A stretch of 64,000 bases of DNA from a virus. Positions within the stretch are counted from its first letter, which is position 1. Every line of letters starts with the position of its first letter. The stretch lies in the IMG/VR virus record IMGVR_UViG_3300020731_000012, positions 1 to 64,000 of that record; one strand, given 5' to 3'. The notes under the pieces were generated by a model. It was given only the letters and a program-made list of their open reading frames with translations. It searched no databases and had not been told where the DNA came from. Position numbers and translations under genes: made by a program. Shown one piece after another: positions 1-64,000 of the stretch.

Positions 1-1
1 C

Positions 2-619
2 CTCCGAGAGAATCTCAGTTTCAACGAAGCAAAAATGGTCGTTGAGTCTGATGACAAAGAAGGAAAAAACTTATACATGTCCGGGATTTGTATCCAGGGC
101 GGTATAAGAAACGCTAATCAGCGTGTTTATCCGGTGCAAGAGATTGGCAAGGCTGTCAAAACCCTTAACGATCAGATTCAAAACGGCTATTCAGTTCTCG
201 GAGAAGTAGATCATCCAGATGATCTAAAAATTAATTTGGATCGTGTAAGTCACATGATAGTTAATATGTGGATGGACGGTCCAAATGGTTATGGGAAGTT
301 GAAAATACTTCCTACCCCTATGGGACAACTAATTAAAACGATGCTAGAAAGCGGAGTTAAATTAGGCGTAAGTAGTCGCGGATCCGGAAACGTCAGAGAT
401 GACGGATCCGGTGAAGTATCAGATTTTGAGATTATCACAGTAGATATGGTAGCTCAACCCAGTGCTCCAGGAGCATATCCTACACCAATTTATGAACACC
501 TTATGAATAGTAAGGGCGGATTAAGTGCCTTGCGTATAGCGCAAGAGGTAAAAGGTGATCCTAAGGCACAGAAATATCTCAAAGAGAGTTTATTAGCAAT
601 AATAAACAAACTCCAATAA
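2..619 (+). CDS. g21: Prohead core protease (T4 gp21-like), 5'-truncated by window edge
   Basis: Motifs GICIQG..RNANQRVYP, GEVDHP, KLGVSSRGSG and DMVAQPSAPGA typical of the gp21/U9 protease. Frame is open from position 2 (LRENLSFNEAKM), so the true start lies upstream. Precedes scaffold and capsid genes. Confidence 0.93.
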   Translation, partial: LRENLSFNEAKMVVESDDKEGKNLYMSGICIQGGIRNANQRVYPVQEIGKAVKTLNDQIQNGYSVLGEVDHPDDLKINLDRVSHMIVNMWMDGPNGYGKLKILPTPMGQLIKTMLESGVKLGVSSRGSGNVRDDGSGEVSDFEIITVDMVAQPSAPGAYPTPIYEHLMNSKGGLSALRIAQEVKGDPKAQKYLKESLLAIINKLQ

Positions 620-632
620 TAAGGAGAATCAC

Positions 633-1727
633 ATGTTGGACGCACTAAAATCGTTATTTGAAAACAATGTGATTTCAGAAGAGATCAAAGAGTCAATTGA
701 ACAGGCATTCGAAGCTCGTATCAACGAAGCTAAGGAAACTGCTACTCAACAACTACGCGAAGAATTCGCACAAAAATACGAACACGACAAGAACACAATG
801 ATTGAAGCAGTAGATCGCATGATCTCTGAGCAATTAGCCGCTGAGATTGTTGAGTTTGCTGATGATCGTAATCAACTAGCTGAAATGAAAGTTAAGCTAG
901 CACAACAAAAGCAACAAGTTTCACAAGTAATGAAAGAATTCGTTACTCGTCAACTAGCTTCTGAAGTGAAAGAATTACACGAAGATCAAGTAGTAATGGC
1001 AACTAAGTTTGGTAAATTGGAACAATTCGTAGTTGAAGCTCTAGCTCAAGAAATTACAGAGTTTATGCAAGATAAACGTGATCTCGCTGAAACTAAGGTT
1101 CGCTTAGTTCGCGAAGGTCGTCAAGAAATCAAGAAGGTAAAACAACAGTTTGTTGAACGTGCCGCTAAGATGGTTGAATCAGTTGTAACAGAGAACCTAA
1201 GTTCTGAAATTACATCACTGAAAGAAGACATTGAGGCAGCTCGTCGTCAAGACTTTGGTCGCAAGCTATTCGAGGCTTTTGCCGCAGAATATCAAAGCAG
1301 TTACCTAAATGAAAAATCGGAAACAGCAAAATTACTCAAAGTCATAGACTTGAAAGATCATGCAATGCAAGAAGCCGCTCAGGCTGTTGTAAAAGCTGAA
1401 AAAATCTTAGAAAGTAAAGAAGCTGAGATCCGTGCTCTTAAAGAGAGTCAAGAAAGAAAATCAATCATGAGCGAGTTACTAAGCCCACTTAACAGTGAGC
1501 AACGTGCTATCATGAGTGAGTTAATGACAACTGTGAAAACAGAAAAACTTAACGAATCATTCGAGAAGTACTTGCCATCAGTAATTAATGGCAAGGCTCC
1601 GCAGAAGAAACAGGCACTTGTAGAGGCTAAAGAAATAACAGGAAATAAGATTTCCAACAGCACACGTAGCAGTGAGAGCGATAGCAACATCGTTGATATT
1701 CGCAAGCTCGCAGGACTAAAAATTTAA
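633..1727 (+). CDS. g22: Prohead core scaffolding protein (T4 gp22-like)
   Basis: Glu/Lys-rich coiled-coil protein between protease and MCP; SD AAGGAG upstream. Confidence 0.85.
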   Translation: MLDALKSLFENNVISEEIKESIEQAFEARINEAKETATQQLREEFAQKYEHDKNTMIEAVDRMISEQLAAEIVEFADDRNQLAEMKVKLAQQKQQVSQVMKEFVTRQLASEVKELHEDQVVMATKFGKLEQFVVEALAQEITEFMQDKRDLAETKVRLVREGRQEIKKVKQQFVERAAKMVESVVTENLSSEITSLKEDIEAARRQDFGRKLFEAFAAEYQSSYLNEKSETAKLLKVIDLKDHAMQEAAQAVVKAEKILESKEAEIRALKESQERKSIMSELLSPLNSEQRAIMSELMTTVKTEKLNESFEKYLPSVINGKAPQKKQALVEAKEITGNKISNSTRSSESDSNIVDIRKLAGLKI

Positions 1728-1738
1728 GGAGAATTTAA

Positions 1739-2917
1739 ATGTCAGAACTACTAACAAGCCGTTGGTCGGAAACAAAAGAAGCACTTTTAGAAGGCCTACA
1801 AGGCACTAAAAAATCAGTTATGGGCGTGACTCTAGAAAATACTCGCAAGTATTTGGCAGAGACTGCTACAGCTGGTGCCACTTCTGCCGGCAACGTCGCA
1901 ACATTAAATCGCGTGATTCTTCCAGTAATCCGTCGCGTTATGCCAACCGTTATTGCTAACGAATTACTTGGCGTACAACCAATGACTGGTCCAGTTGGTC
2001 AGATCCACACATTACGTGTGCGTTATGCTGATACTTCAACTGGCGCTGGTGTAACAGCAGGTGAAGAGGCATTAAGCCCATTCAAGATTGCTCAGTCTTA
2101 CTCTGGTAACCAAGCTGGTGATGCATCAGCTAAGGCAGCTTCAACAGCTACTTTAGAAGGTCAAGCTGGTAACCGTTTAAGCATTCAAATCTTGAAGCAA
2201 ACAGTTGAAGCTAAGACACGTAAGTTATCAGCTCGCTGGACATTTGAAGCCGCTCAAGACGCTCAAGCTCAACAAGGTATCGACGTTGAAGCTGAGATCA
2301 TGGCTGCTTTGGCTCAAGAAATCACTGCTGAAATCGATCAAGAGATTATCCAATCTCTAATCACACTAGCTGGTACAGCTACATACACTTATGACCAAGC
2401 GTCTGTAAGTGGTACAGCTACATTCGTTGGTGATGAGCATGCTGCCTTGGCAGTTATGATCAATCGCGTAAGCAACTTGATCGCTCAACGTACACGTCGT
2501 GGTGCTGGTAACTATGCAGTGGTAAGCCCATTTGCATTGACCATCCTACAAAGTGCTACAACATCAGCATTTGCACGTACAACTGAAGGCACATTCGAAG
2601 CACCTACAAACACCAAGTTTGTTGGTACATTGAACAATGCAATGAAAGTTTATGTAAACAGCTATGCCGCTGATACAACTGATATTCTTATCGGTTACAA
2701 AGGCGCAAGCGAAAGTGATGCTCCTGCATTCTACTGCCCATACATCCCATTGATGTCAAGCGGTGTTGTATTGGATCCAAGCACATTCGAACCAGTAGTT
2801 AGCTTTATGACACGTTACGGATATGTTGAGTTGTCAAACACAGCATCATCTCTAGGTAACGCCGCTGACTATCTAGGTCGTGTTGCAATCACATCAGCTA
2901 ACGTTAAGTTCCAATAA
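1739..2917 (+). CDS. g23: Major capsid protein (T4 gp23-like)
   Basis: GVQPMTGPVGQI, VEAKTRKLSARWTFEAAQD, EITAEIDQEII, FYCPYIPL and F.P....MTRYG are gp23 signatures; SD AAGGAG; followed by a terminator. Confidence 0.97.
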   Translation: MSELLTSRWSETKEALLEGLQGTKKSVMGVTLENTRKYLAETATAGATSAGNVATLNRVILPVIRRVMPTVIANELLGVQPMTGPVGQIHTLRVRYADTSTGAGVTAGEEALSPFKIAQSYSGNQAGDASAKAASTATLEGQAGNRLSIQILKQTVEAKTRKLSARWTFEAAQDAQAQQGIDVEAEIMAALAQEITAEIDQEIIQSLITLAGTATYTYDQASVSGTATFVGDEHAALAVMINRVSNLIAQRTRRGAGNYAVVSPFALTILQSATTSAFARTTEGTFEAPTNTKFVGTLNNAMKVYVNSYAADTTDILIGYKGASESDAPAFYCPYIPLMSSGVVLDPSTFEPVVSFMTRYGYVELSNTASSLGNAADYLGRVAITSANVKFQ

Positions 2918-2944
2918 TCTTGTAACTTTTACTTTAGTAAAATT

Positions 2945-2973
2945 AAAAAGCACTCTTTGGAGTGCTTTTTTTT
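2945..2973 (+). terminator. Rho-independent terminator after MCP
   Basis: AAAAAGCACTC-TTTG-GAGTGCTTTTT followed by more T. Confidence 0.9.
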
Positions 2974-2976
2974 CGG

Positions 2977-2982
2977 TAAATA
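2977..2982 (+). promoter_or_regulatory. Late promoter TAAATA (leaderless-type)
   Basis: TAAATA directly after the terminator, 4 nt before ATG 2987; no SD. Confidence 0.7.
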
Positions 2983-2986
2983 TATG

Positions 2987-3502
2987 ATGACTACAACATC
3001 TTTTATTACTCCAGGTACTGTAACACAAGTCAGTGTAGACAACGGCATAGCCTGGACTTATCCTTTAGCAACTATAGGACGTGACGCAAGTGCCTATGCA
3101 GTTACAGCAAAACCGTTGCATACTATATCGGGCTTGTGGCAAGAACGTTTTGCTTCAATGACTAATCAATTATGGTTTACTAATTTTCCTTTTGCACCTA
3201 ACGGGTCAACACTAACTGGTATTGAAGTACAAATTAATGCTATCCGTGGCGCTCGAATACAAGATTACATTGTGCAATTAGTATTAGGTGGTAATAGAAT
3301 CGGTGATAATATAGCAGAACCGGATACTAGCAATTATAAAATTTATGGCAGTTCTTCTAATTTATGGAATAGTGGGGCTACATTATTAAACACAATAGAT
3401 CCTACATTTGGTGTTGTTATAGCATTACGAAGTAATGTGGTAATTCCGCATACTGACCTTGCATATATTGATAACATAGCCATGCGCATCACTTACAGCT
3501 AA
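2987..3502 (+). CDS. Hypothetical beta-rich virion-associated protein
   Basis: ORF after MCP. The track start at 2957 (TTG) lies inside the terminator, so ATG 2984/2987 is preferred. Confidence 0.7.
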   Translation: MTTTSFITPGTVTQVSVDNGIAWTYPLATIGRDASAYAVTAKPLHTISGLWQERFASMTNQLWFTNFPFAPNGSTLTGIEVQINAIRGARIQDYIVQLVLGGNRIGDNIAEPDTSNYKIYGSSSNLWNSGATLLNTIDPTFGVVIALRSNVVIPHTDLAYIDNIAMRITYS

Positions 3503-3505
3503 ATA
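3500..3505 (+). promoter_or_regulatory. Late promoter TAAATA
   Basis: Motif overlaps the upstream stop codon and opens an 80-nt structured leader. Confidence 0.7.
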
Positions 3506-3512
3506 CATTGTC

Positions 3513-3567
3513 AGCTTGCATCAGGCAAGTTTATGCGGAAACCCACCGCGTATCGACCTAGAACGTC
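3513..3567 (+). ncRNA. Putative structured cis-regulatory 5' leader (three hairpins)
   Basis: AGCTTGC/GCAAGTT (3513-3531), TATGCGG/CCGCGTA (3532-3552) and GAC/GTC (3555-3567) lie between promoter and SD. Confidence 0.45.
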
Positions 3568-3585
3568 AAATTAAGGAGAAACAAA

Positions 3586-5418
3586 ATGGGACGTCCATTA
3601 AGTAAAAAATATCTTGGTTATAGAAACCCAGGTGCCGATGGTAACTTTGGCGCCGCAAACACAGCAGGCGATGCAGATTTAGGTGGTCAGTCAGTAACTG
3701 GTTTAACAGTTGGTACAGCTGGTTCATACACTGGTACAGCCGCTCAAGCATTAACATTAACATATCCAACACCGGCTTTAAGCACAGAAGGCGCTGTTAC
3801 AGCTACTGGTGCTCCACTATTCAAATATTTGAGTGGTAGTACACTAACTGGCTCAGCAACTAAAGCCTATACAACTGGTGCTGGTTCAGTTGTAGCCGCA
3901 ATTGGTTCAACAACAATTACATTTACACCAACACTAACATCAGCTAGCGGTTCGTTAGCTATTAGTGCAACAACAAACAACAACGGTGCAATCACTATCG
4001 CAAGTGGTACATTTGTAGTTGGTCAAGACGTTGTTATTACAGGTACAGGCGGTCAAGGTATCAGTGCTGGTACATACTATGTTGGAGCAGTTGCAAGTTC
4101 AACAGCAATTACATTGTCCAGCTCATACGCCAACGCTATTGCTGGTGTGTTTATTACAACAACAACTGGTTCAATCACTGGTACTAACGCAGTAGTTGGT
4201 GCCGCATACAACTCAATTGTTAGCTTGGCATTAGTAAGCGGTGGTACAGGTATTACAGCCGCTAACATTGCTAGTATGATTGCTACACCATTAGCATTAA
4301 CTCAATCAACAAGTTCAGGTACTGGACAAACATTAACATCAACTGGTGGTAGTTCATTATTCGGCGTACAAAACGGTTCAGTAGTTAATGCTGGTGACGG
4401 TTACTTAAACTTGTCATTGACCCCAACCATTACTGCTACATCAGTAACAACAATTTCAACATACACAGCAAGTGGTTTAAGTGCCAATGCTTTAAACGTT
4501 CTTACAATGACTCCAGCTCAAGCAGCCGGTACATTCTATGTTGGACAAGCAGTTACATTTACTGGTACAGCAGGCGGCGCAGGTGCAATTACTGGTTACT
4601 CATCAGGTAACACATATATTGTTACTGCCACTGACGGTGCAAGCACAATTACTATTACTCAAGCTAACGGTCCTGTACCAGGAACAACAGCTGGTGCAAT
4701 TACCGGTCTATCATTAGTATTGTACACAACAACATTGTCAACAGTTGATGAAATTGTTGCTGGTATGATTGTTACTCCAGCTTCAACAGTTGGTGGTTTA
4801 ACTGGTTCAACAGCCTACTATGTAATCGGTACACCTAATCCAAACACTAATACAATATCATTGAGTACCGGTGCAGGTGGTAACTCAGTTGTTCAAACAA
4901 CAACTACAAGCCAATCAGTAGCAACTACAGTAACAAGCAACTTGATCGCAACATTCAGTTCAGGCAGTGCAGCCGCAACAGCTACATTGACTACAGCGGT
5001 TACCACTGGTTATCCAACAGCAGGTTCTGGTCGTTATTCAGCTATTCAAGCAACAGCTTATCTAGCCAACGGTTCTCGCGCTTGGGAACTTGCAGACATT
5101 ATCAGCCAAAAAGCTGGTCGTCGATTCAAAGTTGAAGCTGGTAGTGACGGTATTGGAGTTTGTACACTAGTTACAACAACTCCTTTGGCCGCTGGTCAAA
5201 TGTGGATTAACGCAACTGATTCCGCAGGCGGAACATACTATGTTGCTAAATTAACTGGACGTAAAGTTACTCTAGTGCCAGGCGGTGCAAACCCAGGTAC
5301 ACAGTTTACAGTAGCTGGATCAGCTGGTACAACAGTAGCACAGTGGAACTTGCCAACTACAACAGGTTTTGTTACTACAGCAGTAGCTAACGTTTCAGTT
5401 GTAATTGACAACGGTTAA
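3586..5418 (+). CDS. Thr/Gly/Ala-rich virion structural protein (fibre/decoration-like)
   Basis: 610 aa with SD AAGGAG; contains repeated 'VGQ.V..TG....G..Y.V.....ITLS' modules also seen in the giant fibres. Confidence 0.75.
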   Translation: MGRPLSKKYLGYRNPGADGNFGAANTAGDADLGGQSVTGLTVGTAGSYTGTAAQALTLTYPTPALSTEGAVTATGAPLFKYLSGSTLTGSATKAYTTGAGSVVAAIGSTTITFTPTLTSASGSLAISATTNNNGAITIASGTFVVGQDVVITGTGGQGISAGTYYVGAVASSTAITLSSSYANAIAGVFITTTTGSITGTNAVVGAAYNSIVSLALVSGGTGITAANIASMIATPLALTQSTSSGTGQTLTSTGGSSLFGVQNGSVVNAGDGYLNLSLTPTITATSVTTISTYTASGLSANALNVLTMTPAQAAGTFYVGQAVTFTGTAGGAGAITGYSSGNTYIVTATDGASTITITQANGPVPGTTAGAITGLSLVLYTTTLSTVDEIVAGMIVTPASTVGGLTGSTAYYVIGTPNPNTNTISLSTGAGGNSVVQTTTTSQSVATTVTSNLIATFSSGSAAATATLTTAVTTGYPTAGSGRYSAIQATAYLANGSRAWELADIISQKAGRRFKVEAGSDGIGVCTLVTTTPLAAGQMWINATDSAGGTYYVAKLTGRKVTLVPGGANPGTQFTVAGSAGTTVAQWNLPTTTGFVTTAVANVSVVIDNG

Positions 5419-5431
5419 TCTTTAACTTGAT

Positions 5432-5449
5432 AGGGGGCGCAAGCCCCCT
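5432..5449 (+). other. GC-rich GNRA hairpin (weak terminator or mRNA 3' stabiliser)
   Basis: AGGGGGC-GCAA-GCCCCCT with only TT after it. Confidence 0.55.
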
Positions 5450-5461
5450 TGAAGGATCTTT

Positions 5462-6424
5462 ATGTCAAGAATTTTAAAAGTAAGTCAAGCAAATTATAGA
5501 ATTCAGACACAGTCTGGAGGTACTATAACCTTGGATACAGGAACTACTGCTGGTACAGTGGTAATTACTGGCAATCTTGATGTTAAAGGCAATACGACAA
5601 CGGTAGAATCTACCAATTCCACTATCGCCGACAACATAATTCAATTGAACTATGGACAGACCGGTAATGGAATTAGTAGCGTTTTAGGTTATCAATCAGG
5701 TATTGAAGTTGAGCGAGGTAATTATAGTCCGGCCCAACTAGTTTTTAATGAACAAGTAACACATTATAGTTCAGTAACCAGCAGTAATTTAAGTGGTACA
5801 TTTGTAGCCAAAACTGCTGACGGTACACTAAATGGCCTACAAGTCGAAACTATCGGTAACGATGGTGCTAGTGATTTTGTGATAGACATGCAAGGCGGAA
5901 ATCATGCAATATTAATTGCTAACAGTCCAAACTATGCAAATTACGTTACATTAGATAACCATGTTCTTAATAGAAAATATCTATATAATTATGTAGCAGC
6001 CACTAACGGCATAGCAGTTGTTGATCGACTATACTACAACACCGGCGGGTATACATCATCTAATACCCCAGCTCTAGTTGAAGCCTATGCAACTAATATT
6101 CAGTTTAGTATCAATCAGGTTTTAAAAGCTAGTATCAGTGCTGCCGGTCTCACAGTTAATGATGTTAATATCAGTGGCGACACAATCTCAAATACTACTA
6201 GCAATAATTTAATATTAACAGGTAGCTCAAATAACGTTGAAGTTAACGCAATATTAAACTTAGATGATCAAAGCGTAGCACCTACAAGCACTACAGGTAA
6301 GACTAAAATATTTTCACAAGCTACGGCAGGTCCAGGCCGTACAGGATTATTTGTTTCAAATGTAAATACGTCGGACGAATTAATTAGTCGTAGTAGAGCT
6401 GTTCTACTAAGTATTTTATTATAA
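5462..6424 (+). CDS. Virion structural / fibre-like protein
   Basis: ITGNLDVKGNTTTVEST...DNIIQLN...SGIEVERG is a common phage tail-fibre segment; lies in the structural operon. Confidence 0.7.
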   Translation: MSRILKVSQANYRIQTQSGGTITLDTGTTAGTVVITGNLDVKGNTTTVESTNSTIADNIIQLNYGQTGNGISSVLGYQSGIEVERGNYSPAQLVFNEQVTHYSSVTSSNLSGTFVAKTADGTLNGLQVETIGNDGASDFVIDMQGGNHAILIANSPNYANYVTLDNHVLNRKYLYNYVAATNGIAVVDRLYYNTGGYTSSNTPALVEAYATNIQFSINQVLKASISAAGLTVNDVNISGDTISNTTSNNLILTGSSNNVEVNAILNLDDQSVAPTSTTGKTKIFSQATAGPGRTGLFVSNVNTSDELISRSRAVLLSILL

Positions 6425-6433
6425 GGATTAAAA

Positions 6434-6760
6434 ATGGCAATATCAAACGTAGTATTAGGCACTTCAAATAGCACATTGTATACTAGCACAGTTAGCGGAA
6501 CTCAAATTGGTAACGCTATTACTACTATGATTATTTGTAACACTACTCCTTCAACCAGTGCTAACTTAACACTATATGCAGTTCCAAGCGGTGGTTCAGC
6601 TACATCATCTACTATGATAGTAAATGCATTGACAATACCACCGGGCGAAACTGTAAGTTTAGATCAAGAAAAATTAGTCTTAGGTTCAAGCGACACAGTT
6701 CAAGGATTTAGCTCGGCCGCAACAACATTAACATTTACCATAAGCACATTACCAGTATAA
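6434..6760 (+). CDS. Small beta-rich virion protein
   Basis: 108 aa; IPPGETVSL..EKLVL motif resembles the 10351 and 32081 proteins (paralogous family). Confidence 0.7.
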   Translation: MAISNVVLGTSNSTLYTSTVSGTQIGNAITTMIICNTTPSTSANLTLYAVPSGGSATSSTMIVNALTIPPGETVSLDQEKLVLGSSDTVQGFSSAATTLTFTISTLPV

Positions 6761-8031
6761 TGAGATTCTTAAAACAATTAACTCTTAGTCGTCGTGCAAT
6801 ATTTGATCAAACATTATATTCAGATACAGCAAACGCGAACGTCTATGTAAACCCAACAGGACAAGGTAGTCTAGTGTTACCTAACGGTCCAACTAGCAAT
6901 CAGCCTGCTAGCCCAGTATCTGGAATGATGCGATACGATACTACTACTAACCAAGTTATGGTATATCAGGCTAGCACATGGCGAGCTTTGCGTTTTAAAG
7001 AATCAAGCGGTGTTACACAGCAGAATCTAGGGGCAGGTGACGGAACCACCGTTTATTTTGGACCACTGAATCCTGCGCCACCAACTACTGTACAAAGCGG
7101 AGCCACGTGGGGTGGACAAAATATTCTAGTAGTTGTAGAAAACGTTCTACAACTTAGTGGATTGAACTATACCATTACACAAAATCCAGCGATTGGCGCA
7201 GAAACATATACTCCTACAACCAGTGTAGCCGCTGCCATCGGTTCATCAACCCTATATTTTAATTCTAGCTTGAATGTAACAGGAGCCAGCGGTAACGGGA
7301 CAACAGCAACAGTTACATTTTCAACCCAATCAGCAGTGCCATTTGCTGTTGGAGCTACTATTATCGTTACTGGAATAATTCCAGTGGCATATAATGGCAC
7401 GTACACTGTGACTTCTAGTTCAACAAGCAGTGTCAGTTATGCTAGTACAGTGAATGCAACTTATCAAAATAGTGGTAATATTTCTGCTAGCTCAGCAATT
7501 TATCCGTCAGTTAATTTAGTAGGTGCAGTAGTAACTGGTACAGATATTGCAGCCTCAACAACTTTAAGTACAGTAGCCATTACAGGTACATCTGGCCAAT
7601 TTAGCTGTGCCTCTACTACGCTAGCTGTTGGCCAAGCTATTACAATTAGTGGAACATTACCAACCTATCCAGCGGCCGGTAGCATTAACGGGTATTCAAA
7701 TCCAAAAACCTACTATATTATTGCTACAAACACTATTAACACATTCCAATTATCCAATACCCCGGGCGGAACACCTATTTTAACAACAGCAGGAACACCC
7801 GGTGGCACATTTACTGTTCCTGTAGCAGTATTAAGTTATACCACAGATTCAACTACAGATGCATTAACAAGTATTACTATCAGTAAAGTGACAGTAACTG
7901 CAATTCTTCCGGTAAATTCAACAGTTACTATTACACAGCCTATTTTGATTAATAGTGGATACTATCTACAGTTTACCAGTCCAGTACCTTATGGAAAAAT
8001 AGTTATAGCCTTGATAGGCTTTGACTCGTAA
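6760..8031 (+). CDS. Virion structural protein with nested inserted modules
   Basis: TAATG coupling with upstream gene; N-terminal LVLPNG...GMMRYDTT fibre motif; internal modules shared with the 4184-aa protein. Confidence 0.75.
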   Translation: MRFLKQLTLSRRAIFDQTLYSDTANANVYVNPTGQGSLVLPNGPTSNQPASPVSGMMRYDTTTNQVMVYQASTWRALRFKESSGVTQQNLGAGDGTTVYFGPLNPAPPTTVQSGATWGGQNILVVVENVLQLSGLNYTITQNPAIGAETYTPTTSVAAAIGSSTLYFNSSLNVTGASGNGTTATVTFSTQSAVPFAVGATIIVTGIIPVAYNGTYTVTSSSTSSVSYASTVNATYQNSGNISASSAIYPSVNLVGAVVTGTDIAASTTLSTVAITGTSGQFSCASTTLAVGQAITISGTLPTYPAAGSINGYSNPKTYYIIATNTINTFQLSNTPGGTPILTTAGTPGGTFTVPVAVLSYTTDSTTDALTSITISKVTVTAILPVNSTVTITQPILINSGYYLQFTSPVPYGKIVIALIGFDS

Positions 8032-8041
8032 GGAGTAAATC

Positions 8042-9145
8042 ATGTCTCAGATGGGGCGAATTGGCGGTGCCTTATTAGCACATAATTTGCTGAGAAATGG
8101 AACTGATCTTGCGTTCGACAATCGACTGTTGTATCTTAATGTTACTAATAATTTCATTGGTATTAACACTCAAGGGCCAAGTTCAGATCTCACAATCGGT
8201 ACACAACTTAATAATGGCGGAACTGGTACCAGTTCAATACAGACTGTTAATCTAGTCGCTACAAATACTACCATAGGTAATTTTACAATTGGTACCAACA
8301 CTATACAGCAGTTAACTAGTGGTATTACAATACAACCTAATCAAACTAGCAATCCTACTATTGTTACTCCTGGACTAAGCACAGCGAATTTATATTTCAG
8401 TGGTAATACCCTACGTAACACCGTTACTAATGATAGTATAAATTTTACACCTAATGGCACAGGCAATATTATCTTGTCTAATAGTGGAACGGTACAAGTA
8501 ACTGTAAACGCTAGTCTACATGCAACTGGTAATATTACGTTTGATGGAAATGTTACACTTGGTGATCAATCCACTGATACTATTACATTTGCCGCAGAAG
8601 TTAACAGCAATTTGTTACCAAGCACAACTGCTTCTTATAATTTAGGCAGTAGTAGTTTGTTATGGAGAACAGTTTATACTAACAATTTCACAGCCTCTAC
8701 TGGACAAACTGCTCCAATCACCGCGTCAACTGCTAATATTGGGAATTTTTCTTTAACAGGAAATTCTATAGGCAACAGTACAGGAGACGTAACTTTTACA
8801 CCGACAGGTACTGGACAGGTTAAATTCAATAATTGGCGATATATTAATGCCAATACTATTGTTAGTCCTACTAGCGGTAGTTTTGATATTAATTCCTCAG
8901 CTAACGGATACGTTAAATTTAAAGGAACAAATGGACTAGTTATTCCTGTAGGAACAACATCGGGCCCTACAGATGGCCGACCTGCTAGTCCTGTACAAGG
9001 TATGACTCGCTGGAATAGTACATTAAACTATGTAGAAATTTACAATGGTACAGTATGGCTTCCAGCTTACGGCAACAACTCTAATGCAACTACCCAAGAC
9101 GTTAATGATTATTCGACACTGTATTCGATCGTCTTTGGCTACTAA
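8042..9145 (+). CDS. Fibre-like virion protein (paralogue of 9283..10347)
   Basis: GRIGGALL..NLLRNG.DL.F, LHATGNIT.DGN..LGD..TDTITF and C-terminal GLVIP.G...RP....GM.R.N; SD AAGGAG. Confidence 0.75.
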   Translation: MSQMGRIGGALLAHNLLRNGTDLAFDNRLLYLNVTNNFIGINTQGPSSDLTIGTQLNNGGTGTSSIQTVNLVATNTTIGNFTIGTNTIQQLTSGITIQPNQTSNPTIVTPGLSTANLYFSGNTLRNTVTNDSINFTPNGTGNIILSNSGTVQVTVNASLHATGNITFDGNVTLGDQSTDTITFAAEVNSNLLPSTTASYNLGSSSLLWRTVYTNNFTASTGQTAPITASTANIGNFSLTGNSIGNSTGDVTFTPTGTGQVKFNNWRYINANTIVSPTSGSFDINSSANGYVKFKGTNGLVIPVGTTSGPTDGRPASPVQGMTRWNSTLNYVEIYNGTVWLPAYGNNSNATTQDVNDYSTLYSIVFGY

Positions 9146-9158
9146 AAATCAAAACAGC

Positions 9159-9164
9159 TAAATA
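9159..9164 (+). promoter_or_regulatory. Late promoter TAAATA
   Basis: Motif at the start of the 137-nt intergenic region. Confidence 0.7.
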
Positions 9165-9172
9165 CTAATACT

Positions 9173-9265
9173 GTAGTGCTTGACCAAGCATTACGATATC
9201 AAACTGTGGTAAACCCGCAAAGAGCCGTTGAAGCGGCTGAAAGAGTGGTTATCCGTGAAACTCGG
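9173..9265 (+). ncRNA. Putative structured cis-regulatory 5' leader (four hairpins)
   Basis: GTAGTGCTT/AAGCATTAC (9173-9194), TGTGG/CCGCA (9205-9219), AGCCGT/GCGGCT (9223-9238) and CCG/CGG (9253-9265), ahead of SD GGGAG. Confidence 0.5.
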
Positions 9266-9282
9266 TGTATAAGGGAGCTAAA

Positions 9283-10347
9283 ATGGCTGTTGGTCGAATT
9301 TCAGGTCCGCTCTTAAAGGATAACCTCCTTCGCAACGGGGTTAATTTGTCCTTTGAGACGAGTCTACTATACCTAGATGTTGTTAACAGCCGCGTGGGCA
9401 TTAATACAGCAACACCTGCTTACGACCTTGATGTTAACGGAACTACCCGTTCAACTAACTTATACACTACTACTCAAGCACAGCTGGCAACATTTACCAT
9501 TAGCGGTAATACTATCAGCAGTAGCTCAAATACTATCAACTTAACACCTAATGGTGCTAACCCTACAGTATATTCTGGAACTATTAATGTTGGGAATCTA
9601 GCGTTAGCAGGTAACACACTTAGCTCAACAAATACCAACGGTGCTATTAATATTACCGCTAACGGTACAGGCGCTATTAATTTAAATTCAAATGTACTAA
9701 TTAACGGTAACTTACATGCCACAGGCACTATTACTGCTGACGGAAATATCCAGCTAGGCGATATGCCTACAGATACTATTACATTTACTGGCGAAGTCAA
9801 CAGTAATATTTTACCCAGTGTAACACAAACTTACGATCTAGGTTCTAGCTCATTGCAATGGAATAATGTTTGGGCACAAAATGTTAATGCTACAAACTTA
9901 AACATTACCACTTTCACTGCCAGTAGCGTAACTACTAGCGGTACTCCTAGCTTAACAATAAGCGGCAACACTATTACTGCTAGTGGTACTAACGCCGACA
10001 TTAACTTTTCAACACCAGGAACAGGTGGTGTACTATTAGGTAATTTTAAATTTTATCAAAATACAATTACCAATACAGTATCAAACAGCATAACACAAAT
10101 TTCCGAAACAGGTGCTGGATATGTTAAAATAACAGGTACATATGGTCTAGTTATTCCGTCAGGTTCTAGTGTTGCTCGACCTGCACTAGCTTATACAGAA
10201 ACTGGTATGATACGTTTCAATACCGACCAACAGTATGTTGAAGTATATAACGGCACAACCTGGACTAGTATTGCTGGAGCTTCAAGCGGTATTAGCCAAA
10301 CGCAAGCTAGCGATATTGCTCTAGGCATTGTTATAAGTTTAGGATAA
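9283..10347 (+). CDS. Fibre-like virion protein (paralogue of 8042..9145)
   Basis: ATG 9283 follows SD GGGAG; MAVGRISGPLLKDNLLRNG; same architecture as the upstream gene. Confidence 0.78.
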   Translation: MAVGRISGPLLKDNLLRNGVNLSFETSLLYLDVVNSRVGINTATPAYDLDVNGTTRSTNLYTTTQAQLATFTISGNTISSSSNTINLTPNGANPTVYSGTINVGNLALAGNTLSSTNTNGAINITANGTGAINLNSNVLINGNLHATGTITADGNIQLGDMPTDTITFTGEVNSNILPSVTQTYDLGSSSLQWNNVWAQNVNATNLNITTFTASSVTTSGTPSLTISGNTITASGTNADINFSTPGTGGVLLGNFKFYQNTITNTVSNSITQISETGAGYVKITGTYGLVIPSGSSVARPALAYTETGMIRFNTDQQYVEVYNGTTWTSIAGASSGISQTQASDIALGIVISLG

Positions 10348-10350
10348 AAC

Positions 10351-10914
10351 ATGACGACCGTATTTAAAAATCAATTACAATCTGGAGTTGGCCCAAGTGT
10401 AACACTTACAGCTACAGCAGTACAACCAAGTACTCCAAGCGCAGGTTCTGTAACTTATACATTTACTACGCAGACAGCAATACCGTTCCCTGTGGGATCA
10501 TATATTAGTGTATCAGGCTCAAGTGTTAGCGGATATAACGGACCATTTGGTCCTGTAACAGCCGCAACTACCGGTTCTGTAACTGTGGCAAATGCTACGA
10601 CTGGAGCATCTTCAGGAACTGTAACACTTACTGGATTGTTATTTTCTACAAATGCTTCAGCAAAAACTACAGTAATTGGATTTAGTTTAACAAACACTAC
10701 AGGATTTATTGTAACTGCGTCAGTACAATTAAATGACACAGTAGCAGGAACTACAGCAAATTACATCAGTGCTGTACCAATTCCACCAAATCAAAGTTTG
10801 CGTATAGTTACAGGCGGAGAAAAACTAATACTAGGACCAAGTACTAATGTTATTGTCAACATTAATCAAAGTGCTAGTGTTGATGCAGTATTAAGTTTTG
10901 TTGAAATTAGTTAA
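10351..10914 (+). CDS. Small virion protein with inserted module
   Basis: C-terminal IPPNQSL....EKLIL resembles the 6434 protein; extra ~75-aa 'TFTTQTAIPFPVG...GYNG' module near the N-terminus. Confidence 0.72.
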   Translation: MTTVFKNQLQSGVGPSVTLTATAVQPSTPSAGSVTYTFTTQTAIPFPVGSYISVSGSSVSGYNGPFGPVTAATTGSVTVANATTGASSGTVTLTGLLFSTNASAKTTVIGFSLTNTTGFIVTASVQLNDTVAGTTANYISAVPIPPNQSLRIVTGGEKLILGPSTNVIVNINQSASVDAVLSFVEIS

Positions 10915-10925
10915 GGAGCGATATA

Positions 10926-11288
10926 ATGGGACCACAATATGTAGGCGGACTAGGCGATCAAAATATTTACGGAGACAGCAAGAGATTTTTCTACGGTCTT
11001 CGTCGTAGTGACCCCGATGGTACTTTATATTTTACTCGCATTGATAACTTGACAGACAATGCTACCTACACTATTAATAATCCGGGACTAGCACAAAACG
11101 ATTTTAATGAATTTGAATATGGCCAAGATTTCTTTGACGGTCGATTGGCCGCAGATCATAGTCGACCATACTCAAATTTATATTTTGATCAATATCGTTG
11201 GGACACACAAAACATTTACTATTATCTAAATTCAAACGGTGAATTTGTAGCTAGAGTAAATGCACAGTACTCATCATATCCAGCATAA
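10926..11288 (+). CDS. Hypothetical protein (structural operon)
   Basis: 120 aa, SD AAGGAG, aromatic-rich. Confidence 0.7.
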   Translation: MGPQYVGGLGDQNIYGDSKRFFYGLRRSDPDGTLYFTRIDNLTDNATYTINNPGLAQNDFNEFEYGQDFFDGRLAADHSRPYSNLYFDQYRWDTQNIYYYLNSNGEFVARVNAQYSSYPA

Positions 11289-11318
11289 CTATAAGATAAT
11301 ATTTAGGAAAAGAATAAC

Positions 11319-14300
11319 ATGCCAGAATTTAAATTAGCCAGACTACGATATACGTGGCAAAATGCATGGACTACTGGAACAGTCTATGCTCGAGATTCTA
11401 TTGTTTCTTACAATGGTAAAGTTTATGTTTGTTTGTCACCAAACACCGCTGGCACATTTAGTTCTGACCTAGCTAGTGGATATTGGTCTTTATTAGTCGA
11501 CGGTAAAACTTGGAAAGGCGCATGGCAGTCAGGTACAGGTTATGCACTAGGAAATATTGTATTATACGGTGGCACTGTTTATTATTGTACAACAGCAAAC
11601 ACAGCCAGCGGAAATTTTGCTACTGATATCGGTAACTGGGCAATTTATAGCCAACCAGGCGGCTGGGGCAAAGCATGGACAAGTCTAACTGCTTATGGCA
11701 TCGGACAAGTTGTAACTTATAATGGTATTGTTTATAAATGTACAGTTAATCACATCAGTGGTGTTAGCCTAGAAGCTAATATCAGCAACTGGTCAGTATT
11801 AGACAGTGGTGTTTACTATACCGGTAACTGGACTGGTACTACTGTATATCACTTGAACGACATTGTTAAGGTAGGTGCTCAACTTTGGATCTGTAGCACA
11901 GCCCATACATCTGTAACAGCGTTTGATACTACCAAGTGGACATTATGGATGCCGGGCGAAGAGTATGCTGGACAATGGAGTTCAGTAACGACTTATCAGC
12001 TAAATGATGTTGTTCAGTATGGCGGCTACGAATATATCAGTTTAACATCAAACAACACTAATAATAACCCATATACATCTCCAGCAAACTGGACTATTGA
12101 CACTACAGGCTACAGCTTTAAAGGTAACTGGACTAGCGGCATACTGTATCAAATCGGAAGTGTTGTTCGTAGAAACGGTAACTTGTTTGTAGCACTTACT
12201 GACAACACATCAACAGATCCTATCCTAGTTACACCAACAGCGGCTACTTATGTTGCGGCGGGCAGTTCTGGAACTACAGTAAACGTTACAGGAACTTATA
12301 TAAATTTAATCGTTCCAGGACAAATTTTAGTAGGTACAGGATTCACTAGTGGACAGGTTGTAGTCAGCGTTTCAACTTCAGCACCTTATACTAGCGGTAC
12401 AGTTATTACTGACCGTGCACCTGATTCTACACCGAGCGGTGCAATTTTATTCACCGGAGTGAATTCTACAACTTGGTCATTGGTTGCACCTGGTGTCTAT
12501 TGGAGAAGTTTCTGGGCACTGGCAACAACCTATGTACCAGGCGATCTAGTAATTTGGGGTAATACAACATACAAGTGTATACAGTATCATTCATCTACAC
12601 AGGCTCTACGTCCTGATAATGATTCTACCAACACATATTGGGTAATTTATCTACTACATGCAAGACACAACGCAGGTAACAGTGTAGGCGATATTACAAC
12701 TAATCTTAACGGTACTAACACAGCGTTACCAATAGGACCAAACACTTTTGCACTAAGAGCAACTAACAGTTATCCCGGTTATAGATATATCAATTCTATA
12801 CCTAATGTCTACTATGTAGCTCCAACCGGTACGGACAGTACAACCTATGGAGTCACGGTTGACCAACCTTGGAAGACCATCGCCTATGCTTGCAATCAAC
12901 TACTAAATGGATTTATCAATCAGAATGCCGTTTACTTGTTGTCAGCTAACAAAGAATTTATGGTGCAAGAAATGTACCAATGGATGCTGTTTCAAAAAGC
13001 CAACAGCCTTGCTCCATTTAGTCCAAGCTCAGTATTTGACGCAACTAAGACACCACGTGATGCACGTTTGGTGCTTGATGCAGTTATCTATGACTTAGCG
13101 AGAGGCGGTAATAGTCAAACTGTTGCCGCAACTTTATCATATTTTGCAACTAGTTCATCATTTGTCAACTCAGCAGTTGCAAGTGAAATGCCATATTTTA
13201 TCGCCGCGTTGAATTATCTAGCGTCATTGGTACAGTATATATTAGCTAGTCAAACTCCGCCGGTTAGCTATCAAACAGCTAATAATGTAGCTAGTCCAAT
13301 CGCTCAAGTTACTAGCGGTATACTATGGTCAGAGACTGGCGCCATTGTTCCTGCTAACAACGCAACAATTAATGTAGGACTTGTTTCAAATTGGTGGAAT
13401 ATAAACAACCCCTCTCAAACTGTAGGTTGGAATACAACAATTAACCTAGTAAGAGGAAACACTTATACCTTTGCTCTTGCAACAGGTTCTCCATTAGGAT
13501 CAGTATCTGGAGGATTCTATATTCAAACTACAGGTAACGGATATATTCCGGCTAATGTGTATAATAACGGTGTGATCGGTAATGGTGCTAATTCAGGTAC
13601 AGTAACATTTACTGTTCCTTATAGTGCCCCAAGTGTGCTATACTATCAAAATGGCACAGCTAGTGTAGCATATGGTCGTATCAACATTTATAACAGTACA
13701 GACACAGTACTTCCTGTACCAAGTGCATACACTTCAGCAGGCACTTTGTTTAGTATCCTAACAACCGCATTAACCAACACTAGTACATCATTAGTTCCTA
13801 CAGCCAATAACGGTTTAACAGCAACTATTTTTGTTAAGACAGGAACATACAAGGAAATAATTCCGATTAGTATTCCTGAAAACGTAGCAGTGGTTGGAGA
13901 TGAACTGCGTGGTGTTGTTGTACAACCAGCAACTAGTGTTTCATTAACAATTACAAGTTGTACAACTACAACGTTTACAGCAAATGCAACTACCGGCCTT
14001 ACATCTAACATGCCTGTTCAGTTTGCAGGAACAGCATTTGGTCCTGTTATAACAGGTAACGTAGTTCAAGGCAGTGCAACCATTACTAACTTAACTAGTA
14101 CAACAGGTTTACAAGCAGGACAGACTATCACAGGAAACGGTATTCCTCAATTGACTACTGTTGTCAGCGTCAACGTAGGCGCAAGCAGTATGATTATCAG
14201 CCAACAGGGCACAGCAACAAACAATACTGTACCATTGACAATTGGTAGTGTGACTATTGGACAAACTTATTATGTTGTTCCAGGAAGTATAACAGCTACA

Positions 14301-17300
14301 ACATTTAGTGTATCAACCGCAGTAAATGGATCGGTACTAACATTGCCAGCAACTGTAGGTTCAACTATGACTCTCTACGGTGGATTAGCATTGAGCAACA
14401 TGTTCTACATGCGCAATGGAACTGGACTACGTAATATGACATTGACCGGCTTGTTAGGAACATTGACTGCGCAAAATCAATTCTATACTCAACGTCCAAG
14501 CGGTGGTTCTTATGTAAGTTTAGATCCAGGAGCAGGACCAAACGACACAACTGTATGGATTTTCCGTCGTAGTCCTTATGTGCAAAACGTAACAACATTT
14601 GGTACTGGATGTGTAGGTTATAAAGTAGACGGAACACTACATAATGGTGGAAATAAATCTATAGTATCAAATGACTTTACTCAAGTGTTAAGTGATGGTA
14701 TAGGTATCTGGTGTACAGGTCCGGGCGCATTAACAGAAGCAGTTAGTGTGTTTAGTTACTATAATTACACAGGCTATCTTGCAGAAGCAGGTGGACGTAT
14801 TCGTGCTACCAACGGTAACTCATCATATGGTACATATGGCGTTATCGCTGAAGGTTATGACGTAACAGAAACGCCAGCTAGCGGTGTAGTGTTTAATAGA
14901 TCTGCACAAGTACAAGCACAAGTTCAAAGTTCATTTGGTGCTAACAACACACTTCAAAAGATTTCTTATTCAAATGCAGGTAGTGGTTATTACACAGTTA
15001 CCACTAACTTATTACAATATAGTAATTTGTTTACCAACAGTGCTTGGTACAACGACAGCTATGTTACACTACAACAAAATCAAATAGCACCAACCGGCTA
15101 TAGTGAAGCATGGACATTTACTGGAATCACTTCTTCAACTGATTCCGCTTATCTATATCAAAATTTATCTATCCAGCCAGCTAGCCAAACTTATGTTGCA
15201 GTAACAGGAACTAACATTAGCGGTTCTGGTGCAGGCGCAACATTTAACGTGACTCCTACCGGAGTTGGTTACACTGTAGTTTTAAACTCTGGCGGTAGTA
15301 ATTATGTTTCAGGTAATGTAATTAAAATATTTGGATCACAACTAGGCGGAGTTAATGTCACTAACGATCTTTTAATCACAGTAACAGGATTAAGCGGTAA
15401 CGTGATTACAAATATCAGTAGCACAGGAACACCAATTAGTAGTTCAAGCAAACCTTATGTATTCAGCATATATGCTAAACAAGGTAATGCACCGACATTT
15501 GATGTATATGCTACATTCAGTGGCTCTAATACATTTAAAACAGGCATTACATTTACTTGGTCTACACTAACAGCAACATCAGGCGCTACTGGAGCATACG
15601 CACCAACTGTATTAGGAGTTGTTCCACAACCTGCTACTGGCTGGTATAGAATTTATATGAGTGTGTATGATCAAGGCGGATTGAATAACCAATTACAGAT
15701 TAGATTATATCCAAGAGGACAATTTGGTAATGCAGGCTACACGATCTTCTACGGTGCGCAGTTACAAATCGATCAAGCCGCATCAGTAACACCAATGTCT
15801 TTCTACTTAGAGACACAAAACAAAACTTTTACTAGTTTTGCCAATCTTGAAATTACTGGATCTGGTAACAGTGCTGTTGTTGTTGCCGACGAAACTCGCA
15901 GTGGTTCTGTGTTTCAAACATACATTAACAGTACCAGCGGAGGCGGCGGCTATCTAACAGCAAGTAACCAAGCACAAGGCGGATCTAGTACTTACATCAC
16001 ATTGGCCGCATCAGACATTAATAACGCCAACAATTACTACGGTCTACGTGTGTTTATCACTAGCGGTCTAGGAGTTGGCCAGTATGGATATATTAGTTCT
16101 TACAATCCAACAACAAAAATTGCACAGGTATTACAAGAAAGTTTTGATCAAATTACAGTAACTAGTATTTCTAGTAACTCGTTATTCCTAGGCGGAAGTT
16201 TCAATACTAATCAAATGTATGTTAACCAGGCTATTCAATTTTTGCCTACACAATATAACATTACAATTACACAGTCTAGTCAAGGTACAACTACATTAAC
16301 TAGTGTCACAGGTGGAGTTACTAACGTATTAACTATTACAAGCACTAGCATACTTCAATTGAACATGCCTATTTCATTTAACGGAAGTAACTTACCGGCG
16401 GCTGGTCTTGTAGCAGGTTATACATACTATGTTTCTTCAATTAGTGCAAATGGCACAGATTTCCAAATAGCTACCGGACTATACGGATCAGCATTGCCGT
16501 TAATAACAACAGCTAATGCCAGTGCTATTACATTAGTCTATCCTACTGGAACTGGCTATCTATACGGAACTGGTTCAACAGCTAACATGACTGTTAACCA
16601 ACCAATTACATTCTCGGGTATTACTTTCGCCGGCCTTGTACCAGCAACTACTTATTATGTAAACACCATTGTCGATGCTAACACATTTACTATTTCAAAT
16701 AGTCTAACTATTATTACAGTTACCGCAACTACTGTAACAAGTAATTTGATAACAACATCATCGACTACTGCTAGTTTAACTCTGTTCTATCCAATCGTAT
16801 TTTCAGGAACAACTTTTGGTAATATTGTAGCAGGTACAACTTATTACATCAGCCATATAACTAATTCAACACAATTTACTGTAGCGTCATCATTGGTAAC
16901 TACTTCTGTAACAGCGACCACAGCAGGATCAAATTTGATCACTTGTGTGTCAACTACAGGATTTGTTGCTAACAATCCTATCGTGTTCACTGGTATAACA
17001 TTTGGCGGTATAAGTGTAGAATTTACCTACTATATCTTAGCTATCAACAACTCAACATCATTTACAATCAGTGCATCACCTAATGGTAATGCAATCAATT
17101 TATCAACTGGTGTTGGAGTATTAACTGCTAAAACTACCAGTGCAGATTTTGCATTATCAAGCAATTCAGGATCATTTACAGGAACTAGTACAGGTACTAA
17201 ACGCCTAGTAACTACAGCATCAGGTTCGATGACTGGTACGATTTCTACATCAGTGTTTGGAGGTTCTAACTTAACTCAAGCTACAACATACTATGTACTA

Positions 17301-19487
17301 GCAATTAACAGCGGTAATAATTCATTCACAATTACTAGCGTGTCAAACGGATTAACTGCGGTAACATTAACTAACAGCTCAGGTAGCATGAACGTAGGTA
17401 GTGTAGGTTGGGATCATATTGTTCCAGGCACTCCGATAATTGCCTTGTTAGGAAGCTCAACTCAATATTACATTGAGCCAAGACCAACATTTAGTGATCC
17501 AGCGTTTAGTCAAACAGCTGGAACATCAATAGGTTTAGCCGCTACATTCAGTTACAAATCTATTGCCTACGGTAATAACACATGGTTAGCTTTACCGAGT
17601 GGCGGTGCTGTCGGAGCAATCAGTACAGACGGATTAACTTGGGGATCATTAACATTACCAGCTAGTGCTTCATGGACTAGCATTGCCTACGGAAACAGCT
17701 ATTGGGTAGCGGTTGCTAGCGGATCTAACAATGCTTACTTCTCAGCTACAGCAGGACAAGGATGGAGAACCAATCCATCAGGACTATTGCCAGCAACTAC
17801 AGCATGGAGCCAAGTGGCCTATGGTATGGGAATGTTTGTTGCAATATCTTCCGGATCAACCAATTCAGCATATTCTACTAACTATGGCTATACATGGACA
17901 GCAGGAGCAGGTTTATCTAGCCAAACTTATACAGGACTTGCCTACGGCCTTGGAACATTTGTAGCTGTAGCATCGGGCTCTAGCGTGGCAAACTATAGCA
18001 CAGATGGCATCAACTGGAATACCAGCAACTTGCCTACTACAACAACATGGTCAGGCGTTGCCTATGGTAACGGACGATTTGTTGCGATCTCAAGCACTAG
18101 CGCAGTTTCAGCTTATAGCTTCAACGGCATTACTTGGTACAGTTCTAATTTAACAGTTTCTGGATCTAATATTTCTTACGGTAATGGCACCTTTGTAGTA
18201 GTGAACGGCGGTGCTGGACTTGCTTACATTAGTGAAGATGGATTTAATTGGAAACAAAAAGCTATCACAAGTTCAACTTATACCGCTATGCAGTATGGTG
18301 TTAATTTGTCTACAGGAGTTGGAGTATTTTCAACACTTGCAGGAATACAAACAACTACAGCGTCTGGCATTTTGGCAGGTACAAGAACTAAGGGAAGGTT
18401 TACAGTTACATCTGGATCAATGACAGGATTTAATGCATGGGAGCCTGGTTCAGGTTATACAGCAACTCCAACTGTATCAATATTCGATAATAATGCTACA
18501 AGCCCGTCAACACCGACTCCTCGACTAGGTAACGGAGTGCTTGGTGCTCCGAGTATTCTTAATCCCGGTGTTGGATATGGTCCAACTACAACTTATATTA
18601 CCATTACTGGTAATGGATATGCTAATGCTTATCAAAGTGGTTACACTCTAATTGTTAACAACTTGACAAGTTTACCTAGTCCAGGTGCTAACTTAACCAT
18701 TACTGGTCTTTCAACAGTGTATAAAATTACCAGTGCAAGTGCAATGTTCGGTACGGTAGCTCCAACTATCGAAGCAAACTTACAGATTAATCCAAACATT
18801 ACTAGCACACAAAGTCCAGCAGACGGAACTGCTATTAGTATTCGTAACAAGTACAGTCAGGTTCGTTTAACCAACCATGACTTTTTAAATATTGGTTATG
18901 GTAATTTCCAAAATTCTAATTATCCAGGTTTCCCTGCAAGCGGATATGCGGCAATTACTAATAATCAAACTGTTGAAAATAATTACGGTCGTGTGTTCTT
19001 TACCAGCAGTGACCAAGACGGTAACTTTAAAGTTGGTGCATTGTTTGGAGTCCAACAGTCAACCGGAATCGTTACATTAAGCGTTAGCCAGTTTGGCCTA
19101 GGCGGATTGAACACATTGAGTTTAGGTGGTATTGCAGTCGGTGGTAGTTCAGTAACTATTCAACAATTTAGTACTGACGGAACATTTGCCGCAAACAGTG
19201 ATGGTATAATTCCAACACAAAGAGCTATTAAAACTTACGTAGCAAGTCGACTAAGTCAAGGCGGTAGTAATACATATACATCACAGCTATTAGTTGGTAC
19301 ACTATCGATTGGTGGTCCAAACATTATTTCAAGTCAGATTCCACAAGGAACTGTTGGATTTAGTGCGGTTATGAGAGTAAAAATAAACTTCTCCGGAGCA
19401 AATGCCGCAGTGGTGGGAGCTCCACTAGCATTAGATTATATGTTAGGACACAGTTGGTATCTAGCACAGACCCAAGGTCAGCTATAA
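11319..19487 (+). CDS. Giant virion fibre/appendage protein, 2722 aa
   Basis: N-terminal W.G.W...T.Y...D.V.Y.G..Y.C repeats (CBM5/12-like); beta-helix-like segments (YYVAPTG.D...PWKTI; KTGTY.E..P; GDELR; SNDFTQVLSDGIG); W..IAYGN..FVAV propeller repeats; C-terminal SQVRLT.HDFL.IG domain. Confidence 0.85.
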   Translation: MPEFKLARLRYTWQNAWTTGTVYARDSIVSYNGKVYVCLSPNTAGTFSSDLASGYWSLLVDGKTWKGAWQSGTGYALGNIVLYGGTVYYCTTANTASGNFATDIGNWAIYSQPGGWGKAWTSLTAYGIGQVVTYNGIVYKCTVNHISGVSLEANISNWSVLDSGVYYTGNWTGTTVYHLNDIVKVGAQLWICSTAHTSVTAFDTTKWTLWMPGEEYAGQWSSVTTYQLNDVVQYGGYEYISLTSNNTNNNPYTSPANWTIDTTGYSFKGNWTSGILYQIGSVVRRNGNLFVALTDNTSTDPILVTPTAATYVAAGSSGTTVNVTGTYINLIVPGQILVGTGFTSGQVVVSVSTSAPYTSGTVITDRAPDSTPSGAILFTGVNSTTWSLVAPGVYWRSFWALATTYVPGDLVIWGNTTYKCIQYHSSTQALRPDNDSTNTYWVIYLLHARHNAGNSVGDITTNLNGTNTALPIGPNTFALRATNSYPGYRYINSIPNVYYVAPTGTDSTTYGVTVDQPWKTIAYACNQLLNGFINQNAVYLLSANKEFMVQEMYQWMLFQKANSLAPFSPSSVFDATKTPRDARLVLDAVIYDLARGGNSQTVAATLSYFATSSSFVNSAVASEMPYFIAALNYLASLVQYILASQTPPVSYQTANNVASPIAQVTSGILWSETGAIVPANNATINVGLVSNWWNINNPSQTVGWNTTINLVRGNTYTFALATGSPLGSVSGGFYIQTTGNGYIPANVYNNGVIGNGANSGTVTFTVPYSAPSVLYYQNGTASVAYGRINIYNSTDTVLPVPSAYTSAGTLFSILTTALTNTSTSLVPTANNGLTATIFVKTGTYKEIIPISIPENVAVVGDELRGVVVQPATSVSLTITSCTTTTFTANATTGLTSNMPVQFAGTAFGPVITGNVVQGSATITNLTSTTGLQAGQTITGNGIPQLTTVVSVNVGASSMIISQQGTATNNTVPLTIGSVTIGQTYYVVPGSITATTFSVSTAVNGSVLTLPATVGSTMTLYGGLALSNMFYMRNGTGLRNMTLTGLLGTLTAQNQFYTQRPSGGSYVSLDPGAGPNDTTVWIFRRSPYVQNVTTFGTGCVGYKVDGTLHNGGNKSIVSNDFTQVLSDGIGIWCTGPGALTEAVSVFSYYNYTGYLAEAGGRIRATNGNSSYGTYGVIAEGYDVTETPASGVVFNRSAQVQAQVQSSFGANNTLQKISYSNAGSGYYTVTTNLLQYSNLFTNSAWYNDSYVTLQQNQIAPTGYSEAWTFTGITSSTDSAYLYQNLSIQPASQTYVAVTGTNISGSGAGATFNVTPTGVGYTVVLNSGGSNYVSGNVIKIFGSQLGGVNVTNDLLITVTGLSGNVITNISSTGTPISSSSKPYVFSIYAKQGNAPTFDVYATFSGSNTFKTGITFTWSTLTATSGATGAYAPTVLGVVPQPATGWYRIYMSVYDQGGLNNQLQIRLYPRGQFGNAGYTIFYGAQLQIDQAASVTPMSFYLETQNKTFTSFANLEITGSGNSAVVVADETRSGSVFQTYINSTSGGGGYLTASNQAQGGSSTYITLAASDINNANNYYGLRVFITSGLGVGQYGYISSYNPTTKIAQVLQESFDQITVTSISSNSLFLGGSFNTNQMYVNQAIQFLPTQYNITITQSSQGTTTLTSVTGGVTNVLTITSTSILQLNMPISFNGSNLPAAGLVAGYTYYVSSISANGTDFQIATGLYGSALPLITTANASAITLVYPTGTGYLYGTGSTANMTVNQPITFSGITFAGLVPATTYYVNTIVDANTFTISNSLTIITVTATTVTSNLITTSSTTASLTLFYPIVFSGTTFGNIVAGTTYYISHITNSTQFTVASSLVTTSVTATTAGSNLITCVSTTGFVANNPIVFTGITFGGISVEFTYYILAINNSTSFTISASPNGNAINLSTGVGVLTAKTTSADFALSSNSGSFTGTSTGTKRLVTTASGSMTGTISTSVFGGSNLTQATTYYVLAINSGNNSFTITSVSNGLTAVTLTNSSGSMNVGSVGWDHIVPGTPIIALLGSSTQYYIEPRPTFSDPAFSQTAGTSIGLAATFSYKSIAYGNNTWLALPSGGAVGAISTDGLTWGSLTLPASASWTSIAYGNSYWVAVASGSNNAYFSATAGQGWRTNPSGLLPATTAWSQVAYGMGMFVAISSGSTNSAYSTNYGYTWTAGAGLSSQTYTGLAYGLGTFVAVASGSSVANYSTDGINWNTSNLPTTTTWSGVAYGNGRFVAISSTSAVSAYSFNGITWYSSNLTVSGSNISYGNGTFVVVNGGAGLAYISEDGFNWKQKAITSSTYTAMQYGVNLSTGVGVFSTLAGIQTTTASGILAGTRTKGRFTVTSGSMTGFNAWEPGSGYTATPTVSIFDNNATSPSTPTPRLGNGVLGAPSILNPGVGYGPTTTYITITGNGYANAYQSGYTLIVNNLTSLPSPGANLTITGLSTVYKITSASAMFGTVAPTIEANLQINPNITSTQSPADGTAISIRNKYSQVRLTNHDFLNIGYGNFQNSNYPGFPASGYAAITNNQTVENNYGRVFFTSSDQDGNFKVGALFGVQQSTGIVTLSVSQFGLGGLNTLSLGGIAVGGSSVTIQQFSTDGTFAANSDGIIPTQRAIKTYVASRLSQGGSNTYTSQLLVGTLSIGGPNIISSQIPQGTVGFSAVMRVKINFSGANAAVVGAPLALDYMLGHSWYLAQTQGQL

Positions 19488-19490
19488 AGA

Positions 19491-19496
19491 TAAATA
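19491..19496 (+). promoter_or_regulatory. Late promoter TAAATA
   Basis: Between the two giant genes, followed by SD GAGGA and ATG 19514. Confidence 0.7.
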
Positions 19497-19513
19497 TTAT
19501 CAGAGGATAAAAA

Positions 19514-22500
19514 ATGGCAGAATATAAACTAGGTAGACTAAAATTTGTATGGCAAGGCGCATGGGCCGCATCTACTGCATACCAAGTAGATGATGTTGTA
19601 CAAAGTGGCGGAAAAAGCTATATTTGCGTAACAGCAAACACATCGTCAGCACTATTCCAAACTGATTTAACAAGCGGATACTGGCAACTTATGTCAGACG
19701 GTCTTGTATGGGGTGGAAACTGGGCTAATGGTACTTACTATCAAAGAGGTACACAGGTAAAGTACGGTGGACTAGTCTACGTTTGTAATACATCGCATAC
19801 CAGTGCGGCATCAACAGCAACATTAACTGCTACAGGATTTACGGTAAGTGCGGGTACTGCCACCCTAACTTATGCTACGCAAGTAGTCCAACCATTCCTA
19901 GTTGGTGCAACAATTACACTAGCAGGGTTTAGTCCTGCTCAAACTAGCGGTACTGTTAATAATGTCAACACAAGTTTCACAGTTGTTTCATGCTCGACTA
20001 CACAAGTTACTTTTGCTTTAACTGGTACATACTCAGTTTCTGTATTAGGCACAGTTGCAGGTACAAGTCAATTAGGTTTAGAAAACGATCAAAGCAAATG
20101 GGATTTATTTGCCAATGCATTTAACTGGATCTCAGGAGGCTGGACTTCTAATACTCGATATAAAGTTGACGACCTTATCAGCTATGGTGGTTATACTTAT
20201 GTATGTAACACTGGTCACGTATCTGCTAGCACAACTGCTCTAGGTTTAGAAAATGATCAAAGCAAGTGGGATACATTCAATGCTGGTTTAAATTATGTTG
20301 GAACATGGGCATCAAGCACACGTTACAAATTAAATGATATTGTCAAATACGGCGCCGATCTATATCAATGTACAACTTATCATACTAGTGGTTCTTCTTT
20401 TGACACAACTAAATTTACATTGTTTGTTGGCGGATTTGAATATGTTAATTCATGGAACAGCCTAACTGCCTATGTAATTGGCGATACAGTTACCTATGGT
20501 GGCTATACATATATTGCCATCTTAACAGCAGGAAATACTAATCAAACACCAAGCACAGCTACAACCTATTGGCAGCCATTTACAGTTGGCTTTAACTTCT
20601 CAGGAGCATGGAGTTCTGCAACTGCATATAAAACAGGTAACGTGGTCAGTCTAGGCGGATATACTTATCTATGTACCGCTGACAATACTAATCAAATTCC
20701 TCCAAATACTTCTTATTGGAATCAATTAAACAGCGGTGTTAAGTGGAACAATCAGTCAGGTTCTTACACTGCGGTGACTGGTACTAACATCAGCGGAAGT
20801 GGTACAGGAGCAACATTTAATGTAACACGTAGTAATTCAGTTTACTCTGTAACAGTTAATGCTACAGGTAGCGGTTATGTAACTAACAACACACTAAAGA
20901 TTTTAGGTACTAGTGTTGGCGGCCTAACACCAGCTAACGATATTACAGTCACAGTAACAGCAAGTGCTGGTGCTATCACTGGCATAACATACACTGGTAT
21001 TGCTGTAACATGGACCACCGGTACAAGTTATGTAATCGGTGATGTTGTTCTTTATGGCGTAAACAGTTACATTTGTGTATTGGCACACACAGCAGGTGCA
21101 GGAAACACACCAGCTGCCGATACAGTTGGAACATATTGGAATTTGTTGACAGCAGGATCAGAAAGTGCTCAGCTAACAACTACTGGTGATACATTCTATT
21201 ATGGTACTGGCGGACCAACTCGTTTACCAATTGGCGGCGACGGTACTGTTCTACGTGCTAAAGGTGGTGTACCGAGCTGGGGTTACTTCGGTGCAGTTAA
21301 CCAAGTGTTGTATGTTGCTCCAACAGGAACAGACCGTACAGACTTTGGTATTACTCCAGAAAATCCATTTAAAACAATTCGTTATGCTTGCCAATTAATT
21401 GATCAAGGTTACTTGAATCAAAGTGCATCAGCATTGTTGACCAAGAACAAACAGTTCATGATGAAAGAAGTTAGCGCATGGACTGTGTTTAACTATTCAT
21501 TTAACGTTACAGCTACAACTGTCTCAACTAACGTTATCACAGTAGGTACACCAGGTAGCGGTACAACTTATCAAACAACTACTGCTAACATGAGCGCCAA
21601 CATGCCGATTACATTTAGTGTAAGTGCTGGCGGCCTAACAGCAGGTCAAACATATTATGTTATTGGATCATCAATTACTGCTACAACTTTTCAAGTTGCC
21701 GCAACATACGGTAGTTCAACTCCAGTAACATTATCAACAACAAGCACAGCTAACGTTGCTTCATTAGCCTATAACACATCTAAGTGTGAACGTGATGCTG
21801 GGTTGTTGATTGATGCAACAATTTTTGATACTACACACGGTGGTACTCTAAAATCAACACAGGCCGCACAAAGTTATTTTACAAGTGCAGGCGCATTTAT
21901 TACAACAGCATTTGGTTATCAAGCAACACAAAGTCTTGCAAGTTTTAACTATTTGAAAAATACATTGATTCCTAACGTGCTATCCAACACTGCACCTAGT
22001 ACAATCTATCAAACATCGGTTGGTATTGCATCAAATAGTCAAGCTAAACAAATTATCGATACAACACTAACTGCTGAATCTGGATCAACACTGACAGCAC
22101 AAACAAATTTAGCTATCGTGACAGGTGCGATTCAAGCGGCAAGCACAACTGTGATCCAACCAGCGGTCTATCCATACACAACATTGAGCATCAAGACTGG
22201 TACATACAATGAAGTATTACCGATCATTGTTCCAGCATACACAGCTCTTGTTGGCGATGAATTACGTTCAACAGTTGTTCAACCACAACCAGCTATTGCT
22301 AATCTAGCTAACGACAAACCTAAGTCAATTAATGCGTTGAATCGTACCAAAGCTATTTTAAGTAACATTATCAGCAACACTGTTCAAACTGCTACCAGCG
22401 GTAACGGTCAAGTTTTTGCAACTGTGGCAGCCAGCGGTAACGGTACAACTGCAACATTAACTTTTGCTAGTCAAACAACTGCTCCATTTACTGTAGGACA

Positions 22501-25500
22501 ATTAATCACAGTTAGTGGAGTAACTCCAACCGGTTACAACGGTAGCTATCTAGTAACTAGTGTAACAACCTCAAGTGTAAGTTACGCAAATGGAACAACA
22601 GGTAATCAAACTGTTGCAGGGGTTGTATCTAGTCAAGTAACTGGTCTATACGGTACTACTGCAATCACAGGTGACACAGGAAGCACTGCGGCTATTTCAA
22701 GTGTTATTAATAATACTGCATTAATTCAAAATATTTTAACTAACGGTCTAAGCCAAGTTCCGGCATTTAGCTTTACAACTCCAACAGGATATAATTCAGC
22801 ATATCTAGTAGGGTTTGGTGATGGTAAGGGACAAGTAACTCAGAACTACGCATTTATTAAGAACGATGTTTCAAACTACATCAACAACAACTATCCAAGT
22901 GTATATTCAGCAATCAACGTGGCAACTTGCCAACGCGACGTTGGATATATTTTAGATGCATTACAGTATGACATGACCTATGGCGGCAATACACAAAGCG
23001 TTATCGCCGGTAGTGCATATTATTCATATAGCGTACTAACAGAAGCTGCCAGTGAAAAGGCCGCAACTATTGCATCCTACCAATTCTTACAAAATGAAGT
23101 ATACAATTTAGTATTGAAAAATACTGTAACTCCACAGTCTGGTAATACATTGACAGTAACTACAACTGGTAGTGCTGGTAGTACAGCGGCTGCGGTGTTT
23201 GCGGCATCGCGTATTGGTGATGTTATTTACTGGATTCAAAATGCGCAAGCTAATGCCAGCACAGCAACATTTACAGGTAGTATCACTACAACAAGTTTAA
23301 GTGTAACTTCAGTGGCAAGTGGAACTATTCAGTTAGGTCAATTACTAACTGTAGCTTCAACTGGAACTGGAACTATCGCCGGTAGCACATATATTGTAGC
23401 ACAGACAGCAGGTGGTACAGCAGTTGCAAGTCCAACACTAGCTAGTGGCGGAACTAGCGGTACTAACACGTTTGTAGTCAGCAGTGCTACAGGTATTGTT
23501 GCAGGACAGCTAGTTACTGGTACAGGTATTCCAGCAAGCACTTATGTTATCTCAACATACACAACAGGTACAACAATTACCCTAGTAAATGCTTATGGAT
23601 TCCCACAAAACTTTACATCAAATGGTAGTGGAACATACAACTTCTACACACCAAATTTAGCAGGAACCTATACAATCAGTACAAGTAACTCAGTTACAAG
23701 TACAACACTTACAACATCAAGCACTATTGCTCCAACAGCTAGCGTAGCACTCGCAAGCAGTGGATTGCAAACTGCCTATGCCGCACTAGTAGCTAAGACA
23801 AGTGAAATACAAGCTGACACAGTTAGTTTTGTACAGAAGTTCTATCAAACATTGAACTTTAATTCTGCAACATGTTCACGTGACACTGGTTACATTGTAC
23901 AAGCTCTTGCTTATGACCTAGCATTAGGTTCAAACTTTGCCAGCTTAAAAGCAGGTATGAGCTATTGGAGAGCAATAACATCAGCACAAACAGTTATCAA
24001 TAGCCAATTGGCTCCTGAGATTGCATCGATTGGATTTATTGGTTATAAGAGCAAGATGATTGCCGCTAGCGGTAGTGTTGCTCAAGCTAGTGAGTTGATT
24101 AACGATGCAGTAGCATATATTACTGGCCCATTAACGACAACATTGACTGCCGCAACTACAAGTACAAACGTACTAACAGTTGGTAGCACTTCAAATATGT
24201 ATGTTGGTATGCCAATTACTTTTGCTAGCTTACCTGCAAACATTACAACAACTTCTACAGCAACTAGCAATAGTGGCGGAACAATTACTTTAAGTGCAAC
24301 TGTAGCCAGTTTAGGTATTGCAGTTGGACAACAAGTTTACTTCTATGGCACAACAGCTAACGGAGCATTTACAGTCGGCGGAACATATATTGTTCCTTAC
24401 CAAATTTATTATGTTCAGTCAGCAAGCGCAAGTGTAATTACTATTGCTTCAACATTTGGTGGAGCCGCAATTACATTAGGAACTACCTCAGTAACAATGA
24501 ATGTGGTTGTAAATAACGCTGGCGGACTATGGCCTAACAGCGTTTACTATGTAAACACTATTCCAAGTGGTACAAGTTTAACAATAACAAACAGTTATGC
24601 AAGCGGTACAGCATACACTATTACTAACACAGTTAGTACAACTGCAACAGTAACAGCAGGTGTTACTCCACAAGTTAACGGTACAAACACATATAACAAC
24701 ACTCAAGCAACAATGCAAGGTGCTGAAATATTACGTGCAAATATTCCGTTCATTGCCTACGAAGCTGCCGCATATACTAGCGCAAGCTATGGCGGTACAG
24801 TTTCAAGTGTATCTGGAACTAACGTAATTAACACAAGTAGCGCACATAACTTTGTAGTTGGTGATCCAATTGTATTCACTGGAACAGTTGGTGCTAGTGG
24901 TATTGTTGCCGGTACTGAGTACTATGTTTATACTACTCCGAGCACAACATCATTTACTATTAGTGCTGTTCAAGCAGGTTACGGTACACAAAGTACAGTA
25001 GCACTAACTAACGCAACATTAGGTAGTTTGACTGTAAACTATTATTATGTATTAGCCAAGTGTGTACGTGATACAACAAGTTTCATCAATGCTATCATTT
25101 ATGACTTGAACTATCCAGGTAACTACAAAACTACATTTGCCGCTCAACAATACTTAAATGCTGTCAACGGTTCATTACTAAGCAACATGTTCTTAGTACG
25201 TAACGGTTGCGGTGTAAGAAACATGACTACAAGTGGCCTAACAGGCGCACTAAGTACAGCTAACCAGTTTGGTACAAAACGTCCAACAGCTGGTGCGTAT
25301 GTTTCACTTGACCCAGGCTACGGCCCACAAGATACTCGTGTTTGGGTAACTAACAAATCTACCTATGTACAAAACGTAACAACATTTGGTTTTGGTTGCG
25401 TTGGTGCTAAAGTAGACGGCGCACTACACGCAGGTGGTAACAAGTCAATCGTTTCCAATGACTTTACACAAGTGTTAAGTGACGGTATTGGTTTCTGGGT

Positions 25501-28500
25501 AACTGGTTCAGGTGCATTGTCAGAACTTGTATCTGTATTCTGTTACTACAACTATGCAGGATACTTGGCAGAACTAGGTGGACGTATACGTGCTACTAAC
25601 GGTAACAGTTCATATGGTACATATGGTGTTGTTGCTGAAGGTACTGACACATACGAAACTCCATTTGTCGGTACAATCAATAATAGATATTTCCCAGCAC
25701 AGGTTACAAATACAGTAACAGACGGTACTGCTCAAATTTTACGTTTAGAATTTGAAAATGCAGGTAGTGCATACACTAACGGAGTGATTTCAATCACCGG
25801 TTCAGGTAATAATGCTGCCGCGATTCCAGATGAATTCCGTGATGCCGCTCAGTTTGAAGGTCGTTTAACCGACAACGGTGATGGTTCAACAAGCAGTGTA
25901 GGTGGAACAACCTATGTTACAGTGGCCAATGCTGGTCAAGGAAATGCCGCGTATGCAGGCGGAGCAGTTGGTAACTATCTAATCGCCGCAACTGATACTG
26001 GACAAAGCCTTGCTTATAACGGTATGCGTATTCAACTTACAGCTGGTCTAGGTGTAGGTCAATATGCAAATATTTTAAACTACAACGTAAGTAAAGTTGC
26101 CAACGTAGTTAAAGACAGCTTTGCACCATTAGTAATTTTAAGTGCTAGTGCTACAACTAATGCATTGACAACAACATCAACAAGTACATTATATGTTGGT
26201 ATGCCAGTGATGTTTGCTACAGCAGTAGGCGGCCTAACAGCTAATACTACTTACTATGTACAGGCAACTACAACTGGGTTGAATAGTACACAGTTTAGCG
26301 TATACACAGCTAGTTCAGGTGGTATTACAGCATTAAGCAATACTAATGCAATTTCATTGACAATCACCGCAGTAACAACTGTTAACAATTTGATTTCAGC
26401 AACAAACGCATTGGCAGCTGGTCAGGCTGTAGTGTTTAACAGTTCTTTCAACGGTATCAATGCAGGTCAAACTTATTATGTATTGGCTGCCAACTTGTCA
26501 GGTACACAATTTAGTATTTCTCCAACACTGAACGGTACAGCAGTGCAGATTACTGCTATCGCAACAGGACTAAACTATACTGCTTATGCAGGTACAGCTA
26601 TGTTTGCCGCAGGTTGGGATCATGTAGTACCAGGTACTCCAATTACTAACACTACAGACTTAACAACCTACTATATTGTTGAACCACGTGTTCAATATAC
26701 AGGACCTAGCTTTACTGCTACTTCAAGAACTGTTGGCTCAACACCAGCAACTTGGATAGCAAGTACTTACGGTGCAGGTAATTATGTAGCGATTGCACAA
26801 GGCGCAACCACAACAGCCTATAGCACTAACGGTAAAACATGGCAAAGTGCTGGCGCATTACCAAATTCAAACACATGGGTTGATTTGGTATATGGTGGAG
26901 GCCAAGGTGCTACAGCTACAGCGGTTGTTGGAGGCCTAGGTGGTTCTGGCGCAACATTTACAGCAGTATTAGGTTCTGGTGTTACAGCCGGACAGGTCGT
27001 TTCAGTAACAGTTAACACTGGCGGCATCAATTACTCAACAGCTCCAACTATTGTGTTTAGCGGTGGTGGAGGTGCTAATGCGGCAGCTACTTGTACGGTT
27101 CTTAACGGAGTGATCCAATCAGTAACTGTTACTGTAAATGGTAGCGGATACAGTTCTGCTCCAACAGTTACCGCGGCTACTGATAGATTGACTAGTATTG
27201 TTGTTAATACTAATGGTTTCAACTACTATTCAGCTGCCAACGTAACAGTTACTATTACTGGAGGTGGCGCCAGTGTGCAGGCAACTGCAACAGCAACATT
27301 AAATACCAACTCAATCAGTACAGTAGTTGCTACAAATGGTGTAACACAAATTACATTGAGCACATATGGTAGTGGTTACACATCAACTCCAACAGTAACA
27401 ATATCAGACAATGCTACAGTGGCAGCCAAGTTCCTAGCAATAGCTAGCAACTCTACTACAGTGGCCTATCAAACACCTAACAACTTAGGCAACAGTTGGA
27501 CAGCGACTTCTAGCGCACTACCTAGCAATAACTTCTTATCGGTTGCCTACGGTAATGGTGCCTATGTGGCAGTCGGCGGTACTGGTACAAGTCCAGTAGT
27601 GGCAAGTAGTTCAGATGGACTTGCATGGACTAGCAGAACAATCACTGGATCAGTAACATACTCAAGCGTAGCCTACGGTGCAGGATACTTTGTTGCTGTC
27701 AGTACCGGCAGTAACGTAACTGCGGTATCAAGCAGTAACGGTGCTAGCTGGACAGCTGGTGGTAATTTACCAAGTTCAACAACATGGACCAGTGTCACAT
27801 ACGGTAACGGACGTTTTGTTGCAGTCGCAAGCGGCGGTAATGCAACAGCTTACAGCTATAATTATGGTGCAACTTGGTACGCTTCTAATTTTGGTTTACC
27901 ATACAGTGGACAGTGGAAACAAGTTCGTTATGGCCAAGGACTATTCCTTGCTGTAACTCCTCCAACAAGTTCTACATTATCAGCGGCTCAAAGCTCAGCT
28001 AGCCAAACGTTAGCCGGCGTACAAATTGTTGGTATAGCAGGTCAGTTTGGTTGCCAATTCGCTCAGTTGTATGTAGGACAACAAGTTACAATCAGCGGAG
28101 CAATTAGTGGAACAGGAGCTATTACCGGTTATCCAGGTACAGCAACAACTTATTACATTACAGCAACTAACGGCTACTCATCATTTACACTATCAACAGT
28201 GTTAGGTGGTACTGCGGTTGTAACCACAGTTGGTACGCTAACTGGTACAACAATTACAGCGTCTAATATTACAAGTAACTATTTGACACTAGCATCAGTT
28301 AATGGATTGTACAATGGAGCTCCTGTAACATTTACATCAGTGACACAAACACAAACACTAACAGCTACAACAACTACAACAGCCGCAAGTACTGCGACAG
28401 CATTTATAACAGCTGGTACACTAACAGTGCCAACAACAGCAAGTGGTACATTTGCCAACGGAATGACATTGACCAGTAGTGGTACTATTACAGCTGGTAC

Positions 28501-31500
28501 ATACATCACTGCTACAAACAGTAACTCATTTGTTGGACTGATAAATGGTACGATCTTAACTGTATTCTCAGGAACTGCTCCGTCATTGTACATGGCGCTA
28601 TCTAACGCTAGTGCAACAACATACGGCGTCCAGCAAACACAGTCATTAACAATTACTAATATTGTTGGTAATGCTAGCGGATTTGCACAGGTAAACTTCT
28701 CTACTCAAACAACAATACCGTTTATTGGTAATACATCAATTACTATCAGCGGTAACAGTGTAGGTGGATTCAACACCAACTACAGCGTAGTTGCTCCGGT
28801 ATATCTAGTTGCTCCAGGTGCTAATATTACAATAACTGGTACCGGTGGTACATTTAGCATACCGTCAACTATTACTGGACAGTTTAGTTATTTTTACACC
28901 GGTTCTCAGGTTGTATTCAATCAACCTTTGCCAACTTATCCAGCAGCCGGTAGTATCCAAGGTTACACCTATACAGGACAACCTCAAGTCTATTGGGTTA
29001 TTGCTACTAACGGAACTACTACATTCACATTAAGTGCAACATTTGGCGGCTCCGCAATTACAACTGCGGCAGGTACAATTGGCGCATCGGGTTCTTATGG
29101 TCAACCACAAGTACAGTTAAACAACAGCACAGCATCATTCTGTGTTGTACAAAGTGCAACTAACTCAACAGGTACTGGAGGTACAGCGTCTGAGACTACA
29201 GCAACTTGGGTAACACTCAGCAACACTACTTCATTCACTGGATTTATCAGTAATGGTACTAGTGGTGGTACTGGTAACTTCTTAACATACTTGTCATCAA
29301 CTTTCCCAACAGTTGGTCAATTGTTAACAGGCACGGGTATTGCATCTAACACCTATATTACAAGTACAAGTACAGCAACTATGAGCAACAGTACCATAAG
29401 CGGAACAACATTAACAGTTGGTACACAGTCTGGTCAAGCTATTGCAGTTGGTATGGCATTGCAAGGATCTAACGTTTTAACAGGTACATATATTGTTTCT
29501 AATATTAGTGGTAGTGGTAGCGGTTCTACATGGACTATCAACCAATCACAAAATATTTCAACTCCACAAAGTATTTTAGGTATCCAGTTTATAGTCAGCG
29601 TAAGTCAGTCTAATGGTACTGCTGGAAGCCCGATTAGCTATACTGGACAAAGTTATACTGTTAATAATTCACAGTATTCTATTAGCCCAGGCACGCTAGT
29701 TGGAACAAGCTATGCATTAAGTTCATCTCAAACACAGACAGCGGCAACTATTACTGGTACTAACAACTTGATCACAGTTAACAGTACAACAGGTATGGTT
29801 GCAGGCGAGTCATTGACGGCGGCCAGTTCAGTGGGCGGTTTAATTGCAAGCACACAGTCATTAAGTGGCTTATCTATTACTGGCATTAGCGGTACATTTA
29901 GTTGTACAGCGGCTTCATTGTTTGTTGGACAACAAGTGGCAATCAGTGGAACCAACGGTGGTACAGGTACTATCAATGGTACAGCCAACGGTACAGGTAC
30001 ATACTGGATTACAGTTACTAACGGTTCAACAACATTTACCCTGTCAACAACTCCAGGTGGCGGTGCTATATCAACTACAACAGGTAGCCCAAGCGGCCTA
30101 ACTGTTACTGTAAACAGCATCTACTATATCACTAAGGTTGTAAGTTCAACACAGTTGGCAGTTGGTACAAGTTATGGTGCTACATCAGATGTAACATTGT
30201 CTAATACTACTAGCCAAGCAGTCAACGTGGTAGCAGGAGCTACATTTGGATTATTGGCATCAGGTACAACTTACTATGTAACACAAGTATTGCCGACTAG
30301 CAACCAAATTACTATCAGCGCATCACAAGGCGGTGCTAACTTAACATTGATCCAAGGTGCAGGTGCATGGACTAGCGTTAACGGCGGACAGGCATGCGCA
30401 ACAAGTCAAGATGGCATTAACTGGTCACTACAGGCTATGCCAAGCGTCAGCAACTGGCAGACTACAGCGTTTGGTAGTACTCCAAACGTAACAGCCGCTG
30501 GTGCAAGTCCATTATGGGTAGCAATCAGTAACACATCAGGTACTATTGGTGCAAGTATGCACACTGGTGCTACTGCACTAGGTCGACTAAAAGCTGCCGG
30601 TGGAGTGCTAACAGAAACACGTATGATTGAACCTGGTTCGGGATATCCAAAAGGTGTCGTAACGTCAACTACAACTTCGACTAACGTGATTACTGTTGAC
30701 AACACTGAGAACTTACAAAACAATCAACCTGTAACATTCTATGGAACAAGTGCAGGCGGCATCACAGTATTGACAACATACTATGTTGTATTTGGTAGCA
30801 TTACAGGATCATCATTCCAGATATCTGCGACTCAGTATAGTGCAACAGCAGTGGCATTGAGCACCGCAACCATAAGCGGGATGACCTATAGAGCAGGACC
30901 AATTGCTTATCAAATTGATCCTAACAGAACTAAGACAGCGTCTCTAACAAGTCGTATGGGTGACGGTGCAATGGCCAATCCAAGTTTCACTAACCGTGGT
31001 ACATTGTATGCAACTGCATCTACAAGTATTGTTGGCGATGGATACGAAGATCTATATCAACCAAGTACATTTATCAACGTTGCAAACTTCTTTAGCATAC
31101 CAAGTCCAGGTGCTAACATACAGTTTGGAACAATATATTCAGGTAATACTTGGACAGCCAGCACACCGGTAGCAGTTGGTCAAACATTGATTGCTACATC
31201 GACAGGTTCACAAACTATTGGCGGTGTAACTAGTACAGTCTACAACTACAACGTGTATACTGTTACTGTAGCAGGAACAACTGGATCAACTCCGCCTAGC
31301 TTTACTAGCGGTACAACAACAGATGGTACAGCAACATTAAGCTACACTGGATCTAATCCTAACACTTGGTACAAGTTAGTTGCCATTACTAACCAATTAG
31401 GAAGCCCGGGTTCATACACAGCGCAGTTCCAAATTAACCCAAGTTTGACTACACTAAATGCACCAGCACACAGTACTACAATTACTACAAGATTGAAGTA

Positions 31501-32068
31501 TAGTCAAGTGCGTTTAACAGGGCATGATTTCTTGTACATTGGTACTGGTAATCAAGCTACAACTAACTATCCATATGTTATAACTACCAGTGCGGTGGCA
31601 GCTAACCAAACTAACAGTAACGGTGGTGGACGTACATTCTTTACAAGTACTGACCAAGACGGTAACTTTAACGTTGGTGGATATTTCAGTGTACAACAAG
31701 CAACTGGTACTGCTAGCTTGAATGCTACCGCATTTAACTTGGCAGGTTTGAACAGCTTGACACTGGGAGCAGTTAGCCTAGGAGTTGGATCAGCTACAAT
31801 TACACAATTTAGTACAGATCCTTACTTTACAGCCAACAGCGATAACATTGTACCGACCCAAAAAGCTATCAAGAGCTATATTACAGCCCAGATAGGTGGC
31901 GGAGCAAGTACTTTGAACGTAAATACATTGACATCGGGTGTGATTTCAATTAGCGGTAACGTGATAACTACAACTAACTTTACAACTATTGTAGTCAGCA
32001 CCAAAATGGATTTCAGAGCAGGTATCGACGGAGCTCCTTTAGCTCTAGGATACTTCTTACAAAAATAA
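19514..32068 (+). CDS. Giant virion fibre/appendage protein, 4184 aa (paralogue of 11319..19487)
   Basis: Same domain order and shared motifs (GGNKSIVSNDFTQVLSDGIG; GGRIRATNGNSSYGTYGV; GWDH.VPGTPI; KYSQVRLT.HDFL) with many additional inserted modules. Confidence 0.85.
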   Translation: MAEYKLGRLKFVWQGAWAASTAYQVDDVVQSGGKSYICVTANTSSALFQTDLTSGYWQLMSDGLVWGGNWANGTYYQRGTQVKYGGLVYVCNTSHTSAASTATLTATGFTVSAGTATLTYATQVVQPFLVGATITLAGFSPAQTSGTVNNVNTSFTVVSCSTTQVTFALTGTYSVSVLGTVAGTSQLGLENDQSKWDLFANAFNWISGGWTSNTRYKVDDLISYGGYTYVCNTGHVSASTTALGLENDQSKWDTFNAGLNYVGTWASSTRYKLNDIVKYGADLYQCTTYHTSGSSFDTTKFTLFVGGFEYVNSWNSLTAYVIGDTVTYGGYTYIAILTAGNTNQTPSTATTYWQPFTVGFNFSGAWSSATAYKTGNVVSLGGYTYLCTADNTNQIPPNTSYWNQLNSGVKWNNQSGSYTAVTGTNISGSGTGATFNVTRSNSVYSVTVNATGSGYVTNNTLKILGTSVGGLTPANDITVTVTASAGAITGITYTGIAVTWTTGTSYVIGDVVLYGVNSYICVLAHTAGAGNTPAADTVGTYWNLLTAGSESAQLTTTGDTFYYGTGGPTRLPIGGDGTVLRAKGGVPSWGYFGAVNQVLYVAPTGTDRTDFGITPENPFKTIRYACQLIDQGYLNQSASALLTKNKQFMMKEVSAWTVFNYSFNVTATTVSTNVITVGTPGSGTTYQTTTANMSANMPITFSVSAGGLTAGQTYYVIGSSITATTFQVAATYGSSTPVTLSTTSTANVASLAYNTSKCERDAGLLIDATIFDTTHGGTLKSTQAAQSYFTSAGAFITTAFGYQATQSLASFNYLKNTLIPNVLSNTAPSTIYQTSVGIASNSQAKQIIDTTLTAESGSTLTAQTNLAIVTGAIQAASTTVIQPAVYPYTTLSIKTGTYNEVLPIIVPAYTALVGDELRSTVVQPQPAIANLANDKPKSINALNRTKAILSNIISNTVQTATSGNGQVFATVAASGNGTTATLTFASQTTAPFTVGQLITVSGVTPTGYNGSYLVTSVTTSSVSYANGTTGNQTVAGVVSSQVTGLYGTTAITGDTGSTAAISSVINNTALIQNILTNGLSQVPAFSFTTPTGYNSAYLVGFGDGKGQVTQNYAFIKNDVSNYINNNYPSVYSAINVATCQRDVGYILDALQYDMTYGGNTQSVIAGSAYYSYSVLTEAASEKAATIASYQFLQNEVYNLVLKNTVTPQSGNTLTVTTTGSAGSTAAAVFAASRIGDVIYWIQNAQANASTATFTGSITTTSLSVTSVASGTIQLGQLLTVASTGTGTIAGSTYIVAQTAGGTAVASPTLASGGTSGTNTFVVSSATGIVAGQLVTGTGIPASTYVISTYTTGTTITLVNAYGFPQNFTSNGSGTYNFYTPNLAGTYTISTSNSVTSTTLTTSSTIAPTASVALASSGLQTAYAALVAKTSEIQADTVSFVQKFYQTLNFNSATCSRDTGYIVQALAYDLALGSNFASLKAGMSYWRAITSAQTVINSQLAPEIASIGFIGYKSKMIAASGSVAQASELINDAVAYITGPLTTTLTAATTSTNVLTVGSTSNMYVGMPITFASLPANITTTSTATSNSGGTITLSATVASLGIAVGQQVYFYGTTANGAFTVGGTYIVPYQIYYVQSASASVITIASTFGGAAITLGTTSVTMNVVVNNAGGLWPNSVYYVNTIPSGTSLTITNSYASGTAYTITNTVSTTATVTAGVTPQVNGTNTYNNTQATMQGAEILRANIPFIAYEAAAYTSASYGGTVSSVSGTNVINTSSAHNFVVGDPIVFTGTVGASGIVAGTEYYVYTTPSTTSFTISAVQAGYGTQSTVALTNATLGSLTVNYYYVLAKCVRDTTSFINAIIYDLNYPGNYKTTFAAQQYLNAVNGSLLSNMFLVRNGCGVRNMTTSGLTGALSTANQFGTKRPTAGAYVSLDPGYGPQDTRVWVTNKSTYVQNVTTFGFGCVGAKVDGALHAGGNKSIVSNDFTQVLSDGIGFWVTGSGALSELVSVFCYYNYAGYLAELGGRIRATNGNSSYGTYGVVAEGTDTYETPFVGTINNRYFPAQVTNTVTDGTAQILRLEFENAGSAYTNGVISITGSGNNAAAIPDEFRDAAQFEGRLTDNGDGSTSSVGGTTYVTVANAGQGNAAYAGGAVGNYLIAATDTGQSLAYNGMRIQLTAGLGVGQYANILNYNVSKVANVVKDSFAPLVILSASATTNALTTTSTSTLYVGMPVMFATAVGGLTANTTYYVQATTTGLNSTQFSVYTASSGGITALSNTNAISLTITAVTTVNNLISATNALAAGQAVVFNSSFNGINAGQTYYVLAANLSGTQFSISPTLNGTAVQITAIATGLNYTAYAGTAMFAAGWDHVVPGTPITNTTDLTTYYIVEPRVQYTGPSFTATSRTVGSTPATWIASTYGAGNYVAIAQGATTTAYSTNGKTWQSAGALPNSNTWVDLVYGGGQGATATAVVGGLGGSGATFTAVLGSGVTAGQVVSVTVNTGGINYSTAPTIVFSGGGGANAAATCTVLNGVIQSVTVTVNGSGYSSAPTVTAATDRLTSIVVNTNGFNYYSAANVTVTITGGGASVQATATATLNTNSISTVVATNGVTQITLSTYGSGYTSTPTVTISDNATVAAKFLAIASNSTTVAYQTPNNLGNSWTATSSALPSNNFLSVAYGNGAYVAVGGTGTSPVVASSSDGLAWTSRTITGSVTYSSVAYGAGYFVAVSTGSNVTAVSSSNGASWTAGGNLPSSTTWTSVTYGNGRFVAVASGGNATAYSYNYGATWYASNFGLPYSGQWKQVRYGQGLFLAVTPPTSSTLSAAQSSASQTLAGVQIVGIAGQFGCQFAQLYVGQQVTISGAISGTGAITGYPGTATTYYITATNGYSSFTLSTVLGGTAVVTTVGTLTGTTITASNITSNYLTLASVNGLYNGAPVTFTSVTQTQTLTATTTTTAASTATAFITAGTLTVPTTASGTFANGMTLTSSGTITAGTYITATNSNSFVGLINGTILTVFSGTAPSLYMALSNASATTYGVQQTQSLTITNIVGNASGFAQVNFSTQTTIPFIGNTSITISGNSVGGFNTNYSVVAPVYLVAPGANITITGTGGTFSIPSTITGQFSYFYTGSQVVFNQPLPTYPAAGSIQGYTYTGQPQVYWVIATNGTTTFTLSATFGGSAITTAAGTIGASGSYGQPQVQLNNSTASFCVVQSATNSTGTGGTASETTATWVTLSNTTSFTGFISNGTSGGTGNFLTYLSSTFPTVGQLLTGTGIASNTYITSTSTATMSNSTISGTTLTVGTQSGQAIAVGMALQGSNVLTGTYIVSNISGSGSGSTWTINQSQNISTPQSILGIQFIVSVSQSNGTAGSPISYTGQSYTVNNSQYSISPGTLVGTSYALSSSQTQTAATITGTNNLITVNSTTGMVAGESLTAASSVGGLIASTQSLSGLSITGISGTFSCTAASLFVGQQVAISGTNGGTGTINGTANGTGTYWITVTNGSTTFTLSTTPGGGAISTTTGSPSGLTVTVNSIYYITKVVSSTQLAVGTSYGATSDVTLSNTTSQAVNVVAGATFGLLASGTTYYVTQVLPTSNQITISASQGGANLTLIQGAGAWTSVNGGQACATSQDGINWSLQAMPSVSNWQTTAFGSTPNVTAAGASPLWVAISNTSGTIGASMHTGATALGRLKAAGGVLTETRMIEPGSGYPKGVVTSTTTSTNVITVDNTENLQNNQPVTFYGTSAGGITVLTTYYVVFGSITGSSFQISATQYSATAVALSTATISGMTYRAGPIAYQIDPNRTKTASLTSRMGDGAMANPSFTNRGTLYATASTSIVGDGYEDLYQPSTFINVANFFSIPSPGANIQFGTIYSGNTWTASTPVAVGQTLIATSTGSQTIGGVTSTVYNYNVYTVTVAGTTGSTPPSFTSGTTTDGTATLSYTGSNPNTWYKLVAITNQLGSPGSYTAQFQINPSLTTLNAPAHSTTITTRLKYSQVRLTGHDFLYIGTGNQATTNYPYVITTSAVAANQTNSNGGGRTFFTSTDQDGNFNVGGYFSVQQATGTASLNATAFNLAGLNSLTLGAVSLGVGSATITQFSTDPYFTANSDNIVPTQKAIKSYITAQIGGGASTLNVNTLTSGVISISGNVITTTNFTTIVVSTKMDFRAGIDGAPLALGYFLQK

Positions 32069-32080
32069 CGGAGAAATAAA

Positions 32081-32407
32081 ATGCCAACAGGAAGAGTCGC
32101 AACAGTTAGCCCAAATGCTAGCACACTTACACAGTTATACTATGTTAACTCTGGTTACTACGGTATCTATAATATCAGTATTACTAATACCAATTCAACC
32201 CCAGTTACTATTCGTTTAGCAGTAACAAACGTAAGCCCAACAGCACCAAACTCAAATGAATATATTGAGTTTGGCGCTGTAATAGTACCCAACGGTGTAC
32301 TTGAACGTACAGGTGTGGCGATACAAGCAGGTTACTATTTGTCATGCTATGCAACTTCTGCCAACGTTAACTTCAACGTTTGGGGAATTGAGACATTATC
32401 ATCATAA
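32081..32407 (+). CDS. Small beta-rich virion protein
   Basis: 108 aa, EYIEFGAVIVPNGVLERTG; SD GGAG. Confidence 0.72.
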   Translation: MPTGRVATVSPNASTLTQLYYVNSGYYGIYNISITNTNSTPVTIRLAVTNVSPTAPNSNEYIEFGAVIVPNGVLERTGVAIQAGYYLSCYATSANVNFNVWGIETLSS

Positions 32408-32424
32408 TATAAGAGAGACAGCAT

Positions 32425-33315
32425 ATGGCAAGATATAACACCTCAGGAGCTCTAGTCCCAACAGGCGCAAATAATGGAGTTAACCTAACAATTAGCAGTG
32501 CTACTGTGCTGTCAACTCCTCTTCAAGGTACATTCTATGAATGTGCAGGAACTGCACCGTATCAAGTAACACTACCAAGCCCGTCGGCATTCTATGGTAT
32601 TGCAATGACATTTTACAATACCACAGGCGGTGCTGTAACATTATCAACTCCGAGTGGAAACTTTGTTGGTGCAATAGTAGGTACAGCGGCTAGTACTTTT
32701 GTTTTACCAGCAACTGGGTCTATGGCAACTGTAATTTCAGACGGCACTTACTATATTGTAACTAGTGGTGGAGGTGTTAACGTACCTGCTAGTACACTCA
32801 CAGCAAGTTCAACAGTAACACTGAATCCATCTAACGCAAGTGTAACATTGAGCCCAACTGGGTCAGGTACTGTTACAATTAACCCTGCTACAGCAGGTAG
32901 CATCAGTAACGTGAGCGGATCATTTACCAGCTTTACCAACACTGGCTTAAGCACGTTCCAGCAGATTCAAGAGGTATTAGTATCAAGTGCTAGTCCAGGT
33001 ACATCACCTACATTAAACTATGCTTCAGGTGACGTATTTTATCTAACCAGTCTAAGCGGAAACTTTGTACCAAACTTTACCAACGTACCAACAACTGGTG
33101 CTCGTTCAACTACTATTACATTATTTTTAATACAAGGCGGTACTGCTTATTATCCAACAAGCATACAGATTAACGGTAGTGGATATTCAATTACTTGGCC
33201 AGGCGGCGTAGCGCCAACACCACGTGCAAACAAAGTCGACGTTGCTACACTTATTTTATTGAACCCAGCTGGTTCATTTGCAAACGTGTTAGGTCAATAC
33301 GGATCATTTGGTTAA
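32425..33315 (+). CDS. Tail-fibre-like virion protein
   Basis: Thr/Ser/Gly rich; C-terminal ITLFLIQGGT...ITWPGG.AP.....VD motif common in fibre C-termini. Confidence 0.7.
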   Translation: MARYNTSGALVPTGANNGVNLTISSATVLSTPLQGTFYECAGTAPYQVTLPSPSAFYGIAMTFYNTTGGAVTLSTPSGNFVGAIVGTAASTFVLPATGSMATVISDGTYYIVTSGGGVNVPASTLTASSTVTLNPSNASVTLSPTGSGTVTINPATAGSISNVSGSFTSFTNTGLSTFQQIQEVLVSSASPGTSPTLNYASGDVFYLTSLSGNFVPNFTNVPTTGARSTTITLFLIQGGTAYYPTSIQINGSGYSITWPGGVAPTPRANKVDVATLILLNPAGSFANVLGQYGSFG

Positions 33316-33332
33316 TAAACTAGGAGAATTAC

Positions 33333-34559
33333 ATGCCATTTTTAGGAAGCATAGGCGGAAGCAACGAAGTCAAAGGGTTTGGAAGTTATCACCCAGGCGT
33401 TGGCCCACAAGATACATCTGGTAGCTCGGCAGCAGGTTCTCTTGGAACTACAACAGTTACCAGCAACACTGCATCAAACTCAGTCAGCGGCACTCGCGCT
33501 ACATTTGATCCGTTTTTTAACGGCAATATTACTTACACCATTAGTTCGGGAGCTTTGCCTCCAGGTTTTTCATTAAACAGTAGTACCGGTACAGTGAGTG
33601 GATCTTATACACCAAGCGGTCTTAATACTGATGCTCAAGTATATACATTTACTGTACGTGCCACTGATAACTCAGGATTCAACAGTTTTACAGATCGTAC
33701 CTACACTGTAACACTATCAGTTCCATGGTTGTATCAACAGATTTTAACAACTGTTTATATGCTTGGCGGTTATCAAAGTTCAAGCCTATGGTCAAACGTA
33801 AATCGTACAACAAATTCAACACAGACTACTGTTAACCTAGGTGACGGTAACGTTGATAACTATCACTACAAGTCAGGTGGCACTAGCTATAACAAGACTT
33901 ATATCTGGAATGGCGGTCCAACAGGATTCAGCTTGCGTACAGAAACTAAAAACGTCTCAGGTAACAACGCAGGCGGTGGTGGCAACAATGGTACAATCTT
34001 TAACCAGCGTTATGCTTGTTATGTAACAGGCGAAGGTACTGGTACGATCAATAAATTCTATTTCTCAAACGAAACACAAGCTAACTTAGGCAATGGTTGG
34101 AACGATCATGCCGCAGGCATCAGCGGACAGTATCGTGGCATGTGGTGGGGTAACTCAGGACAAACTCAGCGTGTCTATTTCCCAACAGATGCTGTTGCTA
34201 ACCTAGGTTATTCAGCTGGCGCACACGGACAACAAAAAGGTCTAATGGCCAAATGGGGTTATGGCTACGGTGGCGGCGAAGGAAGCTATTCAGGTGGCTA
34301 TACATATCGTAAGACCAACATTGAAAGTGAAAGTCAAGCTAGTAACTTTGGTCGCCCAGGTGGTTGGGGCTTTGGTGAAGACAACTATGGTATGGGCCAA
34401 GACTTTGGTTTCCTACTAGGCGAACACGATCCTAGCGGCCAGAATAATCGTTCGTTTACATACTATTATAACTCAGATAGCGGAAGTCAAAACGGCGGAA
34501 CACTTGAACCAAAAGGACACGGCGGCGCCAGTTCTGGTCATTGCGGTTGGAGAGATTAA
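33333..34559 (+). CDS. Putative fibre tip / receptor-binding protein: Ig-like domain plus Kelch-like repeats
   Basis: TYTISSGALPPGFSLNSSTGTVSG (putative Ig/He_PIG-like) followed by ~40-aa Gly-rich repeats (YMLGGY; T..NLG x3). Confidence 0.6.
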   Translation: MPFLGSIGGSNEVKGFGSYHPGVGPQDTSGSSAAGSLGTTTVTSNTASNSVSGTRATFDPFFNGNITYTISSGALPPGFSLNSSTGTVSGSYTPSGLNTDAQVYTFTVRATDNSGFNSFTDRTYTVTLSVPWLYQQILTTVYMLGGYQSSSLWSNVNRTTNSTQTTVNLGDGNVDNYHYKSGGTSYNKTYIWNGGPTGFSLRTETKNVSGNNAGGGGNNGTIFNQRYACYVTGEGTGTINKFYFSNETQANLGNGWNDHAAGISGQYRGMWWGNSGQTQRVYFPTDAVANLGYSAGAHGQQKGLMAKWGYGYGGGEGSYSGGYTYRKTNIESESQASNFGRPGGWGFGEDNYGMGQDFGFLLGEHDPSGQNNRSFTYYYNSDSGSQNGGTLEPKGHGGASSGHCGWRD

Positions 34560-34560
34560 T

Positions 34561-34566
34561 TAAATA
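34561..34566 (+). promoter_or_regulatory. Late promoter TAAATA heading the enzyme island
   Basis: Motif 1 nt after the upstream stop; SD GAGGA before ATG 34594. Confidence 0.62.
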
Positions 34567-34593
34567 TTCAATATTAATTGATCGAGGATACTA

Positions 34594-35514
34594 ATGACTA
34601 ACGAGATTCAAAACTTTTCTGAAAATTTGCATGAAAAATACGCAGACATGGTCACAGCTGACAAGCTGACGCCAACTACACACGCAGATAAATTAGAAGA
34701 AGACAAACAAAGATTAGTTGAAATGGCTCTTAACGCTACGTTCTTAAATCCTAAATTTAAAATGGAACGTTTTGTTCCGTCAGGCCAACTAACTCCTTAT
34801 GCTACAGTACGCCAATGGTTATTAGAACTTAAGAGTATTGAAGAATCATGCGAACGCTATGTTACCATGATGGCCAAATACGAAATTGAATTACCGATGC
34901 TTCAAGCTAAGATTGATCGTGAAGAAGATCCAATTAAAAAAGCAGAAATTCAATTAAAACTATTAGAACAACAATATCAATATGTTTGTGATAAACGTCG
35001 TAAGGCACAGCATTTTATCGAGCGCGAACAATATTGTGATTTGTTAAAAGATTATCTAGCTGGCCCTCACGGTAAAACTCCAGACGGTCGTAGCTGGTTA
35101 GAAGTGTTTGGTAACCTAGATGAAGAAAACGAATGGGAAAAACACTATTGGACTGTTCGTCTAGCTAAACAAGCCGCAATGGATGTAGTTGGTTACGGTA
35201 AAGTTAGTGCCGGTAACATGGATGCTATTACACAACTTGACGGCCAACAACAACAAGAAGCATTGGCACTTACGCATGAAATTGCACTCAGAGTAGAAGC
35301 TATGAGTAGTAGTTTACGTAATCAAGCCCACGGCCACTTGATGCAAACCGATAAAGACTATGCTGGTATTATGCAAGGCCATACTCCGGAAGATCTTAAT
35401 AAAATAGAATTTAATGTCAACAATCTCGTTCCTGTAGAAGAGCGTCATACTACTGATCCGAACGCTGTTGATCAACCTACCGATGAGGAACTTAACGATG
35501 TTTATCGTCCTTGA
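34594..35514 (+). CDS. Hypothetical coiled-coil protein (possible fibre assembly chaperone)
   Basis: Charged alpha-helical 306-aa protein directly after the fibre tip gene. Confidence 0.65.
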   Translation: MTNEIQNFSENLHEKYADMVTADKLTPTTHADKLEEDKQRLVEMALNATFLNPKFKMERFVPSGQLTPYATVRQWLLELKSIEESCERYVTMMAKYEIELPMLQAKIDREEDPIKKAEIQLKLLEQQYQYVCDKRRKAQHFIEREQYCDLLKDYLAGPHGKTPDGRSWLEVFGNLDEENEWEKHYWTVRLAKQAAMDVVGYGKVSAGNMDAITQLDGQQQQEALALTHEIALRVEAMSSSLRNQAHGHLMQTDKDYAGIMQGHTPEDLNKIEFNVNNLVPVEERHTTDPNAVDQPTDEELNDVYRP

Positions 35515-36064
35515 AGCACTACCATTTAATCACCCAGCACTAGATCAAAAAATTGAAATTCTTGATCAGTACAGTTTTGGCCCATACACCTGCGCTTATA
35601 TCGCACCAGAAAATGAATCTAGTGTTGATCTAAGCCAAATAAACTATATTCAAGTTCCTGAGAACATAGCTCGTGCGGCCAAATTTGCTAAAGTTACACA
35701 TGAGCACAAGATTAAAATTGCAGTGGGATCAGAAGTACACGAAGAATTGATCATCCATTCTATGGAAGAGCATGCTGTAAAACCGCAACTTACATACAAG
35801 TTAAGCGATGCGGATCTTGCAGAAGTGGTAGAATTTTGGAAAGCGGTGATGCATCTAGCACTAACTGTCTACTACAAAAATTTAAGTCAAGAAGATCAAG
35901 ATCGTAATGCCGCACTCAAAGCATCTATTGCTAGCGAGATAGATGCCTGCACCGAAGTAATTCAAACACGAGCAATTTTACATAATCGTTTTGGAATTGC
36001 AACTAGCAGTGTGGTGGCAGAAGATCAACAATGGGGCGCGGCAACTGTAAATTTATCTGAATAA
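35498..36064 (+). CDS. Hypothetical protein
   Basis: ATG 35498 preceded by SD GAGG; overlaps the end of the upstream gene. Confidence 0.68.
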   Translation: MFIVLEALPFNHPALDQKIEILDQYSFGPYTCAYIAPENESSVDLSQINYIQVPENIARAAKFAKVTHEHKIKIAVGSEVHEELIIHSMEEHAVKPQLTYKLSDADLAEVVEFWKAVMHLALTVYYKNLSQEDQDRNAALKASIASEIDACTEVIQTRAILHNRFGIATSSVVAEDQQWGAATVNLSE

Positions 36065-36651
36065 TGATAGACGATATCATTGAGTTAGATAATTTTCTGC
36101 CAGTCGACTATGTTGATCGACTTGAAAAACGATTGATGCATCCAAGTTTTCCTTGGGCCCTTACTCTAGATTCAGTATATGGTGCTGACGGCAAAATAGA
36201 AAATGTTGGAGCAGTTGGTTTTTATCATAATATAGTATTCAACAATAATCAACGTTCTGAAGATCTTTCAAAAGTAGAACCGGTACTAATGGGATTAGAA
36301 AAAGCACTAGGTGGTAAACTAGTGATTGATGTTGTAGAGCGTATCAGAGTCGGGCTTTTTACATGTAATGCTGATCCTAGTCCGCATGCCGCACACGTTG
36401 ATGCATATTTCCCCCATTGGACTGCTGTGTATTATGTAAATGACTGTGACGGGGACTTAACAATTTACGAAGAAACTTGGCCTACACTACTGCCTGATCA
36501 AGCCAAATTTAGTCAACTAACAGTTAAGAAAAAAGTTAAACCTGCCAAAGGGAAAATTGTATTATTCCCTGGACAGCACTATCACGCAAGCTCGTATCCT
36601 ACTGTTAGCCCATTACGCATAGCTATCACATTTAATTTCACTTCCAAATAA
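36064..36651 (+). CDS. 2OG-Fe(II) oxygenase
   Basis: H-V-D ... TAVYYVND ... GKIVLFPG..YH ... R.AITFN (HxD...H...R); TAATG coupling. Confidence 0.85.
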   Translation: MIDDIIELDNFLPVDYVDRLEKRLMHPSFPWALTLDSVYGADGKIENVGAVGFYHNIVFNNNQRSEDLSKVEPVLMGLEKALGGKLVIDVVERIRVGLFTCNADPSPHAAHVDAYFPHWTAVYYVNDCDGDLTIYEETWPTLLPDQAKFSQLTVKKKVKPAKGKIVLFPGQHYHASSYPTVSPLRIAITFNFTSK

Positions 36652-36657
36652 TTTCAG

Positions 36658-36663
36658 TAAATA
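36658..36663 (+). promoter_or_regulatory. Late promoter TAAATA (internal to island)
   Basis: Motif in the 38-nt gap before 36690. Confidence 0.55.
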
Positions 36664-36689
36664 TACCTATATAATACTAGGGATAATGC

Positions 36690-37280
36690 ATGTTTACAGA
36701 TTTTATAGGAGTGTTTGATAATTTTTTAACAGCCAAAGAATGCCAAACATTTATTGATTATTTTAATCATATGAAAGAATTAGACTTGGTCTATGACAGA
36801 CAGTCTATGAAAGATGGCAGAGCTCATCACAAAGACGACGAAACTGGCTTTGTCATGCAATTTGACAGTTTGCCTGTAATGAAAGCTAATCCCATAATGA
36901 AAACTTTCTTTGATAAATTTTGGAAAGCCTATGGTGATTATGCAGAAGAATTTAGCATATTACACGACATTGAAAAACATGGTGTTATAAGTGCTCGTTT
37001 ACAGAAAACAGAACCAGGTGGCGGCTATCATGATTGGCATTGCGAAAACGCCGGATTTGATGTCAGTACCCGAGTAACAGTATTTTCCCTGTATCTAAAT
37101 GATGTAGAACACGGAGGCGAAACAGAATTCCTCTATCAAAAACGCAGACTAAGTGCCAAGGCAGGACGACTAGTAATATGGCCAGCGGCATTTACACATA
37201 CCCATCGAGGTAATCCTCCATTGAGTAATGAAAAATATATTTTAACCGGCTGGTTACAATACTTTGGAGAACCTAAATGA
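36690..37280 (+). CDS. 2OG-Fe(II) oxygenase (prolyl-4-hydroxylase-like)
   Basis: GYHDWHCE, YLNDVEHGGETEF, GRLVIWPA.FTHTHRGNPP, KYILTGW. Confidence 0.9.
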   Translation: MFTDFIGVFDNFLTAKECQTFIDYFNHMKELDLVYDRQSMKDGRAHHKDDETGFVMQFDSLPVMKANPIMKTFFDKFWKAYGDYAEEFSILHDIEKHGVISARLQKTEPGGGYHDWHCENAGFDVSTRVTVFSLYLNDVEHGGETEFLYQKRRLSAKAGRLVIWPAAFTHTHRGNPPLSNEKYILTGWLQYFGEPK

Positions 37281-38962
37281 TTAACACAAAACCAAGAAAG
37301 ATTTTCAGCATACCATTAAATCCAAAACTAAATCAACAAGAGTTCACTCACTTTTATGCATGGTTGCAGATTTATAAAGATTGGATTGCTGACATTTATT
37401 TTACTAGCCGCATAGCACCTTTTAAACAAGATGCTATGGGAGATGTTTTTTTAATTGAAGACAATCACTATTCACTAATTGATACTGCTCTTAACATTCA
37501 AAAACATCTAGGTATCCCCGTTAGTGCAACCTTTAATAACATACAAGTTGCACCTACGCAGGCAAACTTAGATACATTTATTGTTAATTTTAAAAAGTTA
37601 TATGATGCTGGTATTAAGATTGCTACAATTCCACATACCCACTGGATGGCAACCGGACAAATCAAAGCGGCATTTCCTGAACTCTACGTTAAAAACACAA
37701 TTTTAAGAGAAGTTACACATGCCCAAGAAGTAGTCAATCTTGCACAAGCAGGATTTGACTACATTAATCTTGACCGTGATTTGATGCGCGATCGTGATCA
37801 ACTGTTAAAAATTAAACGTGCCAAAGAGTATATTAAAGAAACTATGGGCAAAGACATTACTATCAGCCTGCTAGCCAACGAAGGCTGTCTAGGTAATTGT
37901 TCAATGATGGAAGAACATTTCCATTATAACAATATTAGAAATGCCGAATCACCGCAGTATTTCAACGATCCAATTAGTCGTGTTAGCTGTCCCAAGTGGG
38001 AAGTAACTGATAGTTCAGTTCCTCTTAAAACTGCCAACCTAAGTCCGTGGCGAGCTGACTGGGATGAATATCTCGATGAATTAGGAATTGATGTGTTTAA
38101 AATGCACGGCCGTGAGGACAATCAACGCTTGTTAGATACGCTATCTTACATTGAAAAATATGTAGGAGGAGAAGAAATACTTGCTCCAGGATTTATGCAA
38201 TGGGCAGATGAAACAGGTATGACTGGCAAACCTATCGAACTATGGCGTGAAAAAATTAAAAATTGTAAATTTGACTGCTGGGACTGTCATTATTGCGATA
38301 AAGTATACGATCGTAAAAGCGACTTAGACTATAGTCCGTTAGTTAAACATGTAGCTGAGGCTATTCATCAATCAGGTATTCCTAAAATTTGGAATGATAT
38401 TCCGGGGCTAACTAGTCCACGTGTTAAGACACTGTTGAATCATCTAGCTTCTGGTGTTGGTAGTTATTTAGAAATAGGTAGTTACCTTGGAGCAACAGCC
38501 GCGGCAGTACTTGAAAATAATCCGCTGAACGCTACATTTATCGATACCTGGACTGAAAATGTACAAGATAAAAACAATAAACTAAAACTCCCGCCTAACA
38601 GCAGAGCTCAGTTTGAACAAAATATTACTCCGTATGTTGGTAATAGCAATGTTAGAATTATTGAATCAAACATGTTTGATGTTCAAACGGCAGACATGTA
38701 TGAAACAATACAGATGTTTTTCTATGACGGTCCTCATGATTATAAAACAACCTACGATGCAATCAGTTTATACTACAGTACACTGGCCCAAGAAGCAATT
38801 ATCGTCATTGACGATGCCAACTGGAAGGAAACTGTAGATGGCACTGTAGCGGCATTGTACGATGCAGGTGCTCGCATAACCTATAAAAAACTATTGTTAA
38901 ACAGCGAAGAAAATGGAAAAGAGTGGTGGAACGGATTATACGTACTGGTGATTAGAAAATGA
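37277..38962 (+). CDS. Peptidase-U32-family (Fe-S hydroxylase-like) domain fused to class I SAM methyltransferase
   Basis: N-terminal: YINLDRDL.RD, LLANEGCLGNC, VSCPKW, DVFKMHGRE, CKFDCWDCHYC. C-terminal: YLEIGSYLGATA, FFYDGPHDY, IVIDDANW (Methyltransf_24-like). Confidence 0.72.
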   Translation: MINTKPRKIFSIPLNPKLNQQEFTHFYAWLQIYKDWIADIYFTSRIAPFKQDAMGDVFLIEDNHYSLIDTALNIQKHLGIPVSATFNNIQVAPTQANLDTFIVNFKKLYDAGIKIATIPHTHWMATGQIKAAFPELYVKNTILREVTHAQEVVNLAQAGFDYINLDRDLMRDRDQLLKIKRAKEYIKETMGKDITISLLANEGCLGNCSMMEEHFHYNNIRNAESPQYFNDPISRVSCPKWEVTDSSVPLKTANLSPWRADWDEYLDELGIDVFKMHGREDNQRLLDTLSYIEKYVGGEEILAPGFMQWADETGMTGKPIELWREKIKNCKFDCWDCHYCDKVYDRKSDLDYSPLVKHVAEAIHQSGIPKIWNDIPGLTSPRVKTLLNHLASGVGSYLEIGSYLGATAAAVLENNPLNATFIDTWTENVQDKNNKLKLPPNSRAQFEQNITPYVGNSNVRIIESNMFDVQTADMYETIQMFFYDGPHDYKTTYDAISLYYSTLAQEAIIVIDDANWKETVDGTVAALYDAGARITYKKLLLNSEENGKEWWNGLYVLVIRK

Positions 38963-40473
38963 GCATAACAAAAGTTAAAAAAATTATTATATTCGGTGGT
39001 GGTACAAGCGGCTGGCTAACTGCCGCATACATCACTAGAAACTTAAAATTTCCTTGCGAAGTTACACTAATAGAAAGTACAGACATGGGCCCAATTGGTG
39101 TAGGTGAAGGAACGCAACCTGCCACCGCTAGATTCTTATTTGACTGCGGACTTGATCCTAAGTCATGGATGAAGCCAAGTCAAGCGGCTTTTAAATTAGG
39201 TGTGCATTTCAAAGGGTGGACACCTGAAAACTATTTTGTTGACAATGATTTTATTGAAAATACAGTTATTGCTCCGGACTTGTATACTACAGATTATTTT
39301 TTAGGACGTGACAAGAAAGAATTCTTTGATTGGCTGCCAGCTTATCAACTAGCTCTAGCTAATAAAAGTCCTAAACTTGCTGGTATGGACACTAACTACG
39401 CACAAACCGGTTATAGACAATTTGGCGCTGTGCATTTTAACGCCTATGAAATTATCAAAGCAATTAAAGACCTAATTATTGATCGTATCAACTATATTAA
39501 CACTAAAATTGAAGATGTTGAAACAAACGATGACGGGATTACTGCACTAGTAGACGGTGCTGGCAACAAGTATGTTGCCGATCTATATTTAGATTGCAGT
39601 GGCTTTGCATCAATATTGTTAGAAAAGAAACTGGGAATACCATTTACCAGCGTCACTGACATACTACCTTGTGATCGTGCAGTAGTCTTACAGACTCAAT
39701 ATACTGATCCAGAAGCTGAGTGTGTTCCATATACCAGTGCTACTGCTATGAACGCAGGTTGGATGTTTACTATTCCTATCTATACAAGACAAGGAAACGG
39801 TTATGTATACAGTAGTAAATTTATTAGCGATGAAGATGCTGAAAAAGAACTACGTGAGAAAGTAAATGAATTCTCAGCGCCGGCACGTATACTCAATATG
39901 AAGTGTGGAATACACAACCGGGTAGCTTATAAAAATGTCATGGGAGTTGGATTAGCGGCCGGATTCGTTGAGCCATTAGAAGCCACAGGCATTACATTTA
40001 CCACTAAAGCGGTTGAAATGATCACTGAAGGGTTGAATAGAACACATGGCGTTTGGAGCCAACCTCTTAAAAATGAAGTTAACGAAATTTACGATCTCAT
40101 GTTCTGGGAAATCGTAGCCTTTGTATGGGCTCACTATCACTTTAGCACTAAGAATGATACACCGTTTTGGAATAACATACATCAACAGATGCCTGATATG
40201 ATTCCTAAAAAGGTTTTAGACTTTGTAGAAAAGTTTGTACCAAGCCCTAATAGAGATTTCTTTATACATCCAACTAGTAGTTTCCATGTAGGACATTGGT
40301 TCAGTGTACTCAATGCAGGCGGAGTTTATGACGGCCATAAAAAGAAACTGTTTGGAGATGTAGAAAAGTATGCTGAATATTTTACCAACAGCCAAAGTCA
40401 ACGAGTTGCTCTAGTAAAAGAAATGTTCCCTAACCATTATGCATTTTTAAAAGACTGGTATAGTGTTGAGTAA
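38959..40473 (+). CDS. Flavin-dependent tryptophan-halogenase-like enzyme
   Basis: GGGTSGW, IGVGEGT, AFKLGVHF (catalytic Lys), DCSGF, GWMFTIP, GYVYSS, GFVEPLEATGI. Confidence 0.9.
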   Translation: MSITKVKKIIIFGGGTSGWLTAAYITRNLKFPCEVTLIESTDMGPIGVGEGTQPATARFLFDCGLDPKSWMKPSQAAFKLGVHFKGWTPENYFVDNDFIENTVIAPDLYTTDYFLGRDKKEFFDWLPAYQLALANKSPKLAGMDTNYAQTGYRQFGAVHFNAYEIIKAIKDLIIDRINYINTKIEDVETNDDGITALVDGAGNKYVADLYLDCSGFASILLEKKLGIPFTSVTDILPCDRAVVLQTQYTDPEAECVPYTSATAMNAGWMFTIPIYTRQGNGYVYSSKFISDEDAEKELREKVNEFSAPARILNMKCGIHNRVAYKNVMGVGLAAGFVEPLEATGITFTTKAVEMITEGLNRTHGVWSQPLKNEVNEIYDLMFWEIVAFVWAHYHFSTKNDTPFWNNIHQQMPDMIPKKVLDFVEKFVPSPNRDFFIHPTSSFHVGHWFSVLNAGGVYDGHKKKLFGDVEKYAEYFTNSQSQRVALVKEMFPNHYAFLKDWYSVE

Positions 40474-41051
40474 TGACTAGAGAACCACTGTTTAGATCCG
40501 ATATTTTTATACAATCAGATGTAGGCAGTCTTACAGATCGCCAAGCACTTTTAAATCAAATACATACACTAGCGCAATCTAGCCCAACAATGGAATTTAG
40601 CAATCCAGGTTGCTTTAGAATGGACTTTCCTTTAAAAAATATAGGTTGGCTTTCATATGAAATTAGTGTATTATTGCTTGAAGCTGTGATATTCTATAAC
40701 AAGGAGGATCCTGTCTTTAGAGCAATTGAAAAAACACCTAATCCAAATTTAGTAGCTTGGGTCAATATAAACTCGCCAGGTAGTAGGAATACTATGCATA
40801 CCCATAAAGAAGATGATTTTTCCGGAGTATACTATCTACAAGCTACTGATTGCGGAGATCTAAGATTTCCTAATCCTGCGAATCTACTAGGAGATTGCGG
40901 CAAGACTAGCCCGTTTATGCGAGACTTTAGTTTTGCGCCCAAGGATGGTGATTTAGTTATATGGCCAAGTTGGATGGCACACGAAGTGGAACCTAACTTG
41001 TCTAACCGAGACAGAATAAATTTAGCATTTAATATTAGGATTAGAGCATGA
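40473..41051 (+). CDS. 2OG-Fe(II) oxygenase-like (TIGR02466/Oxy_5 type)
   Basis: WVNIN...MHTH..FSGVYYL...GDLVIWPSWMAHEV...RINLAFN. Confidence 0.85.
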   Translation: MTREPLFRSDIFIQSDVGSLTDRQALLNQIHTLAQSSPTMEFSNPGCFRMDFPLKNIGWLSYEISVLLLEAVIFYNKEDPVFRAIEKTPNPNLVAWVNINSPGSRNTMHTHKEDDFSGVYYLQATDCGDLRFPNPANLLGDCGKTSPFMRDFSFAPKDGDLVIWPSWMAHEVEPNLSNRDRINLAFNIRIRA

Positions 41052-41791
41052 GAAAAATAACATTTTTTACAACAATACCGGGAATGGAAGAAGCCTATCC
41101 TATTATAGAAGCTAAGGATTATAAGCCTGACTGGGTAGAAGGTGCTAGGAAGATGTACCTTAGAAAACTAGAACAATCACAAGGAAAACAATTTGTTGAT
41201 GTGTACCGCTGTCCCGGTATTTTTGATCTAATGAGCACAGGCTATATCGTACCAATGCCATGGGACGTTATGATAGAAACTAACGGGGATATGGAAAATT
41301 TCAAATGGACTATTCCTAGCGAGTCTCTAGCAGAAAAGTATGGCGGGCATCTAGTGTCAGGACACATGGCCAATGAAATTGCCGCTCCCTTTCCGCCTCG
41401 TCCGGGATGCTTGCGTAGCATTATTAAATTTAACACTCCGTGGCATATTATTGCACCTCCAGGTGTAAAATTTATGGCGATTCCAATTCCCTATGGAGAT
41501 GATTTTGCGTTTGAACATAACATGGGTATACTAGATCCAAGTTTAAGTACAGAAATAAATCCGCAGGTGTGGTGGAAAGTGCTAAATGATCGATTTTTGC
41601 TTAAAGCTGGCACACCTATTCTACAGTTAATACCAATGACTGATGAAAAATTTAAAATGGAAGTTGTAGTCGGCGACCAGAAAGCTCACAGTTGGTTAAA
41701 GCGTAGAGAATATTTCTTTAGTCTAAGTTTTAATTTCAAACGTAATCTCATGAAAGCCATGTATCTTAAACATTGGTTTGGGATAAAATGA
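41048..41791 (+). CDS. Conserved hypothetical protein (CPG...GY..P; AGTP..Q.IP beta-fold)
   Basis: RCPGIFDLMSTGYIVP, KFNTPWHI..PPG, GILD, KAGTPILQLIP; lacks the oxygenase HxD/H triad; ATGA coupling. Confidence 0.65.
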   Translation: MRKITFFTTIPGMEEAYPIIEAKDYKPDWVEGARKMYLRKLEQSQGKQFVDVYRCPGIFDLMSTGYIVPMPWDVMIETNGDMENFKWTIPSESLAEKYGGHLVSGHMANEIAAPFPPRPGCLRSIIKFNTPWHIIAPPGVKFMAIPIPYGDDFAFEHNMGILDPSLSTEINPQVWWKVLNDRFLLKAGTPILQLIPMTDEKFKMEVVVGDQKAHSWLKRREYFFSLSFNFKRNLMKAMYLKHWFGIK

Positions 41792-43386
41792 TAAAGCCTG
41801 TAGATCGTATCACTGTAGTCGGAGGCGGTAGTGCTGGCTGGATGACTGCGGCTATTTTAATCAAGGCGTTTCCTAATAAACAAATTACAGTCATTGAAAG
41901 TCCTACAGTACCAATCGTAGGTGTCGGTGAAAGCACGATCGCACAGATTAACGATTATCTACAATTTTTAGAAATTGACGAACAAGAGTTTATGGCTTAT
42001 ACAGATGCTAGTTATAAACTCAGTATCAAGTTTACAGACTTTTACGAAAAAGATTCAGGAGGATTTCATTATCCCTTTGGTGAACCTGTACTAGACGATA
42101 CAGTAGATGGCATACAGGATTGGTATTATAAAAAAGCTCTTTATCCAGAGACTCCTGTACAAGATTTTGTACATAGTTACTATCCTACTGGGTATTTGCT
42201 AGATGCCAACAAGTTTAGCACTAACAGTCAAGGATTTTTTCACAAGTTTGATCCTAAATGGCATGCCGCCTACCATTTTGATGCTACAAAATTTGGTGCG
42301 TGGTTACGTGAACACTATTGTATCCCTAAAGGAGTGGTGCATATTTCTAACGAAGTAGTTGACATAGAATCTAATTCTGATGGAATTGAAGGTCTAGTAT
42401 TAGACGGCGGTGAATACATTACCGCAGATTTATTTGTAGATTGCACAGGCTGGAAAAGCATGTTACTTGCAGGTGCTATGCGAGAACCATTTGACAGTTA
42501 CGAAGACATGTTACCTAACAATCGTGCATGGGCTACTCGATTACCTTATCAAAATAAAGAATTAGAATTAGAACCTTATACAAATTGTACTGCTATAGAA
42601 CACGGCTGGGTTTGGAATATACCTCTATGGAGCCGTCTCGGTACTGGATATGTCTATAGCGACAAGTATGTTACACCAGAACAGGCATTGGAAGAATTTA
42701 AACAACATCTAATGAGCGATAAAGTTGCTTGTCCTAAAACAAGAGAACAAGTCGATGTATTAGAATATCGAGATATCTCTATGCGTGTAGGTATACACAA
42801 TCGCACATGGGTAAAGAATGTTGTAGCTATCGGTCTTAGTGCTGGGTTTATAGAACCTTTAGAAAGTAACGGATTATTCACAGTACATGAATTTCTATTT
42901 AAATTGATTAAAACACTAGATCGGCCAGCAGTCAAACAGTGGGATATCGATGTCTACAATGCCAGTTGCCTACAGATTTTTAGAAACTTTGCAGAATTTG
43001 TAGCATTGCACTATGCACTCAGCATACGCAACGATACAAACTATTGGATTGCTAACGGAGATAGAACCTATAGTCCAGGATTACCTAGCTTAAAACCTCA
43101 ACCCTTCCAAGGATTTTATGATCTACAGCATAGGAAAATGTTTTCAGGTATCGCTCCTGTAAGTGCAGGCATTACTAGAATTAGCATTGGTATGAACTAC
43201 ATGATTCTAGATCCTACAGCAATACAGTTAAAACAAAATAGAGATGGGGTTGACTATAAAAAGGTCTATGCTGAAACTTTTAAAATACTTGAAAAGAAAA
43301 AGACCTATTGGAAGGCAGCCACCGATATGGAGCCCACACTCTACGAGTATTTAAAAAATACGATTTACAAACATGAAGCAAGCTAG
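41788..43386 (+). CDS. Flavin-dependent tryptophan-halogenase-like enzyme
   Basis: ATG 41788 (ATGA overlap); GGGSAGW, VGVGEST, SYKLSIKF, DCTGW, GWVWNIPL, GYVYS, GFIEPLESNG. Confidence 0.92.
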   Translation: MIKPVDRITVVGGGSAGWMTAAILIKAFPNKQITVIESPTVPIVGVGESTIAQINDYLQFLEIDEQEFMAYTDASYKLSIKFTDFYEKDSGGFHYPFGEPVLDDTVDGIQDWYYKKALYPETPVQDFVHSYYPTGYLLDANKFSTNSQGFFHKFDPKWHAAYHFDATKFGAWLREHYCIPKGVVHISNEVVDIESNSDGIEGLVLDGGEYITADLFVDCTGWKSMLLAGAMREPFDSYEDMLPNNRAWATRLPYQNKELELEPYTNCTAIEHGWVWNIPLWSRLGTGYVYSDKYVTPEQALEEFKQHLMSDKVACPKTREQVDVLEYRDISMRVGIHNRTWVKNVVAIGLSAGFIEPLESNGLFTVHEFLFKLIKTLDRPAVKQWDIDVYNASCLQIFRNFAEFVALHYALSIRNDTNYWIANGDRTYSPGLPSLKPQPFQGFYDLQHRKMFSGIAPVSAGITRISIGMNYMILDPTAIQLKQNRDGVDYKKVYAETFKILEKKKTYWKAATDMEPTLYEYLKNTIYKHEAS

Positions 43387-43912
43387 ATTTGTTACACCCA
43401 CGTGGCATGGCCGCATTGAATTATCAGATCAAATCATTAAAATGTATAATGAGTGGGTTAAATTTGAACGAGAACTTGACCCCGATGGTGCTGTAGAATC
43501 TACCACACAAAATGGCTGGCAATATATTTTTAAATACGGTGAACCCGAACCTGATTGGCTAGGATTATTACATCCTGAAATTAATAAAATTAAGGAAGAA
43601 ATTAAATTTGCAAGATTAAAAAATATCTGGGCAGTCGAATATGATAACGGCGGATATCAAGATCCACATTTTCATAATGTAGGTATTGCAAAAGTTGTCA
43701 CTACAATTATAAATCTGCAGGGCACCGGCGAAATAATCCTGCAAGAACCTAGACAGTTGGCTATGGCGCAAGGGATCAATTTCGCAGAAACAATTACTTT
43801 AAAACCAGGCGAGTGGATGAGTATGCCTGCATATTTGATTCACAATTCAAAACCTTGTAAAGGTCAGCGTAGTATCTTAGTGATAGATAGTTATGTCAAC
43901 GATCCACTGTAA
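43373..43912 (+). CDS. 2OG-Fe(II) oxygenase-like (HxH type, divergent)
   Basis: WAVEY..GGYQDPHFH ... PAYLIH.S.P...R. Confidence 0.72.
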   Translation: MKQARFVTPTWHGRIELSDQIIKMYNEWVKFERELDPDGAVESTTQNGWQYIFKYGEPEPDWLGLLHPEINKIKEEIKFARLKNIWAVEYDNGGYQDPHFHNVGIAKVVTTIINLQGTGEIILQEPRQLAMAQGINFAETITLKPGEWMSMPAYLIHNSKPCKGQRSILVIDSYVNDPL

Positions 43913-44492
43913 ATTTTTTAATCCCATACCCATAGCTCGAATACAAGTTGAGCAGGATATACTAGTTAAGGCCGATCAACTTAGTAGAGACTTGTTTACA
44001 CGTAGTTCTACTGTAGAAGATTATCCTGTAAACGATTATCTTACTATCCGAGGCGGTGAGCAACGTAGAGTATGGCCATGTGTTGAAGATAGGAATTGGT
44101 TAGTTAATTGGATTGAACAACAGGCTAGAGAATATCAATTAAGTGCAGGCATAGATGCTGAAGACCTAGTGCCTAAAATAGCCAACTGCTGGACTATTAC
44201 TCAACCAGAAAACAGTTATCAAGTAGCTCACACTCATCCTTACGGATCGATTTCTGGTAATTTATATTTAGAAGTTCCTGCATTTAATGACAATAGCGCC
44301 GAAACCGACGGCTGTATAAGTTTTTTATTTGATGCTACTTCAAATCCCAAAGCTTCGAGATTTGTACATGTAACACCTAGTGTAGGAACAATGTTGATAT
44401 TTCCAAGTTGGATACCGCATTTAGTGTATCCTTGGCAAGGCACAGGACAGCGTAGAGTTATTGCTTGGGATTGTCAGCTTTTACCCCAGTAA
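43893..44492 (+). CDS. 2OG-Fe(II) oxygenase-like (TIGR02466/Oxy_5 type)
   Basis: W......YQVAHTH...ISGNLYL...GTMLIFPSWIPHLVYP...RRVIAW. Confidence 0.83.
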   Translation: MSTIHCKFFNPIPIARIQVEQDILVKADQLSRDLFTRSSTVEDYPVNDYLTIRGGEQRRVWPCVEDRNWLVNWIEQQAREYQLSAGIDAEDLVPKIANCWTITQPENSYQVAHTHPYGSISGNLYLEVPAFNDNSAETDGCISFLFDATSNPKASRFVHVTPSVGTMLIFPSWIPHLVYPWQGTGQRRVIAWDCQLLPQ

Positions 44493-45007
44493 AATTTATC
44501 ACTTTCAAGTGTTCCTATAGCAGGTCTTCGATCATATTTCCACTCTGCATAAGATCCGTTAGCATCTACCCAGTGTAAAAATACTTGTGTGCATCCTGTA
44601 CCTTTGTATTCTTCACGCCAGTGAGTAAGTTCTATTCCAGGATATAATACAGCATCGCCTATTCCAAGCAATACCGGATCACGGTCTTGAAAACACAAGG
44701 GCCAACTTTCTCCTCCCACACATAAGCTCATGCTGTATTCGCAGGCGTTACGGTCGGTGTGCAGAGGCATCGTAGCACCTGTATAATATATTCTCGAATA
44801 ACTATAAGTTGGATATAATTCTTTTTGAACTATATTACTAATCTGCGGAGTTAATTTTACAAGTAACTGTTCAGTTTCTAATAACGCATAGGCGCTGAAA
44901 CTTTTTGGTACTAATCGATCTCCAATAGGGCGTTCTCTAGCTCTAATGCTCTTGTCCAATTCTGCACAATCACTTGGACTAATAAGATTTTTTAAAATTT
45001 TCATCAC
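44474..45007 (-). CDS. 2OG-Fe(II) oxygenase
   Basis: YSYSRIY..G..MPLHTDR..CEYS.SL...GDAVLYPG....HWRE...QVFLHWV; start GTG 45007 or ATG 45004. Confidence 0.83.
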   Translation of the reverse strand: MMKILKNLISPSDCAELDKSIRARERPIGDRLVPKSFSAYALLETEQLLVKLTPQISNIVQKELYPTYSYSRIYYTGATMPLHTDRNACEYSMSLCVGGESWPLCFQDRDPVLLGIGDAVLYPGIELTHWREEYKGTGCTQVFLHWVDANGSYAEWKYDRRPAIGTLESDKFYWGKS

Positions 45008-45010
45008 CTG

Positions 45011-45028
45011 TATTTACTTCACTAAATA
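45011..45028. promoter_or_regulatory. Back-to-back divergent late promoters
   Basis: TATTTA (45011-45016, minus-strand TAAATA), 6 nt, then TAAATA (45023-45028); each sits just upstream of a start codon. Confidence 0.7.
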
Positions 45029-45032
45029 TTCC

Positions 45033-45608
45033 ATGATACAAAATGTCTTCTTTACGCCAATATTTGCTCATAATTTTTCGGGTATTGCTTTGAATAAAAT
45101 ACAAGATGAAATTGATAAAGTATTGCCAGATGTTCGTAGTAAAGAAAATGCAAGCCCATGGGGCGATGCAGTAACAACAACATTTAATTTTGAAAAAGTT
45201 AACGATGTAGAAACATACAAACTAGACATCTTTAAAGAGGCAGTGGGGTGGGCTATAAAAGAATACGCTAGAGAAATAAACTATCCAAATCCGATTTTTA
45301 AAATGAGCGAAAGTTGGTTTAACTTTTGTAAAAAAGGCGGCTTTCAGTATGACCACAGCCATCCTCGCAGTCGCATAAGCGGAGTATACTATTACCAGTC
45401 CAATGGTGACGACGGTAAAATACGTTTTCAAAATCCTAATCCTAATATTAATTTTAGTTATTTTCCAGCAGATGGTACTGATATAGATGCAGTAAGTTAT
45501 CGACCTGCTGTAGGTAGACTATTGTTATTCCCTAGTTGGTTATCTCACAGAGTTAATATAAACACAACTGATCATGAAAGAATCAGTATCGCATTTAATT
45601 TGGAGTAA
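45033..45608 (+). CDS. 2OG-Fe(II) oxygenase-like (TIGR02466/Oxy_5 type)
   Basis: ATG 45033, 4 nt after TAAATA; SWFN..KGGFQYDHSH..ISGVYY...GRLLLFPSWLSHRV..RISIAFN. Confidence 0.87.
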   Translation: MIQNVFFTPIFAHNFSGIALNKIQDEIDKVLPDVRSKENASPWGDAVTTTFNFEKVNDVETYKLDIFKEAVGWAIKEYAREINYPNPIFKMSESWFNFCKKGGFQYDHSHPRSRISGVYYYQSNGDDGKIRFQNPNPNINFSYFPADGTDIDAVSYRPAVGRLLLFPSWLSHRVNINTTDHERISIAFNLE

Positions 45609-45610
45609 TT

Positions 45611-46195
45611 ATGCCTGTTGAATATTGGTTTCCTACTCCTGTTTTTGTACGCGATCTCGAAGGAGACGAACTTCAAACTGTACAAGCTGAAATTGAGCAG
45701 GTACTTCCGCAGATTAGATCCAGATCTACACCTGCTATAACCGGAGGTGCAATGCTGACTACCTTCTTTTGGGGTAACGGTAATGCGCACGACATTGCCA
45801 AATATAATCTAATAAATTTAAAACAGGCAATACGTCGAGCTGTGGATGACTATACAGTTGCTATAAATTATAAAGGTCCGCCTTTTCAGTTCGGGGGATC
45901 TTGGTTTAATCTCAGCAGTCGAGGAGGAACACATTTTGATCATGTACATCCTTACACTAGAATAGCAGGAACTTACTATTATCAAACTAATGAAACCGAT
46001 GGTAATTTAAAATTACAGAATCCCAATCCATTGATGCACATGGGTGCGTTTCCAGCAGATGAAAGTCCGCAAGAAAGTTTAAAATTTCCTCCTAAAGCTG
46101 GAAGATTAATACTGTTTCCCTGCTGGTTAACTCACAGGGTAGAAATGAATGAAACTGATCATGAGCGCATTAGTATAGCGTTTAATATAAACTAA
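45611..46195 (+). CDS. 2OG-Fe(II) oxygenase-like (tandem paralogue of 45033..45608)
   Basis: SWFN...HFDHVH..IAGTYYY...QNPNP...GRLILFPCWLTHRV..TDHERISIAFN. Confidence 0.87.
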   Translation: MPVEYWFPTPVFVRDLEGDELQTVQAEIEQVLPQIRSRSTPAITGGAMLTTFFWGNGNAHDIAKYNLINLKQAIRRAVDDYTVAINYKGPPFQFGGSWFNLSSRGGTHFDHVHPYTRIAGTYYYQTNETDGNLKLQNPNPLMHMGAFPADESPQESLKFPPKAGRLILFPCWLTHRVEMNETDHERISIAFNIN

Positions 46196-46701
46196 TGATT
46201 AAATTTATAGAAGATATTACTCTGCTAGAATTAACTGCTAGAAAGTATATGTTGTCTGGCATAGACAACAGTAAACTGGCTAAAGAAGTGCTACAACATA
46301 TAGACGTTAGAGTAAGCCAAGATCCCAATAGCGGTCTTAGCGAAGACAGTCTGTTTGAAATACCAGAAGGCAGTGAAGGATTAAAACTAGTAAATCTAGT
46401 AAATGAAATAGCCGCTGAAAAAGGACTGGTCAATACTAGTCAATGGGGGCAAATACATCGTCCATTAGAAAGTACTAACACTCATCATCATGGAGATAGT
46501 CCATTTGCTTGGACTTACTATGTTCAAATACCCCCAGGTGCAGGCGCATTGACATTTTGGTTTTTAGATAGGTTTAGGCACTCAATCGCACCAGAAGAAG
46601 GATCACTCATAATCTTTCCAGGATGGATGAATCATTCGGTAAGTAAAAATAGAGGCACTGGCACACGAATCAGTGTTGCTGGAAATTTGGAGAAAAAATA
46701 G
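46195..46701 (+). CDS. 2OG-Fe(II) oxygenase-like (HxH type)
   Basis: WGQIH...STNTHHH...WTYYV...GSLIIFPGWMNHSV..N....RISVAGN. Confidence 0.82.
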   Translation: MIKFIEDITLLELTARKYMLSGIDNSKLAKEVLQHIDVRVSQDPNSGLSEDSLFEIPEGSEGLKLVNLVNEIAAEKGLVNTSQWGQIHRPLESTNTHHHGDSPFAWTYYVQIPPGAGALTFWFLDRFRHSIAPEEGSLIIFPGWMNHSVSKNRGTGTRISVAGNLEKK

Positions 46702-47756
46702 TGGAAATTTTTAATTATTTAGATGACGAGATTTATCTTTTTGTCTTAATATCGATCATGGTAGTTAGCGGTATAGCTAAAGAACAAAATCTATTTGCCG
46801 GTACCTATGGATTTTTAAAAAGTAAATTTAAGAGTAACAGATTAGTTATCATGTTGCTGAGTTTCGTATCGGGTATACTGCCAATTGAAGGTCGTGCTAC
46901 AGTGTCAGCAGGTATATTAGATACGGCGACTGGCGTGAACGGTGATAATGCCAGCCGCAAAAAATTAGGTATTATCGATTTCTTAACCACTCATCATTTT
47001 TACATGTGGAGTCCGATTGAAAAACCCGTACTGCTACCTATGGCGGCTTTTGGTATTGGATATGCCGCATGGTTAGGCATGCTGGCGCCATTGATTGCTG
47101 TCAGCTTCCTGTTTATTGTACTGTACTGTTGGTTAGCGGTAGATGAGAACGAAGTAGTGATTGCAGAATGTCCAGAGTCTACAGGATTCTTAGACTTTGC
47201 AAAAAATACACTGCCATTCTTGGCAGCCATTGTGGCCTATATGCTGATGGGCGGCGAAGGTCCCGAAGCAGTATTTCCAGTATTTGGTGCATTACTAGTA
47301 TATTATATACTAATCACTCGATCGTTTGATATTAAAAAGTTAAACAGTTATATTAATTGGACTACAGTGGCTATCGTTGCTGTAGTATTTGCGAGCTCGG
47401 GATATATGCAAGAGCATCGCGCTTGGATTGAAGAAGCTGTTAAGAGCATAGGATTAGATATGCACACATTTAAAGGTGTGTTCTTTATCAGTTTACTAAC
47501 ATTCTTAGCCAGTTTCTCAATGGGCAGTGACGGCAAATTTGCCGCACTGACTGTGCTAATGACAAGTGCCTTTGGTAGGGAATACCTACTTTGGTTCTTT
47601 GCATTAGACTATTGTGGTTACTTGCTGACCCCAATGCACGAATGTGTAATGATTGGTAAGCGTTATTTTGGAACAACTCTTACTACTTACTACACAGCAC
47701 TAATCGGATGGGCTTTATTGCTCGTTTCGGTTGCAGGAGTTTTTACATTCCTGTAA
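46701..47756 (+). CDS. Polytopic inner-membrane protein, DUF401-like (ion-transporter superfamily-like)
   Basis: About 9-10 hydrophobic segments; GILPIEGRATVSAG, HHFYMWSP and LLTPMHECVMIGKRYF recall DUF401 motifs (GLLP.PGGA..SAP; SP.H.CL..T.EYF); GTG start coupled to TAG. Confidence 0.65.
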   Translation: MEIFNYLDDEIYLFVLISIMVVSGIAKEQNLFAGTYGFLKSKFKSNRLVIMLLSFVSGILPIEGRATVSAGILDTATGVNGDNASRKKLGIIDFLTTHHFYMWSPIEKPVLLPMAAFGIGYAAWLGMLAPLIAVSFLFIVLYCWLAVDENEVVIAECPESTGFLDFAKNTLPFLAAIVAYMLMGGEGPEAVFPVFGALLVYYILITRSFDIKKLNSYINWTTVAIVAVVFASSGYMQEHRAWIEEAVKSIGLDMHTFKGVFFISLLTFLASFSMGSDGKFAALTVLMTSAFGREYLLWFFALDYCGYLLTPMHECVMIGKRYFGTTLTTYYTALIGWALLLVSVAGVFTFL

Positions 47757-47792
47757 AATGACAGAGTTACACTTAATTAAGGAGATTTATAA

Positions 47793-48386
47793 GTGAATAA
47801 GATGTTAACATTAATTTTTGCCGCATTATTGAGCGGTACAGCACTAGCTGAAACAGGTATCAGCACTGAGTTTGAACGTGAGCGTGGCACACAAGCCCCA
47901 AACACAATGACAAACACAATCAAGATTGCACCATATGTCAAGTTTGACAACGGTGTTAAAGCCGACATTCAAGTAGGTGCTAGCCGTGATGATGGTTCTG
48001 TTAGCGGTAATAAAAACCCAATTGAGAATACAGCAGAAGCTCGTGTTCAAAAATTGTATGAAGTTTACCCAGGCTTGCACCTAGGTGGACGTTTGGGTCT
48101 AGGTGAAGTATTCAACGGTGTTAATTCTGCTGGTAACACAGTAGACTTTGGCTACTACACAGTAGAACCAAAAGCTGAATACTTTATCACTGACAAATTG
48201 TCTGCGTTAGCTAGTTGGAGATTCCGTGATTCATTTGCAGATAACAACAACTATCTAACACGCACTTGGAAAGCTGGTTTCGGTTATGACGTTACTAAGA
48301 AAGACTTAGTTGAAGTCAAGTACTTCCAAAACCGCGGTGACGAAAAGACTAATGGTGTTGCTCTAGAGTACACACGCGGTTTCTAA
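47793..48386 (+). CDS. Outer-membrane beta-barrel (porin-like) protein
   Basis: Sec signal MNKMLTLIFAALLSGTALA, alternating amphipathic beta strands, C-terminal BAM signal LEYTRGF; SD AAGGAG. Confidence 0.75.
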   Translation: MNKMLTLIFAALLSGTALAETGISTEFERERGTQAPNTMTNTIKIAPYVKFDNGVKADIQVGASRDDGSVSGNKNPIENTAEARVQKLYEVYPGLHLGGRLGLGEVFNGVNSAGNTVDFGYYTVEPKAEYFITDKLSALASWRFRDSFADNNNYLTRTWKAGFGYDVTKKDLVEVKYFQNRGDEKTNGVALEYTRGF

Positions 48387-48403
48387 TCTAATTAGAACCC
48401 AAT

Positions 48404-48430
48404 AAAAAAGGACCTTCGGGTCCTTTTTTT
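48404..48430. terminator. Bidirectional rho-independent terminator
   Basis: AAAAAAGGACC-TTCG-GGTCCTTTTTTT between convergent genes. Confidence 0.92.
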
Positions 48431-48878
48431 ATATTAGATCAACGAGATCAAACACAGTTTGTAGTTTAGTTCTTATAGTTTTATTTGAAAAACTATTACG
48501 CAGGCCTTGATGTAATGGTTTAGGAGCACGATCCATTATTGCCCAAGCCCAAGCAGAGTGTTCGTCACTAAGAGTTGGGATAAATTCGTTTTCTATTACG
48601 CACAAATAAGTATGGAAATTAAAAACATTGTCATTACTTACAAATGTTTCTAACGGAATAGTTTTAATTATTGAAGGAACAAAGCCTAATTCTTCTTGTA
48701 TTTCGCGTTGTAGACCCTGCCAAGGTGTTTCTCCCTCGATAGTAGTACCACCTACAAGCCCCCAGGTGCCTTCGTGTTTGCCATGGGCTTTTTGTAATAA
48801 CAAGAAACGTCGTGTAGATTTAGCGTAGAACAATGCTCCGCTACATACTATGCGTTCTGTTATAACTCTAGTCTCCAT
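48429..48878 (-). CDS. Nudix hydrolase
   Basis: Nudix box GGTTIEGETPWQGLQREIQEELG; start codon uncertain. Confidence 0.88.
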   Translation of the reverse strand: METRVITERIVCSGALFYAKSTRRFLLLQKAHGKHEGTWGLVGGTTIEGETPWQGLQREIQEELGFVPSIIKTIPLETFVSNDNVFNFHTYLCVIENEFIPTLSDEHSAWAWAIMDRAPKPLHQGLRNSFSNKTIRTKLQTVFDLVDLI

Positions 48879-50365
48879 GATCCTGTAGGATATTCACCTT
48901 CAAAGCTCTTTGTCCATGAAACTCCGTTCCATAGATACTGTACTCCAGTGTATATATTAGTTTGCCACACCATGGTACTTGCTTCTTGAGCATGTGAAAA
49001 TATAACATGCCATCCTGTGCCTGTATATTCTATGATATCGTTGGCCTTAGCGACTAGTGTTCCCCATACTGATGAATAGTTTGTAGCAGACGCTCCAGGT
49101 GTTGCGCCAGTCCATTGATTGTCTTTAATGTTAGCAGTTGAACCGATATCTTCAATAATCAGATATCTAGTACCGGCAGCTGGACTTGTTGGAGTGTAGG
49201 TTAACGGGTTGATAATAGCATCAAATGTTCCAGGACTGTTAGGTCGATAGCTGGCAGCCGCATTATAACCTGCCATATAATCAAATACACCTGAACTGTC
49301 TATACCAGTGTTAGACACTAGTGTATCACGGTCCCAGTTGACAATCATAATAGTTGAATCAACTGGATTTAGTGCTACAGTTCCAACTATTTCTGTGCCG
49401 TTGCTTTGTGTTAAGAACAATCTACTTGAGCCTGCTGTGAATTTTCCAGGATATTGGCCAAGTGCTATGTTCCAATCAATCGGAGCACCATTACGAACAG
49501 GTATATCTAGAGTAGGTTCACGCGGTGTAAATCCTTCTGTTGGGCTGAGTATAACTGCTTGTCCATTATAAACTTGTAGGATGTAGTCAGTAATAGTCGT
49601 GATATTTTCAGCTAGTAGATCAGAGAAACTGCTAGTTCCTATAGATCCTGCCGGATCTTCTCCAAGTCCTTCGATATAGCCAGTAGGTGAAGTGTCTGTC
49701 GAGCCCCAAAGGCTGGTAACAATCTTAGTGATAACGCCAAGGTGTTTGACTTTGACTGGCGGACTGATCCAAATACCTGTATCCACAGTCAATGTAGAAA
49801 TATCGATCGGAGTATCTGTGCCTACAGGAACTGTTCTTGAATCCCAGTTAATGTCTGTAAGGTTTAATACACTCAAACTGGTCCAGTCGATATAGTTGTC
49901 AGTGGTTTGTAATTCTAAACTAGGATTAAACAATACCAATATTTGTTCTAGTATTTGTAATCGTTGATCAGTGTTGGCAGTCCAAATGTCTACTTTCATA
50001 GTGAGTTTAAAAGGAGTCGGCATTAGACGTTCTACTGTGTAGTTACGTCCTTGACCGCTGGTATAATTTTGACCAGTTTGATCAAAATCTCTTTCACGGA
50101 AATGCATTTTGCTGACAAAAGTAGCATCACTAGTACGTTCACGATCTAGTGCAAGTTGACTTACATACACACTGATACGTGGTACAGAGTTAACTTTGTT
50201 TTCAGAGTTGTTACGAATAATACTGGCCACTGCACGGTCAGCATCTCCATACATTACAGGAACACGTACAAGAGTTCCGTCTCCATATTTGACCGTAAAG
50301 TTACTGAACACACGTATTGTTTGTGTGATATATCTTCTTATTTGACCATCATAAAACCATAACAT
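48860..50365 (-). CDS. g15: Tail sheath stabiliser / tail completion protein (T4 gp15-like) with C-terminal extension
   Basis: FYD..IRRYI....RVFSN, VPVMYG, VPRIS, MPTPF.L...VDIW....DQRLQILEQIL.LFNP. Confidence 0.75.
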   Translation of the reverse strand: MLWFYDGQIRRYITQTIRVFSNFTVKYGDGTLVRVPVMYGDADRAVASIIRNNSENKVNSVPRISVYVSQLALDRERTSDATFVSKMHFRERDFDQTGQNYTSGQGRNYTVERLMPTPFKLTMKVDIWTANTDQRLQILEQILVLFNPSLELQTTDNYIDWTSLSVLNLTDINWDSRTVPVGTDTPIDISTLTVDTGIWISPPVKVKHLGVITKIVTSLWGSTDTSPTGYIEGLGEDPAGSIGTSSFSDLLAENITTITDYILQVYNGQAVILSPTEGFTPREPTLDIPVRNGAPIDWNIALGQYPGKFTAGSSRLFLTQSNGTEIVGTVALNPVDSTIMIVNWDRDTLVSNTGIDSSGVFDYMAGYNAAASYRPNSPGTFDAIINPLTYTPTSPAAGTRYLIIEDIGSTANIKDNQWTGATPGASATNYSSVWGTLVAKANDIIEYTGTGWHVIFSHAQEASTMVWQTNIYTGVQYLWNGVSWTKSFEGEYPTGSWRLEL

Positions 50366-51837
50366 TAGAAATCCGCCTTAGGTTTAAGAGCTGAAGACAG
50401 GCTTTGTCTCTGAGCTTCTTTATAGTTATACAATGTTACAGCCCATACGCCTGCAAATGGAATTGTTTGTTGTACAGAATTAATCACAGGCAGTGTAATT
50501 TTAAGTTTAGAAGACTGCACACCGATCGGGTCAGTATATGTGTACTGACTTAACATGCTGGTATAAACTGTAGTGTCAAAATCTAATACCTGTGTATCTA
50601 ATTTTAATACAACATATGGTGCTGTAGTATAAGGTATTAGTGTGAATATTACTGTAGTGCCAGCTGTAATATATCCGTTAGGCTCGCCGGTGATTTGTGT
50701 AGGATTATGACTGAATCCTGTAGCCACCTCATCATTATATGTGGCCGCAGTATTGTTGATAAATCCTGTTTTGAGAGTGTTGCGAGTATCGTTATTAGTC
50801 ATATTCATGCGAACAGCGTCCTCTACTTTGACCCAACGAGTACTGTCAAATCGGAACAGTCTGTTAGGCATGAAATCTGTGCGTAGGAAAAAGTCGTTGT
50901 CTGTAGGCGCTGCCGGAAATTGTATACCAAAACCAAATGCATATCCGTTTTGAGGATAGCCATCGCCGATTAGATAACCGGTATAACCAGTACGTGGAGG
51001 TATGCCTACAGTAGTATCTGCTGTAACATTTCCAACTGTACTGGCATCAATAGTAGCATCATCCGCAGTTTCAAGTACAGGAACGCCTTTGTCGTCAACA
51101 GCTAGTGTGTAAAACTGTCTAGTTTCGTAACCACTCTTAGGAGCATCTGCTTCAGCTTGTGCTACAACAGTGTCGTTAATAGACAGCTCTTGGTTGTGCG
51201 TACTTAATAGGTCGCGCAGAGTAGTGTTGGCCACTGGATCACCGTTGGCATCAACTGCTGGCTGATTAAAGATCTGTGCAAACTGTTGGTTGTCTACTAC
51301 CTTCTTACACTTTAATCTGTACAAATGTGGATACCAAGTAGAACTGAAACCTTCTGAAGCACGACCTACATCTTCAATAACATAATAGCGAGGCAGTCCT
51401 ACGCTGAAATTATTGAGTGCAAAATCATCACGCAAATGCGGCAATTCAAAAACATCGCCTGAAATAGGTTTACGGCCTATAGTATTAATAATATCGTTGA
51501 TATGCACAGTCATGTAGATTGTGTCATTGTCAATAAACAGGCCAAACTGACTTAGGTTAAAGTCAATGTTCGACACGCTGTAATGTCCTCGTAATCTGTA
51601 GATCTGCGTATCATATGCGCGATCTCGATTTTCTAAAAACAGTAGATCTTGTATGTTGGCCACGTTTTGTGTACCATATACGGGCTGATCAGCACTTTGC
51701 GTAACACCCTGGTTAGGTCCTAGGTATTTGTGTAGGTACAAATCAGTACCTCCAACTTGAAACATTTCACTGGCCTGACGGTCCATGAACTTGTAATCAA
51801 GCCCTTTTTCTGGTTTATATAAAGATAATCGTGGCAT
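50365..51837 (-). CDS. g14: Neck / head-completion protein (T4 gp14-like), extended
   Basis: E....GG.D.Y, LSQFGL....D, KP..GD..ELP, YRLKC motifs; adjacent to gp13 and gp15; ATG 51837 lies 5 nt after the minus-strand TAAATA. Confidence 0.62.
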   Translation of the reverse strand: MPRLSLYKPEKGLDYKFMDRQASEMFQVGGTDLYLHKYLGPNQGVTQSADQPVYGTQNVANIQDLLFLENRDRAYDTQIYRLRGHYSVSNIDFNLSQFGLFIDNDTIYMTVHINDIINTIGRKPISGDVFELPHLRDDFALNNFSVGLPRYYVIEDVGRASEGFSSTWYPHLYRLKCKKVVDNQQFAQIFNQPAVDANGDPVANTTLRDLLSTHNQELSINDTVVAQAEADAPKSGYETRQFYTLAVDDKGVPVLETADDATIDASTVGNVTADTTVGIPPRTGYTGYLIGDGYPQNGYAFGFGIQFPAAPTDNDFFLRTDFMPNRLFRFDSTRWVKVEDAVRMNMTNNDTRNTLKTGFINNTAATYNDEVATGFSHNPTQITGEPNGYITAGTTVIFTLIPYTTAPYVVLKLDTQVLDFDTTVYTSMLSQYTYTDPIGVQSSKLKITLPVINSVQQTIPFAGVWAVTLYNYKEAQRQSLSSALKPKADF

Positions 51838-51842
51838 AATCA

Positions 51843-51861
51843 TATTTAGCTAGGATAAATA
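51843..51861. promoter_or_regulatory. Back-to-back divergent late promoters
   Basis: TATTTA (51843-51848), 7 nt, then TAAATA (51856-51861). Confidence 0.72.
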
Positions 51862-51879
51862 TACTTGGAGAGCAAAAAT

Positions 51880-52665
51880 ATGGATGATCTAGCACCGTCA
51901 GTAACGTCAAATTCCACAGCAGAACGTAATAAAGTATTTGATTATGTCAAACTTATGCTGGGCGACGGCATGGTTGAAGTTGAATTAGACCCTGCGCACT
52001 ATGAAACTGCGCTAGATCGAGCGATCAATCGCTATCGTCAACGTAGCCCTAATGCTGTAGAAGAAAGCTATATGTTTTTAGAGCTGATACAGGATCAAAA
52101 TGAATACAGATTACCGGATGAAGTTATTACAGTTCGTCAAGTATTTCGCCGCGCTATCGGTAGCCGTACCGGTATTGGCGCTGGTGGTACTTTGTTTGAA
52201 CCCTTTAACTTGGCATATACAAATACATATTTGATGTCAGGTAGCATGATGGGCGGCCTAGCAACATATGACATGTTTGCAGGATACCAAAAATTAGTAG
52301 GTCGTATGTTTGGTTCATACATAGAATTTGTCTGGAAACCTACTACACACATATTAAACATACTACAACGTCCTTTCGCACAAGGCGAACAGATTCTAGT
52401 GCAAAGTTACAACTTCCGCCCTGACTGGGTCCTGTTGCAAGACACTTACGCTAAACAATGGTTAAAAGACTACACCTTAGCCACAGCTAAAATGATGCTA
52501 GGTGAAGCACGTAGCAAATTTACATCTATTGCGGGCCCGCAAAGTGGCATACAGTTGAACGGTACTGCTCTATTAAGCTCTGGTAAAGAAGAATTGGATA
52601 AACTAGATAAAGAATTAGAAACTCTAGTAGCAGGCGGTACTGGTTACTATTTCGTTCTTGGCTAA
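51880..52665 (+). CDS. g13: Neck protein (T4 gp13-like)
   Basis: YVKLMLG...VEVELD, WLKDYTLA..K..LGEARSKF..I.GP..GIQLNG; ATG 51880 after SD GGAG. Confidence 0.85.
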   Translation: MDDLAPSVTSNSTAERNKVFDYVKLMLGDGMVEVELDPAHYETALDRAINRYRQRSPNAVEESYMFLELIQDQNEYRLPDEVITVRQVFRRAIGSRTGIGAGGTLFEPFNLAYTNTYLMSGSMMGGLATYDMFAGYQKLVGRMFGSYIEFVWKPTTHILNILQRPFAQGEQILVQSYNFRPDWVLLQDTYAKQWLKDYTLATAKMMLGEARSKFTSIAGPQSGIQLNGTALLSSGKEELDKLDKELETLVAGGTGYYFVLG

Positions 52666-52672
52666 AAATAAT

Positions 52673-52701
52673 TTGACCTTGTAATAAAACTGTTATATAA
52701 T
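52673..52701 (+). promoter_or_regulatory. Sigma70-type (early/middle) promoter
   Basis: TTGACC-17 nt-TATAAT upstream of the dNMP kinase gene. Confidence 0.8.
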
Positions 52702-52722
52702 AGCAGTAACTTAGGGGGTTCT

Positions 52723-53397
52723 ATGATCATAGGTGTGTGTGGTTTTATTGGTTCGGGCAAAGATACCATTGCCGATTATCTTACTAATTTCCACGGATTT
52801 AGACGAGAAAGTTTTGCCAACAGTTTGAAAGATGCTGTAGCACAAGTATTTGGTTGGGATAGAACCATGCTTGAAGGCCGTACAAAAATGGCACGTGAGT
52901 GGCGTGAACAAGTAGATCCGTGGTGGTCAGAACGCCTAAACATGCCTAACCTAACTCCACGCTGGGTACTACAGTACTGGGGCACAGAAGTTTGCCGCAA
53001 AGCGTTCCATGACGATATTTGGATCGCATCATTAGAGAATAAACTACGCAACTCGAAAGATGACATAGTTATTAGTGACTGCCGTTTTCCTAATGAAATT
53101 AAGTCAATTAAAGATGCCGGCGGCATTGTAATCCGTGTGGTTCGCGGTGCCGAACCTGATTGGTATCAAGTGGCAGAATACGCTAATCAAGGGCTAGAAA
53201 TGTTCCAAGAAAAGCTAAAAACTCTAGGTATACACGCTAGTGAAACTGCTTGGGTTGGCACTAAATTTGACTACACTTTAGACAATAATGAAACTATTGA
53301 CGACCTATACACTCAAGTGCAAAGCGTTATAGGTCTGGTACAAGATCCCCTTGACGCCAACGAACGCCCTCTTTATGTAGGACTCGAGCACAGTTAG
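52723..53397 (+). CDS. Deoxynucleoside monophosphate kinase (T4 gp1-like)
   Basis: IIGVCGFIGSGKDT, SFA..LKD, TPRWVLQYWGTE, VISDCRFPNE, HASE. Confidence 0.92.
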   Translation: MIIGVCGFIGSGKDTIADYLTNFHGFRRESFANSLKDAVAQVFGWDRTMLEGRTKMAREWREQVDPWWSERLNMPNLTPRWVLQYWGTEVCRKAFHDDIWIASLENKLRNSKDDIVISDCRFPNEIKSIKDAGGIVIRVVRGAEPDWYQVAEYANQGLEMFQEKLKTLGIHASETAWVGTKFDYTLDNNETIDDLYTQVQSVIGLVQDPLDANERPLYVGLEHS

Positions 53398-53653
53398 CAC
53401 ACACAGTTTTCAGGTTAGAATGTCGACAATTATCTAAGTTGCCGTCAACGTGAAACACAGTAAACACTTCACGATGCGGTGTTCTAAAACCACACTTGTC
53501 ACACTTGTCTAGCATTTTATAACCAGCAGTTGCCCAGCGTGGTTGTTTAACTCCCCTGGCGCACAGCCCGCACTGACTCCTGTAAAATGCTTTACCATCC
53601 TTGTAATAGTTGATTGCAACAGGCGCTCGCCCGCATGTACACAAAGGTCTCAT
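53327..53653 (-). CDS. Zn-finger / HNH-like small protein
   Basis: CxC, CxxC, CDKCG, VFHVDGNLDN....NL..VCANC; preceded by TAAATA 5 nt before the ATG. Confidence 0.75.
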   Translation of the reverse strand: MRPLCTCGRAPVAINYYKDGKAFYRSQCGLCARGVKQPRWATAGYKMLDKCDKCGFRTPHREVFTVFHVDGNLDNCRHSNLKTVCANCARVLHKEGVRWRQGDLVPDL

Positions 53654-53658
53654 GTTTT

Positions 53659-53664
53659 TATTTA
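53659..53664 (-). promoter_or_regulatory. Late promoter TAAATA (leaderless-type)
   Basis: Minus strand TAAATA-AAAAC-ATG. Confidence 0.65.
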
Positions 53665-53720
53665 AGCCTTTTTGCGGCCTTTTTATAGGGTTATTACAGC
53701 TACAAATTATCCAAATGCCA

Positions 53721-53726
53721 TAAATA
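53721..53726 (+). promoter_or_regulatory. Late promoter TAAATA for tail sheath
   Basis: Followed by SD GGAG and ATG 53759. Confidence 0.72.
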
Positions 53727-53758
53727 CATTAACAGTATGTCATCATGGAGATAACACA

Positions 53759-56700
53759 ATGGCTCAATTAAGTTCACCAGGCGTAAGCGTAACCGTTATA
53801 GACGAAAGTTTCTATACACCCGCTGCCGCAGGAACCGTACCCTTATTCATCGTTGCTTCGGCACAAAACAAACAAAATGGCGCAGGAACAGGTACAGCAC
53901 CTGGTACACTAAAAGCCAACGCAGGTACTGTATACTTGCTAACAAGTCAGAAAGATCTAAGCGACACATTTGGTGTTCCAACGTTCTATACAGATTCTAG
54001 CAATAACCCAATTCATGCAGGCGAACAAAATGAATATGGTCTAGAAGCTGCCTATAGTTTCTTGGGAGTTTCAAATCGTGCATACGTTGTACGTGCTGAC
54101 ATCGACCTAGCTGGCCTAACTGCTTCAGCTACAGCTCCAACAAGTCCTCCAGCAGATGGTACATATTGGTTAGATACAACCGATACAAAATGGGGTGTAT
54201 TCCAGTGGAATCAGAATGCCGCAACTACAACAGGCGGACAACAATTTGGTGTACAAAACGTAACAGTTATCACTGATTCAACACTAGTAAGCGGTGGCAC
54301 TCCACTAGCGAGCTATGGTACTATTGGTCAGTATGTTATCGTTGCCACAACTACACTATTAAAACTATGGTTCAAGAAACCTCTTACTAGCACTCCAGCT
54401 GGTACATGGGTTGAAGTTGGTACAAGTTCTTGGGCCGCAAGTTGGCCAACAGCAACAGGTACAGTTGCAAGTCCAACACTATTAAGCGGTGATAGCATTG
54501 TTATTAACGGAACAAGTATTACTGGTGTTACTAACCTAGCTGGGTTGAACACAGCAATTAACAGTAACTCAACATTGACTTCAGCTGGTATTACTTCAGC
54601 TGTGATTAACAATTATCTAGTGTTGTACAGCAATGGTACTAACACAAACAATCCTACATATCCAGGTGCGATCACAATCAGCGGTACAACAGTTGCCAAA
54701 GTTGGTCTAAATCAAGGTTCAAACTTGTCAGCAACCAGCTGGATTTATCTAGCTCCACAGCTACAGATCAGCGCACATACAAGTGTTCCACTATTCAAGA
54801 TCACAGACGTTACAGCATCAGTTAACGGTGCTCCAACAGGTAGCCTATGGTTGAAAACAACTACTGCTAACCTAGGCGCAGACTTTATTGTACAAAAATA
54901 CAATGCGGCTGCTACAGCGTTCCAAGCACAAACAGTTGGCGTTTACCAAAACGGCAGTTCAGCTAACTACTACCTAGATCCAACAGGTGGTGGTATTAAC
55001 TTGCCAATTGGTACAGTATATGCCAAGTATAACGACGGCGAAGCGGCTTCGTCATTAACTAACTTCAAACTCTACATCCGTACTGGTGTAGGCTATACAA
55101 CCCTAGTGTCAAACATTATTGGTACTAGTACATTTACATCAGGAACTAACACATTCACCCTAAGTGAAAGTTATGTTGGTCAAGCCGCAATGGGCACACC
55201 ACTAACAGTTTCATTTACAGCCGCAGGCACTAGTGCTGATGCACAGGCACTGTTAACAGCTATCAATGCCGCAGGATTTACTAATGTTCAAGCTAGCCTA
55301 AACACTAATAATTCAATTACAATTATTCATAATGACGGCGGCGAAATGCGTTTTGTAGACGGTACTAATTTGCCAATCAGCAAACTGTTTGCAGTAGGTA
55401 CAACAGCTAACTTCTTCTCTAACCCAGCAGGTACTGCCAATGCTTATGTAGCTAGCTTATGGAGTCCAACAATTTCAGGTGCAAGTTTCTACACAGCATC
55501 GGCAAGTGCCCCGACAGCGATTCCTGCAAACGGTACATATTGGTATGATTCAGCAGTTACTGATGTTGATATTATGGTCAACAACGGAACAAGTTGGGTT
55601 GGATATCTAAACTATACACAAAACCAAGCAGGTGGTTCAACAACAGATCCAAATGGTCCAATCGTTTCAGCATCACAGCCTACAACACAAAGCGGTGGAA
55701 CTGCATTGGCCAACGGTGATATATGGATCAGCACAGCTAACTTAGATGATTTCCCAACAATCTACAAGTATAATTACTTGACTAAACAATGGGTACTGAT
55801 TGACAACACTGACCATACTAGCGAAAACGGCATTATATTTGCCGATGCACGTTGGGGAACAAGTGGTGCAACATCAGGCACAGCTGGTTCAATCGTTGCA
55901 CTATTAACTTCAAACTTTGTAGATCCAGACTGCCCAAGTCCAGCACTGTATCCAAAAGGAACATTGTTGTGGAATCTACGTCGTTCAAGCTATAATGTTA
56001 AGAAATATGTAAGTGGTTACATTAACACAACCTTACGCAACACAATTTATAACAACGAAGTAATGACCAGCTACTTTGCTGATCGTTGGGTTTCACAAGC
56101 TCCAAATGATTATCAAGGCGAAGGACAGTTTGGCCGCCATGCTCAACGTGCAGTTGTATTGTCAGCACTAGAAGCACTGGCCAACAGCAATCAACAAATC
56201 CGTGACACAGAATCACGTGTGTTTAACTTGATGGCTTGCCCAGGTTACCCAGAAATGATTCAACCACTAGTGAACCTAAACTATGATCGTGGATTAACTA
56301 CATTTGTAGTCGGTGACACACCAGCACGTTTAACACCTGATGCTACAACATTAAGTAATTGGGGTAACAACGTTAACCTTGCACCAGACAACGGTGATGT
56401 AGGACTAGTAACTACAGATCCATACTTGGGTGTTTACTATCCATGGGGTTATACAACTGACTTATTAGGTAACAACATTGTTGTTCCGCCAAGCCATATG
56501 ATGCTACGTACAATCGCATTAAGCGACAATGTTTCTTATCCATGGTTTGCACCAGCTGGTACACGTCGTGGTGGTGTTACAAATGCAAGTTCAACAGGTT
56601 ATGTTGACACAGCTACCGGAGAATTTACGGCTGTAGCACTGAACACAGGACAACGTGATACACTAGCAGGTGTACATGTTAATCCAGTAACATATCTAAC

Positions 56701-57085
56701 AGGAACTGGTTTAGTTGCTTACGGTCAATACACTCGTCAGCTAACAGCTAGCAGTTTAGATCGTATCAACGTGGCACGTTTAGTAGTGTATCTACGTCGT
56801 CAGCTAGATTTATTGGCTAAACCATACATCTTTGAACCAAACGATACAATTACACGTAACCAAATTAAACAGGCAGCAGAACAGCTATTGCTAGAACTAG
56901 TAGGTCAACGTGCTATCTATGACTTCTTAGTAGTTTGTGATACAAGTAACAACACACCTGCAAGAATAGATCGCAGTGAGCTATACCTAGATATTGCGAT
57001 TGAACCAGTTAAGGCAGTGGAATTCATTTACATTCCATTGCGTTTGAAAAATACTGGAGCAATTAAAGGCCTAGGCGGCGTATAA
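53759..57085 (+). CDS. g18: Tail sheath protein (T4 gp18-like), enlarged
   Basis: MAQLSSPGVSVTVIDES; YYPW; VPPS; PWFAPAGTRRG; NPV; LDRINVARL; FEPND..TR; IEPVKAVEFIYI. Confidence 0.95.
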   Translation: MAQLSSPGVSVTVIDESFYTPAAAGTVPLFIVASAQNKQNGAGTGTAPGTLKANAGTVYLLTSQKDLSDTFGVPTFYTDSSNNPIHAGEQNEYGLEAAYSFLGVSNRAYVVRADIDLAGLTASATAPTSPPADGTYWLDTTDTKWGVFQWNQNAATTTGGQQFGVQNVTVITDSTLVSGGTPLASYGTIGQYVIVATTTLLKLWFKKPLTSTPAGTWVEVGTSSWAASWPTATGTVASPTLLSGDSIVINGTSITGVTNLAGLNTAINSNSTLTSAGITSAVINNYLVLYSNGTNTNNPTYPGAITISGTTVAKVGLNQGSNLSATSWIYLAPQLQISAHTSVPLFKITDVTASVNGAPTGSLWLKTTTANLGADFIVQKYNAAATAFQAQTVGVYQNGSSANYYLDPTGGGINLPIGTVYAKYNDGEAASSLTNFKLYIRTGVGYTTLVSNIIGTSTFTSGTNTFTLSESYVGQAAMGTPLTVSFTAAGTSADAQALLTAINAAGFTNVQASLNTNNSITIIHNDGGEMRFVDGTNLPISKLFAVGTTANFFSNPAGTANAYVASLWSPTISGASFYTASASAPTAIPANGTYWYDSAVTDVDIMVNNGTSWVGYLNYTQNQAGGSTTDPNGPIVSASQPTTQSGGTALANGDIWISTANLDDFPTIYKYNYLTKQWVLIDNTDHTSENGIIFADARWGTSGATSGTAGSIVALLTSNFVDPDCPSPALYPKGTLLWNLRRSSYNVKKYVSGYINTTLRNTIYNNEVMTSYFADRWVSQAPNDYQGEGQFGRHAQRAVVLSALEALANSNQQIRDTESRVFNLMACPGYPEMIQPLVNLNYDRGLTTFVVGDTPARLTPDATTLSNWGNNVNLAPDNGDVGLVTTDPYLGVYYPWGYTTDLLGNNIVVPPSHMMLRTIALSDNVSYPWFAPAGTRRGGVTNASSTGYVDTATGEFTAVALNTGQRDTLAGVHVNPVTYLTGTGLVAYGQYTRQLTASSLDRINVARLVVYLRRQLDLLAKPYIFEPNDTITRNQIKQAAEQLLLELVGQRAIYDFLVVCDTSNNTPARIDRSELYLDIAIEPVKAVEFIYIPLRLKNTGAIKGLGGV

Positions 57086-57100
57086 TTAGGAGAATATTAA

Positions 57101-57751
57101 ATGTCAATCGCAAGTTTATCAAGATTTACAGTACCACTAGCTAGCAATCAAAGCTCTGCAACGCAGGGCTTGTTGATGCCAAAACTAAGCTATCGTTTTA
57201 GAATTAGCTTTGAAAACTTTGGTGTTAGCGGTCAAACTGTTGAATTAACCAAGCAAGTATCAGAAGCCGCTCGTCCAAACGTACAGTTTGAAGACAAGAC
57301 TATTGAAGTTTACAACAGTAAAATTCACTATGCTGGCAAACCAACATGGCAGAAACTAACTGTCAAACTACGTGATGACGTTACCAACGCTGTTACTAAG
57401 TTAGTTGGCGAACAGAATCAGAAACAATTCGACTTCTTTGAACAAAGCAGTGCGGCTTCAGGCGGCGACTACAAGTTCTTGATGCGTATCGAAATGTTAG
57501 ACGGCGGTAACGGTGCTGAAGGTGTTAATGTACTAGAAGAGTGGGAACTATATGGTTGCTATCTAGCCGACACCAACTACGAAGCGTTAAAATATGCAGG
57601 TGCAGATGTACAAATGATTACCCTAGGTATTCAATATGACAACGCACAGCAGATTATTCCAGCTGGCGGAATGGGCGCACAAGGATTTACACAAACACGT
57701 GGCACTATGGCAACTGGTGCTGGCGGTACACAAACCAACGGTGGTGGTTAA
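57101..57751 (+). CDS. g19: Tail tube protein (T4 gp19-like)
   Basis: Follows the sheath gene; RFRISF, RP.V.F, YAGKPTW..LTV.LRDD, W.LYGC, LGIQYD. Confidence 0.85.
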   Translation: MSIASLSRFTVPLASNQSSATQGLLMPKLSYRFRISFENFGVSGQTVELTKQVSEAARPNVQFEDKTIEVYNSKIHYAGKPTWQKLTVKLRDDVTNAVTKLVGEQNQKQFDFFEQSSAASGGDYKFLMRIEMLDGGNGAEGVNVLEEWELYGCYLADTNYEALKYAGADVQMITLGIQYDNAQQIIPAGGMGAQGFTQTRGTMATGAGGTQTNGGG

Positions 57752-57752
57752 T

Positions 57753-57777
57753 AAAAACCCGCTTAGGCGGGTTTTTT
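57753..57777 (+). terminator. Rho-independent terminator after tail tube
   Basis: AAAAACCCGC-TTAG-GCGGGTTTTTT. Confidence 0.92.
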
Positions 57778-57814
57778 ATTAGGTTGCCATTAACTGACCA
57801 GTTAATTCATTCGA

Positions 57815-57820
57815 TAAATA
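57815..57820 (+). promoter_or_regulatory. Late promoter TAAATA (leaderless-type)
   Basis: TAAATA-CTGT-ATG, no SD. Confidence 0.72.
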
Positions 57821-57824
57821 CTGT

Positions 57825-58826
57825 ATGGCATTCACACTTAACAGTCAATTAAATAATAGCACTAATGTTCTGTTGCGAGACCAACAACATGCGGCTCGTC
57901 TATTTGTAGACGATCAGTTTCGTCTCGCTCCTAAATTTAATTTTTTATTCCATGTAGCTTTTGGTATTAACACAGGCACAGTTAAAACACTAGATCTAGT
58001 ACAACGTTATGGTAACGAAATAGGCATGTTAGTAAAAAGTGTTGCCTTGCCAAAATTTACTGTTACTGTTGATCAAGTTAATCAATATAACCGTAAAAAA
58101 CAAATACAAACATTTCACAAGTACGAAGATATTACAATTAAACTTCATGACGACAACATGAGTTTGATCAACAACTTGTGGCAAAATTATTACAGTTACT
58201 ATTTTGCAGACAGCACTAGTGCGACATCTCCGGGTGCTTACAATAGAAATGCTACTAGAAGCTATGATTATATTAATAATCCATACGGTCTAGACAACGG
58301 CAGTACTCAACCATTCTTTAGCTATATAAAAATCTATCAAATGGCCCGACACGAATATGTCAGCTATACTCTTTATAATCCTATAATCAAGTCGTGGGAT
58401 CATTCACTGGTAGACTATGCTAGCAAAGACACTCACGATTTTCAAATGACTGTCAGCTATGAAGCTGTCAGCTATGACTTTGGTAATGTAACACAAGGAG
58501 ATCCAATTGGTTTTGGTCAAGAGCATTATGATCAGACTCTAAGCCCTCTGCAAGGACAGAAAGATCCGGTTAAAGTAACACCGTCTCTTGTCAATAACAC
58601 TAACCTTACTAATAACGCCAGTTCGTTTTTGTCTAATCTAGTGACAACAAACAATGCTTATCAAAATACACAACAGACTGCTACAGCAGTTACTCCAGGA
58701 TTATTAACACCGTCAGTTAGTCCAGGAGCTGGCGGCATACAAAATACTATATTTCCAGCGGCCGCAAATGCCGCTAATAGTGTCAACAATGCTCAATCAT
58801 TAATATTAGGAGGTGGAGGTGGCTAG
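57825..58826 (+). CDS. Tail-tube-fold baseplate / tube initiator protein (gp48/gp54-like)
   Basis: FLFHVAF, VKSVALPKF, YEDITIKLHDD, LYNPIIKSW, MTVSYE resemble tube-family proteins; follows the tube gene. Confidence 0.6.
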   Translation: MAFTLNSQLNNSTNVLLRDQQHAARLFVDDQFRLAPKFNFLFHVAFGINTGTVKTLDLVQRYGNEIGMLVKSVALPKFTVTVDQVNQYNRKKQIQTFHKYEDITIKLHDDNMSLINNLWQNYYSYYFADSTSATSPGAYNRNATRSYDYINNPYGLDNGSTQPFFSYIKIYQMARHEYVSYTLYNPIIKSWDHSLVDYASKDTHDFQMTVSYEAVSYDFGNVTQGDPIGFGQEHYDQTLSPLQGQKDPVKVTPSLVNNTNLTNNASSFLSNLVTTNNAYQNTQQTATAVTPGLLTPSVSPGAGGIQNTIFPAAANAANSVNNAQSLILGGGGG

Positions 58827-59184
58827 TAATTTACCGGGAGGAGCTCCATCATCTCCTCCAGATACTAAACAATTTTTTGATAAATTTTTTGTCAATCAGC
58901 TGAGCTTCCCCGCAGGTGAAATTGATGCCACTATAGCATTTTTTGTCAAACGTGGTTTTGACATTGAAAGTGCTCGTAGTACTGCTATAGTATTACTAAA
59001 TCAAGCTCGCATTGACAATGTTAATGTGTTTCAACTGCTTGACACCATGAAGTCATTAACTGATGTACAGCTTAGTCAAGTGGTCGCTCAAGTACTTAAT
59101 GCCTATAGAGAAAAGACAAGCCTATTAGGATATCGTGTAGCACCTGTAATTAATCTCTACGAATCACGTAACATTTTGGTGTAA
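58819..59184 (+). CDS. Hypothetical protein
   Basis: GTG 58819 lies 5 nt after AGGAGG; helical 121-aa product. Confidence 0.68.
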   Translation: MASNLPGGAPSSPPDTKQFFDKFFVNQLSFPAGEIDATIAFFVKRGFDIESARSTAIVLLNQARIDNVNVFQLLDTMKSLTDVQLSQVVAQVLNAYREKTSLLGYRVAPVINLYESRNILV

Positions 59185-59185
59185 T

Positions 59186-59614
59186 ATGGCTAAATTTGCC
59201 CAAGGTAAATTTAATATGAAACACCCAGAAAAGTATGTAGGTACTAAGATTCCCACGTACAGATCATCATGGGAATGGAGTTTCATGAATTTTTGCGACA
59301 CCAACGTAAATGTAGCCAGTTGGGCTAGCGAAGCTGTACAAATACCCTACAGAGATCCACTCACCGGCAAGCAAACAGTCTATGTGCCAGATTTCTTTAT
59401 ACAGTATAGAGATAAATTTGGACAGGTACTAACTGAACTAATAGAAATTAAACCAGCTAGTCAAACTATTCTAGAACGTGTAGGCAAAAACAAATACAAT
59501 CAAGCACAGTACATAAAAAATCAAGCCAAGTGGGCTGCCGCTAATCTTTGGTGCAGACAGCAGGGTTTGAAATTCCGTGTAGTCAACGAAAATGATTTAT
59601 TCAGCCAAACCTAG
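59186..59614 (+). CDS. g4: Head completion nuclease (T4 gp4-like, TnsA-like fold)
   Basis: PEKYVG...YRSSWE..FM.FCD, WASE...IPY, YVPDF, IEIKP, NQAKWAAA..WC. Confidence 0.9.
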   Translation: MAKFAQGKFNMKHPEKYVGTKIPTYRSSWEWSFMNFCDTNVNVASWASEAVQIPYRDPLTGKQTVYVPDFFIQYRDKFGQVLTELIEIKPASQTILERVGKNKYNQAQYIKNQAKWAAANLWCRQQGLKFRVVNENDLFSQT

Positions 59615-59617
59615 GCA

Positions 59618-59623
59618 TAAGTA
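59618..59623 (+). promoter_or_regulatory. Late promoter variant TAAGTA (leaderless-type)
   Basis: TAAGTA-ATAGT-ATG, no SD. Confidence 0.5.
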
Positions 59624-59628
59624 ATAGT

Positions 59629-60114
59629 ATGACTAAAAAACTTGAAGAACTTTTAAACTTACCTGAAAGCAAGAAAATTGTCAAACAGGATGATAAAAAA
59701 CGAGCAGAGGCCCTGCCGGCCGCACAACCGTTATTGCGCGACATTAGCGAATTTGACAAAATTGCTGCCGCACTACCCGCTGTAAAAGGACTGGGAGATA
59801 TGGCAGATAGCGAGCTAGATGATCTAGCTAAACGTGCTACAGAAGCCTATGAAGACATCATGGATCTAGGTATGAATGTTGAAGCACGATACAGCGGACG
59901 TCTATTTGAAGTAGCCGCTAGTATGCTGGGCAATGCCATTCAAGCTAAGACTGCTAAACTAGATAAAAAGTTAAAAATGATTGATTTACAGTTGAAAAAG
60001 CAGAAATTAGACCAAGAAGCTAACTCAGCAGATGAGGGAGTTACACTACAAGGCGATGGAGTTATTATTACTGATCGCAATAGTTTGTTAGAAAAATTAA
60101 AGAACTTGAAATAA
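59629..60114 (+). CDS. Putative terminase small subunit (gp16-like)
   Basis: Helical 161-aa protein with R.FEVA..ML and C-terminal DRN.LL; near the large terminase gene. Confidence 0.55.
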   Translation: MTKKLEELLNLPESKKIVKQDDKKRAEALPAAQPLLRDISEFDKIAAALPAVKGLGDMADSELDDLAKRATEAYEDIMDLGMNVEARYSGRLFEVAASMLGNAIQAKTAKLDKKLKMIDLQLKKQKLDQEANSADEGVTLQGDGVIITDRNSLLEKLKNLK

Positions 60115-60117
60115 ATA
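60112..60117 (+). promoter_or_regulatory. Late promoter TAAATA
   Basis: Overlaps the upstream stop; SD AGGA before ATG 60136. Confidence 0.65.
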
Positions 60118-60135
60118 CTACATCAGGAATTGACT

Positions 60136-60798
60136 ATGAAATCGTACAAAGAATATTTAATGGAAAGCCAGAAAGTATACACTTTCAAGGTAAAAATTGC
60201 GGGCACTTGCCCTAAAGATTGTAAAAAAGTTATCGAATCAGGACTAGCACAGTTTGATGTAAGTTCAGTAAGTTCAGGTAAAACAACTCCAATCACAGTT
60301 AACCAACATGAATTTCCAGAGCACAAAAATATTGAAGTGACAATTTTTGATGTTACAACAAAATATCCAGCAACTAGTAAACAAGTACAAGATAAACTTT
60401 CACATGTCATTGGCAAACCATTAAATGAAATCCGTGTACGCAACGAATGGGAAGAGCGTGAAATTGAAATTAATCACGAGTATGATGAAGTTACAGGTAA
60501 AGCTCTTGTTGGTACACCTTATGAACCTAGCGATAATCAAGACAAAGTTGGTGTAAAACATGCCATGACTTTCCTGAAAGAATTAGAAAAGAATAAACTA
60601 CAATTAGAAAAAATTGAAGGTATTAATGATCAACTATTTCCTGCTACTGTAAGAGAAACTGAACAAGCAGAACAAAGCCGAACTGCTGACAAGTCAGGTA
60701 TGACTAGCCCAGTCGGCACTAATAAAACTAAACTAAATGCATGGTCAGCTAGTAGACATAATAGTCTAGAAGTTCCGGCCAAGGCAAAAGGAAAATAA
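60136..60798 (+). CDS. Hypothetical head-associated protein
   Basis: MKSYKEYLMES N-terminus resembles the capsid-targeting/gp21-cleaved leaders of T4-like internal proteins. Confidence 0.62.
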   Translation: MKSYKEYLMESQKVYTFKVKIAGTCPKDCKKVIESGLAQFDVSSVSSGKTTPITVNQHEFPEHKNIEVTIFDVTTKYPATSKQVQDKLSHVIGKPLNEIRVRNEWEEREIEINHEYDEVTGKALVGTPYEPSDNQDKVGVKHAMTFLKELEKNKLQLEKIEGINDQLFPATVRETEQAEQSRTADKSGMTSPVGTNKTKLNAWSASRHNSLEVPAKAKGK

Positions 60799-60799
60799 T

Positions 60800-61723
60800 A
60801 TGAACTTTAGAGATCTTGCAGAACGCTTACGTAGCATCGAAGAAAGTCCAGCACAATTACAAATTGACGGTACACCGCCTGTAGAAGAGTGCGGCGAGAT
60901 GCCTATGCCAACAGCTATGATACAACATGCTCCATCACAACAGGACAATGTATCAATGAGCGTTAACATGAATGGTCAAGGAGCCGGCGGCATCAAAGAC
61001 CTAATGGACATTTTACGCAATATTGAAAAAGGTGCAGAACATGGTACAGCACCAATGACAAGCCCAGCGCACACTGCTGAACCAGAAATTAAAGTGTTAG
61101 ATGATTTATTATCAGCTGATCCAGAAACCAGTATCGCTGGTGGTGCAGGTGACGAGACAGTTGCAGGCGAAGGTAGCGAGCAAACTGTAATTGGTCATGA
61201 TGTTGACGATGACAAAGAACATGATATACAAAACCGTCCACATCGTGTAACCTATAACGTTGATACAATTACACGTCACGGCGATGATCTATTAAGCAAG
61301 GGCGATGTTAAACGTCTAAAAGTTAATGGCGGTGAAAATCCATTACAAGAAGGCCTAGTTGAAAGACTACAAAGTCTATATGATTCAATTAAAGAAGCAG
61401 AAGGCGACAAGCGAACAATGAGTCGTGCCGCTAAAGGCGTTATGAAGTACGGTAAGGACGGAATGAAAGCTCTAGCCAAAGCTGGTAAAGAAGGCAAAGA
61501 TTTAGACAAAGTCCGTGACAAATATAACAAGTACGATGAAGCCTATAATCCCAACTCGGCAAGCGCAGAACATCGTCGTAAAATGGACAAACATACTCAC
61601 GATACATTAAAAGCTGCCGCTGAAAAAGAAGGCGCAACTGATGCTGATAAAGCACGTTACAAACGTTACCAAGATCGTAAAGAAGCTATGAGAGATGAAT
61701 ACAACGCTCGTATGGAAAGATAA
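60800..61723 (+). CDS. Hypothetical acidic/charged protein (possible prohead core/internal protein)
   Basis: Low-complexity charged 307 aa with several (I/L/V)-x-E sites. Confidence 0.65.
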   Translation: MNFRDLAERLRSIEESPAQLQIDGTPPVEECGEMPMPTAMIQHAPSQQDNVSMSVNMNGQGAGGIKDLMDILRNIEKGAEHGTAPMTSPAHTAEPEIKVLDDLLSADPETSIAGGAGDETVAGEGSEQTVIGHDVDDDKEHDIQNRPHRVTYNVDTITRHGDDLLSKGDVKRLKVNGGENPLQEGLVERLQSLYDSIKEAEGDKRTMSRAAKGVMKYGKDGMKALAKAGKEGKDLDKVRDKYNKYDEAYNPNSASAEHRRKMDKHTHDTLKAAAEKEGATDADKARYKRYQDRKEAMRDEYNARMER

Positions 61724-61757
61724 GATTCGTCGCAGTTAGCACCCTGTCCAAGGTGCC

Positions 61758-61785
61758 AAATAGACCCTTCGGGGTCTATTTTTTT
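61758..61785 (+). terminator. Rho-independent terminator
   Basis: AAATAGACCC-TTCG-GGGTCTATTTTTTT. Confidence 0.92.
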
Positions 61786-61788
61786 ATG

Positions 61789-61794
61789 TAAATA
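61789..61794 (+). promoter_or_regulatory. Late promoter TAAATA (leaderless-type) for terminase
   Basis: TAAATA-ATGTT-ATG immediately after the terminator; no SD. Confidence 0.72.
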
Positions 61795-61799
61795 ATGTT

Positions 61800-63401
61800 A
61801 TGGCAAAATCATTAGACGGCGTCTTAACCAAAAAGGCGCATAGCAAAGAAAAATTTACTGAGCAACAAGTACAGGACTTGCTGTTGTGCTCTGATCCCAC
61901 CAATGGATACATACACTTTGCTAAAAACTTCTTTCACATCCAACATCCGGTTAGGGGCAAGGTATTATTTGAACCTTATGATTATCAAATAAGACTTCTA
62001 CACAGTTATCACGATTATCGATTCAATATTAATATGCTACCACGTCAAAGTGGTAAGACAACTTGTGCAAGTGCGTACTTATTATGGTATGCCATGTTCC
62101 ACCCAGATCAAACTATTCTAGTGGCCGCACACAAATACACAGGCGCACAGGAAATTATGCAACGTATACGCTATGGATACGAACTATGTCCTGATTTTTC
62201 ACGAGCAGGTGTTGTAAGTTATAACAAAGGGAGTATAGATTTTGATAACGGATCAAGAATTGTATCAGCTACTACTACCGGTAATACTGGTCGTGGTATG
62301 TCAATATCCTTATTATACTGTGACGAGTTTGCGTTCGTTCAACCTAATATTGCAACAGAGTTTTGGACCTCGATCAGCCCAACACTAGCAACTGGTGGTC
62401 GAGCAATTATTACATCAACTCCTAACAGTGACGAAGATGAATTTGCTATTATTTGGAAAGAATCACAAGACCTGTTCGACGAACATGGCAACACTAAAGA
62501 CGATGGATTAGGTCGCAATGGATTCCACGGATTCCGTGCAGAATGGAATGAACACCCAGACCGAGATGACGAATGGCGTAAAGTTGAGATGGGCCGCATC
62601 GGTGAAGAGCGTTTCCGTCGTGAGTATGGTTGCGAGTTCTTGGTCTATGACGAAACTCTTATTAGTTCATTGAAACTAGCAGAACTAGTGGGCAGAGAAC
62701 CACTGTTTAAGATGGGTCAAGTGCGTTGGTATAAGAAACCTACGCCCGGACATCTGTATGTTGCGGCCTTAGATCCTAGTCTAGGAACCGGGGGAGACTT
62801 TGGCGCTATTGAAGTATTTGAATTGCCTAATTTTGAACAGGTAGCAGAATGGCAGCATAATATTACGCCTATACAAGGGCAAGTTAAAATATTCCGTGAT
62901 GTGTTAAAATATATCTCAGACGAGCTAGGCGGTGAAACTTATGATCAAATCTACTGGTCAGTAGAAAACAATACTGTAGGCGAAAGTGCTCTAGTAGTTA
63001 TTAATAATCTGGGTGAAGAAACTTTCCCTGGATTGTTTTTAAGTGAACCTGCCCGCAAAGGACATGTTCGTAAATTCCGTAAAGGTTTTAACACTACATT
63101 TGGTAATAAAATATCAGCCTGTGCTAAGATCAAGTTTTTAATCGAAGAAGAAAAGTTGAAAATACACAGTCGTCCGCTATTAAGCGAGTTAAAAACCTAT
63201 ATTGCGGCTGGTACAACATTTAAGGCCAAAGTAGGACAGCACGATGACCTAGTTTCGTCCCTATTATTAATAGTACGCATGAGTGTAGTGCTGGCAGAAT
63301 GGGATCCTAAAGTATTTGAGAACCTAAAAGTGACCAGCGACTGGGAAAATAACGAAGAACTAGAGCTACCACTGCCTATATACATCTCTACGGGCATGTG
63401 A
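61800..63401 (+). CDS. g17: Terminase large subunit (T4 gp17-like)
   Basis: Walker A PRQSGKTT, Walker B LLYCDEFAF, ITSTPN, FRREYGCEF, nuclease ALDPSLG..GD and HDDLV. Confidence 0.96.
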   Translation: MAKSLDGVLTKKAHSKEKFTEQQVQDLLLCSDPTNGYIHFAKNFFHIQHPVRGKVLFEPYDYQIRLLHSYHDYRFNINMLPRQSGKTTCASAYLLWYAMFHPDQTILVAAHKYTGAQEIMQRIRYGYELCPDFSRAGVVSYNKGSIDFDNGSRIVSATTTGNTGRGMSISLLYCDEFAFVQPNIATEFWTSISPTLATGGRAIITSTPNSDEDEFAIIWKESQDLFDEHGNTKDDGLGRNGFHGFRAEWNEHPDRDDEWRKVEMGRIGEERFRREYGCEFLVYDETLISSLKLAELVGREPLFKMGQVRWYKKPTPGHLYVAALDPSLGTGGDFGAIEVFELPNFEQVAEWQHNITPIQGQVKIFRDVLKYISDELGGETYDQIYWSVENNTVGESALVVINNLGEETFPGLFLSEPARKGHVRKFRKGFNTTFGNKISACAKIKFLIEEEKLKIHSRPLLSELKTYIAAGTTFKAKVGQHDDLVSSLLLIVRMSVVLAEWDPKVFENLKVTSDWENNEELELPLPIYISTGM

Positions 63402-63407
63402 TAAATA
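63402..63407 (+). promoter_or_regulatory. Late promoter TAAATA (leaderless-type)
   Basis: TAAATA-TAAG-ATG. Confidence 0.68.
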
Positions 63408-63411
63408 TAAG

Positions 63412-64000
63412 ATGAAATCAAACTTAAATAAAATTGCCAAGGAGCTGTATGGAAAGATACAGACTCGCTTTTCTGACATTAAAATCGGTGATGAACACGC
63501 TGAAGTTTTAAGCAAAAAAGAAGATATTCCCAAGGCCCGTTTTTTTGAGTTTGAATACAAAGATAATGGTCGTAGTTTAGGCACTATTGCAATTACACTA
63601 GATGAAGATGACGGAGTTGTTGTACAAATCAGCGGAAACCTAGCTGATCGTAAACATCCAGGCGCTTATAAATTTATTCGTAGTTTTAGACAATTTGCCA
63701 AAGATCGTTTATTAAATTTTGATGTGCAGAATATTGGAAAAAATAATCTAGACAAACGCGATTATACTTTTCAAGCAAAAGCTAAGGAAGAAACACCGAT
63801 GGAACCAATTATGGAAAATAGGCTGTATGGAACAGCAAGAATGAGTTATCAAGATCTAGGAGAAGCTACACTAATCATCAAACATAGCCAACCAGTAAAT
63901 CCAGATCTTGCCGCTGGACGTACAATGCACATTGAAAGCATTTATGTAGAAAACAGTCAAGGTGAACGTTTCAAATATCCATTCAAACATTTAAGTGGTG
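63412..64000 (+). CDS. Hypothetical protein, 3'-truncated by window edge
   Basis: Open frame MKSNLNKIAKELYGKIQTRF...GERFKYPFKHLSG runs off the window; absent from the ORF track because it has no stop. Confidence 0.75.
   Translation, partial: MKSNLNKIAKELYGKIQTRFSDIKIGDEHAEVLSKKEDIPKARFFEFEYKDNGRSLGTIAITLDEDDGVVVQISGNLADRKHPGAYKFIRSFRQFAKDRLLNFDVQNIGKNNLDKRDYTFQAKAKEETPMEPIMENRLYGTARMSYQDLGEATLIIKHSQPVNPDLAAGRTMHIESIYVENSQGERFKYPFKHLSG

Follow-up and report, generated by a model that had tools for sequence, protein, structure and literature searches.

An oxygenase-halogenase island beside the tail-fibre genes of an uncultured marine T4-type phage

The window analysed here, 64,000 nucleotides of the IMG/VR virus record IMGVR_UViG_3300020731_000012, comes from an uncultured marine T4-type phage (a myovirus) in which an island of oxygenase and halogenase genes adjoins the tail-fibre genes. 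The island is best explained as an accessory cargo slot in the fibre/late module of this phage, and we give a probability of roughly one half to the reading that its enzymes act in series, as an accessory pathway tailoring a small substrate at an electron-rich aromatic ring. The kind of cluster is one already described for Syn9 in 2010, of which the present window is a large example. The phage itself falls outside the Kyanoviridae, the nearest match to its terminase (54%) being found in PA5oct-type jumbo phages.

The first-pass annotation had described a tightly coupled block of about 17 genes that ends at a strong terminator. The ORF map bears out the start/stop overlaps of 1 nt or 4 nt at 36064, 37277, 38959, 40473, 41048, 46195 and 46701, and the overlap at 41788 also stands if halogenase 2 begins at the in-frame ATG at that position rather than at TTG 41773. 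The terminator hairpin, with its A and T runs, is likewise present (Table 1). Orientation within the block is mixed, however, since one gene inside it lies on the minus strand. The same gene had been overlooked in the earlier count of nine 2OG-Fe(II) oxygenases; that total holds, as eight dioxygenase-like genes on the plus strand and one on the minus strand.

Table 1. Features of the island and its borders; positions are those of the window.
Feature	Position	Strand	Evidence or remark
Ig408, 408-aa Ig-domain fibre-type protein, final fibre-like gene ahead of the enzymes	33333-34559	+	Pfam He_PIG 1.7e-10; phrog_1417
Late-type TAAATA box	34561-34566	+	28 nt upstream of p306 start
p306, helical protein, conserved partner of the U32-like gene	34594-35514	+	phrog_1409 1e-27
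p198, poorly conserved	35468-36064	+	no family match
oxA, H-x-D type	36064-36651	+	2OG-FeII_Oxy_3 1.3e-5, slightly below cut-off; phrog_274 1e-35; motif in alignment
Promoter-like gap: TAAATA box, then perfect TATAAT hexamer without -35 element	36658-36675	+	motif scan
oxB, prolyl-4-hydroxylase-like, H-x-E type	36690-37280	+	2OG-FeII_Oxy_3 1e-10; motif in alignment
561-aa fusion: U32-like Cys-rich TIM barrel (residues 1-350) and cation-dependent-type O-methyltransferase (residues 360-561)	37277-38962	+	fold; Methyltransf_24
Flavin-dependent halogenase 1, PyrH-like, W-x-F-x-I-P variant	38959-40473	+	Trp_halogenase 1e-94; PyrH 5e-66
oxC, Oxy_5, H-x-H type, conserved-triad member	40473-41051	+	2OG-FeII_Oxy_5 1.3e-17
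p247, dUTPase-fold protein with invariant Cys, Syn9 gp43 family	41048-41791	+	AF2 fold; Syn9 gp43 30% identical, E 2e-34
Flavin-dependent halogenase 2, VirX1-like	41788-43386	+	Trp_halogenase 3e-103; VirX1 (6QGM) 7.7e-100
oxD, divergent, H-x-H type	43373-43912	+	phrog_81 2e-8; Oxy_5 at E 0.07 only; motif in alignment
oxE, Oxy_5	43893-44492	+	2OG-FeII_Oxy_5 4e-17
Minus-strand dioxygenase, 176 aa, Syn9 gp54 family	44474-45004	-	phrog_2954 7e-48; Syn9 gp54 35% identical, E 3e-34
Divergent TAAATA pair in the 28-nt gap between minus-strand gene and oxF	45011-45028		TAAATA at 45011(-) and 45023(+)
oxF, Oxy_5, corrected start	45033-45608	+	2OG-FeII_Oxy_5 4e-24; in-frame ATG at 45033
oxG, Oxy_5, recent tandem duplicate of oxF	45611-46195	+	phmmer 1e-57 to oxF; DNA repeat
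oxH, Oxy_5	46195-46701	+	2OG-FeII_Oxy_5 6.5e-14
DUF401/TIGR00529-type membrane permease	46701-47756	+	Pfam DUF401 6e-9, over cut-off; phrog_14035 1e-72
Small outer-membrane beta-barrel candidate, 197 aa, signal peptide, C-terminal Phe	47793-48386	+	OMP_b-brl 3.4e-6
Bidirectional intrinsic terminator between convergent genes	48404-48430		GGACC-TTCG-GGTCC hairpin flanked by A run and T run

The island was compared with 80 related viral contigs, which share a backbone of fibre genes, p306 and the U32-like/methyltransferase gene, followed by a NUDIX/gp15/gp14 block. The proposed linkage to fibre genes is kept in all 80, and it recurs in other combinations in Syn9 and Sf-CH11 (a halogenase/dioxygenase cluster) and in Syn33, S-CAM4 and S-H25 (p306 with the methyltransferase fusion). 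Ig408 precedes p306 in most of the 80 loci, often as two copies, and p306 lies upstream of the U32-like gene in 77 of them, as well as in the last three phages named; its counterpart in Ralstonia phage RP12, ORF140, has the same position. Pfam and PDB searches gave no match for p306, nor did Pfam and phrog searches for p198, which has weak homologues in the same place at 43 loci. The slot that holds the halogenases and oxygenases spans from -8 to 9466 bp (about 0 to 9.5 kb) in the 46 complete loci, the largest filling being that of the present window, and is a hot spot of high turnover. Cargo content differs between close relatives; 37 of the 46 loci carry a halogenase and nine have no cargo at all. 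Since the halogenase/oxygenase cargo is dispensable and highly variable, it is not a part of fibre assembly.

The H-x-[HDE]...H...R/K motif could be aligned in all eight plus-strand dioxygenases, and the minus-strand protein, whose gene overlaps oxE by 19 nt at its 3' end, keeps the H-T-D...H of Syn9 gp54, which has been classed as a 2OG dioxygenase (PMC2938197). "Ferrochelatase" is a widespread misnomer for this gp54 family; phrog_274, matched by oxA, carries the name "endonuclease V" in that database, and oxA is kin to Syn9 gp51 and gp53. A start of oxF at 44946 was replaced by the in-frame ATG given in Table 1. Together the dioxygenases span at least six unrelated families with only one recent duplication, which is the pattern expected of a multi-step pathway. 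Both halogenases reported earlier are upheld by their Trp_halogenase matches. The catalytic Lys and Glu of halogenase 1, a gene found in 37 of the 46 complete loci, line up with those of PyrH, and halogenase 2 aligns with VirX1 over its full length, with G-x-G-x-x-G, K, W-x-W-x-I-P and E all there.

The transporter proposed earlier is a DUF401 permease. The supposed porin is retained as a barrel-type candidate, although its length of 197 aa matches a small barrel rather than a general porin, and its OMP_b-brl score (27.8 bits) falls under the Pfam cut-off of 28.7; it occurs in just five related loci, and a PDB sequence search gave no match. Ralstonia phage RP12, S-H25 and 12 of the 46 complete loci have the permease next to the U32-like gene or close to it. 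Because these two genes travel together in three phage lineages, a small-molecule substrate fits better.

The substrate of such a pathway might be a metabolite derived from an amino acid, a short peptide or a compound resembling a nucleobase. The U32-like domain would hydroxylate the ring, the fused methyltransferase domain would O-methylate it, the two halogenases would carry out electrophilic halogenation and the 2OG enzymes would add further hydroxylations, with the permease and the small barrel as optional transport parts. Substrate class, step order and timing are what we infer; observed are the genes present, their intact catalytic motifs and folds, the synteny, the variation of the cargo and the promoter-like motifs. 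The aromatic ring is suggested by the fact that the conserved enzymes all have characterised relatives that attack such rings, namely flavin halogenases, U32 hydroxylases (PMC10990095) and YrrM-type O-methyltransferases. The Syn9-like content, the pairing of U32-like gene and permease, and the variable slot also count in favour of this reading, which agrees both with the 2010 proposal and with an alternative already raised in the first-pass annotation, the synthesis of a small molecule late in infection. On the other side, family and profile annotation of the island turned up no gene for a substrate or precursor peptide and none for a peptide synthetase or a flavin reductase, the U32 assignment fails at the sequence level (see below), and the nearest relative has neither permease nor barrel, all of which count against it. 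A small-molecule pathway also does not account for the tight, conserved embedding among fibre genes.

That embedding, found in all relatives and in many of them with more fibre and baseplate-connector genes downstream of the enzymes, counts in favour of the idea originally put forward, that virion fibre proteins are hydroxylated, halogenated or methylated post-translationally, diversifying or hardening the receptor-binding tips late in infection. Both oxA and oxB are of prolyl-hydroxylase type, and in bacteria linked dioxygenases have been proposed to act on tail-collar and collagen-like proteins (PMC2938197). Also in its favour, 56 of 76 related loci have a TAAATA box in the 70 nt ahead of p306, against about 2.9 expected, and 18 of the 56 carry ATAAATA. 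In the window the late-type boxes reported at 34561, 36658, 45011(-) and 45023(+) are all present, although only as the shorter core; the six copies of the full ATAAATA motif all lie ahead of structural genes, outside the island. Expression exclusively late, as first proposed, is made less plausible by strong sigma70-type promoters (score of at least 10 of 12), which lie directly upstream of the methyltransferase fusion in 22 of 79 relatives and upstream of the permease in 7 of 20 (other genes, 0 to 4 cases). We consider fibre modification unlikely: it is unproven because of these promoters before the enzyme block and because the cargo, variable between close relatives, is wholly absent from some loci. 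The fibre proteins moreover showed no substrate feature and no collagen-like runs, the pairing with a permease suggests a diffusible substrate, and the characterised relatives of both halogenases use free small molecules.

A quite unlikely alternative is chemistry at the pyrimidine C5 of nucleic acids or nucleotides, in which the fusion would turn uridine into its 5-hydroxy and then its 5-methoxy form, as TrhP and TrmR do at tRNA position 34, and a halogenase and p247 would act as a pair on a uracil-type ring. The N domain of the fusion (AF2 pLDDT 93) has as its best fold match the U32 peptidase Mk0906 (Z 16.4, rmsd 3.2 A; the next TIM barrels are at Z 13.0), and seven Cys are invariant in it, spaced C-x3-C ... 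C and C-x3-C-x2-C-x2-C. Its naming as U32 is putative, however, being drawn from the fold: no Pfam U32 signal was found even at E<=10, and neither was the TrhP C-terminal motif. Of the "U32-methyltransferase" described earlier, it is the Methyltransf_24 domain that Pfam supports. The best PDB profile matches of this C domain are YrrM/TrmR structures (5ZW3, 1.6e-5; 3NTV, 2.6e-5), with other O-methyltransferases at 0.1 or worse, yet a TrmR match of this size is modest. The fusion has at least 1977 homologues, and the U32-like domain of RP12 is 40% identical (E 7e-77). As for p247 (AF2 pLDDT 95), the top 22 hits of a wide fold search were all dUTPases or dCTP deaminases (Z from 9.8 down to 5.0, before a drop to 4.0), an unambiguous assignment to this superfamily, and among the 46 complete loci the gene was always accompanied by a halogenase (30 loci against 0 without). 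Inspection of its consensus revealed look-alikes of dUTPase motifs I, III and IV, although motif II, which binds phosphate, and the C-terminal arm with motif V were not seen; with its extra helical C-terminus and invariant Cys, it is probably not a true dUTPase. The NUDIX gene bordering the slot would suit nucleotide chemistry, whereas the fibre-module location and the late-type promoter do not point to nucleotide metabolism and the permease link is left unexplained. The earlier argument against DNA or nucleic-acid modification is weak, as TrhP and TrmR, the nearest characterised analogues of the fusion, act on tRNA uridine.

Very unlikely, finally, is the absence of any common pathway, with dioxygenases that consume or sense 2-oxoglutarate or repair DNA, as proposed by Sullivan et al. 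2010 and Weigele et al. 2007 for cyanophage 2OG enzymes (PMC3037559), clustered in a permissive insertion hot spot: the slot clearly is such a hot spot, but the order halogenase 1, oxC, p247 is kept in most relatives (oxC follows halogenase 1 in 32 of the 46 complete loci), the halogenase-gp43 pair is also present in Syn9, no island dioxygenase matched AlkB-type families in the Pfam search, and the genes are translationally coupled.

Among known systems, the closest to the cargo slot is Syn9 gp40-gp60, described by Iyer, Abhiman, de Souza and Aravind in 2010 as ten dioxygenases, two halogenases and a dUTPase-fold protein after the fibre genes (PMC2938197). Both clusters directly follow tail-fibre genes. 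Each has a pair of flavin halogenases, a dUTPase-fold protein of the gp43 type in which a Cys is conserved, a dioxygenase of the gp54 type and several unrelated classical 2OG dioxygenase families. In contrast to Syn9, the present phage lies outside the Kyanoviridae, one of its dioxygenases is on the opposite strand, a JmjC/MINA-type enzyme was not detected in the island by Pfam search, and it has the fusion, the DUF401 permease and the small barrel, none of which turned up in the part of Syn9 that was examined. Halogenase 2, the counterpart of the iodinating flavin halogenase VirX1 of cyanophage Syn10, has about 36% protein identity to the Syn9 and Syn10 copies. In Bacillus subtilis yrrM shares one operon with two U32 genes (yrrM-yrrN-yrrO, encoding TrmR, TrhP2 and TrhP1), and eukaryotes have hydroxylase-TrmR gene fusions (PMC6599085), which also favours the pyrimidine alternative; the phage protein likewise combines a U32-type TIM barrel bearing conserved Cys, a trait in common with TrhP, RlhA and UbiU/UbiV, with a YrrM-type O-methyltransferase in a hydroxylate-then-methylate logic. 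Unlike the B. subtilis set and these hydroxylases, it unites both activities on one polypeptide, is phage-borne, has p306 as a partner and differs in Cys spacing.

The linkage of the island to fibre genes, on which the first-pass annotation had laid weight, proved to be a robust property of its relatives. We fetched 80 viral contigs that carry a homologue of the fusion protein (561 aa, a U32-like TIM barrel joined to an O-methyltransferase) and mapped the proteins of the window onto their ORFs, with 46 loci being complete. A constant backbone runs from a giant fibre gene through small fibre genes, the gene of a 408-aa Ig fibre-type protein (often present twice), p306 (a conserved helical partner gene) and usually p198 to the fusion, and resumes with NUDIX, gp15 and gp14, all three on the minus strand, followed by gp13, dNMP kinase and sheath. 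The slot between fusion and NUDIX measures from -8 bp (empty) to 9466 bp in the 46 complete loci and 9467 bp in the window; nine of the loci have no cargo at all, and 37 have a halogenase. Thus the backbone is constant and the linkage robust, while the halogenase/oxygenase cargo is optional. Within the cargo, halogenase 1, the dioxygenase oxC and p247 (a 247-aa protein of dUTPase-like fold) recur as a triad, p247 always occurring with a halogenase (30 loci, against none without one), and further fibre and baseplate-connector genes come after the triad in many relatives. The closest relative (L005, 84% identity) is without the permease and barrel genes.

Annotation of the island by Pfam, PHROGs and NCBIfam found two Trp_halogenase proteins, a Methyltransf_24 domain in the fusion and a DUF401 permease; the genes upstream encode two giant fibre proteins, of 2722 and 4184 aa, and three small ones of fibre type. 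The gene map and the start/stop overlaps described earlier agree with the computed ORFs, except that one gene start placed at 44946 lies at 45033, leaving a 28-nt gap with divergent TAAATA boxes. The earlier count of nine dioxygenases is right when a minus-strand gene is included, but with that gene the block does not form a single operon of one orientation. The terminator reported at the end of the island is indeed there, as a bidirectional hairpin between convergent genes. The supposed porin, in contrast, is not a general porin, i.e. a large barrel of about 16 strands: it has 197 aa including the signal peptide, and is a barrel candidate that matches the small-barrel family OMP_b-brl slightly below the cut-off. 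PDB sequence searches gave no match for the permease or the barrel, family searches revealed no reductase (a flavin reductase partner) in the island, Rfam had no family between 31 and 53 kb of the window, and no mobile-element repeats were found flanking the island.

The flavin motif G-x-G-x-x-G, the catalytic Lys and Glu are kept in both halogenases. Halogenase 2 has W-x-W-x-I-P as the fourth motif and matches VirX1 (7.7e-100), an enzyme in use in biocatalysis; halogenase 1 carries the variant W-x-F-x-I-P and is otherwise intact. By these motifs both belong to the flavin-dependent halogenases, with predicted activity. For p247 (AF2 model, pLDDT 95), the best 22 matches of a wide structural search were all dUTPases or dCTP deaminases (Z 9.8-5.0, the next match having Z 4.0), and the protein is 30% identical to Syn9 gp43 (E 2e-34), C55 being invariant. 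Its consensus has look-alikes of dUTPase motifs I, III and IV only, and Pfam dUTPase matches one of 34 family members (E 0.078). Of the five dUTPase motifs, motif II (phosphate binding) and the arm of motif V were not seen, and p247 is probably not a dUTPase proper.

The nine dioxygenase genes (oxA to oxH and a gp54-like gene) form a tandem array of distinct families, in which oxA, oxB, oxD and the gp54-like gene show no relationship by sequence and only oxF and oxG are close paralogues, or recent duplicates. Six of the nine (oxB, oxC, oxE, oxF, oxG and oxH) pass the Pfam gathering cut-off, oxA scores 26.5 against a cut-off of 27, and oxD and the gp54-like gene have matches in PHROGs only. In an alignment of the eight plus-strand dioxygenases both metal His are invariant, H-x-H replaces H-x-D/E in six, and Arg or Lys follows the distal His, at the 2OG-binding position, in seven, the placement of oxD being uncertain. 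The gp54-like protein carries H-T-D ... H, and Syn9 gp54 has been described as a classical 2OG dioxygenase (PMC2938197). Comparison of p198, p247 and the gp54-like protein with the dioxygenase alignment by hhalign was not significant; no island protein matched a JmjC or a cupin family (gp49-type JmjC/MINA), and p198 and p306 remained without a family. Some existing names are misleading, namely those of the PHROGs families of oxA and the gp54-like gene, and neighbours in the gp51, gp53 and gp54 region of Syn9 are annotated "minor coat protein" when their sequences have dioxygenase metal motifs. The oxE and gp54-like genes converge and overlap with no space for a terminator, as they also do in L005, L006 and L007, so that transcripts running on from either gene would be antisense to its neighbour.

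Features of the window and of related genomes, with their coordinates
Feature	Sequence	Position	Strand	Remarks
oxA	window	36064-36651	+	phrog_274, "DNA endonuclease V"
Gap	window	36652-36689		TAAATA and perfect TATAAT, no -35 element
Fusion	window	37277-38962	+	561 aa
gp54-like dioxygenase	window	44474-45004	-	176 aa; phrog_2954 ("ferrochelatase") 7e-48; 35% identical to Syn9 gp54
oxE/gp54-like overlap	window	44474-44492		19 nt
Hairpin	window	48404-48430		bidirectional terminator
Sheath protein	window	53672-57085		unusually long, 1137 aa
Terminase	window	61800-63401
ATAAATA copies	window	19490, 51855, 53720, 57814, 60111, 63401	+	shortly before structural genes
p306-like, U32-like and permease genes	RP12 (L085, NC_041911.1)	9338-12059
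Palindrome before fusion	L039	9930-10000
Palindrome before fusion	L043	9930-9997

The fusion has at least 1977 homologues, for which the JGI name is YrrM, and each of its domains is also found as a stand-alone protein. The model of the N domain (pLDDT 93) is closest to the U32 protein Mk0906 (5D88; Z 16.4, rmsd 3.2 A, 226 of 247 residues aligned), other TIM barrels reaching Z 13.0 at best with rmsd >5 A, and the domain is accordingly modelled as a U32-type TIM barrel. The label "U32" thus holds for the fold but not for the profile: PF01136 has no match to the window protein at E<=10 and matches one of 54 homologues (E 0.033), and Pfam and PDB sequence searches gave no significant U32 signal. 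Seven Cys are invariant, in two groups (204, 208, 238 and 330, 334, 337, 340), a spacing that differs from the four-Cys 4Fe-4S signature of the U32 family, and an Fe-S site is putative. Pattern scans of 185,579 cellular genomes, a method of limited sensitivity, revealed nothing closely related to the U32-like protein. The C domain (Methyltransf_24, 8e-10) has its best profile matches in YrrM/TrmR (5ZW3, 1.6e-5; 3NTV, 2.6e-5), other O-methyltransferases having E >=0.1; it has a predicted class I SAM fold closest to YrrM. D131, D159 and D160 are invariant in the methyltransferase domain alignment, and they are a putative metal site of the kind in cation-dependent O-methyltransferases.

No lead for p306 emerged from Pfam, PDB or Atlas. 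RP12, a soil jumbo phage of a beta-proteobacterium (Ralstonia), has side by side the genes for a p306-like protein, a stand-alone U32-like protein (40% identical, E 7e-77) and a DUF401 permease, which indicates that this module goes back much further, and is spread much more widely, than the marine phage group. There it adjoins genes for a protein with collagen repeats and for a structural protein of the virion; no collagen-like runs were found in the fibre proteins. S-H25, which like Syn33 and S-CAM4 is a cultured phage with the fusion, has a p306-like/fusion/permease set too, with one gene between fusion and permease.

The window has about four times fewer ATAAATA copies than expected (6 against 23), and none of them lies inside the island. 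Two of them (57814 and 63401) end just 4 nt before ATG, suggesting leaders that are very short or lacking. When a T4-type late box like TATAAATA was sought before gene starts, the island yielded the TAAATA core only. On the late timing proposed in the first-pass annotation the signals differ: the TAAATA box ahead of p306 is kept in 56 of 76 loci (about 3 expected), supporting late transcription that enters the block, but where oxA and oxB are lacking in relatives, a strong sigma70-type promoter stands before the fusion (22 of 79 loci). Eleven of these promoters score >=11/12 and two are perfect, other genes having 0 to 4 such cases, and the type is that found before the dNMP kinase gene of the window. 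Relatives without oxA and oxB also have a palindrome before the fusion (L026, L028, L039, L043 and L058), for example AAAAGATGCTATAAT, a 5-nt spacer and the reverse complement of AAAAGATGCTATAAT, with the -10 hexamer in its loop or arms; it could be a terminator overlapping the promoter, or an operator. The transcriptome papers examined had nothing on these genes.

The reading that we rank first, with a probability of about one half, is that the island is an accessory aromatic-tailoring pathway, since relatives of all the conserved enzymes attack electron-rich aromatic rings; U32 proteins, for one, are Fe-S enzymes tied to prephenate-dependent hydroxylation of aromatic rings (PMC10990095). Such a pathway would tailor the electron-rich ring of a small substrate, which is favoured by the link to a permease and by cargo that is dispensable and changes fast. 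Tailoring of the fibre proteins, which the robust linkage would suit and the same permease and cargo speak against, is unlikely but comes second. Slightly less probable is chemistry on pyrimidine C5 or tRNA: TrmR methylates ho5U34 in tRNA and is encoded in one operon with two U32 genes, and hydroxylase-TrmR fusions are already known (PMC6599085). More doubtful still is its fullest version, in which the fusion would combine an O2-independent uridine/cytidine C5 hydroxylase with a TrmR-like methyltransferase to put 5-methoxy-pyrimidines in tRNA or other nucleic acid, retuning late decoding, the always-linked halogenase and dUTPase-fold pair would act on a uracil-type ring, and the island would be a pyrimidine-C5 toolkit of thousands of marine phages. 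That the genes are an unrelated collection is the least probable reading of the four; the cargo is optional, and the triad within it recurs.

If the substrate proved to be a virion protein or nucleic acid, phages would have a modification of a new type. The minimal conserved triad can be co-expressed and offers a testable handle, and the relatives form a natural series, from an empty cargo slot to a full one, for comparative metabolomics or proteomics. The fusion is a further such handle, being very widespread, unannotated and made of halves similar to TrhP and TrmR, the paired enzymes of tRNA modification.

No match to the island turned up when 50,697 phage records were searched by megablast. 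The flanks are T4-type (major head protein, gp13, gp14, gp15, sheath, tube and dNMP kinase), and the island genes are 35-52% identical to those of Kyanoviridae cyanophages. The terminase is closest (54%) to PA5oct-type Pseudomonas jumbo phages, nearer to these than to cyanomyoviruses. Homologues of the fusion occur on contigs of up to 309 kb, and the lineage may therefore be a jumbo T4-type group. Halogenase and dioxygenase clusters of marine phages have been known by sequence since 2010, and Iyer et al. suggested that such clusters hydroxylate and halogenate metabolites derived from amino acids step by step (PMC2938197); Sullivan et al. (2010) listed 2OG oxygenases, prnA and a "ferrochelatase-domain" gene as recurrent cyanophage genes (PMC3037559). 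In Syn9, the fibre genes are directly followed by two halogenases (gp41 and gp42), gp43 and a series of dioxygenases, gp54 among them, and the features of that type of cluster are found here as well: a multi-family dioxygenase array, halogenases with intact Lys and a gp43-type protein of dUTPase fold. The island is a large, hybrid example of an already known kind of cluster.

Follow-up and report, generated by a model that had tools for sequence, protein, structure and literature searches.

A DUF401-like carrier gene and an adjoining outer-membrane barrel gene in an aquatic T4-like phage: a candidate transport module for two membranes

Introduction

In the operons NanC-NanT, KdgM-Tog, ScrY-ScrA, Tsx-Nup, and OprP-Pst, a small substrate-specific outer-membrane channel is joined with an inner-membrane carrier. 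The channels of these cellular systems have 12–18 strands and known substrates, whereas the barrel considered here has 10 strands and is phage-borne. Of the solved 10-stranded barrels, OpcA serves as an adhesin and OmpT as a protease, neither being a channel. Phages also encode barrels for the host outer membrane, such as lambda Lom of the Ail family and the Lc/NmpC porins, which are not known to have a carrier gene as a partner, and phage auxiliary genes for nutrient acquisition mostly encode periplasmic binding proteins or enzymes. We know of no member of DUF401/COG1906 with a known substrate. DUF401/COG1906 consists of multi-helix membrane proteins with a predicted transporter role and a relationship to GntP and DctM, and its canonical archaeal members (arCOG04354) occur in thermophiles only (PMC5898192).

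Here we describe two adjacent genes of an uncultured aquatic T4-like phage, the first encoding a DUF401-like protein and the second a predicted outer-membrane β-barrel. No description of such a pair was found in the literature on DUF401, COG1906, phage porins and transporters, and pelagimyophages. On balance, we favor reading the two genes as a phage envelope transport module that consists of an inner-membrane carrier and an optional barrel conduit, with uptake as its most likely role.

Gene Organization

The window, i.e., the whole stretch of 64,000 nucleotides that was analyzed, is phage DNA, as the initial annotation had proposed: a gp15-like tail sheath stabilizer and virion genes are situated on either side of the pair. 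The carrier gene (46701–47756) and the barrel gene (47793–48386) are both on the plus strand, and their positions, adjacency, and common orientation were confirmed. Because each has hundreds of conserved metagenomic homologs, both ORFs are real genes and not chance reading frames.

The carrier gene is translationally coupled to the last 2OG-Fe(II) oxygenase gene of an upstream island (46195–46701, plus strand; PF13759, E = 6.5e-14). On the plus strand at 46689–46703, a GGAG ribosome-binding site (46689–46692) is followed by a TAGTG overlap, in which the GTG start of the carrier gene shares one base with the TAG stop of the oxygenase gene. This start is supported by homologs, whose N-termini read MEIL as compared with MEIF here. 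The GTG start of the barrel gene comes 36 nt after the carrier stop, preceded by its own AGGAG site (47780–47784; site and start together at 47780–47795, plus strand), and it is likewise supported by homologs (MNKM here, MKKI or MNKM in them). Downstream, a hairpin (GGACC-TTCG-GGTCC, 48404–48430) bordered by runs of A and of T is terminator-like on both strands and separates the pair from a convergent NUDIX gene. A consensus terminator scan did not pick up this hairpin; we suspect that the A/T runs can lengthen the stem and thereby remove the T tail demanded by the scan. The T4 late promoter TATAAATA was not found anywhere in the window. The tight spacing, the co-orientation, a ribosome-binding site for each gene, and a single hairpin after both argue for treating the pair as a module.

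The DUF401-Like Carrier

The carrier protein has 351 residues. It scores 36.1 bits (E = 6.2e-9) against Pfam DUF401 (PF04165), above the gathering cut-off of 24, and matches phrog_14035 with an E-value of 1e-72; its homologs in the protein database are likewise tagged PF04165. The family assignment of the initial annotation thus holds, its count of about 10 transmembrane helices is roughly right, and its two motifs are present, HHFY at residues 98–101 and PMHEC at 311–315. The protein shares with the canonical family (PF04165/COG1906/TIGR00529, including the AF0261 family) a Pfam score above the cut-off, whereas it is about 40 residues shorter, the difference lying at the N-terminus. The match covers model positions 60–380 of 393 and is not full-length, and the score against TIGR00529 (38.8 bits) is far under the cut-off of 378.4. 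By sequence comparison, it is therefore classed as a distinct, shorter subfamily than Pfam DUF401 and the TIGR00529 equivalog.

This subfamily is represented on about 520 IMG/VR viral contigs and in 514 protein clusters, and its phage members group in a separate clade in which viruses dominate; the clusters of ten distant homologs contained only metagenomic proteins. Clades within the family are deeply split, with about 87% versus 49% identity to the protein of the window. The family signature comprises P61, R65, H98, H99, W103, S104, P105, E107, G275, S276, K/R279, S310, P311, H313, and C315, and among 61 diverse homologs each histidine and the cysteine of the two motifs (H98, H99, H313, C315) is conserved in 90% or more. 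A Cys/His-rich loop after residue 75, which is absent from the protein of the window, occurs in 15/33 and 12/61 homologs and is regarded as a lead, not as evidence. A scan of 185,579 species genomes for cellular relatives with two peptide patterns gave a single match (L021), which was rejected as such because the contig, although binned in a Chitinophagales MAG, looks like phage DNA. In 201 genomes of the phylum of this MAG, PF04165 found only weak partial matches to longer proteins (open frames of 450–482 residues).

The AlphaFold (AF2) model of the carrier (pLDDT 79, pTM 0.82) matches the IT superfamily, as the initial annotation had anticipated. Foldseek gave TM-scores of up to 0.70, to VcINDY, and VIA gave Z-scores of 20–23 over 327–342 residues to NaS1, AtDiT2.1, VcINDY, NaCT, ArsB, Pho90, and SiaQM (TRAP-M). 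The modeled helical hairpins (46–59/62–76 and 257–274/282–291) and helix breaks (102–107 and 310–313) identify the protein, at the level of a predicted structure, as an elevator carrier of the IT superfamily, a fold marked by a pair of re-entrant hairpins and a pair of broken helices. When the N- and C-terminal halves were compared for an internal inverted repeat, hhalign gave a probability of 23% and paired YLWSPxEK with YLLSPxHKC. The predicted fold is superposable on those of DASS/SLC13 (VcINDY, NaS1, NaCT, NaDC3, AtDiT), ArsB, Pho90, TRAP DctM/SiaQM, and AbgT, whereas sequence identity to DASS and other IT elevators is only 7–13%, and a profile search against solved structures gave no sequence-level match. 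The model aligns with VcINDY only from about residue 85 of the latter, the first scaffold helices being missing. Membership in DASS (SLC13/INDY) was rejected, since the Ser-Asn-Thr motifs are missing from both hairpin tips in the 61 homologs; these tips read LPI(P/E)GR and GSSxK/R instead. The predicted substrate site, made up of the two hairpin tips and the two broken helices, contains invariant R65, Lys/Arg 279, three histidines, and one cysteine, a composition that we would guess from the model could suit an organic acid, a complex of a metal with a carboxylate, or some small anion.

The Outer-Membrane Barrel

The second gene encodes a protein of 197 residues. It has a signal peptide (residues 1–19, ending ALA|E, with a predicted helix at 2–13) and a C-terminal RGF, in which F197 is invariant among homologs. 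Against Pfam OMP_b-brl (PF13505) it reaches 27.8 bits, slightly short of the cut-off of 28.7. The AF2 model (pLDDT 88, pTM 0.79) consists of the signal helix and 10 strands. From these features, the protein is predicted to be a Sec-signal outer-membrane β-barrel (clan MBB, PF13505-like) with an aromatic C-terminus. The initial annotation had described a signal-peptide β-barrel ending in Phe and called it a porin; the former description agrees with these results, and of the latter the barrel stands and the classical porin of 16–18 strands does not, as there are only 10 strands, about 178 residues in the mature protein, and no match to a porin family in Pfam.

In VIA comparisons, the barrel matched Legionella Dot/Icm 'porin I' (9nh1, Z 17.3), the designed TMB10 (15.4), OpcA (15.0), and pOmpT (14.1). 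Strand number and overall barrel are alike in OpcA, OmpT/Pla, and 9nh1 (Z 14–17 over 173–178 residues), whereas identity is 8–16% and the loops of the phage protein are much shorter (about 178 mature residues versus 250–300). An outer-membrane enzyme such as PagP, PagL, or an OmpT-like protease was dropped from consideration because His is invariant nowhere, so that the Asp/His catalytic set of omptins is lacking. With lambda Lom and the Lc/NmpC porins the gene has in common that a phage encodes a barrel for the host outer membrane, whereas it has no Pfam match to the Ail_Lom and porin families at the thresholds used.

Similar barrels (TM about 0.8) occur in uncultured Caudovirales phages. Matches on viral contigs required an alignment as the query, as a single-sequence scan found none; a tblastn search of an isolate phage collection gave no match, and the scan of the 185,579 species genomes with two peptide patterns revealed no cellular relative. 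Homologs of the barrel were also observed on long contigs of 375, 296, and 193 kb. In an alignment of 163 homologs (A1), mean column identity is 78%. Like that of the carrier, the barrel family is dominated by viruses. The residues predicted to face the lumen include 14 acidic and 10 basic ones, are Gly-rich, and form the most conserved class (0.85, versus 0.79 for lipid-facing residues and 0.78 for loops), and the loops are short. These properties support the view that the barrel serves as a conduit. On the other side of the balance, a 10-stranded barrel has a narrow lumen.

An inner-membrane gene beside an outer-membrane gene superficially resembles spanin/holin cassettes, and the pair might dissipate ion gradients or permeabilize the envelope for lysis timing or host shut-off; in S-CAM4, an endolysin gene lies about 1.6 kb upstream of the carrier homolog. 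We consider such a role highly improbable, given the complete IT fold predicted for the carrier and its highly conserved putative substrate site, which make it neither a small holin nor a single-pass i-spanin, and the finding that Pfam and phrog profile searches detected no lysis genes adjacent to the pair in the window. A spanin pair in the strict sense was ruled out, as the barrel protein is devoid of Cys (no lipobox) and the upstream protein is a multi-helix carrier.

Conservation of the Pair

Among the loci, viral or metagenomic, whose upstream sequence was long enough, the barrel directly follows a DUF401-like gene in 28/29, i.e., in 16/16 viral-contig loci and in 12/13 metagenome loci, so that the conserved adjacency and co-orientation expected for a module of a specific channel and a carrier are observed. 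The exception is L112, where the barrel is present and the carrier is not. The order is kept in two settings, one with NUDIX and gp15 and the other with exonuclease/epimerase and HSP70. The pairing of the barrel with the carrier is therefore real. The converse does not hold: only about half of the sampled carrier loci have a barrel downstream, two close relatives (L022, L065) lack it at the same site, and the carrier homologs of cyanophages and of Ralstonia phages RP12/RP31 are also without it, which means that the barrel is dispensable. For the refuting condition set by the initial annotation, an independent occurrence of the two genes, the outcome differs by gene, as the barrel is almost never found without the carrier and the carrier is often found without the barrel.

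In some loci, the barrel slot is occupied by other barrels. Divergent PF13505-like barrels are found there in ten loci (L028, L031, L032, L045, L068, L073, L079, L081, L091, and L095), very distant homologs in five (L029, L037–L039, and L041; hhalign 96.6%, tested on L029), and an unrelated putative porin of the Gcw_chp/TorF type in L076. The combination of a signal peptide and an aromatic C-terminus is present in only about 5/590 of the other ORFs of 150–320 residues in the same loci.

These distributions bear on the reading that the two genes have separate functions and are neighbors by chance. The carrier would then be the product of an auxiliary metabolic gene and cooperate with the porins of the host, and the barrel would alter the host surface, for instance to exclude superinfecting phages, mask a receptor, or act as a decoy, in the manner of lambda Lom or other phage-encoded outer-membrane proteins. 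Many phages encode stand-alone outer-membrane barrels, close relatives differ by gain and loss of the barrel at one site, and adjacency says less about shared function in phage genomes than in bacterial operons. In favor of a module, loci with similar carriers tend to have similar barrels (correlation of pairwise identities, Mantel r = 0.44, p = 0.001), whereas the split between the carrier clades of about 87% and 49% identity to the window finds no counterpart in the barrel, which argues against tight physical co-adaptation. Nevertheless, we regard this reading as rather unlikely, because the barrel hardly ever occurs away from the carrier and unrelated barrels occupy the same slot. Moreover, the loops are no more variable than the rest of the protein, and the identity within the barrel family is unlike that of a surface protein in an arms race. 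Superinfection exclusion, which the initial annotation had offered as an alternative, is weakened by the same short loops and conserved lumen.

The predicted IT-carrier and outer-membrane-barrel folds, the linkage, and the differing barrels in one slot instead favor a path through two membranes, and the pair probably moves a small solute across both. As in NanC-NanT-type operons, the barrel gene adjoins the carrier gene in a conserved order and the barrel is dispensable, as would be expected of an accessory that is of use when the substrate is scarce.

Relation to the Oxygenases

In the window, the pair ends a co-oriented tailoring block (halogenase, oxygenase, methyltransferase), in agreement with the earlier view that it closes an oxygenase operon. 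This location raises the possibility of an export route, which would secrete a small product or by-product of the island or remove a toxic ion. The IT superfamily includes exporters, namely ArsB and the AbgT type, and the carrier model has structural matches to ArsB and to MtrF/YdaH. An oxygenase is directly adjacent in 14/33 barrel-bearing loci versus 4/54 loci without a barrel, counts that are uncorrected for relatedness. Set against this, one relative (L016) keeps the pair, between a methyltransferase and a NUDIX gene, and lacks the oxygenase/halogenase island, four other loci (L008, L014, L019, L020) have no such island adjacent to the pair, and 40/87 loci lack an oxygenase homolog in the flanks altogether. 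The tie to the oxygenases is thus loose, and the dependence on them that had been proposed is not borne out. In addition, the cyanophage and Ralstonia-phage homologs of the carrier lie in unrelated gene contexts (Pfam gave no matches for the genes around the Ralstonia-phage and S-CAM4 homologs), and no scaffold-building enzyme is evident within the window. Export is accordingly given little credence here.

Proposed Mechanism and Significance

For the transport module, we propose the following scheme. The DUF401-like protein would reside in the inner membrane of the host and act there as a secondary carrier of the elevator type. The barrel would be exported by Sec and inserted into the host outer membrane, where it may serve as an optional dedicated conduit that passes the small charged substrate of the carrier, and the most likely direction would be uptake during infection. 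The substrate site with its Arg/Lys and His/His/His/Cys residues, together with the Fe(II)/2OG oxygenases, Dps, and rubrerythrin that neighbor the pair in the window, weakly hints at an iron-carboxylate, a dicarboxylate (2-oxoglutarate), or another small anion. The Fe(II), 2-oxoglutarate, and halide named as possible substrates in the initial annotation are likewise guesses. Of the complete uptake path envisaged there, the IT fold, the β-barrel, and the conserved pairing are retained, the dependence on oxygenases and the classical porin are not, and the carrier often stands alone. A further suggestion, which we put forward tentatively and with clear reservation, is that a virus-dominated DUF401/COG1906 clade with its own miniature 10-stranded channels constitutes a self-contained import path for a limiting solute, installed by large aquatic phages.

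The practical value of these findings is modest until the substrate is found. A clear experimental design is offered by the natural variation, in which loci have the barrel, lack it, or carry an unrelated one in its place. If the import reading is true, the pair would open a first way to the function of DUF401 and represent a new kind of phage auxiliary function. It would also mean that phages are able to reconstruct an entire path of uptake through the Gram-negative envelope, supplying a carrier together with its own outer-membrane conduit.

Gene organization and phage setting of the pair

The gene for the DUF401-like carrier (46701-47756, + strand, 351 aa) begins with a GTG that overlaps the TAG stop codon of the last 2OG-Fe(II) oxygenase gene by one base, with GGAG nine bases 5' of the start. 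Its stop codon is followed after 36 nt by the co-oriented barrel gene (47793-48386, + strand, 197 aa), which also starts with GTG, preceded by AGGAG. A hairpin (GGACC-TTCG-GGTCC) with A and T runs on its flanks lies 3' of the barrel gene, facing a convergent NUDIX gene. The surroundings are phage. To the right lie virion proteins and a tail sheath stabiliser of the T4 gp15 type (PF16724, E 2e-26); among isolate phages, this gp15 is closest to those of the jumbo phages Sinorhizobium Phosso, Agrobacterium Atu_ph07 and Salicola SCTP-2 (29-35% identity). The T4 late-promoter octamer TATAAATA does not occur in the whole window (1-64000), against 7.4 occurrences expected from shuffles. On the left is an island comprising a + strand block of eight small, Pfam-supported 2OG-Fe(II) oxygenases, two tryptophan-halogenase homologues and a methyltransferase. 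For two island ORFs, 41048-41791 (247 aa) and 44474-45007(-) (177 aa), Pfam gave nothing at E 0.01, but related loci conserve them, with 50-73% identity in L006 and L007. Two giant neighbouring ORFs (2722 and 4184 aa; 11319-32068) are situated upstream of the island.

Family and predicted structure of the carrier

The assignment to DUF401 in the initial annotation holds, since the protein scores above the Pfam threshold (36.1 vs 24 bits); the match spans model positions 60-380 only, and the protein is well under the TIGR00529 equivalog cut-off. It is a member of phrog_14035, annotated as function unknown. When 1.84 billion representatives were searched with a profile, 514 clusters matched, and in the best 150 of these nearly all full-length members have 300-370 aa. 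Atlas clusters resembling the carrier are 79-100% viral. The sole literature found on the DUF401/COG1906 family (PMC5898192) predicts that its members are transporters and names no substrate.

Structural statements on both proteins refer to predicted models. A search against solved structures by sequence alone found no relative of the carrier. Its AlphaFold model (pLDDT 79, pTM 0.82) resembles elevator carriers of the IT superfamily, as had been proposed: Foldseek gives a TM of 0.70 to VcINDY, and a second structural comparison gives Z 20-23 over about 330-342 residues to NaS1, AtDiT2.1, VcINDY, NaCT, ArsB, Pho90 and TRAP SiaQM. Aligning the N- and C-terminal halves gives at most a weak signal of an internal repeat, with the two Ser-Pro breaks matched. 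Membership of the DASS family is ruled out because its Ser-Asn-Thr motifs are missing.

An alignment of 61 members (20-72% identity to the window protein) defines a four-part signature: G58-x-L-P61-[IV]-x-G-R65, Y94-...-H98-H99-Y-Y-L-W-S104-P105-x-E107, G275-S-S-x-[KR]279 and Y307-L-L-S-P311-x-H313-K-C315. In the model these motifs map to two helical-hairpin tips and two helix breaks, the places that hold the substrate site in solved IT carriers such as VcINDY. A hypervariable loop follows the first hairpin (residues about 76-87; 46926-46961). CC, CxC or CxxH clusters occur there in scattered lineages (15/33 close and 12/61 distant homologues) and are missing from the window carrier.

Predicted structure of the barrel

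The initial annotation had called the second protein a porin. The secreted beta-barrel part of that claim stands: there is a signal peptide (ALA|E), an invariant C-terminal Phe and no Cys, hence no lipobox. The model (pLDDT 88) has 10 strands, and because its best structural matches are all 10-stranded (Legionella Dot/Icm 'porin I', Z 17.3; designed TMB10, 15.4; OpcA, 15.0; pOmpT, 14.1), a classical porin is rejected. The 12-stranded KdgM/NanC come next, at Z about 12. No His is invariant in the family alignment, which disfavors an OmpT-, PagP- or PagL-like enzyme. With residues assigned by strand alternation, the lumen-facing set contains 14 acidic, 10 basic and 11 Gly residues and is the most conserved class (0.85, vs 0.79 for lipid-facing residues and 0.78 for loops). 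The loops are short. Similar barrels (TM about 0.8, 26-30% identity) are found in uncultured Caudovirales phages; tblastn found no match in isolate phages.

Association of the two genes

The pairing is real in one direction, from barrel to carrier. The barrel-family alignment search found 16 viral contigs, with the carrier gene directly upstream in all 16, and a metagenome scan added 17 loci, with the carrier upstream in 12 of the 13 having enough upstream sequence; some contigs may be present in both collections. Locus L112 (2779-5139) is the only barrel locus without a DUF401-like gene: its barrel is followed by rubrerythrin (PF02915), a DctP-family TRAP solute-binding protein without an evident signal peptide, and a 460-aa ORF with no Pfam match.

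In the other direction, from carrier to barrel, the association is weaker. The carrier is encoded on about 520 viral contigs. Of 78 unique sampled loci in which a + strand ORF lies downstream, 32 carry a barrel matching the family profile; the scans rest on a few peptide patterns and the locus counts are not phylogenetically independent. Five others (L029, L037, L038, L039, L041) encode a very distant barrel homologue in this slot (hhalign 96.6%, tested on L029), and L076 an unrelated Gcw_chp/TorF putative porin. At the remaining loci the slot is taken by Dps, HSP20, tail-fibre-like or unidentified genes: a Pfam-checked Dps/ferritin-like gene replaces the barrel in L075 (1215-1652; PF00210, E 8e-23), L067 and L086 were assigned as Dps-like from N-termini resembling L075, and HSP20 occupies the slot in L062, L063, L072 and L083 (Pfam-checked on L062). 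Outside the slot, only about 5/590 comparable ORFs resemble secreted barrels.

At the site matching 47756-48429, the barrel is missing from L022 (carrier 90% identical), L065, L093 and L021, where the carrier is followed immediately by convergent NUDIX and gp15 genes (L022 and L065 are close relatives); this makes the barrel a presence/absence polymorphism of a single site. L021 (CAZXGO010000034.1, 21 kb, 53% GC), from a Chitinophagales MAG bin, repeats the gene order of the window (DUF401-like, NUDIX, gp15, baseplate-like) and is most likely a mis-binned phage contig. Synechococcus phages S-H25, metaG-MbCM1, S-CAM4 and ACG-2014j and Ralstonia jumbo phages RP12 and RP31 also encode the carrier without the barrel. 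Across loci, pairwise identity of the carriers correlates with that of the barrels (r 0.44, Mantel p 0.001), but the deep two-clade split of the carrier is not mirrored in the barrel. Our reading is that the barrel accompanies the carrier as an exchangeable accessory and is no fixed partner. Separate functions for the two genes, the barrel acting as a surface factor, would suit the carriers that lack it and sit poorly with its own near-constant position behind a carrier; this is unlikely.

Association with oxygenases

The pair had been viewed as tied to the oxygenase island, and this was not borne out; the link is loose. Oxygenase homologues lie within the flanks in 47/87 loci and directly adjacent in 18/87, namely 14/33 with the barrel vs 4/54 without (counts that ignore relatedness). 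In L016 a methyltransferase gene is followed by carrier, barrel and NUDIX, the whole oxygenase/halogenase island being gone. In L008, L013 and L118 the setting differs, with exonuclease or epimerase, HSP70, HSP20, bilin reductase, CsgG and FecR-domain protein; in the related phage contigs L008 (region 11656-19656) and L013 (region 9436-18330), the genes near the pair include a full HSP70/DnaK (L008) or ClpX (L013), and the bilin reductase there is ferredoxin-dependent and accompanied by CsgG and the FecR-domain protein. This CsgG cluster recalls curli genes reported from pelagimyophages (PMC7029224). Manipulation of the envelope by the pair is very improbable.

Proposed function

The best-supported reading, held with some reserve, is that the pair probably forms a two-membrane solute route. 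The barrel would be secreted and form a narrow, charged conduit within the outer membrane of the host, and the carrier, working as an elevator, would move the solute over the inner one. Since the pair also occurs where the tailoring island is missing, uptake is favored over export; an export route, for which adjacent oxygenases could be cited, seems improbable. R65 and K/R279 at the two modeled hairpin tips suggest an anion or (di)carboxylate as candidate substrate. There may also be a hint of iron or a metal-carboxylate complex, from the His/His/His/Cys set, the recurrent non-conserved Cys/His loop, the neighboring Fe(II)/2OG oxygenases, Dps (L067, L075, L086) and rubrerythrin.

In the literature searched, no paper describing the pair was found. 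Phage-encoded outer-membrane barrels, phage transport-related auxiliary genes and cellular operons joining a specific channel to a carrier are known kinds. The new element is a module conserved in phages and built of two uncharacterised, virus-dominated families.
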